DNA of 62,800 nucleotides, filler included, from Stramenopiles sp. TOSAG23-2 (taxonomy: Eukaryota): the NCBI GenBank assembly GCA_900128395.1. It is 10 parts of 10 records of this genome, joined end to end, with 100 filler letters (N's around TTAATTAATTAA, not from the genome) between each part and the next. Parts side by side here need not be neighbours in the genome. Positions count along the whole stretch, not along the records: positions 41,611 to 49,818 come from LT650227.1; 9 more parts are not named here. One strand, written 5' to 3'. Positions 1-62,800 of this stretch are shown here, piece after piece. The position numbers and the translations under genes were made by a program. The stretch's first letter is position 1. Every line of letters starts with the position of its first letter. Under the pieces are notes generated by a model. The model was given only the letters and a program-made list of their open reading frames with translations. It searched no databases and was not told the DNA's origin.

Positions 1-217
1 TAAGAGCTATAATTTCTGAAATAGTATCTGGTTGACTTAACATATCCAAGCCAGAGCCTGCTGCATATATTTTTCTTGGTTGTGCAGGTATTGTTGAATT
101 AATTAATGAACAATTAATAATCATCTCCATACCATAGCAAAAATGAATAATAATATTAAACAATAGTGTTAATATTGTTGCTACTGATTGAATCGTTGTA
201 AATTTTTTGTATGTCAT
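1..217 (-). CDS. 5' part of a putative secreted protein, runs off the contig end
   Basis: ATG at 217 opens a frame with no stop to position 1: MTYKKFTTIQSVATILTLLFNIIIHFCYG-MEMIINCSLINSTIPAQPRKIYAAGSGLDML. The N-terminus looks like a signal peptide. Not in the supplied ORF track. Confidence 0.45.
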   Translation of the reverse strand, partial: MTYKKFTTIQSVATILTLLFNIIIHFCYGMEMIINCSLINSTIPAQPRKIYAAGSGLDMLSQPDTISEIIAL

Positions 218-816
218 TTTATGATGATATGACCTGGATAACGACAGTTTTCTAGATAGATAAATACTATACCACAACAAACGCCACCAACAGCTAGTGA
301 AACAATTCCCTTATATTGAACTTATTTCACTTTTAACTTCTTATTTCTTATAAAAATAAAAAATAAATAAAGAAAAAATAAAGGCACAAAAAGGCAACAA
401 CAACAAAAAGCAAAAAAAAAACAAGAAGATTAAGATTTAATTTGGTATTATATTTTCCTATCAAATGCCACTTAATGTATTACTTGAATGGTATGTTAGA
501 ATATCAGAAAATACTCATCATCACGATTTTTTACAAATCCTTAATTTGGGTATTTTCCTATCAAATGTCACATAATTTATACTTATCTGGTAAATTAGAA
601 TACGAATCAGACCTTAATTTGGATATTTTCCACACAAATAATATTTATTAATTTAATCACATGAGGACCAATAATTTATATAGAAATGATGAATAGATAC
701 TCTCCGCATATATAGTCTATGATGAAGCAGGAAAGAAAAGAAGGAACAATATTAAATATTGGTTGAAAATATAATAGATAACACAAAAGAAACGTATATA
801 TATATATATAAAAATT

Positions 817-1050
817 ATGTCGTATGGAAATAATGATGATCAAGCTGCGGAAAGAGCATTGCAACAAGCAAGAATGCAAATGGCACAACAACAAACACAA
901 ATGTTAGTTAATTCTATTACTGCAAAATGTTATGAAGGATGTGTAAAAAGTCCATCTAGTTCTTTAAGTAAACGGGAGGAAACATGTTTAGCAATGTGCT
1001 TTGATAAATACGTACAAACGCAACAGACAATTATTAAATCTATGAGTTAG
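817..1050 (+). CDS. TIM13: Small Tim chaperone of the mitochondrial intermembrane space (Tim13-like)
   Basis: 77 aa with a twin CX3C motif, KCYEGCVKSPSSSLSKREETCLAMCFDKY, matching the Tim13 pattern. Confidence 0.85.
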   Translation: MSYGNNDDQAAERALQQARMQMAQQQTQMLVNSITAKCYEGCVKSPSSSLSKREETCLAMCFDKYVQTQQTIIKSMS

Positions 1051-1382
1051 TAAAACATATATGTACATTGAAATCAAAAAATAGAAAGATTATAAAAAAA
1101 CATGTAAACTAATTTTTGTTTTGAGAGATGATTTATTAAAAAAGACGATATTGTTTTCTTCTTCTAAGAAGTTTTATGGGATTGATATAGATGTGTAAAA
1201 GTTACGGGGGAGAAAATGAAAGTACACTCAATATGTACACATTTTTGTTTAAAAATATAATAAAACTATACATACAATATATAATTTAAACATGTAACGC
1301 TTACATTTATATACAACATACATACACATGTACAAAAAGACTAAAGACTTTTTCCAGATCGCATCTCACATTCCAGTATTCT

Positions 1383-1751
1383 TCACATTGGTGGTCTTCT
1401 CGGTACAAATGGATGATGTTTTTGATGGAAAATATTTCTATGATGTTTTGGTGGTACTAAATGATGTACTTTCATAAATCTAACAATAGCATCAAAATCA
1501 TTCACAATTGAAAATACAAGGAAAATTAAAAAGCAAAATGCAAGACCTAATATGATAAAGACACCTCTAGTATGGTGTGGATTCATATCATTATAAAAGA
1601 ATGCTTGTTTTCCTGTATTCAATGAACTACCAGGTTCAGCTAAATAACCTCCACTAAAATGGTCAAATTCTTCTCCACCATCACTATAATAATCATTATC
1701 ATCTTCACCTATATTTTCCTCCACGTCGCGATACCGCTGTTTATATGGCAT
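1383..1751 (-). CDS. Small single-pass membrane protein, function unknown
   Basis: 122-aa ATG ORF with an acidic N-terminus, one hydrophobic helix (GVFIILGLAFCFLIFLVFSIV) and a His/Pro-rich tail. Confidence 0.65.
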   Translation of the reverse strand: MPYKQRYRDVEENIGEDDNDYYSDGGEEFDHFSGGYLAEPGSSLNTGKQAFFYNDMNPHHTRGVFIILGLAFCFLIFLVFSIVNDFDAIVRFMKVHHLVPPKHHRNIFHQKHHPFVPRRPPM

Positions 1752-2367
1752 GTTGTATCTTTCTATATAATATATATATATATACAGACACGTATTGTTC
1801 TATGTATCAATTTCGAATAATATGGATATGCATATATATACAGTATATATTCTGTAATACACATTATATCATTGGTACAATATTTACATGTTTATTTTTT
1901 AATTATGTTGTTTTTTTCCCCTCACAAATATTGGTTGAAATCTCTGGTCTAAGTACGGAGTAGTTGTATACTAGAAATATTTACCTATATAATATGTTTT
2001 TTATCCATTTATTAGGGCCAGAAAGCCTGATGATGGAAAGCCTGGAAAGCCAGAAAAGCTCAACTTCTTTGTTCCCTCTGTCGTTTCAATTTTTTATGTC
2101 TTACTGTACACCGCATCATATTGATAAAATTTGCTGCTATTAATATTATAACAGCATCACACCATTAATACTTCCTCTTGTTCGTACCATTATTATATTA
2201 TTAAAATATACATATTGTTATAAATATACACACATCACAAAAAGAATCATATTTTAATACATATTGCATCAACACGATCATTTATATACAATATATACAA
2301 TATATATATATATGTAAATCAAAATATATTGTTTTCAATTAAAAACATTCAGTTGTAATACATCATC

Positions 2368-3515
2368 ATGAAATCAATTGTATTTTATATTTATATCAAT
2401 TTGTTTATCATATTAAATCAACCATATTTATTATTAATATCATCTACAACAGTATTATTAAATGCAAATATATCGTTACAGGATTCAAATACATTAACAG
2501 TTGATGTACTCAAGCCTACAGTTAATACTAGCTTTTATAATATAACATGTTCTATATTTTCGCAATACTTTTCGTATGTATAAAACTAGTGCGATTACTA
2601 ATCCTAACACTATAATTACAATAGTTAGTTGCATACCAACATTAGACATAGTACAAGGTTCACAGGAACCAAATTGATACCCATAACCTTTAGAGCGGAT
2701 ATTTGCTTTCGGTAACATACATAGACGGGAAATCACCTGCAGCTTGAGATCCAATTTGGAACAGTTTAATCGTACCACTCGGCCAAGCTAAAAGTTTGAC
2801 ATATACACCAGTTACTAAGAAGGTTTTTTTATTTTTTAATTGCCATCCAATGTATGGGCGTTACTTTATGAGATCAGATTATAGCATTGAATGCCGCGTT
2901 GGAGAATGGGCCGCTTTTAGCTCTTTTGTTTTTGTTGTATTGTTTTCCTTTGTTTGTGGATTTCCGTTAGTGATGTTGCATTACATCCACAAAAATCGAA
3001 AAATTTTGCACTCTCCACATATTAAAGAGAAGATTGGATTTTTATATGATCGTTTTAATGGTGGTGCAGAGGCATGGGAAGTCCATGAAATTTGCCGCAA
3101 AGCGTTTTTAACAGGCGCTATAGTGTTTTTGCCTGAACCAATATTGCAAGCAGCATTTGCATGCCTTATGTCTGCAATTTCATGTTGTACCTTAAATTAT
3201 TTCAAACCACAAAAAAATAAGCTTGTTTTTTGGATTGCTGAAAGCAGTTTTTTAATAACATTGTTGGTTTTCATAGATTCAAATATGCCAATTGCAATTC
3301 AACACACTTTGCAATATATACGTGAAGCATTTGGCGCAGGTTCAACTGAATATGCAAGCAGTATGAAAGTTATGCATGACTTGCGATTTGATCGTATCAG
3401 TAATAAGCGGGATTTACAACAACGAATGCATTTAATTTTCAAAAATATTACGGACCAAGAAATTAAAAATACTATTGAAAAGAAGATAGAGGAATGTTGG
3501 TCAATGGCTGGTTAA
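2368..3515 (+). pseudogene. Fragmented relic of a large secreted/multi-pass membrane protein (TRP-like C-terminal transmembrane region)
   Basis: A signal-peptide-like ORF (2368-2583) continues in another frame to 2688. ORF 2796-3515 lacks an ATG start and carries motifs typical of expanded protist multi-TM families (DYSIEC, GFLYDRF, WEVHEICRKAFLTG, YFKP), then switches abruptly to a soluble tail. Confidence 0.5.
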
Positions 3516-3830
3516 AAAAAGTATTACAGAGGAACATTCTTCTTATTTTATTGTGTGTGAGCCTGAATTAGGAAGAATAGTATTTCGTACTTCGTATATT
3601 ATATATATAAATAGAGAGAGGGTGTGTGTGTTAATTTGTTTTGTTTCTACGGGCATAGTCTTTTTATATTACGAATTCGTATATACGCGTAATACACTAG
3701 TATATCATATTTAAACTTTATAATAAAATATAAAAAAAGATTTATTACGTATTCGTAATATACACACTGCTGTAGTAGTAGAATATTCTTTGTGTGGAGA
3801 CATAAATAATCACGCAGAATCTTCCATAAT

Positions 3831-4094
3831 ATAAAATATAATTAATATTTTTTAATTTAAAAAACAGATTTTTCCCCTTCGTTCTTTAATTTTTTTTTAA
3901 CATCCCTCGAACTTCACTGACAAATTTTCGTATATTTTTTCTAAATTTAATTCTATTTGGTCCAATAAAATATAATTAATATTTTTTAATTTAAAAAACA
4001 GATTTTTCCCCTTCGTTCTTTAATTTTTTTTTAACATCCCTCGAACTTCACTGACAAATTTTCGTATATTTTTTCTAAATTTAATTCTATTTGG
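3831..4094. repeat. Tandem duplication (period 134) of the exportin-4 3' end and stop codon
   Basis: 3831-3960 is identical to 3965-4094. Confidence 0.9.
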
Positions 4095-7000
4095 ACGATC
4101 CAGACGATTCATTTGTACATTATTGTCTTGTATTAATAATTGAAAAGCTGACATCAAGCGTTGCTTCTTTGCATCATTTGTTTCTTGTTGCAACACTTGA
4201 TTTGCTATGTTCATGTATACCTGCGATTCTGATACCAATAATGACAACACTGCACTTCCATAGGCATCTAATAATTCACTTGTAAAATTTTCAAAAATTA
4301 ATATTTCAAATAGAGTACGTAAGAAACTTTGCAACACTTCTGTACATAGCGCCAAATTATGTTGAGATTGAAATTGTTTAGCACGAGAGTTGATTACTAG
4401 ACCTTTTGATTTTGCAATAAATGTTGCAAATTGTTCAATCGCTGATAATGTATTACGAACAACAGTAGTGTCATAATGGCGTAGGCCGTGTGACATACTT
4501 TCCATAAACATTTTAAACAAATTACTTTCCAACAAAATAATTTTCTCCGGATAACTCTCGATGACATGGGACACTAAATCGAAATACGAATCACATAACT
4601 TTTTAAATTCTAATAAATCTGGTGTAATAAATGGTATAATCATTTGCATACCAAATAATACAGCATCGGCGACAGTATTTGTAGCTGCCTCTGCTTGTTG
4701 GTCATCATTTGCTCCACTATAATCAAAAAAATCCAATATACCTTTCGATGCTAAATTAGTCAATATATTTAAAAAAGCAATAATATGATTAGATCGTTCC
4801 TCAACTTCTTCTTCGGAAAGCTCATTCTTATTAGTATTTGTTAACTTCAACCACGATTGGACAATTTTATTTTTTGAATACATTTTAAACAATTCCGCAC
4901 ATGATGTACACATTTGTAAGGATTGTGTCGGATTCAACATTTGCATCTGCGCCTCTGTAATGATGGAAAAAAATTCCAAAATTTGCTTCACAATCAATGA
5001 ATTGTTTTTATAAAATTCAATTAACTGGATAAATATGTTGAAATAATTGGAAATGAAAACAAATATTTCATTGTGATTCTTCGTACTAGTCGCCCTGGCT
5101 ATACCACAAAACAAGCCTAATAATCGTAAAATTTCAAGCGAGATACTTTGATAATTTCCTTTAAAAAACTTGTTGAAATATCCATTCTCACCACCTTTAA
5201 CTGTTAATGTTTCAAAGCGCTGTAAAACTGGTTGAACCACTTGCTTCAAATTGTTACTTCGGGCATTTGAATCTTCGAAACCATCGCATGCTCTACAGAT
5301 TATAAAGACAAGCTCTTCTGCATATGAATCAGGTAATAAGTTTAATCCTTTACCAAATAAATATGATGTTTGCCCTGCATTACTATTCCCAGTTGATGCG
5401 GTAATAGACGCTATGATTGTTCCCGCATCTACTTGATAGGGTTTCCTTCCCATTTCAATTGCAATGGAATTTGCCATTACTAAAGAATTAAATGCGTCTT
5501 GTTGCAGCAAGGCTCCGCGAGTTTCTTTCCTAAATGTTAAATCTTTCAATAATTTACATGCTTCTTTACAAACACCATCTTCATATCCCCAAAATGCCAG
5601 AAACATACATGCTTTTTGTACTAAAAAATTAGATAAATTGTGTGCAGCAGCAGATGTCGCTCCATACTCTGCTAAAATGGTGGGACTAATTCCGCCAGTG
5701 CTGTCGTGACTCCGGCTATACATTGTAGGATCCGGCATTAAATAGGAACGTACCCATTTTCGAGCTGTCCATAACAATTTCTCTGCTAATAATGGGCTTA
5801 ATGTCGAGTTGTTTGATGTCGTATTATCATTACTATTAAACGTCGTGCTTATTCTTGAACATTCAAAGTCTATTACTGCAAATAAATCTTTCGTCAGCAA
5901 CATTAATGGGTCGACGCCGCTGCCACCACCATTACTAATATTACCAGCAGTTGCAGAATTATTAGATGCAGACGCAACAAAATATTTAAACGACATATTT
6001 AAAATTTCCTGTGGTATCATTGGCAGCTCAGAGCTAATACTGTAACTAGAAGCAGTGCCGGAAAAATCTTCCTCATCTTGGGTTAAAACGTAACTAATAA
6101 AATGACATGTCCACCATAATTCTTCCAATAATATCTCTGGCGAAGTTGCAACATTGATATTATTTCCACCAACTTTTTGTTGCAAACGTGTCGCAGTATT
6201 CAACAACGCATTCCGCAACATGTTTAAACTGTTTTCAACATCAACTCTAGCTAATACAGCTAAATCTTGCATTTGCGTGTCTAATATAGACTGATCTTCA
6301 AATTCATCATCATCATCAACGCCAGATTGTACAAGAAATAATGCCAGTTCTAACCTTCCTCTAAATGCATGTTGAAATATTGGTGCAACACACCCTTTCA
6401 GAAAATTATATATATCTGCCACATTTTTATTTTCACTGGGAGTTTGGAGTGAGCCAGTAGTTCCACCCTTATTTGCAACATGGGTAACAAAGGAATCATT
6501 GCTAATCAATGACACCCACATGCCTATTAAATAGTTAAATGCTACCATACAAGGCTCTTGGGGATCAGGCACATCTCCATGTTCGCCAACATCACGCATG
6601 GTAACTCTAATAGCTGTTCGTAAAACATACATCGTAAATTTTGAAAGATGATTTAAAACTTGTTGAACATTTGGTACGTGCATTAAGGTAGACATGTGAA
6701 AATTTGTCAATAAACGTGAAAAAATTCGACTTTTGAACAAAATACCTTCTGCTTCTGTTGAACTTGGCAATGCCGTGTTTTGTTGGTCTGGAAGTGTTAT
6801 GGAACCTAAAATTGGAATCAATAGATTTGATAAATATCCAACTTCTTCATTTTCATTTTGGAATATTTTTCCTTTCACTGATGACAATAATAATATAGCT
6901 TGGCATGAATATGTAGGGCTATATGCAGTTCCAGCTGATAATTTTAAATGTGTATTGACAATTAAAGACGCGAAATTGGGGGATAAAAATATATCGCGAA

Positions 7001-8221
7001 ATTGCATGGTTGGGTAGATCAATGGGGTATCTTCTTTTTCATAATAATTGGAACTCTCATCATTCCCTGCATTGTTTCTTTTTGTAAGATAATATTGATT
7101 TGCAGCATTACTGTTATTGCTTTGTTGTCCAAATTGCATGGTTGGGTAGATCAATGGGGTATCTTCTTTTTCATAATAATTGGAACTCTCATCATTCCCT
7201 GCATTGTTTCTTTTTGTAAGATAATATTGATTTGCAGCATTACTGTTATTGCTTTGTTGTCCATCATCCGTATCTATATATTCCCATGATAACATTTCAA
7301 CTAATGTCATCAATATTTTCCCATACCCATTGATAACGAAATTATGTGATGGTTGCAAGTCATAAAATTTAGATCCATATTCTTGTAATAGGTTTGATTT
7401 GCAGCATTACTGTTATTGCTTTGTTGTCCATCATCCGTATCTATATATTCCCATGATAACATTTCAACTAATGTCATCAATATTTTCCCATACCCATTGA
7501 TAACGAAATTATGTGATGGTTGCAAGTCATAAAATTTAGATCCATATTCTTGTAATAATTTACATCCGAACATTAAAGCATGTTTCAATCCATGTCCTTG
7601 AAAAGATTCCTTCGCTTTACGATGCCATTCTAGTGTCAAACCAACTGATGAACTTTTTTTCGAGTGAAATTCTTCCACAATAACTCGAACACATTCTGCT
7701 AAAATGAAAATTGCTTTAATAGCTTGATTCGATGTTGCTTGTACGAATATGTTTTCCAATTTCTTAAAGATTGCTAATTTTTCATTTGCATCCGTTTCCT
7801 CTAACCAACCACGCTTTACCAATATAGCATGTGCTTGTAACAATTTATTTGTTACAGCTGTCCCATAATTATTATTGTTTGAATTTTTATCTGCTATTCC
7901 AATCTTCAATGCGACATCAAATAAAAAGTCTCGTAACTGTTTTCTAACACTTTTATCCATTCTATCCCAATGGTCCAAACAAGCAGTGCATAAAATACGA
8001 GCTGCTGTAAATTGTACAGAGGCTTGTTGCTCTGCAGTAGCTTGTGGCATTGGGTTTTCCAACATTACACGACAAATATTTAAACAATTATCTGAGTACC
8101 TAACTGATTTCAAAAATTCTTCTGCTTGTTTACGTGCATTTACATCCGCATTATAAGTACCCATACTTGCAGATATGAACATATTAACAGTATTTGCGTC
8201 GACATTATTATTACCAGCCAT
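4020..8221 (-). CDS. XPO4: Exportin-4 (importin-beta family), split into two ORFs by a duplication
   Basis: The N-terminus has an importin-beta N domain (ARKQAEEFL, QFTAARIL, AILVKRGWLE). The C-terminus LLEFKKLCDSYFDLVSHVIESYPEK is XPO4-like. Removing one 167-bp period joins ORFs 7310-8221 and 4020-7358 in frame (1344 aa; 1300 aa if the 132-bp duplicate is also removed). Confidence 0.8.
6999..7262. repeat. Exact 132-bp in-frame tandem duplication (44 aa) inside XPO4
   Basis: 6999-7130 equals 7131-7262; QQSNNSNAANQYYLTKRNNAGNDESSNYYEKEDTPLIYPTMQF appears twice in the protein. Confidence 0.9.
7227..7557. repeat. 164-bp tandem duplication (period 167) that frameshifts XPO4
   Basis: 7227-7390 equals 7394-7557, separated by GGT. 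Confidence 0.9.
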
Positions 8222-8241
8222 GGTCGTGATGTATGGTATAT

Positions 8242-8341
8242 NNNNNNNNNNNNNNNNNNNNNNNNNNNNNNNNNNNNNNNNNNNNTTAATTAATTAANNN
8301 NNNNNNNNNNNNNNNNNNNNNNNNNNNNNNNNNNNNNNNNN
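8242..8341. other. Artificial 100-nt contig spacer; also at 16581-16680, 24893-24992, 33202-33301, 41511-41610, 49819-49918, 58123-58222, 59683-59782 and 61242-61341
   Basis: Identical N-run + TTAATTAATTAA (stops in all six frames) + N-run structure at nine places. Confidence 0.98.
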
Positions 8342-8574
8342 TGGACGCCGGGCTCATTCGACAACGGTGAGGCTGTCAAAGTGAAAGATCCTGTTGTGAA
8401 CAACAAGCGGTAACTAGCCGGATAAAGATCTTGAAGTGCACGATTGTGGCAAAAAGCCGCGGTTTTGATCACTTTAGCTTGTAGATTTCTACAAGTTTCA
8501 TTGACCCATTGTGCTTTAAGCCAATTTAATTTTTGTTTCGTGGCAGAAGAAAGTGTAAACTTTCTGTTGGCCAT
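8342..8574 (-). CDS. 5' part of a hypothetical protein, truncated by the contig end
   Basis: ATG at 8574, open to the contig edge, with higher GC than the AT-rich upstream flank. Confidence 0.45.
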
Positions 8575-8684
8575 TTATAATAATTTTATATATAAAAATG
8601 TGTAATGTGTGTATACCCAATTATATATTTAGTAAATGTACGCGTATACCCAATTATATATATAATATATACTTTGTACGTATA

Positions 8685-9114
8685 AGAGATTGAGTATTGA
8701 GCATATTACTTAGCACGGGAAGTTAAATTATTATAACTTTAGTATGCATAAATGAAATATTAATATTTATTTATGCATATGATATGATATGATAATAAAA
8801 AATATATAATGATATGATATGATATTTAAATAAATATATTTATATTATACATGATTATATGAAAAACACATATATCAATAAAAACAGAGATTGAGTATTG
8901 AGCATATTACTTAGCACGGGAAGTTAAATTATTATAACACTTTAGAGTATGCATATAAATGAAATATGATCATCATATGTATTATGATAATATTTATTTA
9001 AAATATATATGATATGATATGATAATAAAAAATATATAATGATATGATATGATATTTAAAATAAATATATTTATATTATACATGATTATATGAAAAACAC
9101 ATATATCAATAAAA
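8685..9114. repeat. Imperfect intergenic tandem duplication (~200-230 bp units)
   Basis: AGAGATTGAGTATTGAGCATATTACTTAGCACGGGAAG starts at both 8685 and 8886; the copies differ by several indels. Confidence 0.85.
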
Positions 9115-9120
9115 TAAAAA

Positions 9121-9567
9121 TTAATTTTTCGGATGCCATCCAACTCTATTTAAATGTATCCCAGTATGTAATTCAAATTGCGTCCCATATTTCATAAATA
9201 TGCTAGCACTACTTTGATTTGCCCGTATACCATAGAAATCTTCTGTCATAAACACAGATGTGGAAGCATCAGCATTCACATGTGGTACAACTGTTTCTAA
9301 AACGTCGTTAAACACAACTTTGTCTTTACAGCTGATGAAAAAAATTGGTTTCGTTGTTTTATTTTTAGCTTTGTGATGTTTCAGTGCCACTTTGAAGCAT
9401 AAATAACCTTCACTGTCATCAATATTACTCTCATCATTATTACCAATAAATACACCTTGCGACGATCTACGTCTAAAACTTTCCATAATTTCGTCATCCT
9501 CTTCTCCATTTTTTACAAAATACAATTGTACATTCCCATCACCTATCCATGCACTATCTTTCGCCAT
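9121..9567 (-). CDS. Divergent UFM1-like ubiquitin-fold protein with an N-terminal extension
   Basis: Likely ATG at 9567 (ACCATGG). The C-terminal ~90 aa (LCFKVAL...PIFFISCKDKVVFNDVL...ASTSVFMTEDFYGIRANQSSASIFMKYG...NRVG-WHPKN) align with UFM1 (VSFKITL...PYKVLSVPESTPFTAVL...[28 protein letters not shown]...DRVG-SC). Confidence 0.75.
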   Translation of the reverse strand: MAKDSAWIGDGNVQLYFVKNGEEDDEIMESFRRRSSQGVFIGNNDESNIDDSEGYLCFKVALKHHKAKNKTTKPIFFISCKDKVVFNDVLETVVPHVNADASTSVFMTEDFYGIRANQSSASIFMKYGTQFELHTGIHLNRVGWHPKN

Positions 9568-10281
9568 GGTGTTTATATACAGAATCGAGTGCCGGTGTTC
9601 TTTCAAGAAAGAAAAAGAAGGAAGGGATCTGTAAAATTAATGAAACTGAACTTTGTTTTCTACATGTATTTACTTTCTATATGTGTTTGTAGATTCTTTT
9701 TTTTGTTGGTTTTATTGTTATTCTTACTTGATATATACCTTTTTAATTAGTGGTGGTGGTTGGTGGTGTAATATAATTATTTTTTTATTATTGTATAGTG
9801 CTATATATATAGTAGTTATTATAGTAGTAGTAATGTAGTAATAATAATGGTCATTTACCTGTACTTGATAGTAGTGTTATAATGATCACACTACTGGTGC
9901 TAAAGCGTATCTTAATCTATCCCCCTAGATGATTAGATTTAAGGGAAATAGTGAAATTGCCACTTATTATACATACACTATATTCGAGAGTACTGTACAT
10001 TAATATGTCAATAGTATTGACTGATGCGGGAGCTTTGATTAAGGAGTAGAGCTAGACCTAGTAGCTCCACTATTCTAGCCTGGCTAGAGTACATAAATAC
10101 TATATTTGTATATTTATATATATTTTACATTTTTTAAACAATTTATATACCTGCTGCCAGGGTGCCCAGCCGGTAAAATTAATAAAATTCAAAAGAGCAT
10201 ATTCTAAACGGAAAATTAGTATAGAGATTTTCTCTCACAAGTAATACTAATATCTTTTTTAAAACCATGTGTATATGAACT

Positions 10282-13200
10282 TTACCATTGTCCTCTGTAA
10301 TAATCAATTCCCTTTGCAGTACCTTGTCCACCACTAAACACTACTTTTTTAATTTTTCTACCACTTTGTTTAACCCGTTTCTTTTTACCAGCATTGACTG
10401 TAAATTTCTCGTCTTTTTTTTGTAATACCTTTAAGACAACTGCTTTCGCTTCCGTTTTAACAGTATGTCTTCCACTTTTATTTTTAGCTGTTTTATTTGT
10501 GATTTTTTGAAATAATTTTTCTTCCTCACTTGAAGTGTTTCTTAAAGTTTCTTTACCATGGCAACCACATTTTTTTAAATGTTCCTCTGCCTTTTTTAAT
10601 TCATTTTGTAAATATTCGATGAGTTTTTGCTGTGCAACTTCCATTTGATGTGCTTCCGTTTTAAATTTCAGAGCTTCACTTTCAACTTTTTCAATATATT
10701 CTTCTTTTTCATGCAATTTATTCGATAAATCGCGACGTATACTTTCGCTACTTTCTAGGGATTGTTTCAAGGCTGCTTTTCGTTTTCGATCTTCCTCTAG
10801 ATCATCTTTATGTGCTTGCTTCTCGGCTTCTAATTGCTCTCTTAGATTGTTTTGCATCAATTCAACTTTAATATTTGAAGATTTTAATTTTTGTTCCAAT
10901 TCATCTTTTTCTTCAATTAATTTTGCAACTTCCTCCGTTGTCCTATTCTCTTTCGTTATCGATTTCTCTGTCAATTCATTTAAACGTTCTCGAATTTTAG
11001 TATTTATGTCGACTTCTTTTTGCAACTTTTCTTCAATTTCATCTCGTTTCACTTGTAATAAATTTGCTGACAATTTTTGATTTCGAACCTCCTCTTCCAA
11101 TATTTCAATTCGACGATTTAGCATATCTTGGATGCCTTTCCCTTCTTCTAATTGCTTCTGTAACTCAACTTTTTTTGTTTCTATTTTTTCAACATCGATT
11201 ACATGTGATTCTTGTTCTTCCCTTAGTTTCCTTTCATATGTTTCCCTTTCATTGTTTAACTGTCTACCTAAAGTAATTTTGACTTGTTTTGCAGAATTTC
11301 GCGCCTCTTCTAAATCCTTTTGCAAATTCCTTAGCTTGTTGTTTTTATCATTAACTTGATTTATGAACTCTTTTTCGCTACCTCTAAGCTCACTTATAAC
11401 ATTCTTTGAAATTACTAACTTGCGCTGCAATGATTGTAACTCTTGATTTGATTTCTCTCCATTTTCATTGTGATTCTTAATTAAAATCTCTAATTTTTGT
11501 CTTAAATGGTTGTTTTCTTTGCTTTCTTGCTGGTATAATGCAATTTTATTATTACATGTATCAATATTTTGCTTTGCTACTTTCAATTGTTCGCGTAAAT
11601 TTAATATCTCTGTATGAAGTTTTTGATTATCTGCCTTACTTTTTGCCTCCAGTAATTTCAAACGTCGCTCCAGATCGAACGATAAAGCCCTTTCCTGTTC
11701 CAATTCATTTCGTAATTGATCGTTTGAATAACGCAATTCTTCTATTAAATTAATTGACATTTCGAGCTTTGTTCTGACAAGGGAGATTTCATAGTCAGAT
11801 TTATTAAAAGATTCTTCTAATTCCTTCCGAATTGCTTTATTCTTTTGATTTTCCACATTTAATTCTTTATTTCTTGCTCTGAACTGCTCAAGTTTTTTTT
11901 CACACTTTTGTAGTTGGTATCTCACATCGTCTAATTCTTGGTGGTAATTTCTTTTATTCATCTCTAACATATGTATTAACTTTGCATTGCTTTTTTCCGA
12001 TTTATCCAACATAATATTTTGTCGTTCGATCTCCTCGCTACCTAATTTCTCTGAATTTTCTAATTCAATAATACGGTTTTGTAAAAGTTCTTTTTGTAGG
12101 AGTTCTTCTTTGATTTTTTGCTCTAAGCTATTTAAATCATATTTAAAAGATTGAATAACGTTGTTACTTATTGTAATTTTTGCTTTTAAAATTTCTATTT
12201 CCTTCTTCTTTTCAAGATTTGCTTGGTTAATCTCATTTTCTTGATGCTTTACTAAAATTTCTAATTCATTTTTTAATTTGTTTACATATGCAATTTCAAG
12301 ACTCATTCTTTTACGTATTTCTAAATCGTTTTTTTGCTGTGTTTTCAATTCTCGTATTGTTGTTAATAACTTTTCCACTGCAGCCGTTTCTCGCTTTAAT
12401 TGATTTTTTGTTAAATGGTGATCAAATTTAATAGCTTTTTCAACACTTTTTTCATGCTCTAATTGGTTTTTTAATTGTTCTAAATGTTTTGCTAAATTCT
12501 GTTGTTGTTCTTTTTCACGTTTTACTTCAAGTAATAATTCTTCTTTCTTTACCTGTGCAAGTTTCTTTTCTTCTTCTCTTTTCACGCGGACTTCATGTAG
12601 TTGGGTTTCTAACTCTTTGCGTATATTTTTCAAAAGATCAGTACTTTCTTCTAAGTCAGACTTCAATTCCTTCTCACGTTTTTTTGCTAATTCTATTTCC
12701 TCCTCTGTAAGTTTTTTGTTTTTTGCGTATATTTTTCAAAAGATCAGTACTTTCTTCTAAGTCAGACTTCAATTCCTTCTCACGTTTTTTTGCTAATTCT
12801 ATTTCCTCCTCTGTAAGTTTTTTGTTTGTCTCTTTATCATGTAAAGCTGTCCATAGTTCAGCACGAAGTTTATCGTTTAAAACCATTTCGTTTGCAAGAT
12901 TTGATTCCAATTGATCCCGAACTTTTTTACTTTCTTCTTCTGCATCACTCTTTTCCTTCAATTCTTTTTCCAGCTTATGAGTTCGTGCCAATAAACTCGC
13001 ATCCCTTTCTTTTATTGCAACTAATTTATTTTGCTCCAGTACTAATTGATTGCTTAAATGAGCATGTTGATCGTGTAATGTTGCAAATTCTTGTAACAAT
13101 TTAATACGTTCCTCCTCAACTTGAGCATGTGAGGATATTGCTACAGATTTCGTTTTGGCGTGTTGATCATTTGCATCTGCTAATTTTTTCGAAATTTCAG

Positions 13201-16200
13201 CTAGTTCATCTTGTAAATACTGTATTTCAGATTCAGACTTTGCTTTTTCAGCCTCTGCATTAATACGAGCTTTTTCTTCCTTTTCATTTAAAAAGGTAAT
13301 TTTATGTTGTAACTTTTGACAAAATGTTACCTGAACAGTTATTTCTTTTTTTAGAGATTTAACTTCTTCCGTTTTCATTACTTCATAACTTTCTTCTTGT
13401 TTCTTTAATAGATCTTTTAATTGCTCAATGATCAATTCCTCATTCCGTAATTGGCTAGTTAGATCTTCTAACTCAACACTGGCAGATTCTACATCTCGTT
13501 GATGCGCTGTTTTCTCCAACATCAATAACGTAGCTAACTGCTCTTTTTGCGAATTGATCTCTTCCCTTTGAAGTAACAATTTGGAAACATTATTATTGTG
13601 TTCCTCTTTCAATAAATCGTGTTCTTTTTCTGACAATTGTGATTTATCCTCCAATCTGGCTCTTAATGCCATGATTTGAGTTTCCATAACACTTTCCTTT
13701 GCCTTTGATTCCTCCATTTTTTGTCGTAAATTTTCAATAGTCTTTTCTGATTCTTCTAATTTTGAATGTTCCAATTCGAAATCACGTAAAGCTATGATAT
13801 GATCCTGCTGGATACGTTTCAATTCCTCATCAGTAGATTCTTTTTCTTCTTCAACAGCTTGTAACCTATTGTTGAGTTCTAGCCTCAAAACGCTGCGTTG
13901 CGTCTTCAACGTTTCCTGCTGAGACAATAACTCTTTCTCTTTCTCCTCTGCTGTTCTTTTCATTTCACCTTCGTGTTCAAATTGTGCTTTTCTTACAGCA
14001 GCCAATTCTGCTTCCAATTGGAGCCTTTGCGTTTTTTCTGCATCCAATCGATGAAGCAAATCTTCTGTCGATGCCTCTGCTTGTCTTTGTTCAGCAAGTT
14101 CTTGGGCTAACTTTGCTTCTAATTTTGCTTCCATTTCCTTTACATGTTCTTGATCTTTTGCATGAGCAGATTTTTCGAGTCTCAAAATTACAGCTAATTC
14201 ATCCTTTTGCTTAGCATTTTGTTTTTGAGTATCTAATAATCTTAGTACTAAATTTGATCTTTCTGCCCTTAATTTTTCATTTTCTACTTCAACAGCTGAT
14301 AGCTTCTCATCATTCATTTTTTTCTCTGCAAGCAAATCAACTTGTACTTTTTCATCACTATCCGCTATTTTTTTATTCAAGTCAAATAATTCCTTTTGCA
14401 ATTTTGACGTTTGTAAAGAAGATTCCATCATCTCAACTTGAAGTCTGACTTTTTCATTTTCAGCTTCTTCTAGCTTTTCATGCTCTGCCGCAAATTTTTT
14501 CAATGCTTCTTCTTTTTCTGCATCAGCAATCTTTAACGCATCGTTTAATTGTATACGCAAGACAGATCTTGATTTCTTCAGCGTTTTGACTTGCTCCTTT
14601 AGTTCTTCCTCTTTGTGTTCAAATTCCAAACGATAACTGTCATCATCGCTATTTCTTGCTTGATTTGCTAAACGTAACGCAGCTTCTACTGTACGTCTAG
14701 ACTCTTTCTCTTTTTCCAATTCTGCTAATAGTTCATCAATTCGATTATTTTCCTCTGCACTATTGACTGTTGCCAATTTAAAATTATCGTCTTCCGATTT
14801 TTTTTCTTCTTGTTCCTCTTCCATAGGTGGCAACGGTGTTACTGGTTGTGATTGTTGATCATCACTTTCGTCCTCATTTGATGGGGGTGGAAATAACAAG
14901 AGGTAATGTGCCCATTTATCTTGATCAGCTGGTGGCCTTGAACGTGGTGGGGGGTGCATGTTTGTTCCCTCATGTTTTTTTGCAACTTCAGCATCCATTT
15001 GTTCACGCAATCGTTCAGCTTCTTTTCTCCATTTTTCTGCATCGCGATATGCTCTTTCCAATTGCCTTTTCAATTCATCCACATCTTGTTCCAACATTTT
15101 TAATCGTTTTTCGACCGTATCAGGATCTCTTGCACGTTCCTTATATTGTTTTAGAAATTCAATTTCCTCATCTTTGTCTTTGATTTGATCGGCATATTTT
15201 TGCAGCTTTTTATCATGTTCTTGTTCCTCTTCCTCTTGCATATCTATCAACTCTTGTTGTCTCGATATTATCAAACGCAATTCCTTAATCACTTCAACAT
15301 TCGTAGTAGTTGTGACAATTGTTGTTTTCGTCACTGTTTTTCTTTCTGGTACATCTTGCGTTTCTGCTGGCAAAGGTGGCGGCGGCATATTCAATACACT
15401 ATTGGATGGTGGGCGTGGTGCTGTATATGCAATGGATAAGCGTGGCGTCGGTCCTACTATTGAATTGCGAATTTTTCTACGCTCCTTTGCTCGCATGCGT
15501 TTGTAATTTTCCACTTCTCTTGACTCGCGCTCATGCGCAAATGATTTGTTTTTCCCTCTTTCCATTTTATACTTTGTTCGCAATAAATCAACTTTGAAAT
15601 AAACAAATTTCATTCCATTTTCTTTCGCTAGTACATGATAGCCAGGCTCGTTGTTTTTTGTTTGCTCCTCGGAAACTACATAATCGACTACGACACAAGT
15701 TTCCCATTCACCACTCATACGATCTTTGATTTTCACTTCAGATGTAATATCTTCTGTTGAAAATTCTAATAAATAGATTAAATCTCCTTTCTTGCATGCC
15801 TTTAACGCACTAACCCATTCGCTACGCTTTGCATGCTGGTCAAGCGTTTTGAACTGAATCAATAAACCCGTCTTGGTTACAATATCAAATTGATCTTTAT
15901 CGTTCAATGATTCTTTTATCGTTGAAATGTTTTTCAATTCAATGAAGTGTTTCTTTTCCACAGCAATTTTCCTTAAATTATCATGTGACGTAACAATTTT
16001 CCGTTCGCTTTTTAGATTTTTTATATTGCACCAATACATCACTTTTAATGCATCCTTTCCTTGTGGTGTTATCCAAACAAACCGCTTTTGGTATTTATTA
16101 AATAAACCTGCATTGCGAGATTTCTTTTGCAACAAATCACCTTCACATAGTAATTGTCGCTGTTTTGCAATAAAGTTTTGTACGTCAACATTGTAATTTT

Positions 16201-16255
16201 GAGGCAGTTGACGTTTGGTTAAATCTTGATGCGTTTGAACCCTATGATGTGACAT
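10282..16255 (-). CDS. Large N-terminal PH-domain coiled-coil protein (~1955 aa), split by a duplication
   Basis: PH motifs EGDLLQKKSRN..YQKRFVWI..FIELKNI..SEWVSAL, then Pro-rich segments and a long E/K/L heptad coiled coil. Removing one 106-bp period joins ORFs 12674-16255 and 10282-12666 in frame. Confidence 0.75.
12616..12827. repeat. Exact 106-bp tandem duplication causing a frameshift
   Basis: 12616-12721 equals 12722-12827. Confidence 0.9.
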
Positions 16256-17047
16256 TATTTTTTTCCGTTGTTAAATATAGTGTATAAATAAATAAAAAAA
16301 GTATTATTATAACTCGTTTTTAATACAATATGATCTGTTTCTTAGAAAGAGAAAAAAAGTTAAGTTGTTAGAAATGTTTGTTGATGTGTATGTGACGTAT
16401 AATATATTATTATACTATATTGTATCCACATATGAATAATAATAAATATATAATATACAATAAAGATACCTGTAGATATAAATATACTGTATCAACTATA
16501 TACTATTTTCAGCTGCTATTTGCCTATAGAATAATTTCAATAAGTATGCCTGCATGGTGTGCCGCACCATGACCGTACAGNNNNNNNNNNNNNNNNNNNN
16601 NNNNNNNNNNNNNNNNNNNNNNNNTTAATTAATTAANNNNNNNNNNNNNNNNNNNNNNNNNNNNNNNNNNNNNNNNNNNNAGCTGGACATAGTAAGAGAT
16701 ATTTCCTGGACATAATAAGGAGTGAAAGATGAATGCTGGAATGCCAGATGGCTGGAATGCGGAATCCATGAACTGTGGTAATCTGGATGCTGTGGTTATG
16801 GTATTTATTATTAATATAATACAATAATACACAGTATTTAATAGCTCCCATGAATGCACGAATAATAATTCAAAAATCATCAAAAATAATATTTTATCCA
16901 TATAAAATACATTATTATATTCAACAAATGTCTTGAAAATATATATAGAGAGATACTTATATTGAAATTTAAAATAGATCAAAACAATACAGTATATAAA
17001 CACAATAAACATAGTGTGCAAATATTAATTTTTTAATTATTAAAAGG

Positions 17048-17539
17048 ATGTCGACAAATGTTGTTGAGAACGCAGCAAAGCGTGCTAAAAATTTCAGCAA
17101 CGAAGTGTTGAAAATTAAAAGAATGAGTGAAAATGCATTTATACCAAAACGTGGCTCACCTTTATCAGCTGGTTATGACTTATGTTCCGCATATGAAGTT
17201 GTTATACCAGCAAGAGGCAAAGGTTTGGTCAAAACTGACCTAGCTATGAATATTCCTGTCACTTGCTATGGTAGAATTGCGCCAAGATCAGGTTTGGCAT
17301 GGAAAAAACACATTGATGTCGGCGCTGGTGTTATTGATGCGGATTATCGTGGAAATGTTGGAGTTGTTTTATTTAACCATGGGGAAGAAGATTTACAAGT
17401 TAAACGAGGTGACAGAATTGCACAATTAATTTTGGAAAAAATTTCATATGCAGATATAGTTGAAGTAGACGATTTGGATGCAACTGCACGCGGTGATGGT
17501 GGTTTTGGTTCCACTGGTGTTTCTACAACAACCCAATAA
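17048..17539 (+). CDS. DUT: Trimeric dUTP diphosphatase (dUTPase)
   Basis: All five motifs are present: [40 protein letters not shown]. Confidence 0.97.
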
Positions 17540-18170
17540 TTAATTAAAGTGATAAATTGTGATTTTTTTGAAAATAATAATATCCCTATCAATTATGTTT
17601 TCCAATGATATTTAATAATATATGATATATATATATGCATTTATGTTAATGATAATATATATATTAGGTCGGTAGATATTAACACCCTCAGTTACTGTAA
17701 TATTCTTTTGGAGAGTACGGAATTAAGAATTAATCATGAGTAAATATAAGAGATTATGAGGCTAATGCATTGGGTAGAGTTCAGAGTATTTTTTTATATG
17801 ATAGTAGCCAAACATCCATACGTACAATTGGTTGGATGCTGGCAACAGATTGAGAGATGTGAGGTGAAAGTGTGTGTAGAAAGTATGATAAAAAACAAAG
17901 TACGAGTAATAAATTATTCGTACAAAAAAAATAATATATTTTAGAGATTTTATATTGTTAAATGAAAATCAACTTTCCCAGTATCACCATTTTTTGTATT
18001 TAAAATGTATTTGGTTGTTTCCGTTGTCCGCCATCGTTGTTATGACAACAGCATGTTCCACCAGTGCTATAATATGACAACATCAAATAATAGACGACTA
18101 TGAAATCAACAAAGGCTCTCATTCATTCATTATCAATGGAAAAACGAATTAATGCATTATTGGCATCATG

Positions 18171-21100
18171 TTAATGTGTAGATGTTGGTGGAGGTGGCGG
18201 TGGCATCGTATCAAATGTTGGTGGAGGTGGCGGCGGCGTCGTATCAAATGTTGGTGGAGGTGGCGGCGGCATCGTATCAAATGTTGGTGGAGGTGGCGGC
18301 GGCATCGTATCAAATGTTGGTGGTGGTGGGGCTTCTAAATATGTAGACGAAAATCGTGGAGGTGGCATCCTTTCTCCAGGATTAGTAGAAGACTGATCAT
18401 CCTCATCGCTATATAACTCTTCATTCACTTGAGATAATTGTGTTGCATTTCTATTGACAACACTCATTCTAGCATTCATCACACTATTCCTTTTAAAGTT
18501 TTTGCTGCCTTTACCAGTTATGCCAGTTATACTATTTGCTAAAATAGAAGAATCCATTTCACTACTCTCTTCTGTAACTTCAGATTCATCATCGCTACCA
18601 AAATCTTCACCAAAATGTTCTCTACGTAACGTACTGCTCATTCTACGATTGTGGCTTTCAAATTCCAGTATTGTGGCATCTTCATATTCCCTTCCAACTC
18701 TATATACTTCTAGCACATCGATTACAAACGGTGATTGTCCAGCTAAAAAGGTTTCCCGAACATCTTTTGGCAATGCAAATCCATAAGAATGTTCCAATGA
18801 CGAGGTACAATAACGCATATCATCCGATATAACCAGATCTCCTGTACCATATTGTATAAGATCCTCCTCTCCACGAATTGCATCGTTTCCATAGGTTCCA
18901 TCACTATGTGGTTTCTGCCAACCATCTGGCACTTTACGACCATGGTATGGAATTTTTAAACCATGAGTTATTGAGAATAAAAACGAATCGCTATCGCCAC
19001 TGTAAGTGCCATCATCTGTCATCATTCCAGATGCATATGCGCCAAAGATAAATTCACCAGAACGACAAATGATTATACTAGATTTACAATCTGCATCACG
19101 CAACAATGCTTGCACATTCACAATGTGTTGTTTACCGCCATGAACACGTCCAACATATTTTACACTTGGAAACGAATCATCTCCGACTGTTGGTATGGAC
19201 CAAAACAAATCTTCATGCTGTTCGACTGGTAAGATTTTGCTTCGTAGAAAAACAGCTTCTCGTGGAAGATTGTCCGGATCCCTTGTTTGGTGGCGACGAC
19301 GGCGACGGCGACTTTCCACAGATAGCCTGAAGCGTTTAAATCTTTTCGAAACAATTTGACAACGCCGATATATTGCCGTAGTCTCATATGGTCTAAGCTC
19401 ATGGGTTGGTTTTCGTGGTGGTGATTCTTGCATTTTGACATCGCGTAAATTAGCTGGTGATTGTACTCGCTCTTCTTTATTTTCCTCTTCTGTCTTATCA
19501 TCTCCATCGTCGCTACCCATATAAATTTCTTCCCCTTTCATATTATTTGCCCACAAAACATCTAAAATTGCAAGACCAGGCGCTTTGTGACCAATTTGCT
19601 GCAACTTCTCTCTCACTTGATATGTCTCTATGGGATTCGGTGTTAATTGATACTGATCAAATTTCGATTGAAACAAAGATTGATCTACTGGTATTGCTAT
19701 GTTTGTTATATTATCATTTCTTTCTTTTTCTTTCGTCATTTTAGTGACCGATGATAATGTTCCAGTTGTACTTGTTCCAGTTTCTGTTTCTTCCTTTTCT
19801 TCATCATCACCATCAGCATGATCTTCTTTGACACTTTCTTCTTCTTTATTCGCTTCCGGCATCAATAAATCGTCATCCATATCAATATTAAATTTTTCCC
19901 GTTCAATTTTTTGCTTAATTGTATAAATATGACGTGCGGAACGAGGTGGTAACTTCATTTTTGTGGATGGGTCTTGTAGATAAAAACTTTCTAATTTTTG
20001 AAGATTATCATCAAATATAATACCACGGAAATATGAACTTTGTTCAGTTGCCATTTTCATCATCTTATGATCACTATTAAAATGATTAAAATTGGTATTA
20101 TTTTTATTGCTATCATAATTATTGTTAGTAGAATGAATACCATTGCTCATCTCCACCATGCTTAATAAACCATTGCGATTATCACTTAACTTTATTGAAT
20201 TTAAAATACCATTTCCACCACCAGGCCCACTCGTATCGAAATTATCGATCACAGCAGTTTGACCTTCCAACATCATATCAGCTACAATTTGATTTAAAGC
20301 TGGCGGTTTCATCCTTGCAAACTTTGCTGGGGTTGATAAAATAGAATTAATACCATTACATGTATTTAAAAATTGATTTGGTAGCAATTCATTATATTGT
20401 TCAGTTATATATTTTCCATATTCTTCTAAACGATCTAGCTGTGAACGTAATGTCATTTGCTCTGATATTAACACATCCATCTTCTCTTGTGCTACATATT
20501 GTAAATGTATTACAGAGTCTTTGGCTACTTCGTATATCAAATCTTCTACTTTTTCATCCTCCTCTCTATTTAAAAGTTCATCAATACTAGCAATTTGATT
20601 CATTATTTTTTTTTGTAGTACTGGATCGATTATTGAGTTGTTGCTATATGGCAAATTTTGTAGTTGATTTTGTTGTGCAAGCGATCGTCCTTGACGTAAA
20701 CTACGTTGATTAACAAATGAACTGGATGCAAAACGCACAATATATCGTGGCAAAACTTGTAATGAATCAAACATGCGATATGTAGTCGTATAGACATCTG
20801 TTTGCTCATTTTCTATATATAGACTATCACACTCCGTTGGGAACAACCTTGAACTTAAAATTTGTCTTGCCTCATCTAAATCGTTTGCTACTAAACTTGT
20901 ACCTACTGCTACAGAGCATAAAACACACGTAGTATACATGGAGTTTCTATTATCATTTACAACTGGTTTTAATGCACCTATATTAAATACAAAACCTTCC
21001 GTCTTGTTTTGAAACCTAAATCCACGTTCGCATACTGTTTCTAACGAGTTTTCACCTTTTAACATTGTTGTCGGTACCCAACTATCTAATACCAATAAAC

Positions 21101-21404
21101 CGTTTGTTTTTTTATCAAATTTTACGGATAAGTTAGGATTATTAATTGTCCATATTTTCAATCCATCAATTAGAGTCGTATTTAATGCTAACTGCAATTT
21201 ATAATCAACTGTTAAAAATTCATCTGATTCCTCTCTTATTAAAGTTGCAAACTTTGTTAAACTAATATTATCCCTTTTTGTATTTCGCATAGGTGATATT
21301 GGTGGAGATGATTTGTTACTTCGTGGTGATGTTCTTACCCTACTACTATCAACATTTCCATTGTCCCGATTTGGTGACAATACATCCATCTTTTTGTTCT
21401 TCAC
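18171..21404 (-). CDS. Protein with an N-terminal PARP/ART-like fold, a coiled coil, a TLDc domain and C-terminal Pro-rich repeats
   Basis: TLDc motifs IIICRSGEFIFGAYAS..GDSDSFLFSI..YGTGDLVIS..FLAGQSPFVIDVLEVYRV. The N-terminal region has PARP-like motifs (VCERGF, LCSVAVG, CDSLYI, QVLPRYIVRF). Confidence 0.75.
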   Translation of the reverse strand: MKNKKMDVLSPNRDNGNVDSSRVRTSPRSNKSSPPISPMRNTKRDNISLTKFATLIREESDEFLTVDYKLQLALNTTLIDGLKIWTINNPNLSVKFDKKTNGLLVLDSWVPTTMLKGENSLETVCERGFRFQNKTEGFVFNIGALKPVVNDNRNSMYTTCVLCSVAVGTSLVANDLDEARQILSSRLFPTECDSLYIENEQTDVYTTTYRMFDSLQVLPRYIVRFASSSFVNQRSLRQGRSLAQQNQLQNLPYSNNSIIDPVLQKKIMNQIASIDELLNREEDEKVEDLIYEVAKDSVIHLQYVAQEKMDVLISEQMTLRSQLDRLEEYGKYITEQYNELLPNQFLNTCNGINSILSTPAKFARMKPPALNQIVADMMLEGQTAVIDNFDTSGPGGGNGILNSIKLSDNRNGLLSMVEMSNGIHSTNNNYDSNKNNTNFNHFNSDHKMMKMATEQSSYFRGIIFDDNLQKLESFYLQDPSTKMKLPPRSARHIYTIKQKIEREKFNIDMDDDLLMPEANKEEESVKEDHADGDDEEKEETETGTSTTGTLSSVTKMTKEKERNDNITNIAIPVDQSLFQSKFDQYQLTPNPIETYQVREKLQQIGHKAPGLAILDVLWANNMKGEEIYMGSDDGDDKTEEENKEERVQSPANLRDVKMQESPPRKPTHELRPYETTAIYRRCQIVSKRFKRFRLSVESRRRRRRHQTRDPDNLPREAVFLRSKILPVEQHEDLFWSIPTVGDDSFPSVKYVGRVHGGKQHIVNVQALLRDADCKSSIIICRSGEFIFGAYASGMMTDDGTYSGDSDSFLFSITHGLKIPYHGRKVPDGWQKPHSDGTYGNDAIRGEEDLIQYGTGDLVISDDMRYCTSSLEHSYGFALPKDVRETFLAGQSPFVIDVLEVYRVGREYEDATILEFESHNRRMSSTLRREHFGEDFGSDDESEVTEESSEMDSSILANSITGITGKGSKNFKRNSVMNARMSVVNRNATQLSQVNEELYSDEDDQSSTNPGERMPPPRFSSTYLEAPPPPTFDTMPPPPPPTFDTMPPPPPPTFDTTPPPPPPTFDTMPPPPPPTSTH
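18184..18330 (-). repeat. 33-bp coding minisatellite encoding PPPPPPTFDT(M/T), ~4.5 copies
   Basis: ATCAAATGTTGGTGGAGGTGGCGGCGGC units recur every 33 nt. Confidence 0.9.
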
Positions 21405-21993
21405 AATTCTCTATCCTTCTATTGTTATATCTATTCCCTTCTGTACGTTTGTATTTTTTTATCTATATATATATACATATATGTATGTATGATGTATGTT
21501 ATATTATGCATGAAGATTTATTAATAATTATGTATAGATCTATACCATATTATTTGAACATCATTCCAGCATTCCAGCATTGTCATTTATCTACTCTCTA
21601 AAAAACTTATTAAATGCAATTTATAACGAACTCCGTATACTATTACGGGCAATATAATCTACACACTACGTACTAACGTACTAGTATAATACTACCAACT
21701 ACCAACTACCACCTAAATAATAGTTTAATAGGGAATTATTGTTTTTACACTATTAATAGTACCGACAAGCCGAACGTTATATTTATTAGGAGGATATAGT
21801 TTTTTTTTGTGTTGTTGTGGTGGGGAGGATAAAAAAAAAGTTTGCAAAAAATATATATATCGATCAGTTTATTTAAATGCACAATGGTGCAATGTATTAA
21901 TACAAACATAAATTGCAATAGAAAAGAAAGAACTGGAGAAAATCACATATATGTATATACATCATCCATTGTTTACAACTATCATTCGTCATT

Positions 21994-24892
21994 ATGAAGA
22001 AGAAAAAAGGCAGAAGGAGAAATGCTGTACATGATAACTTGTATCCTGATAGACCGTTTTTTAATAATAATGTCCTAAACAATAATAAGAAAAATAAAAA
22101 ACAGGCCGTGAGAAATGAAGGAAATACAAACGATTTATTGGAAAAGCTAAGATTTCAAACTGATACTGCTTTACATGTCTTAAATAAATCTCATGACGAT
22201 GTATTTGAAAACAGCGATGAGGAAAAGCATGGATTGGGGGGGAAAGATTTTAAAGAAGAAGTTGTTAAAGTAATAAAAAAGAAGAAACAGCTTCGAAAGA
22301 AGAATGTATCTACCAAATCACGAGGAAATAAAAAGAAAATTATAAGAAAAAAGAAAAAAAACGTAAAATCATCAAAACCTGATAAAATGCATGTAACTGA
22401 AGAAAGTGAGGAGGGCGAAGAAGAAGAAGAAGAAGATATTTACACAGCAAATAGTGATGATAACGAAGACCATCCTAACAGTCAACGATCTATTAATCCA
22501 CCTATGACTGCAGGTGAATTGGCATTGGCGACACCTATTGGGGTAAAACGGAATAAAACATTACAAACCTACACGGCAAATAATGATAATTACAATGATA
22601 AAAATAAAAATATCCATGAACCTGGAGATGAATACGTACAATTTTTAATTCGACAAGGGAATCTACGGCGTATACATAAAGAATATATAGAAGGAAAAGA
22701 GGAAAAATATGTTAATAGTCGCTTGAATTATCATAGAAGTAAAGGTAGACCAATTCGAAATGCGTGGAAAAAAACGAAAAAAAGAAACCTTCCTATAACA
22801 CATTATGGGTTTGAAGATTCGATGGCGCTACAACGGGAAAAGTTTACTGCTAATTTGCGAACTTATCAACGATTGCCAAAAGTTACAAGACGAAGAAAAC
22901 AGAACTCGAATAAGCAAGATGGAGAAGAGCCACCCCCACCACTATATCTATCATCAACAAAGTCGCTTCGATGGAATCAACCTAGTCGTAAACGTGATTT
23001 TATTGCATGGGAAGCACATCATGCCAGACGCTTTGCGAATCATAAGTCTACTGAGTATAAAGATGGCGATGAATTATATCCTGCACCTTCTTCTTCATAT
23101 GGTTTACAATCACCTAAAAGAAACCGTGGCGAACATGATAGAAATTCCACTAATAGACATGGGAAAAATTTTAATGATAATAATAATAATAATAATCATC
23201 ATGACAACGGAAAGTATACAAACACAAATGATGATGGCGATTATGATAGAGGTCATATCAATAATCAGGGTAATCATAAAGACAATGATAATACACGCGC
23301 AAGCGACAAAGGCAAACCACAATCAAAATATAGAAAAAACAAAACCGAAGACGTAGCTAGTAAAAGAAAAAGCCTCACTGAGTTAAAACAACAATTTAAA
23401 GATTTCAAAGCACGTCATGTACATAAACTGCCAAAAAATTTGGATGAATGTCGCATCATGGTCTCAGTACCAAATATAGCAATACAATATACTTTAGATC
23501 CTACCTCAAAACGTAATAATGAAAAGGGAGGAATAGATAGAAATAAAGCTGGAAACATTGATGTTACTACTTTGCATTTTAAAAAACATGATTCACATAG
23601 TAGACATGCTTTGAAAAATCATTGGATAAGTATACACTCTGCCAATAAAATAGTAGCCAATAGGGATAGTATAAAGCGTGTGCGAAAGTTATGGAATCGA
23701 ATAAGAAAATTAGGAAAAGATTATGAAAAACAGCAACGTTTAAGTCGAAGACAGAAAGGGTGGAGAAGTGCAATAGAACATATATCTCATACAAGAAACA
23801 TTAGTAAAAATGTGATAAAAACTCGTACCCGCTCCAAAATTGATAGATATTGGGAAGGAACCGCGTTTAAACTGCATTTGTTAAAGGGGATTATACCAAA
23901 GCTACGGAAAAGATTGGTTTTACACTTGCTGAAGGCAAATGTAATAGGTAGAGAATTAAAGGCTCGGCTTGGAGAGCAATTATGTGAGCGAAAGTATAAA
24001 TTGACTATTTTACGTCCATTTTTGATGTGGAAACATCGTTGGCTGGTAAAGAAAATGGTTGCGAAAGAAATTGATGAACGAGAAACCTTATATGTGGAAC
24101 AAGCAAAATCACTTGAAGCAGAAATTAAAATGTTAAATGACGAATTGATAAGGATTAAAAGACGAGGAAATGATTTAAAAATTGATGTGGATAGATACAA
24201 GCGCGAGGAGGCTGACATAGAAGCAGCCTTGAAAAAAATGCGATCGGAACGATCATATGGTATGGACATCAGGGAGGAAGAAGCTAGCCTTTTAGATAGA
24301 TTAAAGGAAGTTAAAAGTAGTGTCACATTGTACGTAGAAACACTTTCTGCATTGGAAGAAGAAAGGTCGTATCTTGTACAAGAGATAGAAAATAATAAAA
24401 ATGTATTGAAGCAAATTATGAAGCATGTTCCTTTAAAGAGATGGTCTTCTGAAAAAAAGAGAAGTGGCAGTAACTTGAATTACAAAGCTGCAGAGGGGGG
24501 GAAACTTGGTATTAAAATGACATCGTCAAAAACACAATATGCTTCTGCATCTAGTACAATTATGTCAGATATTTTCGAACAGATCGATCATGGCTTAAAC
24601 GATGCAGATGAACAAAATCAAGAAGAAATCATCCTTAAACATGCAGATATTATGTTGAACGAAACGAAAAAAGATCTTGATAATGCTGCTGACAAATTAT
24701 CTAGAGTGGAGGCTAAACGTATGGACAAGTTACATGAAATTGAAACGTTGAAGAAAAAACAACGATATTTAATGGAAGAAACGGGAAAATTACGTTTACG
24801 CGGTGTTAAAACAGAAGCAGATCGCAGAAAAATGATTGAATTAGAAGCACAAATAAAAGCATGTGATGATCAAATAGCTGAAGATGAGAAAC
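21994..24892 (+). CDS. Large basic low-complexity and coiled-coil protein, 3' truncated
   Basis: ORF of >960 aa open to the contig edge; K/R-rich N-terminus and coiled-coil C-terminal half; no family motif recognised. Confidence 0.75.
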
Positions 24893-25652
24893 NNNNNNNN
24901 NNNNNNNNNNNNNNNNNNNNNNNNNNNNNNNNNNNNTTAATTAATTAANNNNNNNNNNNNNNNNNNNNNNNNNNNNNNNNNNNNNNNNNNNNTTTCGGCA
25001 AAAATTGATAAAAAATAAAACTAATTATAATTAAAATTTTGTGGCACACGATTTTTTTCGTGTGCCATGCAGATTGTCCTATATGTTATACATTGCTTTA
25101 TACTCGACACTACTAGGGCATATTTACCTGCTAAAAATAATATCCCCACTATGAGTTATTAAATATGATAAGAGAATTTTTTTACATATATCATATGATA
25201 TGCATATTAGTAAAATTAAATTATACGACTTCGTAGAATATATGTTAATAATTAATAATATATAAAAAATTCTCTTATTTATAATTTAAAGATTTTATTT
25301 ACTCATATTGTATATATATATGTATGGAATTACCAGAAATAATAATTAAAGATATAACTAAACCGGAAAGACCTGTGAAAGAATTACTTATTTTTTTTAG
25401 ATCCAGGAGAAGCAAAAGCTGTGCCTGGAGGTCGTGATTGTTTTTGTTTCTTGTTGATTGGACGTCGTCGCATTATATATATATTATATTTTTAATATAT
25501 ATATATAATATATATAATAAACGTATAATATGCGAACGGTCTTGTGTATCATTTAATACGAATACAAAACAATCACAAAACACACAATATTTGTTATATA
25601 ACACAAAGATTTCCGTCTCTCGGCGTGTATATAATATAATATTATATTTTTT

Positions 25653-26741
25653 TTATAACACTCCTTGATTATAGGCTGATTTATAATTAGACATGTAATG
25701 ATACAATTGATTATGTAAATGAATAGAATTTTTGCTTTTAATATTTGTACCATTTAATTTCATTTCTAAATCAACATAATAGCTACTATATTCATTTGCA
25801 GTTAAAATCATTTCTCCACTAACAGTTTGCGTTTCATTGATTGCAATAGGTTTTTGAAGTAATAATCTACATTGATACCAATGTGTATCAGGGGAAAATG
25901 GTGATGTAGACAAACATACGACTGCTTGACTACCAAAAAATTTCACATCAAACCAACATGCCATTCCATGTATTATACTTGTTTTATCAGCAACAAATGA
26001 AAATGGAATTTTGATCTTTTCCAAACCGTCTTTTTCAGAGACGGTAGAAAAATCTATTACATGCGTCACGTGCTTATTACTAATCAACATGGTTGGGGAG
26101 AAATATCCTACAATTGGCTGCGCAAATGCTTCATCAAATGCTTTTTGTTTTGCTTTTGTTAAATTAACACCATAAAAATTTGTTTGATCCCAAAAAGATG
26201 TCGATAAACTTTGTTCTTCGAAGATTTCATTGTCAGAAAATGGACATATGTAAATTGTACCAGTGCTTGGAAACATTTTACCTTCCGGCTTTAACCATTT
26301 CGCACGTGCATGGACAAAAACTTCTAACATCCGTTCATGCACTAATAGAAACCCCATTGGCTCACTAATAATAATATCAACTTTCTCTGGTAAGTTTACA
26401 TCTTCCACTTTACCTTGTATCACTTTGACAACTTCTTCGTAACCATTTGCTTTCACTAACTCTTTTGCATTTTCTGCTATTGCACTTGCTTCGATAGCAT
26501 ATACTGTTTTTGCACCAGCTTGCGCAGCAAACAATGCCAATATACCGGTCCCAGTACCAACGTCAACTACTACTTTATCTTTAAAATCAATTTTATTCTG
26601 ATCAAACGCAGTTTTATACGTACCCGTACGTACTCTATCATGCAACATATTTTGTTGATGTACAATCATGCCATAATAATGGAAAAATGAATCCCACGTC
26701 CCAACATTGTTTGATTGTTTTGCGGGTGCCAAAGAAGTCAT
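25653..26741 (-). CDS. CARM1: Protein arginine methyltransferase, CARM1/PRMT4 type
   Basis: YYGMIVHQQNMLHDRVRTGTY, VVDVGTGTGIL, double-E loop ISEPMGFLLVHE and THWYQ loop. First ATG at 26741; the track start at 26753 is TTG. Confidence 0.9.
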   Translation of the reverse strand: MTSLAPAKQSNNVGTWDSFFHYYGMIVHQQNMLHDRVRTGTYKTAFDQNKIDFKDKVVVDVGTGTGILALFAAQAGAKTVYAIEASAIAENAKELVKANGYEEVVKVIQGKVEDVNLPEKVDIIISEPMGFLLVHERMLEVFVHARAKWLKPEGKMFPSTGTIYICPFSDNEIFEEQSLSTSFWDQTNFYGVNLTKAKQKAFDEAFAQPIVGYFSPTMLISNKHVTHVIDFSTVSEKDGLEKIKIPFSFVADKTSIIHGMACWFDVKFFGSQAVVCLSTSPFSPDTHWYQCRLLLQKPIAINETQTVSGEMILTANEYSSYYVDLEMKLNGTNIKSKNSIHLHNQLYHYMSNYKSAYNQGVL

Positions 26742-27357
26742 ATTGCTGTTCAAAATGGTTATATCTAATTTATATATATTCCATTATTACTCTTGCAATA
26801 ATATTATTATTTATATACCTAAGTATTAAAATGTCTATATTTATTATATCTATACGTACTAAAATTATTATATAAAAATTAAATATTATAAATAATAATA
26901 ATATAATAATTATAAATAGCACAACAATAATAAAATAAATAATAATAATAAACAACTATACTACTACCACGTATACCAGGACTACATACAGTAGGTCCTA
27001 CTAAAACAAACGACACCACCGGCAAAAGCTCGAAAATAATAAGGAGGAAGTAATAGCTATCATTTTGGTGGCCGGCGTCGTATAAATTAAAATATTGTTC
27101 TAATTTCTAAGTCGTCTGCACGTCTGGTATCCTTAAATATTAAAAATAATTTTTTTTGCCAAAATTGCACAATTTGTTGGGCACTACTACTATACTTGTG
27201 GTCATTTTATAATACCTATCGGGATACAAATACTTTATTCTAGATTTATTATAACAAAATATTATCATTCCATATTCATCCTAAGCTGTGACACACACAC
27301 ACACACATATACATATATACATCAAGAAGAGATGACAAATAGCACAATACGAAACAA

Positions 27358-28557
27358 ATGGCAAAAAAAAGAAGATCGAAAACAAATAATACAAAAAATG
27401 AAAAAAAAAGTGATAGTAGTAACAACCATGGTACGAAAAAAGTCCCATCATATAAGAATAATAATGTAATAAAACAGAAGAAGAAACAATATCAACAACA
27501 TCTTTTATGTCTAACTATGTCGGTTTGTATCAATATATTTTTGTACTATTTTATCATTCATTTTTCCTCAACACAATGCTTTACTCGTATTGTTCCAGCA
27601 ACTCCAAATCATGGCTTAACAAAAATACCTGTAGTAAAGATGATAAGTGATGCAAAGTTAAAAGAACATGTGCGAAAAGGAATTCCCATAGTTGTTACAA
27701 ATCAAATGAACTCTTGGCCTGCTATGAAACGCTGGGCTGATTTAAACTATTTTAAAGAAGCATGTCCGTATTATCAATTTGATGATGTACCGTTTGTTGA
27801 TTACATAAACTATGTGGTGGAAATAGAAAATTACATTAAAAAACATTTAACGCCCCAGGAAGCCATGAATTTCGAAGTTGAAGATTCGTTTTATTTTAGT
27901 CATAATGAAAAATTGTTTTTGGAATGTCCAAAGCTTTGGAATGACGTGAAGAAATTTGCATTAGTTCGAAATCGTGTAAGCAAGCCAACATCCTTTATCG
28001 GGTTCATTGCAAGATATATAGTTTCTATATTTGAAACGCAAGATTTGCCATCAAGTGTAATATGGGATGATTGGATACAAGCTGTTACATGGATTGGCCC
28101 TCCAGGAAGTAAGACTGGATTGCATTATGATGACGATCCAATCTCCATTTTATATCAATTTAAAGGAGAAAAAAAAATACGTATTTGGAGTCCGGATCAA
28201 TCCAAAAATTTATATCCGGAAACTTACTGCACTGAAAATTCTGAATATGGAACAAGATTTAGTAAAATTGAAGATATTGATAATAAAAAAGTTATTCGTC
28301 GATTTTTTCCAAAATTTCAAAATGCTACTGCATTAGAATACGTATTAAAACCTGGTGAAATGATTTACATACCATCCGGTTGGTGGCATCATGTTGAAGT
28401 ACTTAGCACATCTGTAAGTGTTGCAGCAAGAGGTTACACGGTATGTGAAGGTTTATCATTCATGCCTAATTTTGTAATTAATTATTTACACCTAAATGGT
28501 GTTATAGATGGAGAAGGATTCTGCATAACACCATCTTATTTAAAAGCTCGTGTGTAA
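27358..28557 (+). CDS. JmjC (cupin-like) 2-oxoglutarate/Fe(II) oxygenase with an N-terminal transmembrane anchor
   Basis: WIGPPGSKTGLHYDD (HxD), KGEKKIRIWSP and LKPGEMIYIPSGWWHHV; hydrophobic stretch LLCLTMSVCINIFLYYFIIHF after a basic N-terminus. Confidence 0.88.
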   Translation: MAKKRRSKTNNTKNEKKSDSSNNHGTKKVPSYKNNNVIKQKKKQYQQHLLCLTMSVCINIFLYYFIIHFSSTQCFTRIVPATPNHGLTKIPVVKMISDAKLKEHVRKGIPIVVTNQMNSWPAMKRWADLNYFKEACPYYQFDDVPFVDYINYVVEIENYIKKHLTPQEAMNFEVEDSFYFSHNEKLFLECPKLWNDVKKFALVRNRVSKPTSFIGFIARYIVSIFETQDLPSSVIWDDWIQAVTWIGPPGSKTGLHYDDDPISILYQFKGEKKIRIWSPDQSKNLYPETYCTENSEYGTRFSKIEDIDNKKVIRRFFPKFQNATALEYVLKPGEMIYIPSGWWHHVEVLSTSVSVAARGYTVCEGLSFMPNFVINYLHLNGVIDGEGFCITPSYLKARV

Positions 28558-28830
28558 AAATATAAAAAATTAAACACACACATAAATATATATATATTCT
28601 GTAATGTATATATTATATATAATTTATAGTATAATAAAATATACATAGTATTTTTAGCAGGTAATAGCCTCAGTAGTGTCAAGTACACGACATATAGGGA
28701 AAAAGTCTTCTTGGTAACAGTTTAAAAGTAACATCGTAAAAATTTTAAAAAAGTATAGTTGGTTTTGTGTGTGTAAAATGTAAATTTTTCAACACCACAG
28801 GTCTCTCTCTCTCTCTTTACTCTCGCCCCA

Positions 28831-29970
28831 TTAATCTAATAGTTTACCGACAGAATTTAAATTTTCAATTTCTAAACTAAGTTCATGCATTGCAGACAAT
28901 AACTTTTGTTTCCGAATTGATTCACTCATAGATAATCCATTGATAAACTTTACATTTGTATTGATTTGATTAATTGTTGATTGCATTGATACAGCTGCAT
29001 CAGTAAATGATTTTTTAGTCAATGGCGCAATTGGGAAATCTTTATCAAATGTTGTGCGTGAGGTAAAATCTGGTCTTCTTCCTTGAAATAGCGGAGTAAG
29101 TACGGGGCATATGTTACTAAACCTTTGCTTCGAATGATCCGAGGTTAAAATATGTATAAAATGCCGTTTAAGTACAAAATCATGAGCTGGTTTTATCTTA
29201 CATGCTTGGAAGATTCTCATTAAATCATCTTCATCTGGGCCAATATCGATATTTGCTCTTTCAAAATATGGACGACAAAAATTGATGAATTCATCCACTT
29301 GCATTCTATTTTTATTTTTAGTGGGATGCCTGGCTAATTTGATCAAATGCTTATTTTCTTTTGCATACCAAGCTTCATAAGTGTCATTATCATTGTTGCT
29401 GTTATTATTATCATGATTTGAAGAAGATCCATGTCTGTTATTATTAGTAGTATTGGTTTTAAATCTTTCAAGTCCCTCAATACTATTTAAACTAGGACTT
29501 TTTTGCATCTTTGGATATCCAAACGCGGAAAATGGCTTTTTATGTCGTAGTTGACCAATACCTATCAATCGTGCGCGCTTCAACAATAACTCTTTTTTTC
29601 CTAAATCTATTTTTTTAAGTATTTGAGACTGACGAAGTAGTTTACTATGATAAACAGTATTGCTAAATTGGTCTTGAAGTATATTGATGCGGGAATTCTT
29701 ATTATTGGTGTTGCTGGTGTTGAGGTAAGGAGCAGATTTATTGTTTGTAAATATCAAAGATGGCAATAGATTTTTATTCTTGCTTGTCGAGGACGATGCT
29801 GTTGTTGCATGGTTTTTCTTCAGGTTATGAAAGTGCCTTTTAACATATTGTAACAAACGCTTTTTATCCAAGTTCTTCACAGACTTTTCGACAGTTGCGG
29901 AATCCATGTTTTCTCTTTTTCGTTTTGACTTATGACTGCCATGGTGGCTTTTCTTCTTTTGGCTATGCAT
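28831..29970 (-). CDS. Hypothetical protein with a possible degenerate EF-hand region
   Basis: 379-aa ATG ORF; MQVDEFINFC..DEDDLMRIFQAC..VLKRHFIHIL resembles EF-hand helices. Confidence 0.65.
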   Translation of the reverse strand: MHSQKKKSHHGSHKSKRKRENMDSATVEKSVKNLDKKRLLQYVKRHFHNLKKNHATTASSSTSKNKNLLPSLIFTNNKSAPYLNTSNTNNKNSRINILQDQFSNTVYHSKLLRQSQILKKIDLGKKELLLKRARLIGIGQLRHKKPFSAFGYPKMQKSPSLNSIEGLERFKTNTTNNNRHGSSSNHDNNNSNNDNDTYEAWYAKENKHLIKLARHPTKNKNRMQVDEFINFCRPYFERANIDIGPDEDDLMRIFQACKIKPAHDFVLKRHFIHILTSDHSKQRFSNICPVLTPLFQGRRPDFTSRTTFDKDFPIAPLTKKSFTDAAVSMQSTINQINTNVKFINGLSMSESIRKQKLLSAMHELSLEIENLNSVGKLLD

Positions 29971-30871
29971 TTTATATTTCAGTATAAAATCGATTACATC
30001 TAATGAACTTTGATTCTTTTATCCGGTTATTTTAGTGTTTACTAATATATATATAGATCTATAATAATATTCTGTATCCACTGTGTGCCTTCCACGTCCT
30101 TCCTCGTGCATATATGTAGGTACCAGGTATTGTATTTGGTATCAATGTATCAATATAAATAGTAACAGTATAATGTTGCTAATAATAAAAAGTACTTGCC
30201 AGCTGGGCCAGCTGGGCCAGCTTGCCAGCTTGGTATTAATAGTACTCTGGTACTCCTCTTCGTAAAGAACTTGTTTTAGATATACAGTAAGCAGTAAGTG
30301 TATAGCTGCTAGCTGCTAGCTAGCAGTTATTAGGCCTAGCTGTTTTTATAGTCTAACGTAGATTTCGAAGCCTATCACATCAACAGCCTTTCGCCAAAAA
30401 CCCGACCTCACTTTCCTGCTTTCTGGCTTTCCAGGCCAGCTTTCCAGCTTTCCATTCATATTTTACCTGGTATAATAATTTAAATAATATACTAGTAACT
30501 ATTAATAATAAATAGACAATATAAATACATCTCTGCTAGATCTATTAATTATGGACGACTCTTACCTGGCTTACGAACAACATGCACAAAAAATACTGGT
30601 GCTGTGCTAATGCTGTACAATGCTAATAATATTATTTGCACATTGATAAAATGTGATTCGTTATTCTGTCGCACTCGATGTATTGTTGTGCTATTAATAT
30701 CAATTTTTTTATTTATTATTGAAATATCAACAGTATTGATGATAAACAATAATAGTGATGTGTATCATTTCAGCTACAAATAATCAATCCGTACTCTGAA
30801 TATATATTGATAAGAGAACGGCCACTCTTTGTTTGCTTTTGACGTTTCCCTGATTTATTATTGCGTTAATC

Positions 30872-33201
30872 ATGCGGAAAAGTCAAAAGATGAACCAAAA
30901 AAATATGATATTTTTGTTCATAATAATCATAAAATTCATAATAGGTATATTAATAGAAAATAGCAAAGGTTATAATTTAAATGTATTAGAAGAAGCAGGA
31001 AGTTGTAGAGTTTATAATCACAGTAACAGCAACAACAATGATAACAATAATACGCAGTGTTGCTCCCCCCACTCTTTAATTAATTTAGTATCTGAACTTC
31101 AAGACTTTGATGTGTTATCCTCAATTACTGGGTATCAATTTAATATTTCCAAACTATTTGATGGTTCTTTAAACGCTTCTAACCCTGAATCCGTTATTAT
31201 ATGTGGAGCAGAAGAAGTTTTAGATACAGTTAATCTGGATTTTCTTGTTGATGGTAAAGCGAATTTAAAAGTTAATGCAGATGCATCCGTGTTGTCTTGT
31301 GACGCTAGTAGTGACAACTATTCCAATTGTGGGGATACTGGCGAATTGTATTTAAGCTTTGATCTTCATAGTGTGAGAAGCATTTGTTCTGCTTCAATAC
31401 ATTTTAGACCATTGCAAGGGCCAAAGTCTATAAAAATCCGTATTTCCCTTGATGGCATAACATGGATAGAGACTCGTGGTCATGTGTCAAATGATTGTGG
31501 TGATACTAAAAAATCTGTATTTGTATATAATTTTAATCGGAGGGTTGCTGCTCGGTATGTAAAAATTGAGTTTTCTTATGGTTGTAAGTCCGCTATTGTA
31601 CTTAGTGAAATGCAAATATTTGGTTCGGCTTTGGATCCAGTGCAATGGATGACAGCATCGGAAATGTCTTATGTAAATGGTAAGAATTTAAATGTCCTAC
31701 CACCTCCTTCATCTTGTAATATTCAATCAACATGTGCTAGACGGGTATGGAATGAAGGTGCAGGGGACTCAACAAAAGTAGAGGTGAAATTTTCAACTTC
31801 TTGCAATAGGTTGCATTCGTTTGTTCTTGGTATTGCAAATGATTTGAATTATAGTGATTACCTTGATAGCATTTATAATGAAAATAACTTTATCGATAGA
31901 TATTACAATATTAACAATAGTGATATTAACAATAGGAATACTAATGAAACAGTGCCATTTTTTTTCCCAAGTATGGATGGTATTATTTATTACAATCTAA
32001 ACGTAAGTGCATCAAAATTTGCTGGAGGCATATTTGAATTATCGCTTAATGAACATTCTGCAGTATCTAGAAATAAACTTATGTTTGCCCTGATCGGTGG
32101 TAGCCATATCAATAATTATGAAAATGATATACATCCACCCATATTCACAACAGATCCATTGCTGCTTGAACATAATTGTGGTTGCCATGTAAATATTCTT
32201 TATGCTAAGATATTATGTAGCGATAATGACGATAATCCAGCAGAATTTTCTACTGTAAATTTAAAGGTTGCATGGGAATCCGATTGCGATCCTAATGAAC
32301 CAATGCAATTAATTATTTATGTTCTAAACAACGAAATGGATGTTCAACCGTTCATGAATTACATGCGTCAAAGCAAAAGTGAAAATAAATTTGCTTATAA
32401 CCAAGATGCTAATGGTCAACAAAGCATACAAAATCTAGAACAAGCGTTTGTTTTAAATACAATAACATTATCGTTGCAAGACTTTGATGATTCAACTTAT
32501 CATATCAAAAATGACAATTATCATGAAATTGTATTTTCCATTTCTCAAAAAATTTCTCGCCGTAATCCTCTTGTTGTAGATGTGCAAACCATATCAAATA
32601 TTATCTTCAACCATCAATTCAATACGTATGTTCCTATGTCATCATTTTATAATTCTGCAAATAATGGAAACGACTTTGAGCATGAAAATTATAACAGTGA
32701 TATAAACTCAATCGTAGATATAACTTGTACAGAGAATTGTTCGATAAGGATTAAAAATGTCCATCACATATGTAGTCCACCCTATAATAGTACAGAAATT
32801 CATTTTTATTACGAAACAAATTGCAATAAAATAGATAGTATTTATGTTTATCATGTAGAACCTAGTGAATTGGCTGCAACAATTGAATCGAAATTAACAA
32901 AAATGACCCCCATCGCGTTTGTTGCATATCAAAGCAATTCTACACGATCATCCAACTTTTTGCCTTACCTTGTATATAGTAATACTACATTAAATGTATG
33001 CACTGCTAGCACCAACAACTCTATTATATCCAATGGCATTCTTAAGGTGCAGTTGCCAGAAATGAATATTCTAGACGTCTCAACTTTTGTTTTTGGATTA
33101 AGTGCATCTATGATCGTACCAAAATGGCATAACGATTTCAGTAATGAAATTACATTTCCAACTACAGAAAACGCTTTGGTGGTAGACAGCATATCCCCAA
33201 A
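30872..33201 (+). CDS. Secreted Cys/Asn-rich protein with an F5/8 type C (discoidin-like) domain, 3' truncated
   Basis: Signal-like N-terminus; LYLSFDLHSVRSIC..PKSIKIRISLDGITW..ARYVKIEF..LSEMQIFG matches discoidin motifs; open to the contig edge. Confidence 0.75.
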
Positions 33202-33429
33202 NNNNNNNNNNNNNNNNNNNNNNNNNNNNNNNNNNNNNNNNNNNNTTAATTAATTAANNNNNNNNNNNNNNNNNNNNNNNNNNNNNNNNNNNNNNNNNNN
33301 NAATATTTTTAAGATACAAAAATGTTGATGGAGGAAAAAGATGCAATTAACGCATATATATATAATTTGATAAATATAAAAAAAACTAATAAAAATTACA
33401 CGTACATTTTTATGAATATACACAACAAC

Positions 33430-34458
33430 TTAACTCTTTGTAGCAAAATTTTTCACAAAAGTTGCATTTAATTGTTGAAACAAATCAATATTTTCAATAT
33501 ATACTTTATTTGCTGATACATCATTTAACAAGTCAGGTCCAAATTTGGTTTGAACCATAACGTCTTCATCATTATCCTCATCATTCTTCTTCACTAATAA
33601 TAATGATTTCTCCGACGACGACGACGATGATGATACATAAAATAAGCTTTCTTCTTTATTTTCATTATGGTTTCCTTCATGTTCATCTTCTTCTGCCACG
33701 CATTTATTTTGGAATTTATTTCTCAAGACTTTTTTCAATTCCAATTGTTGTAAATTTAATATAATATTATTATTATCATTACAATTATTGTTAAAAACTG
33801 TATTGCCATATAGTTCTTCTTCAGTTTCGTCATTTAAATTTTTATCTAAATTCAATTCTAACTCCTTCGAAAATTTAATTATATCTTTTGTAAAATTATC
33901 AATGATTGATTTATCGTCAATTGATTCATTCTTTATTAAAAATTTATTTTGTGCTAAATATGACAACATTGAATTTATGCAATATTTCGTACGATTTATC
34001 GAGTATATATAGAAAGGCAATAACTTTGATGACGGTGACACTGTGACATCTTCTTCTTCATTTTCATCTAATGATTGTAACATTAACGTAAAGTAAAATT
34101 TATCAAAAAATATTTCCTCATCCGTTATTGTTGAAATATCAATAGAATACAATATAAAAATATTTAACAACATATCTATAATTCCATTCATGTGTCTTCG
34201 AATCAAGCTTCGTATATTCATTAATGATAATTCGTCCTTTACATCGCCTGACGGGACATTATTTATATTTATTGATAATTCAATTCTAGATATTGGTGGT
34301 GTATATTTTATTTGTCCATCATTATTATAAATATAATATCCACGTTTTTTTAATTCTTTTCGTTTAATTATTTGCATTGATTTTTTACATAATCCATTTA
34401 TATATTTATTTACATTTTCTAAAAACAATTGCAGAGCATCTTCTTCGCGTTGATCCAT
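33430..34458 (-). CDS. Hypothetical acidic protein (palindrome copy 1)
   Basis: ~342 aa from ATG at 34458 (track start is TTG); no family motif recognised. Confidence 0.6.
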   Translation of the reverse strand: MDQREEDALQLFLENVNKYINGLCKKSMQIIKRKELKKRGYYIYNNDGQIKYTPPISRIELSININNVPSGDVKDELSLMNIRSLIRRHMNGIIDMLLNIFILYSIDISTITDEEIFFDKFYFTLMLQSLDENEEEDVTVSPSSKLLPFYIYSINRTKYCINSMLSYLAQNKFLIKNESIDDKSIIDNFTKDIIKFSKELELNLDKNLNDETEEELYGNTVFNNNCNDNNNIILNLQQLELKKVLRNKFQNKCVAEEDEHEGNHNENKEESLFYVSSSSSSSEKSLLLVKKNDEDNDEDVMVQTKFGPDLLNDVSANKVYIENIDLFQQLNATFVKNFATKS

Positions 34459-34755
34459 CTTGTCAGACAACTTTGTTTATTTTTTCTATATCGATATTTT
34501 CGTCGTATGTGTGATATATATAATATGTTGTCGTAATATATTATTATTTAAATTATTATACCTGTAAAGTTAAAGTGTGCAAGTAACATATTGATAGTAT
34601 ACGTGGAGAGATGGACACAGAATATGTATAGAGAAATATAATACGAGCTCGTAACTCATGTGCCAATTCATAGTGCGTTGCACTGTTATATTAAAATTAT
34701 TAACGTATACGACCGTATTAAAATTTTTAATTCTTTAATCTTTTTCTCCTCCTTC

Positions 34756-37320
34756 TTATTCCTCATCTTCCGTCACATACAAATACATATAACCATGTTG
34801 TATTGGTGTTTTCATACTCCAACTCACTTTACGATCATTGAATATAATCCATTTGCCACTATCATCTTTGACGTGGCATACATAATGTCCACTATTCGTA
34901 TTACGACCAACATGACTGATAAATGCTTTAAGTTTATATTTACCAGAATACGATTTACTATTTGTTTCCGTGACAGTATCAACCTTAGTATTATTTTTTG
35001 ATGCTTCCGCAAGTGCTGCTTCGGTTGCAATCATAGTATCAACATTTGCAGAATTTTCAAACAACCACATTACTGCTACATCACCATTGTTGTTATTTTT
35101 TTTCAATGCAAATTTTGCATGTTCCGTGGAAAAACCCATACTACAAATTTGTGCAATTAATGCTGGATCGCCTCCATCACCACCGCCGCCGCCGCCGTTG
35201 CTACTACTACTATTATTACCCCCACTAGGCAATGGATCGTTTATATCAGCATCACCCATATGTGTCATAACCCATTGCATTGCAGGTTCAATTCCAGCGT
35301 TCTGCGTAGCAACAGCAGCACGCTTTCCAGCATTTTCCGAGAAACCCATAGCGGCTATTTGACTGACAATATTTGCATCAGGGACAGGTTCAGCATTTGC
35401 ATTGTTATTACTATCATTTCCATCACTTTCATCTTCTGGCAATTCAACTTCTGAATCTAATTTTCCATTACCTTTCATCGATGTCAAATCCAATGTCTCT
35501 GGCATAAAAATGGTATGATCAAGTTTTTCTTGCTGCCATTGCTCATTTACAATGACACGATTTAAATTTATCCATAGATATTTTGAAAATTTTGAAATTT
35601 TCATCGATTTCGTTGCTTGTGCCTTCCTAACATCTACTTTTTCACCAAGATTAAATTGATCCAATAGTGCTTGGAACGGTATATTTGGTAACACTTTTTC
35701 AGCATTTTCTTTTCCAGCTTTGTTGTCTTTACCATCCTCGCTGTTTTCCACTTTTTGCTTTTTCTTACTAGTTTCAACCTCTTGTAAATTGTCAACAGCT
35801 GATAATGGTATTGCCAATTTCAAAATATTCTCAGGAACATTTTTATATTTAACTTTGCCATTATCCTCGCCACTAATCATTTGCATTCTTTCTTCAAATT
35901 CAAATGTAAATAATTTTGACAAATCTTGCTGGTTGCTACTTTTCGCCTCTGTTTCCAATAGATTAAATAAATGTGCTAAATATTCCGAAGCATCTTGTTG
36001 TAAAGATGTTTTAAAATCAGGATGACCTTTTCCAGCTAATGATTTAAATGCCATCGGTGATATATAAATTTCCTCCTCCTTTAACTTTTTACGAAATTCA
36101 TCCTCTTCCATGTTATATGGTTTTTCCATAGTGCTACGTACAACTTCTGCTTCTTTTAAATAACGATCAGAATGTAACCCACTAGCCAATTTACATAATT
36201 GCAATGTCATATCATCAGATGGCAATTTGTTCCCACAATTGCGGAATGTTTCTGTTGCAATATCTTTTAACTTTTTAAATTCTTCTAAACTCATTAATGT
36301 TTGTAAACATGAATTCATGTAGCAACTATTACCTAAATTTTTCAAACCGATGCGACCTGGAGCATAACAATTAACAAGTTGAACTCCATCTTCTAAGATT
36401 GCACCGTAATTGAAATTTAAATTTAATTCAATTTGCATTTCCGCCATAGATTTTTCAGTCTTTTGCATTTGCATGATATTTATACCAAAATGCGATAAAT
36501 GTTTAGCAAGTTTTGGATCTGCCACCATATCATTTTCATCCTTGGCATAACTATATATATCAGCGCCTTTTGGTGTAATAGTGCCCAATTTAACACATAA
36601 TGGATAAAATTTGCCTTCCTTTTGCATCTCTTCGAAATGCTTTAATGCTGCTCCTGTGCCGCCACTACCATCCCAATTCCGACGGCCACTCCCAATGTAA
36701 CCATCAGATAAATTTAACCATAAATTTTCTGTCATACCACTATCTTCGCATTTCCAATCTTTTGGATTTGGAGAAATTTTTGGTGCATTAGCATCTTGAA
36801 CGAGGTCATTTGCATATTTTGATTCTTTGGGTGGTGGTTCTTCCCATTTTGCTGCTTCTTCCAGATTTGCATCTGAATGGGTTAGCAAAGCTTGGATGGA
36901 ATTCGTTACGCCCATTGGTAGATCATTGCTTGGATATGGCAATTCATTTTCAGCACCATCAATATATATTGAATATTCTTTAGTTGTATCCCATATTTGC
37001 TCTTCATTTTTAAAACCACCTTCAATACCAATTCCAAGTTTCGTGACTGGTTCGGCATTCTTTGTACCATCATCTTTCTCAGGCTCCGGTTTTGGTACTT
37101 TTTTCATTTTGATATGCAAAAATATATCTTTGTCAACATTAGGTGCGATGTTTTGTTTGATATAATCATGCCCATATGCACGAAAACTCATTAAAGATAC
37201 GTATATACCATTTGGTGACAATGGCGTATCATACGAAAACATACACTCATCTTTAAATACACGATCATTATATCCTGGTACTTTAATATTTTTCAATGCC
37301 TCTGGTGTAAATGCTGACAT
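34756..37320 (-). CDS. USP5: Ubiquitin C-terminal hydrolase USP5/USP13/Ubp14 (palindrome copy 1)
   Basis: ZnF-UBP region (ENLWLNLSDGYIGSGRRNWDGSGG, YPLCVKLGTIT), Cys box GLKNLGNSCYMNS, QQDASE, two UBA domains (MGFS) and His box HVGRNTNSGHYVCH. Confidence 0.93.
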   Translation of the reverse strand: MSAFTPEALKNIKVPGYNDRVFKDECMFSYDTPLSPNGIYVSLMSFRAYGHDYIKQNIAPNVDKDIFLHIKMKKVPKPEPEKDDGTKNAEPVTKLGIGIEGGFKNEEQIWDTTKEYSIYIDGAENELPYPSNDLPMGVTNSIQALLTHSDANLEEAAKWEEPPPKESKYANDLVQDANAPKISPNPKDWKCEDSGMTENLWLNLSDGYIGSGRRNWDGSGGTGAALKHFEEMQKEGKFYPLCVKLGTITPKGADIYSYAKDENDMVADPKLAKHLSHFGINIMQMQKTEKSMAEMQIELNLNFNYGAILEDGVQLVNCYAPGRIGLKNLGNSCYMNSCLQTLMSLEEFKKLKDIATETFRNCGNKLPSDDMTLQLCKLASGLHSDRYLKEAEVVRSTMEKPYNMEEDEFRKKLKEEEIYISPMAFKSLAGKGHPDFKTSLQQDASEYLAHLFNLLETEAKSSNQQDLSKLFTFEFEERMQMISGEDNGKVKYKNVPENILKLAIPLSAVDNLQEVETSKKKQKVENSEDGKDNKAGKENAEKVLPNIPFQALLDQFNLGEKVDVRKAQATKSMKISKFSKYLWINLNRVIVNEQWQQEKLDHTIFMPETLDLTSMKGNGKLDSEVELPEDESDGNDSNNNANAEPVPDANIVSQIAAMGFSENAGKRAAVATQNAGIEPAMQWVMTHMGDADINDPLPSGGNNSSSSNGGGGGGDGGDPALIAQICSMGFSTEHAKFALKKNNNNGDVAVMWLFENSANVDTMIATEAALAEASKNNTKVDTVTETNSKSYSGKYKLKAFISHVGRNTNSGHYVCHVKDDSGKWIIFNDRKVSWSMKTPIQHGYMYLYVTEDEE

Positions 37321-37490
37321 CTCGTTCTTTTTCTGCTAATGTAACTATTATAATAATAATATGTTTGCGTTTGTTTGTAATTGTAATGTAAAATTTATAT
37401 TATATATATAATATAAATTTTACATTACAATTACAAACAAACGCAAACATATTATTATTATAATAGTTACATTAGCAGAAAAAGAACGAG

Positions 37491-40055
37491 ATGTCAGCAT
37501 TTACACCAGAGGCATTGAAAAATATTAAAGTACCAGGATATAATGATCGTGTATTTAAAGATGAGTGTATGTTTTCGTATGATACGCCATTGTCACCAAA
37601 TGGTATATACGTATCTTTAATGAGTTTTCGTGCATATGGGCATGATTATATCAAACAAAACATCGCACCTAATGTTGACAAAGATATATTTTTGCATATC
37701 AAAATGAAAAAAGTACCAAAACCGGAGCCTGAGAAAGATGATGGTACAAAGAATGCCGAACCAGTCACGAAACTTGGAATTGGTATTGAAGGTGGTTTTA
37801 AAAATGAAGAGCAAATATGGGATACAACTAAAGAATATTCAATATATATTGATGGTGCTGAAAATGAATTGCCATATCCAAGCAATGATCTACCAATGGG
37901 CGTAACGAATTCCATCCAAGCTTTGCTAACCCATTCAGATGCAAATCTGGAAGAAGCAGCAAAATGGGAAGAACCACCACCCAAAGAATCAAAATATGCA
38001 AATGACCTCGTTCAAGATGCTAATGCACCAAAAATTTCTCCAAATCCAAAAGATTGGAAATGCGAAGATAGTGGTATGACAGAAAATTTATGGTTAAATT
38101 TATCTGATGGTTACATTGGGAGTGGCCGTCGGAATTGGGATGGTAGTGGCGGCACAGGAGCAGCATTAAAGCATTTCGAAGAGATGCAAAAGGAAGGCAA
38201 ATTTTATCCATTATGTGTTAAATTGGGCACTATTACACCAAAAGGCGCTGATATATATAGTTATGCCAAGGATGAAAATGATATGGTGGCAGATCCAAAA
38301 CTTGCTAAACATTTATCGCATTTTGGTATAAATATCATGCAAATGCAAAAGACTGAAAAATCTATGGCGGAAATGCAAATTGAATTAAATTTAAATTTCA
38401 ATTACGGTGCAATCTTAGAAGATGGAGTTCAACTTGTTAATTGTTATGCTCCAGGTCGCATCGGTTTGAAAAATTTAGGTAATAGTTGCTACATGAATTC
38501 ATGTTTACAAACATTAATGAGTTTAGAAGAATTTAAAAAGTTAAAAGATATTGCAACAGAAACATTCCGCAATTGTGGGAACAAATTGCCATCTGATGAT
38601 ATGACATTGCAATTATGTAAATTGGCTAGTGGGTTACATTCTGATCGTTATTTAAAAGAAGCAGAAGTTGTACGTAGCACTATGGAAAAACCATATAACA
38701 TGGAAGAGGATGAATTTCGTAAAAAGTTAAAGGAGGAGGAAATTTATATATCACCGATGGCATTTAAATCATTAGCTGGAAAAGGTCATCCTGATTTTAA
38801 AACATCTTTACAACAAGATGCTTCGGAATATTTAGCACATTTATTTAATCTATTGGAAACAGAGGCGAAAAGTAGCAACCAGCAAGATTTGTCAAAATTA
38901 TTTACATTTGAATTTGAAGAAAGAATGCAAATGATTAGTGGCGAGGATAATGGCAAAGTTAAATATAAAAATGTTCCTGAGAATATTTTGAAATTGGCAA
39001 TACCATTATCAGCTGTTGACAATTTACAAGAGGTTGAAACTAGTAAGAAAAAGCAAAAAGTGGAAAACAGCGAGGATGGTAAAGACAACAAAGCTGGAAA
39101 AGAAAATGCTGAAAAAGTGTTACCAAATATACCGTTCCAAGCACTATTGGATCAATTTAATCTTGGTGAAAAAGTAGATGTTAGGAAGGCACAAGCAACG
39201 AAATCGATGAAAATTTCAAAATTTTCAAAATATCTATGGATAAATTTAAATCGTGTCATTGTAAATGAGCAATGGCAGCAAGAAAAACTTGATCATACCA
39301 TTTTTATGCCAGAGACATTGGATTTGACATCGATGAAAGGTAATGGAAAATTAGATTCAGAAGTTGAATTGCCAGAAGATGAAAGTGATGGAAATGATAG
39401 TAATAACAATGCAAATGCTGAACCTGTCCCTGATGCAAATATTGTCAGTCAAATAGCCGCTATGGGTTTCTCGGAAAATGCTGGAAAGCGTGCTGCTGTT
39501 GCTACGCAGAACGCTGGAATTGAACCTGCAATGCAATGGGTTATGACACATATGGGTGATGCTGATATAAACGATCCATTGCCTAGTGGGGGTAATAATA
39601 GTAGTAGTAGCAACGGCGGCGGCGGCGGTGGTGATGGAGGCGATCCAGCATTAATTGCACAAATTTGTAGTATGGGTTTTTCCACGGAACATGCAAAATT
39701 TGCATTGAAAAAAAATAACAACAATGGTGATGTAGCAGTAATGTGGTTGTTTGAAAATTCTGCAAATGTTGATACTATGATTGCAACCGAAGCAGCACTT
39801 GCGGAAGCATCAAAAAATAATACTAAGGTTGATACTGTCACGGAAACAAATAGTAAATCGTATTCTGGTAAATATAAACTTAAAGCATTTATCAGTCATG
39901 TTGGTCGTAATACGAATAGTGGACATTATGTATGCCACGTCAAAGATGATAGTGGCAAATGGATTATATTCAATGATCGTAAAGTGAGTTGGAGTATGAA
40001 AACACCAATACAACATGGTTATATGTATTTGTATGTGACGGAAGATGAGGAATAA
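37491..40055 (+). CDS. USP5: Ubiquitin C-terminal hydrolase USP5/USP13/Ubp14 (palindrome copy 2)
   Basis: Protein identical to 34756-37320. Confidence 0.93.
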   Translation: MSAFTPEALKNIKVPGYNDRVFKDECMFSYDTPLSPNGIYVSLMSFRAYGHDYIKQNIAPNVDKDIFLHIKMKKVPKPEPEKDDGTKNAEPVTKLGIGIEGGFKNEEQIWDTTKEYSIYIDGAENELPYPSNDLPMGVTNSIQALLTHSDANLEEAAKWEEPPPKESKYANDLVQDANAPKISPNPKDWKCEDSGMTENLWLNLSDGYIGSGRRNWDGSGGTGAALKHFEEMQKEGKFYPLCVKLGTITPKGADIYSYAKDENDMVADPKLAKHLSHFGINIMQMQKTEKSMAEMQIELNLNFNYGAILEDGVQLVNCYAPGRIGLKNLGNSCYMNSCLQTLMSLEEFKKLKDIATETFRNCGNKLPSDDMTLQLCKLASGLHSDRYLKEAEVVRSTMEKPYNMEEDEFRKKLKEEEIYISPMAFKSLAGKGHPDFKTSLQQDASEYLAHLFNLLETEAKSSNQQDLSKLFTFEFEERMQMISGEDNGKVKYKNVPENILKLAIPLSAVDNLQEVETSKKKQKVENSEDGKDNKAGKENAEKVLPNIPFQALLDQFNLGEKVDVRKAQATKSMKISKFSKYLWINLNRVIVNEQWQQEKLDHTIFMPETLDLTSMKGNGKLDSEVELPEDESDGNDSNNNANAEPVPDANIVSQIAAMGFSENAGKRAAVATQNAGIEPAMQWVMTHMGDADINDPLPSGGNNSSSSNGGGGGGDGGDPALIAQICSMGFSTEHAKFALKKNNNNGDVAVMWLFENSANVDTMIATEAALAEASKNNTKVDTVTETNSKSYSGKYKLKAFISHVGRNTNSGHYVCHVKDDSGKWIIFNDRKVSWSMKTPIQHGYMYLYVTEDEE

Positions 40056-40352
40056 GAAGGAGGAGAAAAAGATTAAAGAATTAAAAATTTTAATACGGTC
40101 GTATACGTTAATAATTTTAATATAACAGTGCAACGCACTATGAATTGGCACATGAGTTACGAGCTCGTATTATATTTCTCTATACATATTCTGTGTCCAT
40201 CTCTCCACGTATACTATCAATATGTTACTTGCACACTTTAACTTTACAGGTATAATAATTTAAATAATAATATATTACGACAACATATTATATATATCAC
40301 ACATACGACGAAAATATCGATATAGAAAAAATAAACAAAGTTGTCTGACAAG

Positions 40353-41381
40353 ATGGATCAACGCGAAGAAGATGCTCTGCAATTGTTTTTAGAAAATGTA
40401 AATAAATATATAAATGGATTATGTAAAAAATCAATGCAAATAATTAAACGAAAAGAATTAAAAAAACGTGGATATTATATTTATAATAATGATGGACAAA
40501 TAAAATATACACCACCAATATCTAGAATTGAATTATCAATAAATATAAATAATGTCCCGTCAGGCGATGTAAAGGACGAATTATCATTAATGAATATACG
40601 AAGCTTGATTCGAAGACACATGAATGGAATTATAGATATGTTGTTAAATATTTTTATATTGTATTCTATTGATATTTCAACAATAACGGATGAGGAAATA
40701 TTTTTTGATAAATTTTACTTTACGTTAATGTTACAATCATTAGATGAAAATGAAGAAGAAGATGTCACAGTGTCACCGTCATCAAAGTTATTGCCTTTCT
40801 ATATATACTCGATAAATCGTACGAAATATTGCATAAATTCAATGTTGTCATATTTAGCACAAAATAAATTTTTAATAAAGAATGAATCAATTGACGATAA
40901 ATCAATCATTGATAATTTTACAAAAGATATAATTAAATTTTCGAAGGAGTTAGAATTGAATTTAGATAAAAATTTAAATGACGAAACTGAAGAAGAACTA
41001 TATGGCAATACAGTTTTTAACAATAATTGTAATGATAATAATAATATTATATTAAATTTACAACAATTGGAATTGAAAAAAGTCTTGAGAAATAAATTCC
41101 AAAATAAATGCGTGGCAGAAGAAGATGAACATGAAGGAAACCATAATGAAAATAAAGAAGAAAGCTTATTTTATGTATCATCATCGTCGTCGTCGTCGGA
41201 GAAATCATTATTATTAGTGAAGAAGAATGATGAGGATAATGATGAAGACGTTATGGTTCAAACCAAATTTGGACCTGACTTGTTAAATGATGTATCAGCA
41301 AATAAAGTATATATTGAAAATATTGATTTGTTTCAACAATTAAATGCAACTTTTGTGAAAAATTTTGCTACAAAGAGTTAA
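40353..41381 (+). CDS. Hypothetical acidic protein (palindrome copy 2)
   Basis: Identical to 33430-34458. Confidence 0.6.
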   Translation: MDQREEDALQLFLENVNKYINGLCKKSMQIIKRKELKKRGYYIYNNDGQIKYTPPISRIELSININNVPSGDVKDELSLMNIRSLIRRHMNGIIDMLLNIFILYSIDISTITDEEIFFDKFYFTLMLQSLDENEEEDVTVSPSSKLLPFYIYSINRTKYCINSMLSYLAQNKFLIKNESIDDKSIIDNFTKDIIKFSKELELNLDKNLNDETEEELYGNTVFNNNCNDNNNIILNLQQLELKKVLRNKFQNKCVAEEDEHEGNHNENKEESLFYVSSSSSSSEKSLLLVKKNDEDNDEDVMVQTKFGPDLLNDVSANKVYIENIDLFQQLNATFVKNFATKS

Positions 41382-41610
41382 GTTGTTGTGTATATTCATA
41401 AAAATGTACGTGTAATTTTTATTAGTTTTTTTTATATTTATCAAATTATATATATATGCGTTAATTGCATCTATTTACCTCCACCAACATTTTTGTATCT
41501 TAAAAATATTNNNNNNNNNNNNNNNNNNNNNNNNNNNNNNNNNNNNNNNNNNNNTTAATTAATTAANNNNNNNNNNNNNNNNNNNNNNNNNNNNNNNNNN
41601 NNNNNNNNNN

Positions 41611-44600
41611 GGTAATAATAATAATAATATGACATTGAAAGAATACGTGAATCAAGTCGGTAAAAGTAGTGGTGGTTATGGATGGACACCTTTAATGATA
41701 GCTGCAGAGTACGAACATTTCCAAATAGTTAAATATTTGATTGAACAATGTGAAGCTGATCCTAATATTGCAACTAGTGATGGATGGAATGCATTACATT
41801 TAGCAGCACATAATAACAGAACGACTACTGAGTTGATTCAATTGTTATTAACTCATATGACTATTAATAGCATTAATAAGAAGAACAGGGGGGGATACAC
41901 TCCCCTGGACGTGGCATATGCATATAATGATAATCCAATTCGCCAAGAGATCATTGCACTTATACGTTCAAAAGGTGGAAAAGCAAATTATTTTGATGAA
42001 AATGGTAGAGATGTAGGAGCAGGTAATGGTGATTTAAATGATTTACACAATACTATTAAATCTGAAAATATGGAATTATTTCGGAAATTATTGAATGTAG
42101 ATCATCGTACATTATCTATATACATGTCCAATGATCCAGAAAAGCCCCTATTACGATACGCAATCGATGTGTTAAATATTAACATATATAAAATATTAAT
42201 AAAGGATAAACGTATCAATCTAAACGAGGAAGATTTAGAAATAAAGGGTAAAACTAATTTAAATTATATATGTGAACTGAAATTTGATAAATCCAAAGAA
42301 GAGAAACACCTGGAATTAACAAAGCACATTTATCACAAAACTAAAGCAACCTACCGTGATGAAGATGATCGAGATCGTTATGCCATAGTACGTTATTGCA
42401 AATGGCCATTAGTTGTTAAATGGGCCAAATCCCTTGGTACAAAATTTCAACGTTATAAAATAATGAATGAAGAAGAACCAATACATCAATCATCAACATC
42501 AATTGTATTTTTCGCAACAGATGTTAAAGACAATAATAACAATGTAGCATTAAAACTGATGAGAAATTACGAAGAATTTGAACGTGAAATTATATCACGT
42601 TTCAGTAATAATAACAATAAAACAATTGATAAATGTGTAGTTAAAGTAATTGGTTGGCATTTACCAAATGACAATAACAAGCCATCTATTAAAACAAATA
42701 AACGTGATAATGTAACAGAACCAACTTTTCATGGAGATAAGCCATATGTATTGGTCATGGAGCGAGGAAGCAAATCTCTTTTTCATCAACTTGTTACACA
42801 ACGTATTGCTGGTTGTCACATAGACACAATTATCAATATTTTTCAACACGCTGTAATTAAAGTGAAAGCATTACATGATTTAAATTATGTACATTGTGAT
42901 TTAAAACCACGGAATTTTTTATATGTTAAACGCGATGGCATCAAAGAAGAACAATTATTATTATGTGATATGGATGCAGCATGCCAAAAAGATAGTCAAC
43001 GTGATGAAACATTAAAATATAGCACAGGGTATTGTCCACCTGAATTAGCTCGTTGTATATTCACCGCTAATGACCAAATGAACAAAATCGAAACATCATT
43101 TGATGTTTGGTCATTAGGTGTATTATTATACGAATTATGCACTGGTCAAAATTTATTTCCACAAGATATTAGTAATGATAATATTGTTAATGAAATCGAT
43201 AAAAGTATTTTATGCGCATGGCATACTATTCCTGATTCATATTTAAACTTAGTTGATTTTCCAAACAATCTACAAATGACAAAAGATGCCCGAAATTTAA
43301 TTCGATGGTGTTTAAAAGGAAGTCCATCTAGTAGACCGTCACTAAAAAATATATTAAATCATCGATTATTAAATGGAAATAATGATTTGGATAAACAACC
43401 AATGAAATACCATATGTTTATATCCCATATGCAAGCTGAATCTTCAGGGGAAGTGGCGGCTTTGGAAAAATCATTAGCCACATTAGGTATAAATGTATGG
43501 CGGGATATGTCTCAAACAAATATTAATCCAAACGGCATGATCCAAGGTGTAATTGATACAGATGTATTTGTAGTTATGTTAACTAATAGCTATATGTCAA
43601 GAAAGTATTGTCTATTAGAATTTGCTACTGCATTATTATATCAAAAACCAATTATTGTTATAGTAGAAGAAAATAAAATGTTTTGGCAATGGGATTTAAA
43701 ACGTTGGCAGGGAAACATTTGTTCGCGCAAAACGGATAATATATCAACAGAAGAACGTGGATGGAAAAAGTCTATTGACTATGATGCTGACGGCAATCCA
43801 GTATCAAATTTACAAAATACATATGAAGATCTTGAAACGAAAGATATGGGATTTACAAATTTTCAAGCTTTTAAAACTATGACAAAAGATTTGAAATTGT
43901 CAAACTTTCAAGCGTTACAAACGAATAAAGCAAATCATATACGTGATAAAATAATTGAAATTGACGAGAAGAAAGAAATGATACCCCATCGTCGTCGTGG
44001 ATTTGAATATGATGCAATGCTATATGAGGTCATAGAACGAGCTGGTATTAAAATTCCCGTTCCAAAATCGCCAAAATTTAAACATGATCACAAATTCATG
44101 GTAATTTATAATAATACGACACAAGCAGAAAAAAAAAACGGTGAAGACATTATAAATTCATTAGAAGAAGAAGGTATGAACCAAACATATACAGAGAATA
44201 TTACAGCTGTTGAATATCTAATAGTTATTTTAACGGGTGGTGTAATGGAAAATCCAACATGTTTAGAAAATTTCAAAAACATTCTGGTAACGAGGAAAGA
44301 TTTATTAGATGATAAAAAGGTTATTTTTATCATGTCAAAACATGATGGTTGGAAATTTGAACCAAGTGCGACAGAGAAAGCAGCGAAAAATGTCACAGCT
44401 AAAGAAGTACGAAAGGTGATTAATGATGGTCATGAAGTTATGACATATCGACCAAAAGGTTTAAATCGTGATTATGAGCATGATTCGATGATGGTGGAAA
44501 TGATGAAACGTTTGGGCTTGGCAACAGTAGAAGAAGTTGCGACAATGAACGAACAGCAGAATGGTGTGGTGGTGGTGGTGGATACGGAAGAAGAAGAGAA

Positions 44601-44637
44601 AGTTGGTGTTGATGATGATGAACGCAAAGAAGATTGA
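41611..44637 (+). CDS. Ankyrin-repeat / non-RD protein kinase / TIR / TIR-like protein, probably 5' truncated
   Basis: Ankyrin repeats (WTPLMIAA, WNALHLAA, YTPLDVA). Kinase at ~42470-43370 (VALK, HCDLKPRN, DMD, YCPPE, DVWSLG). TIR from 43405 (YHMFISH..LGINVWRDM..GVIDTDVFVVMLTNSYMSRKYCLLEFATAL). A second degenerate TIR at ~44092-44517. The frame is open to the contig start. Confidence 0.85.
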   Translation, partial: GNNNNNMTLKEYVNQVGKSSGGYGWTPLMIAAEYEHFQIVKYLIEQCEADPNIATSDGWNALHLAAHNNRTTTELIQLLLTHMTINSINKKNRGGYTPLDVAYAYNDNPIRQEIIALIRSKGGKANYFDENGRDVGAGNGDLNDLHNTIKSENMELFRKLLNVDHRTLSIYMSNDPEKPLLRYAIDVLNINIYKILIKDKRINLNEEDLEIKGKTNLNYICELKFDKSKEEKHLELTKHIYHKTKATYRDEDDRDRYAIVRYCKWPLVVKWAKSLGTKFQRYKIMNEEEPIHQSSTSIVFFATDVKDNNNNVALKLMRNYEEFEREIISRFSNNNNKTIDKCVVKVIGWHLPNDNNKPSIKTNKRDNVTEPTFHGDKPYVLVMERGSKSLFHQLVTQRIAGCHIDTIINIFQHAVIKVKALHDLNYVHCDLKPRNFLYVKRDGIKEEQLLLCDMDAACQKDSQRDETLKYSTGYCPPELARCIFTANDQMNKIETSFDVWSLGVLLYELCTGQNLFPQDISNDNIVNEIDKSILCAWHTIPDSYLNLVDFPNNLQMTKDARNLIRWCLKGSPSSRPSLKNILNHRLLNGNNDLDKQPMKYHMFISHMQAESSGEVAALEKSLATLGINVWRDMSQTNINPNGMIQGVIDTDVFVVMLTNSYMSRKYCLLEFATALLYQKPIIVIVEENKMFWQWDLKRWQGNICSRKTDNISTEERGWKKSIDYDADGNPVSNLQNTYEDLETKDMGFTNFQAFKTMTKDLKLSNFQALQTNKANHIRDKIIEIDEKKEMIPHRRRGFEYDAMLYEVIERAGIKIPVPKSPKFKHDHKFMVIYNNTTQAEKKNGEDIINSLEEEGMNQTYTENITAVEYLIVILTGGVMENPTCLENFKNILVTRKDLLDDKKVIFIMSKHDGWKFEPSATEKAAKNVTAKEVRKVINDGHEVMTYRPKGLNRDYEHDSMMVEMMKRLGLATVEEVATMNEQQNGVVVVVDTEEEEKVGVDDDERKED

Positions 44638-44836
44638 TAAAAAAAGGGGTGTATGTTTTATATAATATATATAATCATATTTAAAAAAAAGAACATTTAT
44701 CATATCATAGTAAAATATTTTAAAATAAAACTCCGCCTTCTTTTCCCTTTTCTCTTTTTTAATTACTCTTCTCTTACTTTCCATCCCCTCATTCCTTCAC
44801 TACACAACCCATTTTACACCACGCACCCTCTACATA

Positions 44837-45883
44837 TTAAACCACATGCCCTTTCATCGTGAAATGTTGTAAACTTCCAGTAAAATCATCTTTTAAATTC
44901 AATTTAAAACCATTCTTCACATTCACCACATCGACATATTCATTTCCATCTAATGCTTTTCTACCAATTTTACGTATTTTATGTTTTTTATATTGTATAC
45001 GTTTCTTTTGACTATTATCACCACCACCACCACCATCATCATTACCATATGATAATTTCGTATTAAATGTATGAAAATTTAATTGGCTACCATTACTTTC
45101 TGTATTTTCATCAACACAATAAATTGCACAACGTACATATGTACCATATGGAATAATTTCTAAATACCAATTTTCATGTTCATTATTATTATTTAAACTA
45201 ATACCACCAGTATTGACATTTTGAACAGGTACTTTACTAAAACCTTTTACACCACAAAATTTCTGATGTGTAACAACAATACTATAAACACATGTCGATG
45301 TTTCACTTACATCTTTAATTTTAAATGTACTACCACATGCATATGTTACTGTCGTTTCACGTTTTGGTTCACCAGTCACTGCTTTACATACTTCACCATC
45401 AACATATCGTTGTGATTTACGATTTGGATTATTTGAATTTGATGATACAACAGTTTTTCCCATTAAATAATGTTCTTGTTTATGTTTTTGTTTGACATGT
45501 TTACCTATACATACTTCATAATTCCAAAAACCTTTATCTGAAGATGCACAACGTCCATTTAATTGTTGTATAATTGTTGCAGCTGTGATTTCTGGTGTTT
45601 TCGCTTTTTTCTTCTTCTTCTCTGCTTCTTCTTCTTTTTTATTATTATTATCATCCGTTGTTTTTTTCTCTTGTTTTTTAGACGTGGATGTTTTATATTT
45701 AAATTCACAAGATATTATTTCACCAGTTGGCATAGTCGATATAACTTTTTGTGAATTTGTTTCTTCTTTTCCAATTGTAAATGCAACAACATCATTGTTT
45801 TCATGATTTTCTTCATTTTCAGAAGCATGATTGATTTGGATCAATGTTGTAATAACAATGATAAGGAATATTATATTTTTCAT
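44837..45883 (-). CDS. OS-9/PRKCSH-like ER lectin with an MRH domain
   Basis: Signal peptide; CASSDKGFWNYEVCIGKHVKQKH, YVDGEVC..KRETTVTYAC and VSETSTCVYSIVVTHQKFC keep the Q-R-E-Y mannose-binding residues. Confidence 0.8.
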   Translation of the reverse strand: MKNIIFLIIVITTLIQINHASENEENHENNDVVAFTIGKEETNSQKVISTMPTGEIISCEFKYKTSTSKKQEKKTTDDNNNKKEEEAEKKKKKAKTPEITAATIIQQLNGRCASSDKGFWNYEVCIGKHVKQKHKQEHYLMGKTVVSSNSNNPNRKSQRYVDGEVCKAVTGEPKRETTVTYACGSTFKIKDVSETSTCVYSIVVTHQKFCGVKGFSKVPVQNVNTGGISLNNNNEHENWYLEIIPYGTYVRCAIYCVDENTESNGSQLNFHTFNTKLSYGNDDGGGGGDNSQKKRIQYKKHKIRKIGRKALDGNEYVDVVNVKNGFKLNLKDDFTGSLQHFTMKGHVV

Positions 45884-46231
45884 TGCTTTCTTTGTTGTGT
45901 ATATCTTTATGAATATATATTGATTCTTAATCCAAATTTATCTAAATTTATCTAAAATTATAATTCTTATTTTTTTTTTTTCCCCGTCTACGAAATAATT
46001 TCAAAAAGTGTTGATATATTAACTCTGTTTGCTTTTTGTTATAATGATGATGTTTCTACACACACACACACACACACTTTCGTACAACCAACAATATTTT
46101 CTCTCATTTTACAACTTCACCTCGGTTACCAAGCAAGGAAACATGTCGGGCAAGCACAATATTCACCACATTTATTCATTTTTTTGCTGCTTTTATTAGA
46201 GCTGTGTTGAGTGTTGAGCCGAAGAGGTTAA

Positions 46232-47003
46232 AAATGGCAGAATTTATTAAATTTTATTTTTTATTTTCAACTTTTTTTTTTTTTCTTACCCTCCCTCTAT
46301 AATATAGCTCTATAGGCTCTAGGATCTAGGATTTAATATTAATATATATAGTAGATATTGACTTAAAGTAAAAAGTAATTAAGATATTTTTAACTTTTAT
46401 TTCAGGTTTGCAACTTGCAACTTGCAACTGGTCAAAAAATAGTTGATTATATTTCGAGCCCTTTACAGCTGTGCTCAGGATTACTTTAGTTTTATTAAAA
46501 GTATCGATCAATTAAGTATTGTATATTGTTTATTATTTTCAACCTTTTTTTTTTCTTACCCTCTAGCATTTAATATAATATAGTAGATATTGACTTAAAG
46601 TAAAAATAATTAAGATATTTTTTTAACTTTTATTTCAGGTTTGCAACTTACAACTGGTCAAAATATCAAAATACAGTCGATTATATTGATTACATTTTGA
46701 GCCCTTTACAGCCGTGCTCAGGATTACTTTAGTTTTATTAAAAGTATATCGATCAATTAAGTATTGTATATTGTATAAGTATTGTATGTAGCATTACGTA
46801 AATTTTGTTTTATTATTTTCAACCTTTTTTTATTTTTCTTATAGCATGAACTAGCATTACGTATTTATATATTAATATTTATTTTTAAAAAAACCTCTGA
46901 AATTGCTTGTGTAATGTTATTTCTATCCTAGAGGGGGGCTGAAAAAAAACAAAAGTTGAAAAAAAAAATTAAAAAATTTCAATTTTATTAACTTTTGCCA
47001 TCT
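46232..47003. mobile_element. Candidate degraded non-autonomous DNA transposon with TTAA flanks and imperfect TIRs (Kolobok-like)
   Basis: The left end TTAA|AAATGGCAGAATTTATTAAA..TTCAACTTTT..CCCTCTA matches the reverse complement of the right end TTAA|AGATGGCAAAAGTTAATAAAA..TTCAACTTTT..CCCTCTA. There is an internal ~240-bp imperfect tandem repeat and no ORF. Confidence 0.45.
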
Positions 47004-47321
47004 TTAATGTAAATAACTCTAATTTACATTTTTTATTATTTATTATATATACTATAAGAGGCATATGTCACACATATTGTATTAATGATCAATCCAAATA
47101 ATAAAATATTGTTATTCATTGTCGTATATATATATATATATTGTGAATTTCGCATCGTATATTACGTTGTATACGAAATTAAATTTGTGGAATTTTTTTT
47201 TTTTAGATTATTTTTTTTTCATCGTCATCATCATCATTAATTAAATATTTTTATTATTTAAAACTCTTCAAATTAAATACAATCAAGCATTTAAATTATA
47301 TATTACCATATATCAGTAAAC

Positions 47322-48681
47322 ATGCCAACTAAATCCAATTCCATACCACTTGGTACACGAACCGCCGTATATACAGATACAACTGGTAACAACGATCATG
47401 CCGGTGATAATCCCAATATCCCAAGCAATAACAGGAACAACAATAATAATAAACGAAAACGGGATAATAATAATATTCCAATAAGACGTTTTAATGATGA
47501 TGATGATGTTAATAACAATCATAATAGTAATAAACGTTATCGTTCACATTCACGTAGTCATTCTCGTCATGGGCATAGCAATACGAACTACAACTACAAC
47601 AAACAACACAATCGAAGATATCGTTCCAATTCACGTAGTCATTCTCGTTACAATAACAACAACAAACAACACAATCGAAGATATCGTTCCAATTCACGTA
47701 GTCATTCCCCACCAAAACGTGCTATACATGATAAATTTACATTTGAAATGCCACCAAGAATATATCCATATATGAATCCACGAATACGCAATGCACGTAC
47801 TGTTTTATTGACAAATATCAACACAAATGTTGGTGCATTAGATATTAAAATGTTTTTTGAACAATATAATCATTTACATGATTTAAATCAAGTAGTTGTT
47901 GGTAAAAAGAATATTTCAAGTAATCAAAACATTATTCCAACCACCACCACAACCACGACGACGACAACGGAAAAAAACAATAATACTATTATTGATGATA
48001 AAAAACCAACAGCGGATGATGTAAACCATCAAATAAAGAACAGTAAGGAGGAAGATACTGGCGCTGATGATGAAACAAACAAACAAACAACAAAGAAAAC
48101 CAATGGATTACCATTGTTAAAAATATATGATATAAGTATATTATTACATCCAAGATTACAAGAAAGAAAGAAATCACCTTCTCAACAATTTATTACCTAT
48201 AGTAATCGTAGACAATCTAAATGTATTGCATATGTTGAATTTCAATCGATTAAAATGGCAGAAATAGCTATTAGACGATATAATTCAAAAGAATTTCTTT
48301 ATCAGTAAGTATATAATTTTACATATTTATATATATATATATATTAACAATATTATATCAAAAATGCATACTAACTATCATCATCATTATTATTTATATT
48401 TACATATTTATATATAATATAGAAATGGTATTAAAAGTCAATATAAAGTACGTATACAACCTGCAGTGGATCGAATGGATAATCAATCCGATTTAGCAAT
48501 GGAAGAAGAAAAAGAATGGTTTAAAAATAAAATAGCATATGATGAAAATATTAAAACACGTCGACGATTTCATTCAAAAGATGGTGAAGAAGAGGAAGAG
48601 GAGGAGAAAGATGGCGATGACAAATACGATGGTGATAATAATTATAATTATTACAATAAAGATGCTATTATAGTTCTTTAG
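47322..48681 (+). CDS. RS-rich RRM protein (RBM39-like RRM); two exons, 47322-48304 and 48423-48681
   Basis: RS/H repeats, RNP2 RTVLLTNI and RNP1 SKCIAYVEF. Intron 48305-48422 (GTAAGT..ACTAAC..ATAG) joins in frame to ORF 48466-48681 and supplies the last strand KVRIQPA. Confidence 0.75.
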
Positions 48682-49025
48682 ATAATAAAAAAGTATTATA
48701 GCAACGTGCTGGTTGTGTATATATAATACTTTTTTGTTTTTTTATATATATTTTAAAAACAAATTTCGAAAAAAAAAAATTTAAATTTTAATTTTTTTTC
48801 TGAATTTTTGAAAAGTTTTGATTATTTACTTTTTCAACATACAAATAGATTATACAAATTGTAACGTGTGAACAATACAATTACATACAAGTAAAATCAC
48901 ATAGAATAAAACCGAGATAGATAGATTTCGTTCTACATTATATTAGCATCATAGGTTAATTTATAACGACGATATTTATTTATTTATATATCCAGATTAT
49001 TATAAATATAAAATCAACAAAAAAC

Positions 49026-49770
49026 ATGTACTACAATAATAATAATCATTCGTCATCGTTCAGATCATCTCAACAACGTGCGACATATATCGATTGTAAC
49101 AATAAAACATTACGTATACAAAAACATTTAGGGTCAGGTGTATTTGGTAACGTATATAAAGCATATGAAACAAATACAGGAAATGAATATGCAATTAAAA
49201 TGACAAAATATAATAATATTGAACCAGAAAAAGGTATAAATGAAATTCAAATATTAAAATATTTACAACATTATAATGATATCGATCAAAAAAATAAAGA
49301 ACATGGTAATAATAATAACAACAACAACAACAATATTATTAAATTTATCAATTCGTTTATCTATCGTGTAAAGAATAATGACTATGAATCAACTAATAAT
49401 GATAAAAAAGATAAAGTACATAATGAATTTTTATCATATCGTTGTATTGTTATGGATTATGTTGGACCATTTACATTACGAGATGCATTGAATAAAGGTT
49501 ATATTACGGATGTAATTCAATATAATAATAATAACATCAATAGAACAAATTGCGATGATCGTTATACTATTAAACAAGTCATGAAAGATATATTAAGCGC
49601 GGTTACATTTATGCATTCATTAAATATAACACATCGTGATATAAAACCAGAAAATATTATTTGTCAAATTAGTTCCAATCGTATCGTTCGCGTCGTTTTA
49701 GCTGATTTTGGTTGTGGTAAAATGTTGACATATAATTCAAATGAAAATCATATTTTATTATCAACAACAA

Positions 49771-49802
<32 letters not shown>

Positions 49803-49818
49803 CAATTAGTAACATCAT
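49026..49818 (+). CDS. Ser/Thr protein kinase, 3' truncated
   Basis: LGSGVFGNVYKA, YAIK, HRDIKPEN and LADFG, with poly-Asn inserts. Confidence 0.9.
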
Positions 49819-49918
49819 NNNNNNNNNNNNNNNNNNNNNNNNNNNNNNNNNNNNNNNNNNNNTTAATTAATTAANNNNNNNNNNNNNNNNNNNNNNNNNN
49901 NNNNNNNNNNNNNNNNNN

Positions 49919-52506
49919 AGAAACAAAGAAATTTTGTACGCTTAATGAAAAAATGTAGTGAATACGCTTTGAATGGAATTGATTACAAACATTGTAAAAC
50001 AATGAAAGACGTTAAAAAATTATTGATCTGTTCTACCAAAATCACTTCGCGTAATAAAGGGAAATATTATGATTTATTTGATGATTACGGAACACAATAT
50101 CATTTTTATGCATTTTTATATTTGATGTTTTCATCAAACCTTTCGCCTTTAATTATGAAAAAGAAAGATACGTATTTTCAACTACTTGATGTCTCGATGA
50201 GAGATTTTATTGCGAAATGCGATCAGAAAGCGAATGAATTGGGGCAAAATATTTCATCGTATGATGTTGAAAAACATATCGAACATATTTTTTTACCTTT
50301 TTTTCAAAAACATGCTAGAACAATCAATCACTTTTCTAATATTGACAGTCGTGCTGTCAATGAAAATAACAATATCGTATCTTACAAATTATGTGGCGTT
50401 GAATTCCTCCATAATGATGATAGTGAAGAAGAACATAGCCAAGTTGATAATGATAATGTAGATAAATTTATGCCTTTCAATGCTAATACAAAATCGAATA
50501 AATATGTTGATCAAAAAACGTTACACATCGGTACTATTGGTTTGCAGACAGATGAAATTGATTCTTCACCACAGAAGATCTCTATCTCATACAGCGATTT
50601 GGATTCTATTCGTTGTGAAGAAATGATTGGTAGTACTGGTCATAGTGCAAAAATTAATCCAAAATCAACAGTACGCATTACATGTATTTTTAAAAAGCAA
50701 CTTCCACCAAACGCATTAAAGAATTTAATGAACGTTGAGCTTGATGGTATTCTTGATAAATATACTGGAATAAATTTATATGTAGATATTACAAACGATG
50801 AAAAAAGTAAAAATGCATGTTTATTGTTAAAAAATAAATTGGAATCAATTTTCGAATATACATGCAATTCTTACGATATCGACGATAAAAAATCAAAAAA
50901 AGGTAGCAGTTCAAGTAAATCAAAAAGCAATGACAGTAAAGGTAGTCAGAACAACGATAAAAAGAGGAAGAAGAACACTAAAACTACAAAAGGTAGCAGT
51001 TCAAGTAAATCAAAAAGCAATGGCAGTAAAGGTAGTCAAAACAACGTAGCCAACGATGTAAGTATATATGTATTTCTTTTTTGTTGCATGAATAATTCCC
51101 TAACAACTGTTTCTTTTATTGTTATTGCACATAGGATTATCGAATTATAGGATTATCGAAATGGGAAAAGGATTTGATGTTGCAATTACAAGCATATGTA
51201 AACCAAAACAAACGTTTACCTCATTCAACAGACCGAAAGCTTTACGAACGAATGATTTATTTTGTTGCAAAAATCAATACAGCAAATGACACAAAGAAAA
51301 CGCGTGAGCAAATAGTCGAAGAATACTTAGGTATTCAATTAAGCAATGTAAGTAACATCATGGAATATATTCTAATTTTTTTTTTACCCAAATGACTATT
51401 CCCTAACAACTGCTTATTTACCACTCTCTACACACAAACTTATATATATATATATATAGACGGATTCGGGAGAAATTGTAATTGAAGAAGACATTGCGGA
51501 AGAAATTGCGGAAGAAATTTCGGAAGAAATTGCATCCAACTATGGCAATTACGACGAGGCGGAATACCCATATTACAATGAACCTTGGAATAAATGCTTG
51601 ACGGAACAAACTCGTAGAAGTGGTTTAAAATACGTAGTCAATGTAGACAGAAATAATACGAATATTACGCATGTTTTAATTCTACTCAATCCGACACCAT
51701 CATTAATTTCAAAATTGAACCATGATGGAACAATCAAGCTTGAGGATTACCCGGCACCGACTGTCGTAGCAGCTATTGAAGCATTAGGTAGAGTAGAAAA
51801 AGTAGGAAGTGTCATGGTTTTAAACGCAATATCGGTACCCACCAGCAACGCGTGCAACTTATATCGATTTTTTCAAAACAACCCAGGCACTTTCGAAGCC
51901 AGTTGTAAAGAAGCATTTAGCAATTTATGTGCGGTTTTGAAACAGCTTCCAACATCCACCTCTGTTTTTCTTGGGTGTGGTAATGGTTGTTTTGGCACGT
52001 TGCAAGAGAAATTTTTCGCGCATTACGTCAGAATTTTGCAAAAATTATTGGAATGGCATCGTTCGGTAGAAAAGAAATTAACTGCAACACCGATAATTAC
52101 ATTTGGGCAAACGCAACAAGGATACGCGAAACATCCAAGTGGCTTGGTTCGCAGGAGTATGGAATTAGTCCCTGAATTGCATTATGCGGAAAGATTAATT
52201 GATCTTGTAAAAAACTGTGAAGAAAAAATTGCAAAAAAGGAACATGAACAAACATCACAAGCATCGTCATCAAAAAAAAGAAGATCAACCAATGGAACTA
52301 CCAGACGCAAAAGAGGGAGAAAAATGATACGTCAAAGTAACTATGTTGGTGCAATGGTCAACGATGGTCCTATCGAACGTACGGGGAAAATTGTTCTTGG
52401 ACCTGTGCTTGGTCACAAACGTGTTCCAAACGTTAAATATGATTCTTTAGAAGGTATGAATCCTGGGCCTGATGAAAACTTCAGAGATGAGAATTATGAA
52501 TTATAA
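49919..52506 (+). CDS. Three-exon gene (<49919-51057, 51135-51347, 51460-52506) with a C-terminal DUF1643-like domain
   Basis: Two phase-0 introns, 51058-51134 and 51348-51459 (both GTAAGT..TTCCCTAAC..AG), join ORFs 49945, 51174 and 51598 in frame. The last exon has ILLNPT, PTV, VLNAISVPTSN, FLGCGN and FGQTQQGYAKHPS. Confidence 0.72.
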
Positions 52507-53260
52507 TGGAGAACAATCAATGTTGTAAAACAAAACATAGGAGAGCTGTTAAAATTAATATGCTTAGATTTATTTTATTATTTTATTATACATATTGAAC
52601 GTACCTCTATATCTTGTTTTCATTATTTTTTCGTATTCGCAAGTTGTACACATTCACTCACCTCTTTTTTCAATGATATTTGTTTTTCAAAGCCTCTTTT
52701 GATACAAACATTAGAGAAATACAGTATATATAACTGAAAATGATGCATGGCAAGTTTAAATGTTGAATTAAAAAAAAAGTAATCAAAGATTCGTGTTCAT
52801 ATTCACAACATAAAAGGTTTAGGTATATTTGGAACCCTACGCACTAAGAATAGGCAAAGAAATTGAGATTAAAGTGTTTTTTGAAGAATTAGTGTAAAAA
52901 TTATAGCAATGGATCAAAATCACGTTAAATTAAGTCTACCAGAGTAGATGAAAAGTAGAATAATTTTAAAATTATTTAGTTACAAATAAAATTAATTTAT
53001 ATATATATTTAAAATAAAATATTATTACGATATTTTTATTTTACTCACATACCTACTGCCTCAGAGGAAAAAAAAACTAAGACATTTTGTTTAAAACTAT
53101 ATGTTTTAGAGGATCATACATTTTTTTCATCTCTGATCACTTTTTATTATTTCCTTTTCCATGTATTTTTTATATATATATATATATTTTTGACAGGCTT
53201 TTGCGGCTTTATTATGTATTTGTTAGTATACAATATAATCCCTATTATAACAAAGTTACG

Positions 53261-54131
53261 ATGGTATATAATGAGGAAAGTCACACTGGCACAGGATTAA
53301 AAGCAATTATTGGAGTTATGGTTTACATATCTTGTTGGAAATTATAATAACAGGGAATGAATGTGCAAACATTGCAGCTAGAGCGGTATCAAATACATTG
53401 GCAACTTCAAGTGGACCAGAATCTGCATCACGTATTATGGAAAGTGGTGGCTTAGGAAAAGTATGTCAATATTTAAAAACTTGTAAATTAGGTGAAACGG
53501 AGCCGCTTGTCATTGCAGAAACATTGAAAGTAGGAAAAAGATGTTGTGAACGATTTCGTCCAGATGCGCAAGATTTATTGATTGAAGAGGGAATTTTTGA
53601 ATATTTAATTGATTGGGTATGTTTTACAAAGGAAATGCAATTGGAACAAGATGAATCGCCACCTGATCATATCGAAAATATGCGCATCGAAAGTGCAAAA
53701 ACACTTTATTTTTTAACATTAGATAATGTCGAGATACAAATGTTACATACTGGAGATATTATAAAACAAGCTATGGATGCATATGTATCATCAATAGATA
53801 AATATCCAACATTATTAGAAGAATTATGTAGATGGTTTGGTGCAATTGTTTCAAAAATATATATGATCAACAAATTGTATTTACACGTTTAAACGGATTT
53901 GATGATGTTTTAATTGATTCAATATATCATGGACATACAAAATTAAGAGGTCGAGCATTATTAGCACTATCAGAATTAGTTGATGCAAATGATAATGTGA
54001 AAGATCGTATGTATAAATCAGGAGTATGAAATGTCATTGAAAATCTTCATGGTGGTATCAATGATTGTGATGATAAAAATATGAATGGAACTATAATGTT
54101 GGAAAAAATTGGGATAGTTCGTTTGTATTGA
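53261..54131 (+). pseudogene. Disrupted ARM/HEAT-repeat gene
   Basis: ARM-like helical sequence is spread over different frames (53261-53347, 53332-53892, 53832-54029). After the TGA at 54027 the frame reads on to 54131. Confidence 0.55.
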
Positions 54132-54293
54132 CTAGGACAGAGTAAATGAATTATATACTGACAAACTTCGTATAATGATTAATAAAAAAATATTATTATA
54201 TAATATGTGTTTTTCTCTTTATATATACGTATATATATATGATGCATATTTAAAATGATGGTTAAAATCTTAAGTTATACAAATGATATATTT

Positions 54294-55226
54294 TTACTCT
54301 CTTCCTGGTACAAATCTACCATTTTCATCAAAACAATTTGCTTTTCCACCTTTTGAACGTATAAGATCAATGATCTCTTGTTTAATTGGACTATTATTAT
54401 ATTGGTATACCAGATCCAATACTGTCTCTCCTCTATCATTTGTATTATTAATACTATCATCAGTCATATGACTTAATAACAATTGAATCAACTCAGTACT
54501 CTTTACGTTATTCTCTCCTGCATAATGTAAGGCATTCCATCCACAACTATCTTTAATATTAGGATCAGCATCATGTTGTTCAATCAAATATTTAACTATT
54601 TGGAAATGTTCGTTCCATACAGCTATCATTAAAGGTGTCCAACATTCATAACCATCACTATCTCCACCGAATTGATTCACCATATCTCTCAATGTCATAT
54701 CATCTCTGTAGCCATTAACATCACGATTAGTAATATACTTGTGATAAGGATGAAGACTCATAAATAATTCTACATCATCCATACGTCCGTGTTCACATGC
54801 ACATACAATAGGTGTTGGTACTTCACCATCTGCATCTTCTGGAAACTCTTGTTTATATCTTACAATTAATAAATAAAGTCTTCTCGCTGGATGTGTTAGT
54901 AGTATCTCATTTATACTTCTTCTACCTTCATAACTTAGACTCAATGCTATATCACGTACACGTTCAAAATCATCTGATCCAAATGCTTTTCTACATTGTT
55001 GTATTAAAGATGATCGTTTCACATTACATAATGTTTTAATGTCTAAATATTGTAATATATTTAACATGATCCCGCAGGCAGATTCAAATCCAGCTGGTAA
55101 AACTAATATACCAATCTTAATAGGTGGTGGTGCCCTTTTTTGTTTTAACCCTTCAATTGTTGATGGTTTTAACAACGTACGACATTGTCGTTTTGCAGGT
55201 GGTTGGTTAGTGGTCATCGATGCCAT
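54294..55226 (-). CDS. F-box-like motif plus ankyrin-repeat protein
   Basis: VLPAGFESACGIMLNILQYLDIKTLCNV is F-box-like. Ankyrin repeats PTPIVCAC, WTPLMIAV, WNALHYAG and ETVLDLV. ATG at 55226 or 55241. Confidence 0.75.
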   Translation of the reverse strand: MASMTTNQPPAKRQCRTLLKPSTIEGLKQKRAPPPIKIGILVLPAGFESACGIMLNILQYLDIKTLCNVKRSSLIQQCRKAFGSDDFERVRDIALSLSYEGRRSINEILLTHPARRLYLLIVRYKQEFPEDADGEVPTPIVCACEHGRMDDVELFMSLHPYHKYITNRDVNGYRDDMTLRDMVNQFGGDSDGYECWTPLMIAVWNEHFQIVKYLIEQHDADPNIKDSCGWNALHYAGENNVKSTELIQLLLSHMTDDSINNTNDRGETVLDLVYQYNNSPIKQEIIDLIRSKGGKANCFDENGRFVPGRE

Positions 55227-56562
55227 GATGTGTTTATACATATATATATATATATTCTCTTGTTTGTTTTTTTTTACTATATGTATCTTTGTATGTACGT
55301 ACCTGTATGTTGCTTATTATATTTATATCTTTATAATACTGTGTATATATATCTTTGCTTTTTTTCTTCTTAATAACCAGAATTCTTGGAAAATGGTTTA
55401 CCTGTGGTTTACCTTAACTTTGCAGACCTGGCTCCAGAATTCCAGTGCCGGCACATCCAGGATTCCAGAATTCCATAATTCCAGAAATAATTGAAAAAGA
55501 GAAGATTTGGATTTATTATACAGAAATAAAAAAATAAAAAAAAATGAAGAGGGCAAGAAATTATTTTTCTTTAAACCTGAAAAAAGATCAACTCAACTTT
55601 GCCAGTTTGCCAGTTGTTTGCTGTTTCGGGATGAAATTCGTTTAAAAAAGAATTGATAGTTTAGCAAGAACATACCATCATATTTCACTTCCTATATACC
55701 GCGCCTCGAAACTCGAAAATATAACCAATAAGAAGTAACACTACTTTTCATAGTCTAACAAGTGAAAAAAAATGAAAAATTCACAACATTTTAGTACGAA
55801 ACCATAGAGTACAAAATCACATTTTATTGATAGGTAAAAATTCAAATTCCATGAAAAAATAAAAAGTTAAAAATTGCAAAAAATAAATACCTTCACGGTG
55901 ACGATTTTTGATGAAAACCAAAACCTTAAAAAATTAGTATACTATTTATTGTACTTTTTGAAATTGAAATATTTTGACCGTACTGAAAACGGTTCCTGCC
56001 CAAATGTAGTGAATTTTGTAAAAGTTTATACTCATTAGTATATGGATTTGTGTTTATATTATGTGTTGTTTTATTTTCAGGGCATATATAGGAACAATAA
56101 TTTCAATAATGTGCCGTTATTTGAAAGTGAGATTTATCAAAAAATAACACAATAAATTATTTTGCAAATAATCTATTATTTTTGATAGGTAAAAACGATC
56201 ATCCCTGTGCTATTTGTATGTATCGATACATAATGATGAGAGTTAAAAAATTAGCTAGAAGTCTGGGAATAATAGCTTTATTATTTGGAAGAGAACCCGC
56301 GCATCAATGCTAATGTACTACCTGGTATGATGCACACAGCATAAAAATAAAGAAAAAATACCAACAAAGGTATATAAAGTGGAGTGTGGTAAATATAGAT
56401 ATTGAAAAATACAGAGAAAAAGAAATTGCGAACTTTGTTAAACAAAGATATTGTCACACACGCAAAATATAAAAATATAAAATACATTTATAAACGTACA
56501 TTGGATTTAATATCCCCCCACCCCCCAAACCCCTCAGAAAAAAACTAACAAAAATAAAAAAA

Positions 56563-56817
56563 ATGAGGGAATTAATGAATTTCAGAATAAATGATGTGAT
56601 TGCACATCGAGCAGGTGCATCACTCAATTATTACATTGTTGAGTCAATTATGAATCGACATGTATACGAATTTTCACCTTTGATATGGAATGGTCGTTGT
56701 TTTGTAAGAGAGGGCATGTTACCAGGTGATAAGTGTGAATATACTTTCAACCAATTGATGGCAGATGAAGCAATTGGTGAGGAATGGAGGATGGTGAGAG
56801 TGAGAGTTGAAAATTGA
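56563..56817 (+). CDS. Small orphan protein (84 aa)
   Basis: ATG ORF with protein-like composition and higher GC than both very AT-rich flanks. Confidence 0.4.
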   Translation: MRELMNFRINDVIAHRAGASLNYYIVESIMNRHVYEFSPLIWNGRCFVREGMLPGDKCEYTFNQLMADEAIGEEWRMVRVRVEN

Positions 56818-56989
56818 AATATATTATTTGTATATTTTTATATATAAAATAATTTTTTCATAAATATATATTTTATGTTTTTATGATACGGATAAAACAC
56901 AAAAATTATACGTAAAATATTTTATATATATATATGTGTATATACTTCCTTTTTGCAATAACGTGTTACCATAATTGATACTGGTAAGT

Positions 56990-58122
56990 TGCATCTTCAT
57001 TTGCTTGCTTTATTTTCAACAATCCTCCACAACCTTCATTTCTTTTGCATTATTATTATTATCATCCTCACGCTTTTGTTTATTTATACTCGCATCTGCC
57101 ATACCAATTCTTGACAATGTCTCACCAAGATTTTAAACAACGGATTGAATCCTCCGTTGAAAATGTTGAAACAACTATTTCCGGAACGACTTCAGCAAGA
57201 TCAGCTACACATATAGTTGCTTGACAAAATAATACTGCTACCCCATTAACAGCAGGGTCTGTTGTAAGTGCGCTATTTAACATGTCTGCATATTTTTGAA
57301 TTGCATTGACATAACTTTCATTATTCTCATTGTCTTAGTTTTTTTTTGCTATTCATGTTACTTTATCCTTTGATATTGCAGCAAAACATTTCATGATGTA
57401 TTTCAAAGCCTCCGCAGCTTCCCTTGCTTTCAATTGAAAAAATCGATTTTTCGTAGTAATATATTCAACCATTTCAATGAAATCCGTAAAGTTTTCTTTT
57501 CTTCAATTTTTTGTACGATCAATCAATGCGTTGTTTGTGAGAAATCCCACGGGTTACCTTTGCTGCTGCTGCTACCACTCGTTGTGCCATCGGCCGTGGA
57601 TTTGTTGTTATAATCTCTTCCACTAAGACCAGCATTTGCAGCAAGACGAACTTCTTGCTTAAAATCTGCAGCAACCAACATACACAAATAACGAGTTGGT
57701 ACATGTGATACTGGAAATATTCGTGTGGACATTTGTACGGCGCAGCGTCTTGCACGATAGTCACAACTTGTGGCATATTTTAAAAGCATTCTCATAATTT
57801 GATCCAACACATCTGAGGGACTATGCGCATATGCAGTCGCAAGGCTGGATAGAATGCTTCTTGTGCTGATGCTCGAAATTCATTATCGTCTTCCAATAAA
57901 CCTTCAAAGCACATGCGGGGTAATTCTAAATTCCCAGCAAATCACTTTGGTCGCCTTAATGCTAATACAGATAATACATGGTAACAATATTCTCTCAAAC
58001 GCCTGGAATCAATTGTGGATCCACCATTTTTACTACTTTCAATCAAACTGATCAATGATTTTTTTTTTTTTTTGCACACCAGATGAAAGCAATGGTGCAT
58101 ATACATTCAACGAAGCATCGGA
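56990..58122 (-). pseudogene. ECM29: Frameshifted fragment of the proteasome adaptor Ecm29
   Basis: RARRCAVQMSTRIFPVSHVPTRYLCMLVAADFKQEVRLAANAGL matches the Ecm29 motif (FP.DHIPSRYLLLLAAGD.REEV). Upstream RASAQEA/LSSLATAY is split by a frameshift near 57852. There are further frameshifts and stops, and the sequence is far shorter than Ecm29. Confidence 0.65.
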
Positions 58123-58515
58123 NNNNNNNNNNNNNNNNNNNNNNNNNNNNNNNNNNNNNNNNNNNNTTAATTAATTAANNNNNNNNNNNNNNNNNNNNNN
58201 NNNNNNNNNNNNNNNNNNNNNNCATTTAAGGAGATTACAGACAGCGTGTATAATGATACAATCGGTGAATTGACAAAGACAAATTCGTCCGGTCGATTGT
58301 TACGTTGATTGCGGTTTCTTATATATGTGTGCGTGTGTGTGTGTATTAATAAAATAATTACTTTTTTAAAACTACACTATACACAGTAATTCGATTTTTT
58401 ACTTTAATTATTGAAATTATTAACTCTTGTGTGTTCTTGTTGTTTTAGTTTTGTGGAGTAAATAGGAATATTTTTGTACTTATTACAATATATGATTAAA
58501 TTATATGTATAATAA

Positions 58516-58803
58516 TTTTAAAGACGTGTCTTTGATACAAAAACTTTACTTTCTGCTGTTCCAAGATTCGCAGCAAAACACATTCCAACATCAACACATA
58601 TTTCTTCGTTACTATAATCATGTACATATTGAACACCAATTTGCTCAGCACGAACTTGTTTTTAAAGACGTGTCTTTGATACAAAAACTTTACTTTCTGC
58701 TGTTCCAAGATTCGCAGCAAAACACATCTCAACATCAACACATATTTCTTCGTTACTATAATCATGTACATATTGAACACCAATTTGCTCAGCACGAACT
58801 TGT
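58516..58803. repeat. 144-bp tandem duplication of a gene 3' end
   Basis: 58516-58659 matches 58660-58803 except CATTCC versus CATCTC (VGMC versus VEMC). Confidence 0.9.
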
Positions 58804-59666
58804 AATTTATGTATAACTGCATGATATGCTGGTGGCATTGAACCAACAGTCGATATTAATGCGTCAAATATATCAGTTCCTACTTGTTTTTGTTTGGAAA
58901 TTTTTTGCATACGAGCTAATTCTCTTTCTACACCACGTCGCCCTGTACGATATAATGGCTTGCGGCAAAATGGCATTCCTGGTGGACATCCTGATGTTGT
59001 TTTTTCACCAACTTCAAGAAACATACCAGAGCTGTAACCTGGTCCTGGCACCGGCGAAGCCAAATTTACATCCTGTGCAGCATTGTAAGCTGCTGGGTTG
59101 TATGAAGCAGGACCAGGAAATGCATTTTGGTTATTTGGACCAGATGGTTCACCATCCATTGGGTTCCTAGCTACTAGTCGTTCAACTTTTTCCAAAATAT
59201 ACAAGCATGCTACACATGATTCGTCTGTATATGTTTCTTTAACCACTTTCGGTGGTTTTTTAACAACAGGTTTCTCTGGCTTGGTTGGTGCACCATTCTT
59301 TGGTTTGCACCAACCGTCAAAACCTATCTTTTTGCCTACTGCACAATATAGTTTATGCTTATGTTTATCCCATAATGGTTTTACTAATCCTTTTACTGTA
59401 GAGAATACACCACCTTTCTTTTTCTTCCCTTCTTCAGTTGAACCGCCTTTACTACCTCTTCCACTGTAATGTTTGTTTCTACTAAATTGAAACGATTTCC
59501 CTTCCAATAAAGAGAAGGCAAAGTTTTTGTTTCTTCCTAAGTTTTTTCTATTCTTACTATTATGATTATTATTTGGAACACGGTTTATTGCCGTTGTAAT
59601 ACCAATTAAAATACATACAAGTAATACATTACATAAAGCATATATGTTACTTTTTCTAAACATCAT
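58662..59666 (-). CDS. Secreted protein with a split saposin-like domain
   Basis: Signal peptide; SCVACLYILEKVERLV and SNEEICVDVEMC are the N- and C-terminal saposin B signatures, separated by a long Pro/Gly-rich insert. Confidence 0.65.
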   Translation of the reverse strand: MMFRKSNIYALCNVLLVCILIGITTAINRVPNNNHNSKNRKNLGRNKNFAFSLLEGKSFQFSRNKHYSGRGSKGGSTEEGKKKKGGVFSTVKGLVKPLWDKHKHKLYCAVGKKIGFDGWCKPKNGAPTKPEKPVVKKPPKVVKETYTDESCVACLYILEKVERLVARNPMDGEPSGPNNQNAFPGPASYNPAAYNAAQDVNLASPVPGPGYSSGMFLEVGEKTTSGCPPGMPFCRKPLYRTGRRGVERELARMQKISKQKQVGTDIFDALISTVGSMPPAYHAVIHKLQVRAEQIGVQYVHDYSNEEICVDVEMCFAANLGTAESKVFVSKTRL

Positions 59667-60260
59667 CCTGACCTTTGTATCTNNNNNNNNNNNNNNNNNN
59701 NNNNNNNNNNNNNNNNNNNNNNNNNNTTAATTAATTAANNNNNNNNNNNNNNNNNNNNNNNNNNNNNNNNNNNNNNNNNNNNAATTCGTCGTATCACTTA
59801 CATCATTTGGTTTTTCAGCTTGTACCTTTAGTTGCAATAATAGATCTGATGATAATGTTAAATTGCTTGCACCACTTCCCATGTATATATGTATTATCTA
59901 TATGTATATATTCGTACTTTTCACTTTGTTCAATAATATTTTACAATCCTCTTTGTTACATCAATTTTGTAATAGCAATATTATTTATATTTAGACACAA
60001 TTAAACATATATATGTATATACGAGGCGTCCGCGTATAAGCAACAAATATATCTATTATTTCTTTTTTTTTCGTATTTACAGTGGCAGTGGTTTTTCGTT
60101 TTTTCCTTGTTTTTTCGGGTAATGTTCATTTTTTTCTCACCATTACCAGATATTAACGTGCTGCTGTGTGCTGCTAAAAATGATAATATTATATTATATA
60201 GGGCTTTCAATACAGCAGTATAATAAAATACATACTTGGTGTAATATTAATATCTTTCTT

Positions 60261-60790
60261 TTACATACAATGTGTACTTTTACCACGTCGACGACGTAAT
60301 CCAATTGCTGTTAATGGCCTTGGATTATTATTTCCATACGAAGGTGGTAAAGATGGTGTGCTTCTATGCTGCTGACGAATACCATTTTTTTTATTACTAT
60401 TTATTTTTTTTCTTTCAACAAGTCGATGACGACGGGCACCAATTGCAGTCAAAGGCCTTATTTTTATTTTCTTCTTTTTCTTTTTTAATTTCTTTTTTTT
60501 CGTTGACATCATCATCAACATCTCTTTTTTCTTTTTAATTTCTTCTTTTTTACGTTCATTTTCTAATTCTACATTTGCAGCCATAATTTTATAATTTTCT
60601 ATAGTTTTGTCTGGATATTTAAGTAATTGTGCACATACATGATGATTATATCTTCGAGCAATATCAATTGGTTTAAATCTTTGATCATCTTTAATATTTA
60701 TTGCATCAGGATTCAAAGAGAGTATATAAGGCAATATAGCAATACTATCATTAAAAGTAACTAAATGTAGCAAAGTCCAATCATATATGG
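60261..60790 (-). CDS. Ankyrin-repeat fragment with a basic tail (exon or pseudogene)
   Basis: DWTLLHLVT..INIKDDQRFKPIDIARRYNHHVCAQLL; no in-frame ATG upstream of the repeats. Confidence 0.5.
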
Positions 60791-61341
60791 TATCTATTTC
60801 TTCACAAAAATGTATGTAAATTACTTTATATAAAAATGATTTTTGTGTTGTTGTTATATATATATTTCTATACGTCGTTACGCTCCTTGCTCCATTTTAA
60901 AAGGAGTGTAGCAGACCAGTATAGAGGAGACACCATTAGTGTGAAGGGACCGAGTATATATATATGATGCATGATGTTGCATATATATATTTATAACCGA
61001 TTAAAAATATATTAATGGATAGCTGGATTAGTAGCTAAAAGCTAAAATGTGTACACAAATCAAGAGAGCTTATTTAAGGTTATTATAGTTACTACAGACA
61101 GGTAAATTAAAATGGCTATTTTATCACCAGTGGCACAGTGCACCACACAAAAAGAAAAAAAAAAAAGCGAAAAAAAAAATTTTTTTAAAAAAAATTGCCG
61201 TACGGCGAGAGCCCTGCATTAGGTCTGGATTGGGGGTTGTGNNNNNNNNNNNNNNNNNNNNNNNNNNNNNNNNNNNNNNNNNNNNTTAATTAATTAANNN
61301 NNNNNNNNNNNNNNNNNNNNNNNNNNNNNNNNNNNNNNNNN

Positions 61342-62800
61342 TTAGCCGCCCTAATTTGGCTGCTTGCAGTTATTACGATTTTGTTAGGATGGGTAGAGGT
61401 ATCAGTGTTACCTGATGCCGTAAATGCAAATCGTACTACGCTGGCAGTTTGACCCAACACTACGTTATTAATGGCGGCAACAAAACCAATACTTGTGTGG
61501 CTAGGAGGCAGACTAGCTACAGCTTGATTAGAGAAGTTAGGAATACCAATACCTCCAGCAGTTGTTGGTTTTGTGTCTGCAGCACCACCACCAGCAGTGT
61601 AAGATAATGTAAATGGCGAAGTACTTGCACTCACTGCACCAATTGTTAAATCGACAAATGCATCGGTTCCACTAACACTACATGCAGTGATTGATCCTGA
61701 TGATAAACTGAAATCACCATCAGCACAATTAGCAGCAATTACAGTCGCATCATATGTAATACGAAGATTTGTTGCAGTTGTCATTGCAGCATTTTGTAAA
61801 ATGGGTACAGCCAAACCCGTTAAAACTACGTTTGTTCCAGAGAAGTTAGGAATAACAGCGCCACCAGCCGTTGTTGGTATTGTGTTTGCACCACCAGCAC
61901 CAGCAGTATAGCTAATTGTAAATGCAGCTGTATTTGCAGCGATAGGACCACTGTTAATTCTTAAATCAACAAATGCATCGGATCCAGTAACAGTACAAAG
62001 ATCTATTGTATGACTGTTTGATAATGAAAAATCGCCATGTGCACAAGCACCAGCAGTTACAGTTCCATCATACGTAATACGAAGGTTTGTTGTAGTTGTC
62101 ATTGCAATACTTGAAACAGTTGGAACTACACCAATAACAGCTTGCGTTGCAAAATCATCAATAACAGCGCCACCAGCCGTTGTTGGTATTGTGTTTGCAG
62201 CTCCACTGGTATAAGCATAAGTAAGCGTAAATGCAGCTGTATTTGCAGTTACAGCACCAATTGTTAAATCAACAAATGCATCGGATCCAGTCGCATCACA
62301 AGCACTTACTGTATTACCGTCTGATAATGTAAAATCGCCATGTGCACAAGAAGCACCAGCAGTTACAGTTCCAGAATACGTAATACGAAGGTTTGTTGTA
62401 GTTGTCATTGCAATACTTGAAACAGTTGGAACTACACCAATAACAGGTTGAGTTGCAAAATTAGCCAAGTCGTCACCTGCATTGGCTGCGTCTTGGATTT
62501 TGGTGTTATCAGCTCCATCACCAGCAGTATAGCTAACTGTAAATGCAGCTGTATTTGCAGTGATATCACCACTATCGATGGTTAAATCAACAAATGCATC
62601 GGATCCAGTAACAGCACAAGCACTTATTGTATGACTGCCTGATAATATAAACTGGGCAGAGGCACAAGCACTAGCAGCGACATCAATGTTGCAGGTAATA
62701 CGAAGATTTGTTGCACTTGTCATTGCAATACTTGTAACAGTTGGAACAGCTGCATCAGTGACTGTTATGCCTATCGTAAAAGCTACAAGAAACAATGATT
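61342..62800 (-). CDS. Secreted/surface protein with four ~100-aa SwmB/Ig-like repeats, partial at both ends
   Basis: End of a signal peptide (SLFLVAFTIGITVTDA), then repeats of VPTVSSIAMTTTTNLRITY..C...DFTLS..C.VTGSDAFVDL.I..FT.SYTAG..NF..Q.V. Confidence 0.8.

Follow-up and report, generated by a model that had tools for sequence, protein, structure and literature searches.

In bacteria and plants, TIR domains act as immune enzymes; in animals they were long treated as adaptors, and animal TIR domains reach kinases solely via separate adaptor proteins. In animal Toll signalling, the MyD88–IRAK/Pelle system couples TIR signalling to a Ser/Thr kinase through death domains that link separate proteins. 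IRAK1 is a non-RD kinase. SARM1 and C. elegans TIR-1 are multi-domain proteins that carry a catalytic Glu in helix αC of the TIR domain, and their other domains control the TIR NADase. Fusions of a kinase and a TIR domain were noted in choanoflagellates in 2018 and, to our knowledge, have never been characterised.

The choanoflagellate proteins that contain Pkinase and TIR domains were named ‘Kinase TIRs’ (Richter et al., 2018, eLife, PMC6040629). As described in the parts of that study that treat them, the set includes soluble forms and forms with LRR and a membrane span, and a ‘streamlined’ pathway was proposed for Kinase TLRs and Kinase TIRs (PMC6040629). This paper and its preprint were the sole literature that we found on the architecture. 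The main text of a TIR atlas preprint contains no occurrence of ‘kinase’ or ‘stramenopile’, and its supplementary tables may list the family. A different arrangement is described for the paired plant TIR-NLRs RPS4 and RRS1, in which the catalytic TIR has a partner TIR that lacks the catalytic Glu and regulates it (PMC13732033). Dictyostelium TirE, described in a 2026 preprint by Culbertson et al. that also gives a 13-clade TIR tree (PMC13142454), contains RCC1 repeats and no kinase.

Domain architecture of the encoded protein

We analysed a window of 62,800 nucleotides from the Stramenopiles sp. TOSAG23-2 assembly (GCA_900128395.1), which consists of ten separate pieces concatenated via N linkers. 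Genes before 41611 or after 49818 are therefore not neighbours of the gene described here. The gene is listed as one single ORF of 1002 aa (41629–44637, plus strand; all its features below lie on this strand). The first-pass annotation had proposed a chain of ankyrin repeats, kinase, TIR and TIR, and this architecture holds: three of the parts match Pfam families (Ank_2, Pkinase and TIR_2) far beyond chance, the second TIR is recognised by its predicted fold, and every motif that had been named was found in its place. The architecture had been taken as unfamiliar; it belongs to a large, uncharacterised family (751 representatives) and, in choanoflagellates, had been named before (PMC6040629).

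Like the choanoflagellate proteins, the recovered protein places a kinase ahead of a TIR in one chain (PMC6040629). It contains no transmembrane segment in the recovered part and so has the domain content of the ‘Kinase TIR’ class; a single 19-residue hydropathy window reaches at least 1.6, at aa 661 within the core of TIR1. A Pfam scan of the protein gave no match to an NB-ARC or NACHT NTPase at E≤1, no other oligomerisation switch, no death domain, and no ARM or SAM domain of the kind that makes up the SARM1-family architecture (ARM-SAM-SAM-TIR). Where SARM1 and TIR-1 have ARM and SAM domains, the protein carries a kinase and a second TIR; sequence identity to them is only about 20%. Compared with RPS4 and RRS1, whose TIRs sit on two proteins with NB-ARC and LRR domains, its TIRs are in tandem on one chain that has no NTPase domain.

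The frame is open from the first base of the contig (41611), which directly follows the N runs at 41511–41554 and 41567–41610; ATG first occurs in it at 41629, and a stop codon closes it at 44635–44637. The gene is therefore cut at its 5′ end and its N-terminus is missing, and 41611 is not the start of the gene. A homologue (P0003) has about 70 extra residues upstream of the aligned start, and a paralogous ankyrin cassette in the window (ORF 54294–55241) has 181 residues upstream. The missing N-terminus could hold further domains or a membrane anchor or span. None of the sequencing runs yields consistent sequence upstream of 41611, and contig joints and loose ends at 41612–41630 fall in an AAT-repeat.

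The N-terminal part is an ankyrin-repeat cassette (aa 1–129, 41629–42015; Pfam Ank_2 at aa 22–114, E 5.1e-25). It is 68% identical to the minus-strand ORF 54294–55241 and shows 53–75% identity to at least ten other matches that cover 11–14% of the query (ankyrin-sized), several of which have other partner domains. The ankyrin repeats are real, but the proposed ligand sensor looks more like a highly conserved cassette that several proteins share than like a sensor private to this one. These identities suggest that a common docking module fits better than a variable sensor. The cassette is joined to the kinase by a linker (aa 130–281, 42016–42471) that is conserved in the closest homologues; in alignment A1, blocks such as LLRYAID, LNYICE and WAKSLGTKFQRYKI recur in P0002 and P0003. 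The protein ends in an acidic, poorly conserved tail (aa 976–1002, 44554–44634) with pLDDT below 50 at model residues 392–418; aa 985 is occupied in 3 of 46 aligned sequences.

A family with a constant core and variable heads

A search with aa 585–1002 identified 751 cluster representatives at E≤1e-3, of which 230 reach E≤1e-10. Pkinase lies just upstream of the two TIRs in 44 of the 49 listed representatives of at least 600 aa (23 of 25 at E≤1e-6 and 21 of 24 at E≤1e-8). N-terminal domains among these 49 include Ank (6) and LRR (7), with single cases of WD40, Kelch, PA, CH, SAM, and ANF_receptor with 5′-nucleotidase_C. All three core domains are covered by 57 of 254 stored homologues, and a homologue search limited to aa 585–975 returned six proteins. 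Judged from these sequences, the family core is constant, with a fixed order of kinase, Glu-bearing TIR and degenerate TIR behind variable, apparently repeat-type or ligand-binding, heads.

This gene extends kinase–TIR fusions beyond choanoflagellates. The choanoflagellate forms were reported to be unique to choanoflagellates in the data set of that study (PMC6040629), whereas the present gene probably comes from a stramenopile. Choanoflagellates do not appear among the named homologue matches, which are a minority of the matches. The parts of the choanoflagellate study that describe these proteins mention no second TIR, no HxD/DMD signature and no ankyrin, WD40 or Kelch heads, in a comparison by description and not by homology (PMC6040629).

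An atypical kinase domain with retained catalytic residues

The kinase domain (aa about 282–582, 42472–43374) matches Pkinase (PF00069) with E 9.2e-31 and 107.6 bits, against a cut-off of 31.7. It contains VALK at aa 306–309 (42544–42555; Lys309 at 42553–42555), HCDLKPRN at aa 422–429 (42892–42915; Asp424 at 42898–42900) and, in place of DFG, DMD at aa 447–449 (42967–42975; Asp447 at 42967–42969). The stretch ahead of VALK is IHQSSTSIVFFATD; the site of the GxGxxG motif is Gly-free, with the loop H-Q-S-S-T-S (H-x-S-x-T-S). The VAIK Lys (Lys309), the αC Glu (Glu320), the HxD Asp (Asp424), the loop Asn (Asn429) and the DFG Asp (Asp447) are all present.

We counted residues across 58 sequences, comprising the 57 three-domain homologues and the query. 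Asn429, Asp447 and Arg569 are invariant; Asp424 and Lys426 are each kept in 57 sequences, His422 in 56, Glu320 in 55, Glu472 in 54 and Lys309 in 53. The Gly-free ATP loop and a D[ML]D motif in place of DFG are family-wide: the DFG ‘G’ column holds Gly in none of the 58 sequences and Asp in 52. The query motif HCD sets this kinase outside the RD class, and the column of the HRD ‘R’ reads G34 S10 C6 A5 M1 R1, with Arg in one sequence of 58. Motifs on the substrate side (PPE and DxWxxG) are retained.

Both the query and the 58-member counts thus bear out the earlier observation that the catalytic Lys, Asp and Asn persist despite HCD, DMD and the Gly-free loop. The non-RD state had also been read as a sign of immune function. 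As such a sign it is weak: among solved kinases, the nearest in sequence is TTK (E 1.2e-11), a cell-cycle kinase that is itself non-RD in the alignment (HSD). The protein resembles the MyD88–IRAK system in coupling a TIR to a kinase but has no death domain, and TTK rather than IRAK is its nearest solved kinase. We infer that the domain is an atypical yet catalytically equipped kinase of the Ser/Thr type, presumably active.

A Glu-bearing TIR paired with a degenerate TIR

TIR domain 1 (aa 591–809, 43399–44055) matches TIR_2 at aa 597–681 (E 4.5e-8, 34.1 bits against a cut-off of 28). It contains FISH at aa 597–600 (43417–43428) and SRKYCLLEF at aa 657–665 (43597–43623), in which Glu664 is encoded at 43618–43620. 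The domain also has a clade-specific insertion (about aa 696–768, 43714–43932) and, after its last strand, an invariant R788-R790/E793 motif, with Arg789, Arg790 and Glu793 each present in 58 of 58 sequences.

A model of both TIR domains (pLDDT 84.7, pTM 0.85) predicts the TIR fold that had been proposed for 43405–44045. The best structural matches of TIR1 are the SARM1 TIR (Z 14.6, rmsd 2.0, 130 of 140 residues) and C. elegans TIR-1 (Z 14.3); it also matches the scaffold TIRs of IL-18Rβ (Z 12.8) and MyD88 (Z 11.9). Foldseek ranked KefC, PleD and others highest against the two-domain model, at rmsd 17–22 Å; these matches were set aside as global two-Rossmann look-alikes.

Glu664 lies within a helix at model residues 75–86 (αC), pairs in a weak match (E 0.12) with the Glu of ‘CLMEL’ in flax L6, and is kept in 58 of 58 family members. 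In the same weak alignment, Asp626 (57 of 58) is placed with the first Asp of the L6 ‘RDD’, and the BB-loop Gly of L6 stands opposite a gap. The BB-loop Asp and Gly are called crucial for NADase activity in one study (PMC13732033). The earlier reading of Glu664 as catalytic is supported by the alignment to L6 and by the invariance, and TIR1 may be an NAD+-cleaving enzyme.

TIR domain 2 (aa 819–966, 44083–44526) has a TIR fold by model and falls below the Pfam cut-off: in the full-protein scan, PF01582 matches aa 855–908 with E 0.0017 and 18.6 bits against a cut-off of 21.3, and scanned alone the domain matches no Pfam family at E≤0.01. Its model has a pLDDT of 93.4. Ranks 1–18 of its structural list (VIA-align) are all TIR or SEFIR domains, with Z from 11.4 down to 8.6; among them are the SARM1 TIR (Z 11.4, the best match), the Cat1 TIR (Z 11.2) and IL-18Rβ (Z 10.2), whereas generic flavodoxin and CheY folds reach Z 8 or less. 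Foldseek matched it to the RPS4 TIR (E 9.9e-4).

TIR2 has invariant residues of its own (Trp908, Phe910, Glu936 and Arg941). Its catalytic position corresponds to Asn881 in a register inferred from the strands and helices of the models. That column reads Q11 H9 A8 N6 L6 T3 and the adjoining column E13 D10 Q7 A7, so that across the 58 sequences no conserved catalytic Glu occupies the αC position. TIR2 is therefore not a second NADase site.

This combination of a putatively catalytic and a Glu-less TIR is reminiscent of RPS4/RRS1 (PMC13732033), and TIR1 and TIR2 each match 4c6t, the structure entry of the RPS4/RRS1 heterodimer. The pTM of the two-domain model implies that TIR1 and TIR2 are predicted to pack together. 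A two-copy complex prediction for aa 589–976 scored 0.29 against a mark of 0.32 and counts neither for nor against self-association. BLASTP between the TIR1 core and TIR2 returned nothing significant (E 2.5), so an origin of TIR2 by duplication is without sequence support. A profile of alignment A2 searched against solved structures was dominated by the kinase tails of some fragments and gave no TIR alignment.

Proposed function and alternative explanations

We consider it about an even chance that the protein is a soluble, cytosolic signalling or immune protein in which the atypical kinase is active, the first TIR cleaves NAD+ and the second, dead TIR is regulatory. In this proposal the N-terminal repeats would tether the chain to a partner or ligand, and a change there would cause molecules to gather. 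TIR1 would then build its active site and cleave NAD+, yielding either depletion or an ADP-ribose-derived signal, and the kinase would phosphorylate its own chain or a substrate. The dead TIR2 might pack on TIR1 and restrain or template it, in a manner resembling the pairing of the Glu-less RRS1 TIR with its catalytic partner in RPS4. The protein would probably serve in cell-autonomous defence, stress signalling or cell death. Several observations weigh against this proposal: the Gly-free ATP loop and the Asp in place of the DFG Gly, the L6 BB-loop Gly that has no counterpart in the TIR1 alignment, an ankyrin cassette that other proteins share, and the lack of an NTPase or other oligomerisation switch.

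Two alternatives retain the architecture and change what its domains do; we regard each as unlikely. The kinase domain might carry out no phosphotransfer and instead act as a nucleotide- or ligand-binding regulator that restrains the TIR NADase, like the SARM1 ARM domain. The family-wide Gly-free ATP loop and D[ML]D motif favour such a pseudokinase, since in other kinases loss of the Gly loop or change of the DFG Gly can mark pseudokinases, and the strict kinase-then-TIR order would suit an intramolecular regulator. Pseudokinases usually lack at least one phosphotransfer residue, however, and here Lys309, Glu320, Asp424, Lys426, Asn429 and Asp447 are kept in 53–58 of 58 sequences and the substrate-side PPE and DxWxxG motifs are retained. 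Alternatively, the TIRs could be protein–protein scaffolds of the TLR/MyD88 type that cleave no NAD+, with the fused kinase in the position of IRAK. Exactly such a model was advanced for the choanoflagellate Kinase TLRs and Kinase TIRs (Richter et al., 2018, PMC6040629), and the Z scores of scaffold TIRs against both domains (IL-18Rβ 12.8 and MyD88 11.9 for TIR1, IL-18Rβ 10.2 for TIR2) are good. The enzymes SARM1 and TIR-1 are nonetheless the best structural matches, and if the TIRs were scaffolds alone, there would be no obvious reason for Glu664 to stay invariant in 58 of 58 sequences.

A third alternative, which we judge highly improbable, is that the fused frame is a chimera of amplification or assembly and that the protein does not exist. 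The adjacent piece of the window (33302–41510) is a perfect palindrome (arms 33335–37405 and 37406–41476, 100% complementary), so the assembly does hold chimeric contigs. The ankyrin–kinase junction (42159–42402) is also bridged by no listed contig of the other runs. On the other side, a second small DNA run yields a contig that spans 42403–44045 gap-free and bridges the kinase and TIR1. Contigs from an RNA library, which are not proof of transcription, cover 43513–44183 and 44164–44642 at about 97–98% likeness. All four runs show very high summed contig depth over 41611–42158, consistent with a repeated ankyrin cassette. Against an artefact, P0003 (59% identity) and P0002 (55% identity), each aligned over 96% of the query, have the identical domain order and an alignable linker, and the three-domain core is present in 57 other proteins. 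The gene is genuine and 5′-truncated, and comes from a marine protist, probably a stramenopile, a placement based on a gene in a different piece of the window.

If the protein combines an active kinase with an NAD+-cleaving TIR, the family may couple kinase signalling with NAD-cleaving immunity. A broader version of this reading, which we put forward as doubtful, is that these proteins would be widespread protist innate immune receptors without a STAND NTPase, in which swappable heads (ANK, LRR, WD40, Kelch or extracellular ligand-binding) are wired directly to two outputs, a non-RD kinase that lacks the loop Gly and an NADase TIR of the SARM1 type, under an in-chain pair of catalytic and dead TIRs. 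If true, one chain would be the counterpart of both the MyD88–IRAK link and the RPS4/RRS1 pair. The family offers a simple system for asking how TIR enzymes switch on without an NLR scaffold and whether phosphorylation and NAD+ cleavage are coupled, and it bears on whether the animal TIR–kinase link is ancient or has arisen repeatedly.

Resemblances to prokaryotic and viral sequences

A prokaryote genome scan with A1 gave just two matches, L001 and L002, which cover query residues 404–510 and reflect generic kinase similarity, and no TIR; a viral contig scan with A1 gave no relatives among 83 pattern matches. At that sensitivity, the scans thus found no bacterial or viral relative of the module. 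The ESM Atlas clusters nearest to aa 270–975 are bacterial Pkinase-TIR_2 and Pkinase-ThsB_TIR clusters (scores 0.93 and 0.96), which have the matching domain pair and represent a language-model resemblance, not an alignment.

PADLOC matches to mad6, PD-T4-6 and MkoA lie mainly over the kinase and were discounted as generic kinase similarity. Of the weaker PADLOC rows, two map to the TIR region, PDC-S66 (aa 582–658) and SAVED5--SAVED_TIR (aa 595–644), and one to the ankyrin repeats, PDC-M72A (aa 18–66).

A single reading frame joins ankyrin, kinase and two TIR domains

We identified a single ORF (41629–44637, +) encoding a 1002-aa protein with an ankyrin cassette, a kinase domain and two TIR domains (TIR1, aa 591–809; TIR2, aa 819–966). 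Pfam returned Ank_2 (aa 22–114, E 5.1e-25), Pkinase (E 9.2e-31) and TIR_2 (aa 597–681, E 4.5e-8; 34.1 bits vs. a cut-off of 28), in agreement with the first-pass annotation, and a second TIR match (aa 855–908) lay below threshold (18.6 vs. 21.3 bits). The motif positions listed in that annotation were all reproduced by script, with the predicted catalytic Glu664 at 43618–43620. NTPase, death, SAM and ARM domains were not detected by Pfam in the 1002-aa protein, nor did a hydropathy scan find membrane-like segments outside the TIR1 core.

The N-terminus of the protein is missing. Base 41611, with which its piece begins, already lies within the open frame. In an alignment with the closest homologues, the nearest (P0003, 1059 aa) has ~70 residues ahead of the query Met1 position, and another (P0002) has many more ankyrin units than the query N-terminus. 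Residues 1–129 are 68% identical to part of an ORF on a different piece (54294–55241, −), in which the equivalent Met is residue 182. That 315-aa ORF has its ankyrin cassette at the end and a stop soon after, and contains neither kinase nor TIR. In the homologue search, numerous unrelated proteins contained this cassette as well, and some of them have RING or MYND fingers.

The fused frame is genuine

By script, the whole window contains nine linkers, each built of two 44-base N runs that flank 12 bases (8242–8341, 16581–16680, 24893–24992, 33202–33301, 41511–41610, 49819–49918, 58123–58222, 59683–59782 and 61242–61341); in linker 41511–41610 these bases are TTAATTAATTAA, at 41555–41566. The window thus divides into ten pieces, of which seven measure ~8.2 kb and three ~1.46 kb. 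The one that precedes the piece with the ORF (33302–41510) is a perfect palindrome with fully (100%) complementary arms (33335–37405 and 37406–41476) and no spacer. Each arm carries one copy of an 854-aa UBP5-type ubiquitin hydrolase (34756–37320, −; 37491–40055, +), and a 346-aa ORF is likewise doubled. This palindrome is most likely a chimera from amplification or assembly and not biology, a reading that prompted a test of chimerism for the frame at 41629–44637.

P0003 (59% identity, 96% coverage) and P0002 (55%, 96%) share the domain order of the query, with an alignable linker. A contig from X2, a second small DNA run, covers 42403–44045 without gaps and with 37 differences, spanning kinase and TIR1; a further X2 contig covers 44077–44783. 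Among the differences listed, 35 were classed: in this partial list 30 codons are altered, 15 silently and 15 non-silently, and none of the 35 hits a catalytic residue. Contigs from X7, an RNA library (43107–43319, 43513–44183, 44164–44364 and 44342–44642), only hint at expression. No contig among those listed from other runs spans the ankyrin-to-kinase junction, for which support comes from the homologues; summed depth over the ankyrin part is very high in all four runs, as expected from a repeated cassette. The finding is real, and the domain reading of the first-pass annotation stands, second TIR included.

The kinase domain carries conserved non-RD signatures

Conservation was assessed in a fast MAFFT alignment of the query with 57 proteins that cover all three core domains (n=58). 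Kinase residues are widely kept: Lys309 (53), Glu320 (55), His422 (56), Asp424 (57), Lys426 (57), Asn429 (58), Asp447 (58), Pro471 (57), Glu472 (54) and Arg569 (58). The ‘R’ column of HRD reads G34 S10 C6 A5 M1 R1, the DFG column D-[M30 L20 F6]-[D52] with a third residue that is never Gly, and the ATP loop H41-x-S46-x-T39-[S22 C17 A8]. Because they are conserved across the 58 sequences, these odd features, noted in the first-pass annotation, are constrained family signatures and not the decay of one gene. Since the phosphotransfer residues are all present, we favor a probably active kinase. The non-RD state had been taken as a sign of immunity; it is not a specific pointer, as the closest solved kinase, TTK (E 1.2e-11), is likewise non-RD in the alignment (HSDLKPANFL vs. 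HCDLKPRNFL in the query).

TIR1 is SARM1-like and TIR2 has no conserved catalytic glutamate

A model of aa 585–1002, built from 46 aligned sequences, has a mean pLDDT of 84.7 and a pTM of 0.85. By VIA-align, model residues 9–222 match the SARM1 TIR (Z 14.6, rmsd 2.0, 130/140 residues, 20% identity) and C. elegans TIR-1 (Z 14.3), with many further TIRs below, so the predicted structure agrees with the TIR fold proposed for this domain. Foldseek probability is 1.00 for the TIRs of Roq1, RPP1, RPS4, RUN1, SARM1 and AbTir. Glu664 lies within the helix after the third strand in the model, aligns to the Glu of flax L6 ‘CLMEL’ (a weak match, E 0.12) and is present in 46/46 and 58/58 aligned sequences. 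After the last strand follows an invariant R-R-R-x-F-E motif (Arg788 57, Arg789 58, Arg790 58 and Glu793 58; n=58). TIR1 also has an insertion of ~70 residues that few relatives share (aa 705 occupied in 5/46, aa 745 in 1/46).

At the sequence level, TIR2 scanned alone has no match in Pfam (E≤0.01) and no significant one in BLASTP against TIR1. Modeled alone, aa 815–978 reach a pLDDT of 93.4, and each of the top 18 VIA-align rows is a TIR or SEFIR domain (SARM1 11.4 and 11.3, Cat1 11.2, AtTIR 11.0, TIR-1 10.9); generic folds of the flavodoxin and CheY type do not exceed Z 8. The best Foldseek match is the RPS4 TIR (E 9.9e-4). Counting from the third strand in the register of TIR1, the catalytic position is Asn881, and neither this column nor its neighbor is conserved. 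Nearly invariant residues lie elsewhere (Trp908 56, Phe910 57, Glu936 58 and Arg941 57; n=58). We read TIR2 as a putative non-catalytic TIR that, in the model, would pack on TIR1. Two precedents are described: in RPS4/RRS1 a catalytic TIR operates alongside a Glu-less one (PMC13732033), and Dictyostelium TirE combines repeats with two diverged TIRs in tandem (PMC13142454).

A constant core with interchangeable heads

With the TIR-TIR part (aa 585–1002) as query, 751 cluster representatives match at E≤1e-3; tightening the threshold to E≤1e-10 leaves 230, and to E≤1e-30 leaves 25. We scanned with Pfam the 49 representatives of at least 600 aa, all such among the matches listed. Pkinase is present in 44 (23/25 plus 21/24), in every case before the TIR, and absent from five (P0123, P0147, P0236, P0239 and P0259), of which P0259 has a phmmer match to the query kinase. 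N-terminal heads among the 49 include Ank (6) and LRR_6 or LRR_4 (7), with WD40, Kelch, PA, CH, SAM and ANF_receptor plus 5'-nucleotidase_C found once each; the full-query homologue search added HEAT, SPRY, ubiquitin and EF-hand. The ANF_receptor protein (P0260, 2121 aa) carries, around residue 1120, a strong membrane-like segment followed by kinase and TIR, and is a receptor-type form of the core. One family member has a C-terminal Abhydrolase_2. Among 254 stored homologues, the core is matched by 181, TIR1 by 162, kinase plus TIR1 by 77, TIR1 plus TIR2 by 97 and all three by 57, counts that are lower bounds because many homologues are fragments. The only hit with an organism name, kinase and TIR_2 is labelled ‘NLRC3’, from the stramenopile Hondaea fermentalgiana.

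‘Kinase TLRs’ and ‘Kinase TIRs’ were called unique to choanoflagellates within one data set, with a streamlined pathway proposed for them (Richter et al., 2018; PMC6040629). Searches on names and spellings of kinase-TIR fusions returned nothing beyond that study, and a wider literature search no description of the kinase-TIR-TIR family. The main text of a 2026 TIR atlas preprint describes several uncharacterized eukaryote-only TIR clades and mentions neither kinases nor stramenopiles (PMC13142454). The architecture was unfamiliar in the first-pass annotation; the protein belongs to a large protist family that is unstudied, so that others share its architecture, and fusions of a related class had been noted before. 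The constant three-part core, in which a Gly-less non-RD kinase is followed by a SARM1-like TIR that bears the Glu and by a dead TIR, all behind interchangeable heads, appears to be undescribed, as does its occurrence outside choanoflagellates. The function of the protein is one that we infer.

Organism, environment and neighboring genes

The best named hits of an arginine methyltransferase on another piece are nearly all stramenopiles (23 of 24 rows naming an organism; the other is Brassica); the 23 include oomycetes, a bicosoecid, Hondaea, Blastocystis and brown algae. Marine metagenomes and metatranscriptomes contain this sequence or close relatives of it, at small shares save in two runs (X1 and X2).

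The ORF is contained entirely in piece 41611–49818; genes beyond it are not its neighbors, and order across linkers has no meaning. Its true downstream neighbor, on the opposite strand, encodes a PRKCSH/OS-9-like lectin-domain protein whose N-terminus is hydrophobic (44837–45883, −). It is followed by an RRM protein that contains long runs of Asn and long Ser-Arg-rich runs (47322–48308). An ordinary RD-type kinase gene (HRDIKPEN; 49026–49818, +) is cut by the 3' end of the same contig and resembles the kinase under study only as kinases do in general. Elsewhere, three long ORFs (794, 1193 and 984 aa; 10282–16255, −, and 21994–24948, +) lack a Pfam match at E≤1e-5. GC and AT skew are strongly negative over the 10–16 kb stretch.

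Follow-up and report, generated by a model that had tools for sequence, protein, structure and literature searches.

Evidence for diversifying selection on a portable ankyrin module in a very large gene family of an uncultured marine eukaryote

Introduction

The window analysed here is a stretch of 62,800 nucleotides, filler included, from Stramenopiles sp. TOSAG23-2 (GCA_900128395.1), in which ten contigs are separated by N44-TTAATTAATTAA-N44 spacers. Two of the contigs (41611-49818 and 49919-58122) carry copies of one ankyrin cassette, joined in gene 1 to a kinase and a TIR domain and in gene 2 to a conserved N-terminal domain. A sequence-only reading of the window had proposed that this cassette is hypervariable at its binding surface, is under diversifying selection and is being shuffled onto signalling and degradation outputs. 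The question raised by the locus is whether the variable residues are driven by selection and what such a module might do in a protist.

Cassette-bearing genes in the window

Table 1. Features of the two cassette-bearing genes, in coordinates of the window.
Feature	Position	Strand	Description and basis
Gene 1, ANK-kinase-TIR ORF	41629..44637	+	1002 aa; 5' end cut by contig start at 41611
Cassette copy 1	41629..42009	+	127 codons, three ankyrin repeats (MTLKEYVNQ...DENGR); full-length cassette HMM match; gap-free part 41683-42009
Family tail DVGAGNGDLN	42010..42039	+	After cassette; translations and family consensus
Protein kinase domain	42724..43368	+	Pfam Pkinase, residues 366-580, 107.6 bits
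TIR domain	43417..43671	+	Pfam TIR_2, residues 597-681, 34.1 bits (cut-off 28), E = 4.5e-8
Gene 2	54294..55241	-	315-aa ORF; lineage-specific N-terminal domain, then four-repeat ankyrin module
Cassette copy 2	54315..54698	-	128 codons; gap-free part 54315-54641; pair alignment and cassette HMM
Degenerate first ankyrin repeat (R0, ...PTPIVCACEHGRMDDVELF...) and insertion	54699..54890	-	Kept alongside cassette in P0121-P0135
Conserved N-terminal domain	54882..55226	-	About 115 aa; F-box-like at best

A recount of the cassette pair, which lies on different contigs as had been stated, matched the earlier figures exactly: the two copies align without gaps over 109 codons, 31 of which differ in amino acid and 7 silently, with 15 replacements and 1 silent change in codons 1-60. 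Identity is 269/327 (82.3%) for nucleotides and 78/109 for residues. The replacements GAG/TGG, GCA/AAA and CAT/GAG are all present, and 17 of the 31 replacement codons differ at two or three bases. The framework had also been described as nucleotide-identical, which is not strictly so: 71 of the 109 codons are identical, and the seven silent changes are bunched in codons 63-79. Upstream of this part the homology continues for another 18 codons, with a one-codon indel, as far as 41629 and 54698; the contig start truncates it in gene 1. No third copy was found by tblastn of the window.

Whole-region dN/dS of the pair was not greater than 1 (0.203/0.200 by NG86, 0.195/0.307 by ML and 0.184/0.336 by YN00; range 0.55-1.0), and the pair alone does not prove selection. 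When 20 hypervariable columns, set beforehand from 112 external cassettes, were applied to it, 14 of the 20 codons differed, with a dN of 0.66 against a dS of 0.17 over all 127 codons (Fisher p = 4.6e-4), while the remaining 107 codons gave a dN of 0.156 and a dS of 0.152. The two copies are ordinary family members and not a special pair. Judged by nucleotide identity, the cassette of the kinase-TIR form falls within the diversity of the N-terminal-domain architecture, being 89.4% identical to one cassette of that type, with copy 2 of the window only 64th of 86.

The repeats of gene 1 are ankyrin repeats by their Pfam scores (Ank_2 88.3 bits, Ank 59.8 bits; cut-offs 27.3 and 21.1), and gene 2 likewise scored above the cut-off for Ank_2 (85.0 bits). 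PDB matches of cassette copy 1 included ankyrin-1/2 (down to E = 1e-48), NOMPC and DARPin chains such as 2xee. The kinase of gene 1 is of the eukaryotic protein kinase type, in that HCDLKPRN aligns to the TTK catalytic loop HSDLKPAN and DMD replaces DFG with the Asp kept; its best PDB matches were TTK, Aurora and DYRK at about 1e-11, and it shows no specific likeness to IRAK or RIPK. The TIR domain exceeded its Pfam cut-off and had no PDB match by phmmer. Its gene also encodes a glutamate within a ...YCLLEF... stretch, which we take to be the putative counterpart of the catalytic Glu in enzymatic TIRs. A weak second TIR match was seen at residues 855-908. With no NACHT or NB-ARC Pfam family at E <= 0.01, neither window gene qualifies as a NOD-like receptor.

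Gene 2 has lost the DVGAGNGDLN tail, with which most family members end, and contigs from other runs part from the gene 1 sequence at about 42043-42051. The shared cassette might in principle derive from chimeric contigs of single-cell amplification rather than from two real genes, given that one window contig is a perfect 4071-nt palindrome of the kind typical of amplification chimeras and that the gene 1 cassette is located at the very edge of its contig. However, the reading frame runs unbroken from cassette into kinase, and each architecture is found again in assemblies and metagenomes of independent origin: ANK-kinase-TIR in two longer homologues, P0124 (1666 aa) and P0195 (1059 aa), each with extra N-terminal modules, and the N-terminal-domain form in hundreds. 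Such an artefact can hardly be credited.

Family size and partner domains

Among 1051 candidates of similar length, 418 relatives of gene 2 were obtained at E <= 1e-3, the best 120 of which were 56-83% identical, and 12 longer proteins (551-1754 aa), kinase+TIR, RING and MYND forms among them, carried the cassette at 52-75% identity. A single metagenome scan gave 128 coding relatives. The 87 distinct cassette DNAs recovered had a median pairwise nucleotide identity of 81.6%, and the description of the cassette as recently expanded is only partly true. What is portable is a module of about 170-190 aa, composed of the degenerate first repeat (R0, retained in most architectures), the insertion and the three-repeat cassette; it is joined most often to the conserved lineage-specific N-terminal domain, and also to kinase+TIR, RING, MYND and other regions. 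The proposal of shuffling onto different outputs was upheld for a portable module with several partners, kinase-TIR included, but not for the F-box partner.

The F-box identity of that commonest partner domain is not established. The gene 2 N-terminus was compared with F-box profiles (PF00646 / PF12937) and scored below cut-off for both F-box-like (13.8 bits, cut-off 24.3) and F-box (12.9 bits, cut-off 20.5), in matches spanning profile positions 8-28 only; similar sub-threshold matches were present in 2 of 10 divergent relatives. A search of PDB sequences with a profile of the domain returned no F-box chain, and among 1.84 billion (1.84e9) representatives the domain profile had only 62 matches. 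F-box clusters were nearest in a language-model feature search of the atlas (score 0.91, 92/256 features), which serves as a lead only. With the F-box identity unestablished, a "degradation" output is conjectural. The basic N-terminus (MASLTTNPPPAKRQR...) resembles a patch for nuclear targeting more than it does a signal peptide.

ORFs adjoining family genes encode tubulin, aspartyl protease, phosphoglucomutase, Myb and similar ordinary eukaryotic proteins, and no relatives turned up when viral and prokaryotic collections were scanned by pattern. The stretch was found in marine metagenome and metatranscriptome runs; contigs from RNA libraries cover the cassette-bearing gene, a coverage that does not prove transcription. 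The cassettes probably belong to a very large family of nuclear genes in an uncultured marine eukaryote with AT-rich DNA.

Selection on the cassette

The wider family, unlike the window pair alone, shows strong diversifying selection at the predicted binding-surface positions of the cassette, and here the earlier proposal was supported. In 84 proteins, the share of columns above 2.5 bits was 1.1% for the N-terminal part and 16.4% for the cassette. The scaffold is conserved, for the most part including its silent sites, and in about 20-24 codons the amino acid is replaced at five to eight times the silent rate. Each repeat has such fast codons at its hairpin tips, at the residue directly before TPLx and at positions 10, 13 and 14 of the first helix; they vary with little dependence between positions, with a preference for Y, W, D, R, N and G. 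In R0, the hairpin and position 13 are matched by selected sites at family-alignment columns 132-136 and 147.

Codon models were fitted with our own implementation (F3x4 frequencies, fixed FastTree topology, fixed relative branch lengths; neither codeml nor HyPhy) to a sample which mixes paralogues with orthologues or alleles and is drawn from several assemblies and metagenomes rather than a single genome. For 87 cassettes the lnL was -13465.0 under M1a and -12861.6 under M2a (2dlnL = 1207), with an omega2 of 6.6, a p2 of 0.26 and 22 sites at a posterior > 0.95. For 52 genes on the same tree the omega was 0.25 in the N-terminal part (family-alignment columns 1-177) and 1.11 in the cassette, where M2a gave an omega2 of 8.0 on 19% of sites (2dlnL 1012). 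Recombination is known to inflate M2a tests and is present in this family; with one tree per repeat the 2dlnL was still 360, 255 and 442.

A tree-free test was applied to 43 independent pairs and 18 structurally pre-defined positions, which were assigned by sequence motif, Pfam-based domain positions standing in for a 3D model, and which we take to be the DARPin library positions (hairpin 2, 3, 5; helix 13, 14; position 33). The omega was 4.83 (bootstrap CI 3.73-6.31) at these positions and 0.86 at the rest, and pN was above pS in 40 of 43 pairs. Thirteen of the 18 positions were among the 22 selected sites (hypergeometric p = 1.5e-8), in agreement with the earlier claim that changes fall at DARPin-type contact positions. 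None of the three outcomes named in the earlier reading as refuting it was obtained: the cassette is present in hundreds of proteins, omega at contact sites lies well above 1 and the changes are bunched rather than distributed over the structure.

It could be argued that constraint is simply relaxed, with exposed variable residues drifting over a scaffold kept by purifying selection and diversity itself not selected, as might be read from the whole-region dN/dS of the window pair, the M0 omega of 0.97-1.11 for the cassette and the omega of about 0.86-1.0 for the non-hypervariable class. However, neutral sites cannot outpace the silent rate, which even the lower confidence limit of the pre-defined contact class exceeds, and M2a beats the nearly neutral M1a. 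In addition, 42 pairs with 2-4% framework divergence already differed at 37% of hypervariable codon bases. We regard relaxed constraint as highly improbable. Where hypervariable codons specify the same residue their silent differences were at most 1.8 times those of the framework, and the excess is therefore not explained by a mutation hotspot alone.

Recombination and allele-like pairs

The evolution of the module has been decoupled by recombination from that of its partner domain. The PHI test was significant for the full gene (p = 0.003) and not within the cassette (p = 0.24), and the Mantel r between N-terminal and cassette-framework distances was only 0.19. Tandem neighbours in L025, L034 and L009 were 1.2-3.2% apart in the N-terminal part and 11.6-13.5% in the cassette framework.

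Two loci from different assemblies, L013 and L008, were collinear over 5.1 kb at 96.8% identity; their framework differed by 2.2% and their hypervariable codons by 30.6-33%, with one silent change in the cassette and several full three-base codon replacements amid 2-3% background divergence. These replacements could point to a dedicated diversification mechanism (codon-scale templated replacement, micro gene conversion among paralogues or targeted mutagenesis) that selection only filters, as could the near linkage equilibrium of hypervariable sites, their codon usage, far from that of the framework (third-position A 10% vs 36%), and a few mosaic pairs, the gene 1 cassette with L020_6074 being one, that share runs of 6-11 identical hypervariable codons. 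Yet matches at hypervariable codons were not clustered into tracts (mean longest run 1.97 vs 1.88 permuted, p = 0.15), no exact donor patches were found among 85 other cassettes, a small sample, the within-cassette PHI test was negative, and ordinary positive selection in very large populations could give such rates. We consider a dedicated mechanism unlikely. The cassette was also considered as the target of a diversity-generating retroelement, a candidate which was rejected because changes at the variable codons involve all four bases and are not adenine-specific. No reverse transcriptase was among the 25 most frequent of 137 Pfam families in 80 neighbouring ORFs.

The same L013/L008 pair, being syntenic, resembles hyper-polymorphic alleles, as would be expected of a self/non-self (allorecognition or mating) system like the fungal het/NLR loci, with balancing selection among individuals instead of pathogens, and the selected sites are placed as in the ANK repeats described for fungal NLRs in PMC4986451. 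The close orthologues L034/L025/L038, however, showed 0 differences in 63 hypervariable bases, the NACHT and NB-ARC families are missing from both window genes, and hundreds of paralogues with many partner domains exceed known allorecognition systems. A self/non-self system is a distinctly remote prospect.

Discussion

Several known systems resemble the cassette family in part. Dyrka et al. (2014, PMC4986451) describe highly conserved ANK, TPR and WD repeats in fungal NOD-like receptors, with selected polymorphic sites on the concave face. As in that account, the cassette has a conserved framework with selected sites at inner helices and hairpin loops, its repeats are joined to many different partner domains, and recombination, invoked there with concerted evolution, is a shared feature. 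Unlike the fungal receptors, the cassette genes have neither NACHT nor NB-ARC, no repeat-number variation was seen in the family, and conservation holds between fixed-length (four-repeat) paralogous modules instead of across numerous near-identical repeats of a single protein; the partner domains are kinase+TIR, RING, MYND and a lineage-specific one, and the host is a marine protist. In Ectocarpus, shuffled ROCO-LRR and NB-ARC-TPR families under diversifying selection have been put forward as immune receptors (Zambounis et al. 2012, PMC3341825). That is likewise a protist-grade eukaryote with repeat-domain families that are diversifying and shuffled, but the account given there is of LRR/TPR repeats, one exon per repeat and exon shuffling, whereas here the repeats are ankyrin, the ORFs intron-free and the whole module the unit.

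In DARPins a constant ankyrin scaffold carries variable concave-surface residues that form the paratope (PMC8683736, PMC8229355). The cassette has a predicted variable paratope of this kind at the motif-mapped library positions given above, a likeness in how it works and not of descent. Unlike DARPins the family is natural, germline-encoded and multigene rather than a synthetic library, and helix position 10 and third-repeat position 16 also vary.

The expanded F-box (and MATH-BTB) adaptor families of nematodes and plants are likewise large and fast-evolving. According to Thomas 2006, selection reportedly acts on the substrate-binding part while the ligase-docking part is conserved, and a role against foreign proteins is said to have been proposed. 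The corresponding values here are an omega of 0.25 for the N-terminal domain and of about 8 at binding-module sites. Unlike those adaptors, gene 2 has a docking domain below Pfam F-box thresholds, the substrate-binding part is an ankyrin module, and the module also serves non-ligase partners. F-box genes with large diversity and strong positive selection are reported for wild isolates of C. elegans (PMC8120010).

The variation could also reflect an arms race seen from the other side, with the proteins acting as offensive effectors by which a predator or parasite binds and redirects host or prey proteins. ANK/F-box effectors occur in intracellular bacteria and poxviruses, and the cassette genes share with them ankyrin repeats combined with a ligase-recruiting motif, here a candidate only. 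The domain order of those proteins is reversed relative to gene 2, where the docking-like domain is N-terminal. Cassette genes, unlike these, adjoin eukaryotic housekeeping genes and have no viral or prokaryotic relatives by pattern scans. Diversifying selection and large copy number suit an arms race from either side, and PMC4209131, which names F-box 64 times and ankyrin repeat twice, describes ubiquitination-related families expanded in Chlamydiae. However, the basic N-terminus, as read above, does not suggest a secreted protein's signal peptide, and the kinase+TIR and MYND fusions suggest intracellular signalling in the organism's own cell; nor was any feature of secretion or delivery noticed in passing. 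Offensive effectors have only a small chance of being the right explanation.

We consider it likely that the two window cassettes are members of a very large nuclear family in which a portable ankyrin module, with a conserved scaffold and fast-changing binding residues, acts as a germline binder. Each copy of the module would then be encoded in the germline and have a binding specificity of its own, as one member of what is in effect a natural DARPin-like library, and would bring a rapidly changing set of targets to the output domain. For the N-terminal-domain and RING forms that output would probably consist in recruiting a ubiquitin ligase, and for gene 1 in kinase/TIR signalling or the cleavage of NAD+. 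Fast-evolving non-self proteins of viruses, parasites or prey may be the likeliest targets; if so, the family would be an innate recognition repertoire, and it is as an inference from sequence that an "immune repertoire" or "antibody-like" role is suggested for it.

The two window genes and their shared cassette

The three-repeat ankyrin cassette is carried in the window by an ankyrin-kinase-TIR reading frame (gene 1) and by a reading frame with a conserved N-terminal domain followed by ankyrin repeats (gene 2). The copies at 41683-42009 and 54315-54641 were aligned without gaps over 109 codons with a nucleotide identity of 82.3%. We counted 31 replacement codons, 17 of which differed at two or three bases, and seven silent codons, while codons 1-60 contained 15 replacements and a single silent change, the replacement and silent counts being exactly those on which the sequence-only reading had based its claim of diversifying selection. 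Upstream of this block homology continued for 18 codons, with a one-codon indel, and ended at the contig edge of gene 1. The reading frame of gene 2 begins (55226-55241) five codons upstream of the methionine aligned with the conserved start of the family (MASLTT...), and this second methionine is probably the true start.

Positions of the cassette-bearing genes, of tandem neighbour genes in metagenome-contig loci and of the hypervariable cassette columns
Feature	Position	Strand	Description
Gene 1	41629-44637	+	1002 aa; ankyrin repeats, protein kinase, TIR; 5' end cut by contig start
Gene 2	54294-55241	-	315 aa; conserved N-terminal region, then ankyrin repeats
Tandem neighbour genes, locus L025	8992, 10486		
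Tandem neighbour genes, locus L034	9908, 11856		
Tandem neighbour genes, locus L009	8761, 10001		
Hypervariable columns	13, 15, 17, 19, 27, 28, 51, 53, 58, 61, 62, 86, 87, 88, 90, 95, 98, 99, 101, 121		Cassette numbering, M of MTLKEYVNQ = 1

For the pair as a whole dN/dS was not above 1 (NG86 1.01, ML 0.64, YN00 0.55). At the 20 hypervariable columns, which were set from 112 cassettes outside the window, 14 of 20 codons differed and dN was 0.66, compared with a dS of 0.17 for the full 127 codons (Fisher p = 4.6e-4); the other 107 codons gave a dN of 0.156 and a dS of 0.152. With the TPLx motif of each repeat as reference, the hypervariable columns lie at the hairpin tip, at the residue directly preceding TPLx and at helix positions 10, 13 and 14. 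Each site held 10-18 kinds of residue, Y, W, D, R, N, G and C being the commonest, and mutual information between the sites, neighbouring ones included, was near nil (mean z 0.3-1.4). An alignment of 84 full-length gene 2 relatives had a mean entropy per column of 0.62 bits for the N-terminal part and 1.02 for the cassette; 1.1% and 16.4% of the columns, respectively, exceeded 2.5 bits.

The variable codons were also distinct in usage. Across 87 cassettes, both window copies included, A was found at the third position in 10% of hypervariable codons versus 36% in the framework; synonymous choice differed as well, for example CGT, CGC or AGG for arginine and GGG for glycine at hypervariable codons, where the framework has AGA and GGT or GGA. 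We infer that these codons have recently moved between residues through point changes; alternatively, the bias may come from avoiding codons that a single change would turn into TAA or TGA.

Family size and module architecture

Among 1051 candidates, 418 relatives of similar length to gene 2 were found at E <= 1e-3, the best 120 of which shared 56-83% identity over nearly the full length. When the cassette alone was scored against longer proteins (551-1754 aa) there were 73 matches, 12 of them at 52-75% identity. These 12 included proteins with two to four modules in tandem (P0121-P0123) as well as proteins with a kinase and TIR (P0124, 1666 aa), a RING domain (P0126) or MYND (P0138 and P0139). 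The module opens with a degenerate ankyrin repeat (...TPxVCACExGRxDDVxLF...), which an insertion separates from the three repeats. The longer proteins show that the portable unit is larger than the cassette first described.

A single scan of metagenome contigs gave 128 coding relatives, from which 78 loci (677 kb) were retained. Together with the window these contained 89 near-full cassettes from 70 sources, 16 sources having two and one having four; the 87 distinct cassette DNAs had a median pairwise identity of 81.6%. A 2281-aa reading frame in locus L070, scored as three cassettes, was rejected as a generic ankyrin-ubiquitin protein rather than this module. Of 101 cassette-bearing reading frames, 59 carried the N-terminal domain of gene 2 and one, gene 1 of the window, carried kinase and TIR, proportions which are biased towards the gene 2 type because that architecture was the query for the locus fetch. 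A recent expansion of the family, as had been proposed, was not established.

Partner domains

The kinase of gene 1 retains the catalytic-loop and DFG aspartates (HCDLKPRN, DMD) and is not specifically IRAK- or RIPK-like. The TIR domain scored above the Pfam cut-off, and a phmmer search of PDB with the TIR region gave no match. PADLOC matches were set aside as generic kinase, TIR and ankyrin similarities. The kinase and TIR unit (relatives of 42376-44634; P0194-P0234) makes up a separate family: protist assemblies and marine metagenomes yielded 44 proteins at E < 1e-56, whose N-termini carry ankyrin, LRR, SPRY, WD40 or EF-hand domains or lack any such domain. The architecture is a modular sensor-kinase-TIR one in which the N-terminal repeat domain is interchangeable; within it, the cassette module was found only in P0124, P0195 and gene 1.

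The N-terminal domain of gene 2 had been labelled an F-box, an assignment we could not establish. Pfam F-box models reached 13-14 bits, below cut-off and always at profile positions 8-28, and a profile search of PDB retrieved no F-box, the single match being a chance one to HisF (E = 0.57). Among 1.84 billion representatives a profile search found only 62 matches, and all ten divergent matches scanned with Pfam contained ankyrin repeats. Language-model features placed F-box clusters nearest to the domain (score 0.91, 92 of 256 features shared). On these sequence comparisons it appears to be a lineage-specific domain which may be a divergent F-box.

Tests of diversifying selection

Codon models were fitted with our own likelihood code (F3x4, fixed FastTree topology, one free scale factor). 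For the 87 cassettes M0 gave an omega of 0.97, and M2a (lnL -12861.6) was preferred to M1a (lnL -13465.0; 2dlnL = 1207), placing 26% of sites in a selected class of omega 6.6, with posterior > 0.95 at 22 sites. Parsimony on the 87-sequence tree counted 2435 non-synonymous and 469 synonymous changes. As an internal control, 52 full-length genes were analyzed on a single tree for both the N-terminal part and the cassette. The 177 N-terminal columns had an omega of 0.25 with 3.9% of sites in the selected class, and of the six sites there at posterior > 0.95 five belonged to the degenerate first repeat, at its hairpin and position 13. For the cassette this tree gave an omega of 1.11, with 19% of sites assigned to a class of omega 8.0 (2dlnL = 1012), and parsimony showed the matching contrast (0.49 for the N-terminal part versus 1.55 for the cassette).

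Because recombination can inflate such tests, M1a and M2a were rerun with separate trees for the three repeats, which gave 2dlnL values of 360, 255 and 442. A tree-free test was also made on 43 non-overlapping nearest pairs, using 18 positions fixed in advance after the presumed position numbers of DARPin libraries. The pre-defined class had an omega of 4.83 (bootstrap CI 3.73-6.31) and the rest 0.86, and pN was above pS in 40 of 43 pairs; 13 of the 18 positions were among the 22 selected by the model (p = 1.5e-8). Silent differences per site in same-residue codons were 0.145 at hypervariable codons and 0.096 in the 18-position class, versus 0.081 in the framework. A simple mutation hotspot was therefore rejected as the source of the five- to eight-fold excess. 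Diversifying selection on the cassette, as originally claimed, is well supported by independent tests.

Exchange between module and partner domains

The closest match of the gene 1 cassette among cassettes of gene 2 architecture had 89.4% nucleotide identity and the second window copy ranked only 64th of 86, so the kinase-TIR cassette is nested within the general pool. Distances for the N-terminal domain and the cassette framework were barely correlated (Mantel r = 0.19). The three pairs of tandem neighbour genes diverged by 1.2-3.2% in the N-terminal domain, 11.6-13.5% in the cassette framework and 46-55% at hypervariable codons, and their cassettes differed as much as those of random family members, which implies conversion or exchange with a breakpoint between N-terminal domain and module. 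The PHI test was significant for the full gene (p = 0.003) and not within the cassette (p = 0.24). Shared hypervariable codons were not clustered into tracts in a run test over all pairs (p = 0.15); runs of 6-11 shared codons were present in three pairs, one being the gene 1 cassette with L020_6074. Taken together, these results support exchange between module and partner domain and do not show patchwise exchange inside the module.

One pair of genes was allele-like. The genes at L013:2524-3420 and L008:3276-4175 are syntenic, from different assemblies, within 5.1 kb of collinear sequence at 96.8% identity. Their differences, nearly all at hypervariable codons, amounted to 2.4% in the N-terminal domain, 2.2% in the cassette framework and 30.6-33% at hypervariable codons, with several codons replaced at all three bases and one silent change in the cassette; among the 85 other cassettes no exact donor patches for these differences were found. 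In 42 pairs at 2-4% framework divergence the bases of hypervariable codons were already 37% different, and near-identical true orthologues (L034, L025 and L038) had zero differences there. Possible causes are recurrent and very strong selection acting in a huge population, ectopic conversion, and a dedicated mechanism.

Genomic surroundings

The window consists of ten individual contigs ordered from longest to shortest, seven measuring about 8.2 kb and three about 1.46 kb, joined at every spacer by N44-TTAATTAATTAA-N44 (e.g. 8242-8341, 41511-41610), and adjacency of contigs is therefore uninformative. The DNA is AT-rich (23-39% G+C per 2 kb) and has ordinary eukaryotic long uninterrupted reading frames, including a USP5-type ubiquitin hydrolase and exportin-7-like, glucosidase-II-beta/OS-9-like, PRMT, JmjC and TLDc proteins. 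An Atlas search with the USP5-like protein pointed no further than to a eukaryote. Rfam found no RNA genes across the window, and four reading frames (10285-12666, 12677-16255, 21994-24891 and 49945-51147; 794, 1193, 966 and 401 aa) had no Pfam family at E <= 1e-5. A further protein-kinase reading frame at 49026-49817 (Pkinase, 88 bits) runs into the end of the gene 1 contig. The contig at 33302-41510 is perfectly palindromic: two arms of 4071 nt (33335-37405 and 37406-41476) are 100% complementary with no spacer between them, so that identical USP5-like 854-aa and identical 346-aa reading frames occur in duplicate; it looks like a whole-genome-amplification chimera or an assembly artefact.

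Marine and seawater metagenome and metatranscriptome runs contain the stretch. Run matches of small share (X11-X20) were left out as evidence on habitat or expression. Around the cassette loci, 80 long neighbouring reading frames matched 137 Pfam families, the commonest among the top 25 listed including tubulin, eukaryotic aspartyl protease, phosphoglucomutase, Myb, ubiquitin, and MFS and ABC transporters. Pattern-based scans of IMG/VR viral contigs and prokaryotic genomes found no relatives. In four runs 177-1388 contig records matched the cassette at >= 90% identity and only single contigs covered the unique kinase-TIR part of gene 1; the summed contig depth of cassette versus unique part, hundreds to thousands-fold, is not a copy number but a sign only that the cassette framework is highly repeated. 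A contig of a related organism covered 42403-44045 at 97.7% identity, and contigs from a metatranscriptome library, which are not proof of transcription, covered 43107-44642 at approximately 94-98%.

Discussion

In plants, animals and fungi, innate immunity is characterized by repeat-domain receptor families under diversifying selection, and to our knowledge hardly anything of the kind has been described from the uncultured heterotrophic or mixotrophic protists that dominate the ocean. Nematode F-box families, as described by Thomas (2006), are a functional parallel. No description of the cassette family was found in full-text searches of the main texts of openly accessible articles.

The closest precedent is the fungal NLR repeats: the selected and polymorphic sites of their ANK repeats lie on the concave face, in hairpin loops and inner helices, and the repeat domains occur together with many different effector domains (PMC4986451). 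By comparison, the cassette family has no NOD domain, and what is conserved between its paralogues is a module of fixed length, with four repeats. Brown-alga LRR/TPR families provide a parallel in another protist-grade eukaryote (PMC3341825), nematode F-box families a functional one (PMC8120010) and DARPins the engineering counterpart (PMC8683736, PMC8229355).

The evidence supports well an ankyrin recognition module that is portable, hypervariable and subject to diversifying selection, and the proposal that it is attached to different outputs was borne out by kinase and TIR, RING, MYND and the N-terminal domain of gene 2. An immune role, likewise proposed from the sequence alone, was not established. 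A more far-reaching joint reading, which we consider rather unlikely in its entirety, combines a germline 'natural DARPin library', a dedicated codon-scale diversification and an innate immune recognition system. In this picture a single ankyrin scaffold would exist in hundreds of copies, its paratope-like residues assorting almost independently and being refreshed at codon scale, for instance through micro gene conversion or targeted replacement. TIR/kinase signalling and ubiquitin-ligase-type functions would serve as outputs of the library, and the immune recognition system would have an origin independent of NLRs, TLRs, antibodies and VLRs.

As a natural counterpart of engineered ankyrin binders, the family reveals the positions and residues that evolution itself varies. 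It is a sequence-defined candidate in which a compact binder, whose variable surface is clearly bounded and whose site-specific selection is very strong, is joined to distinct output domains. This opens testable questions: whether the conserved N-terminal domain docks to a cullin ligase, whether the TIR acts as an NADase, and whether the ligands are viruses, parasites, prey or conspecifics.
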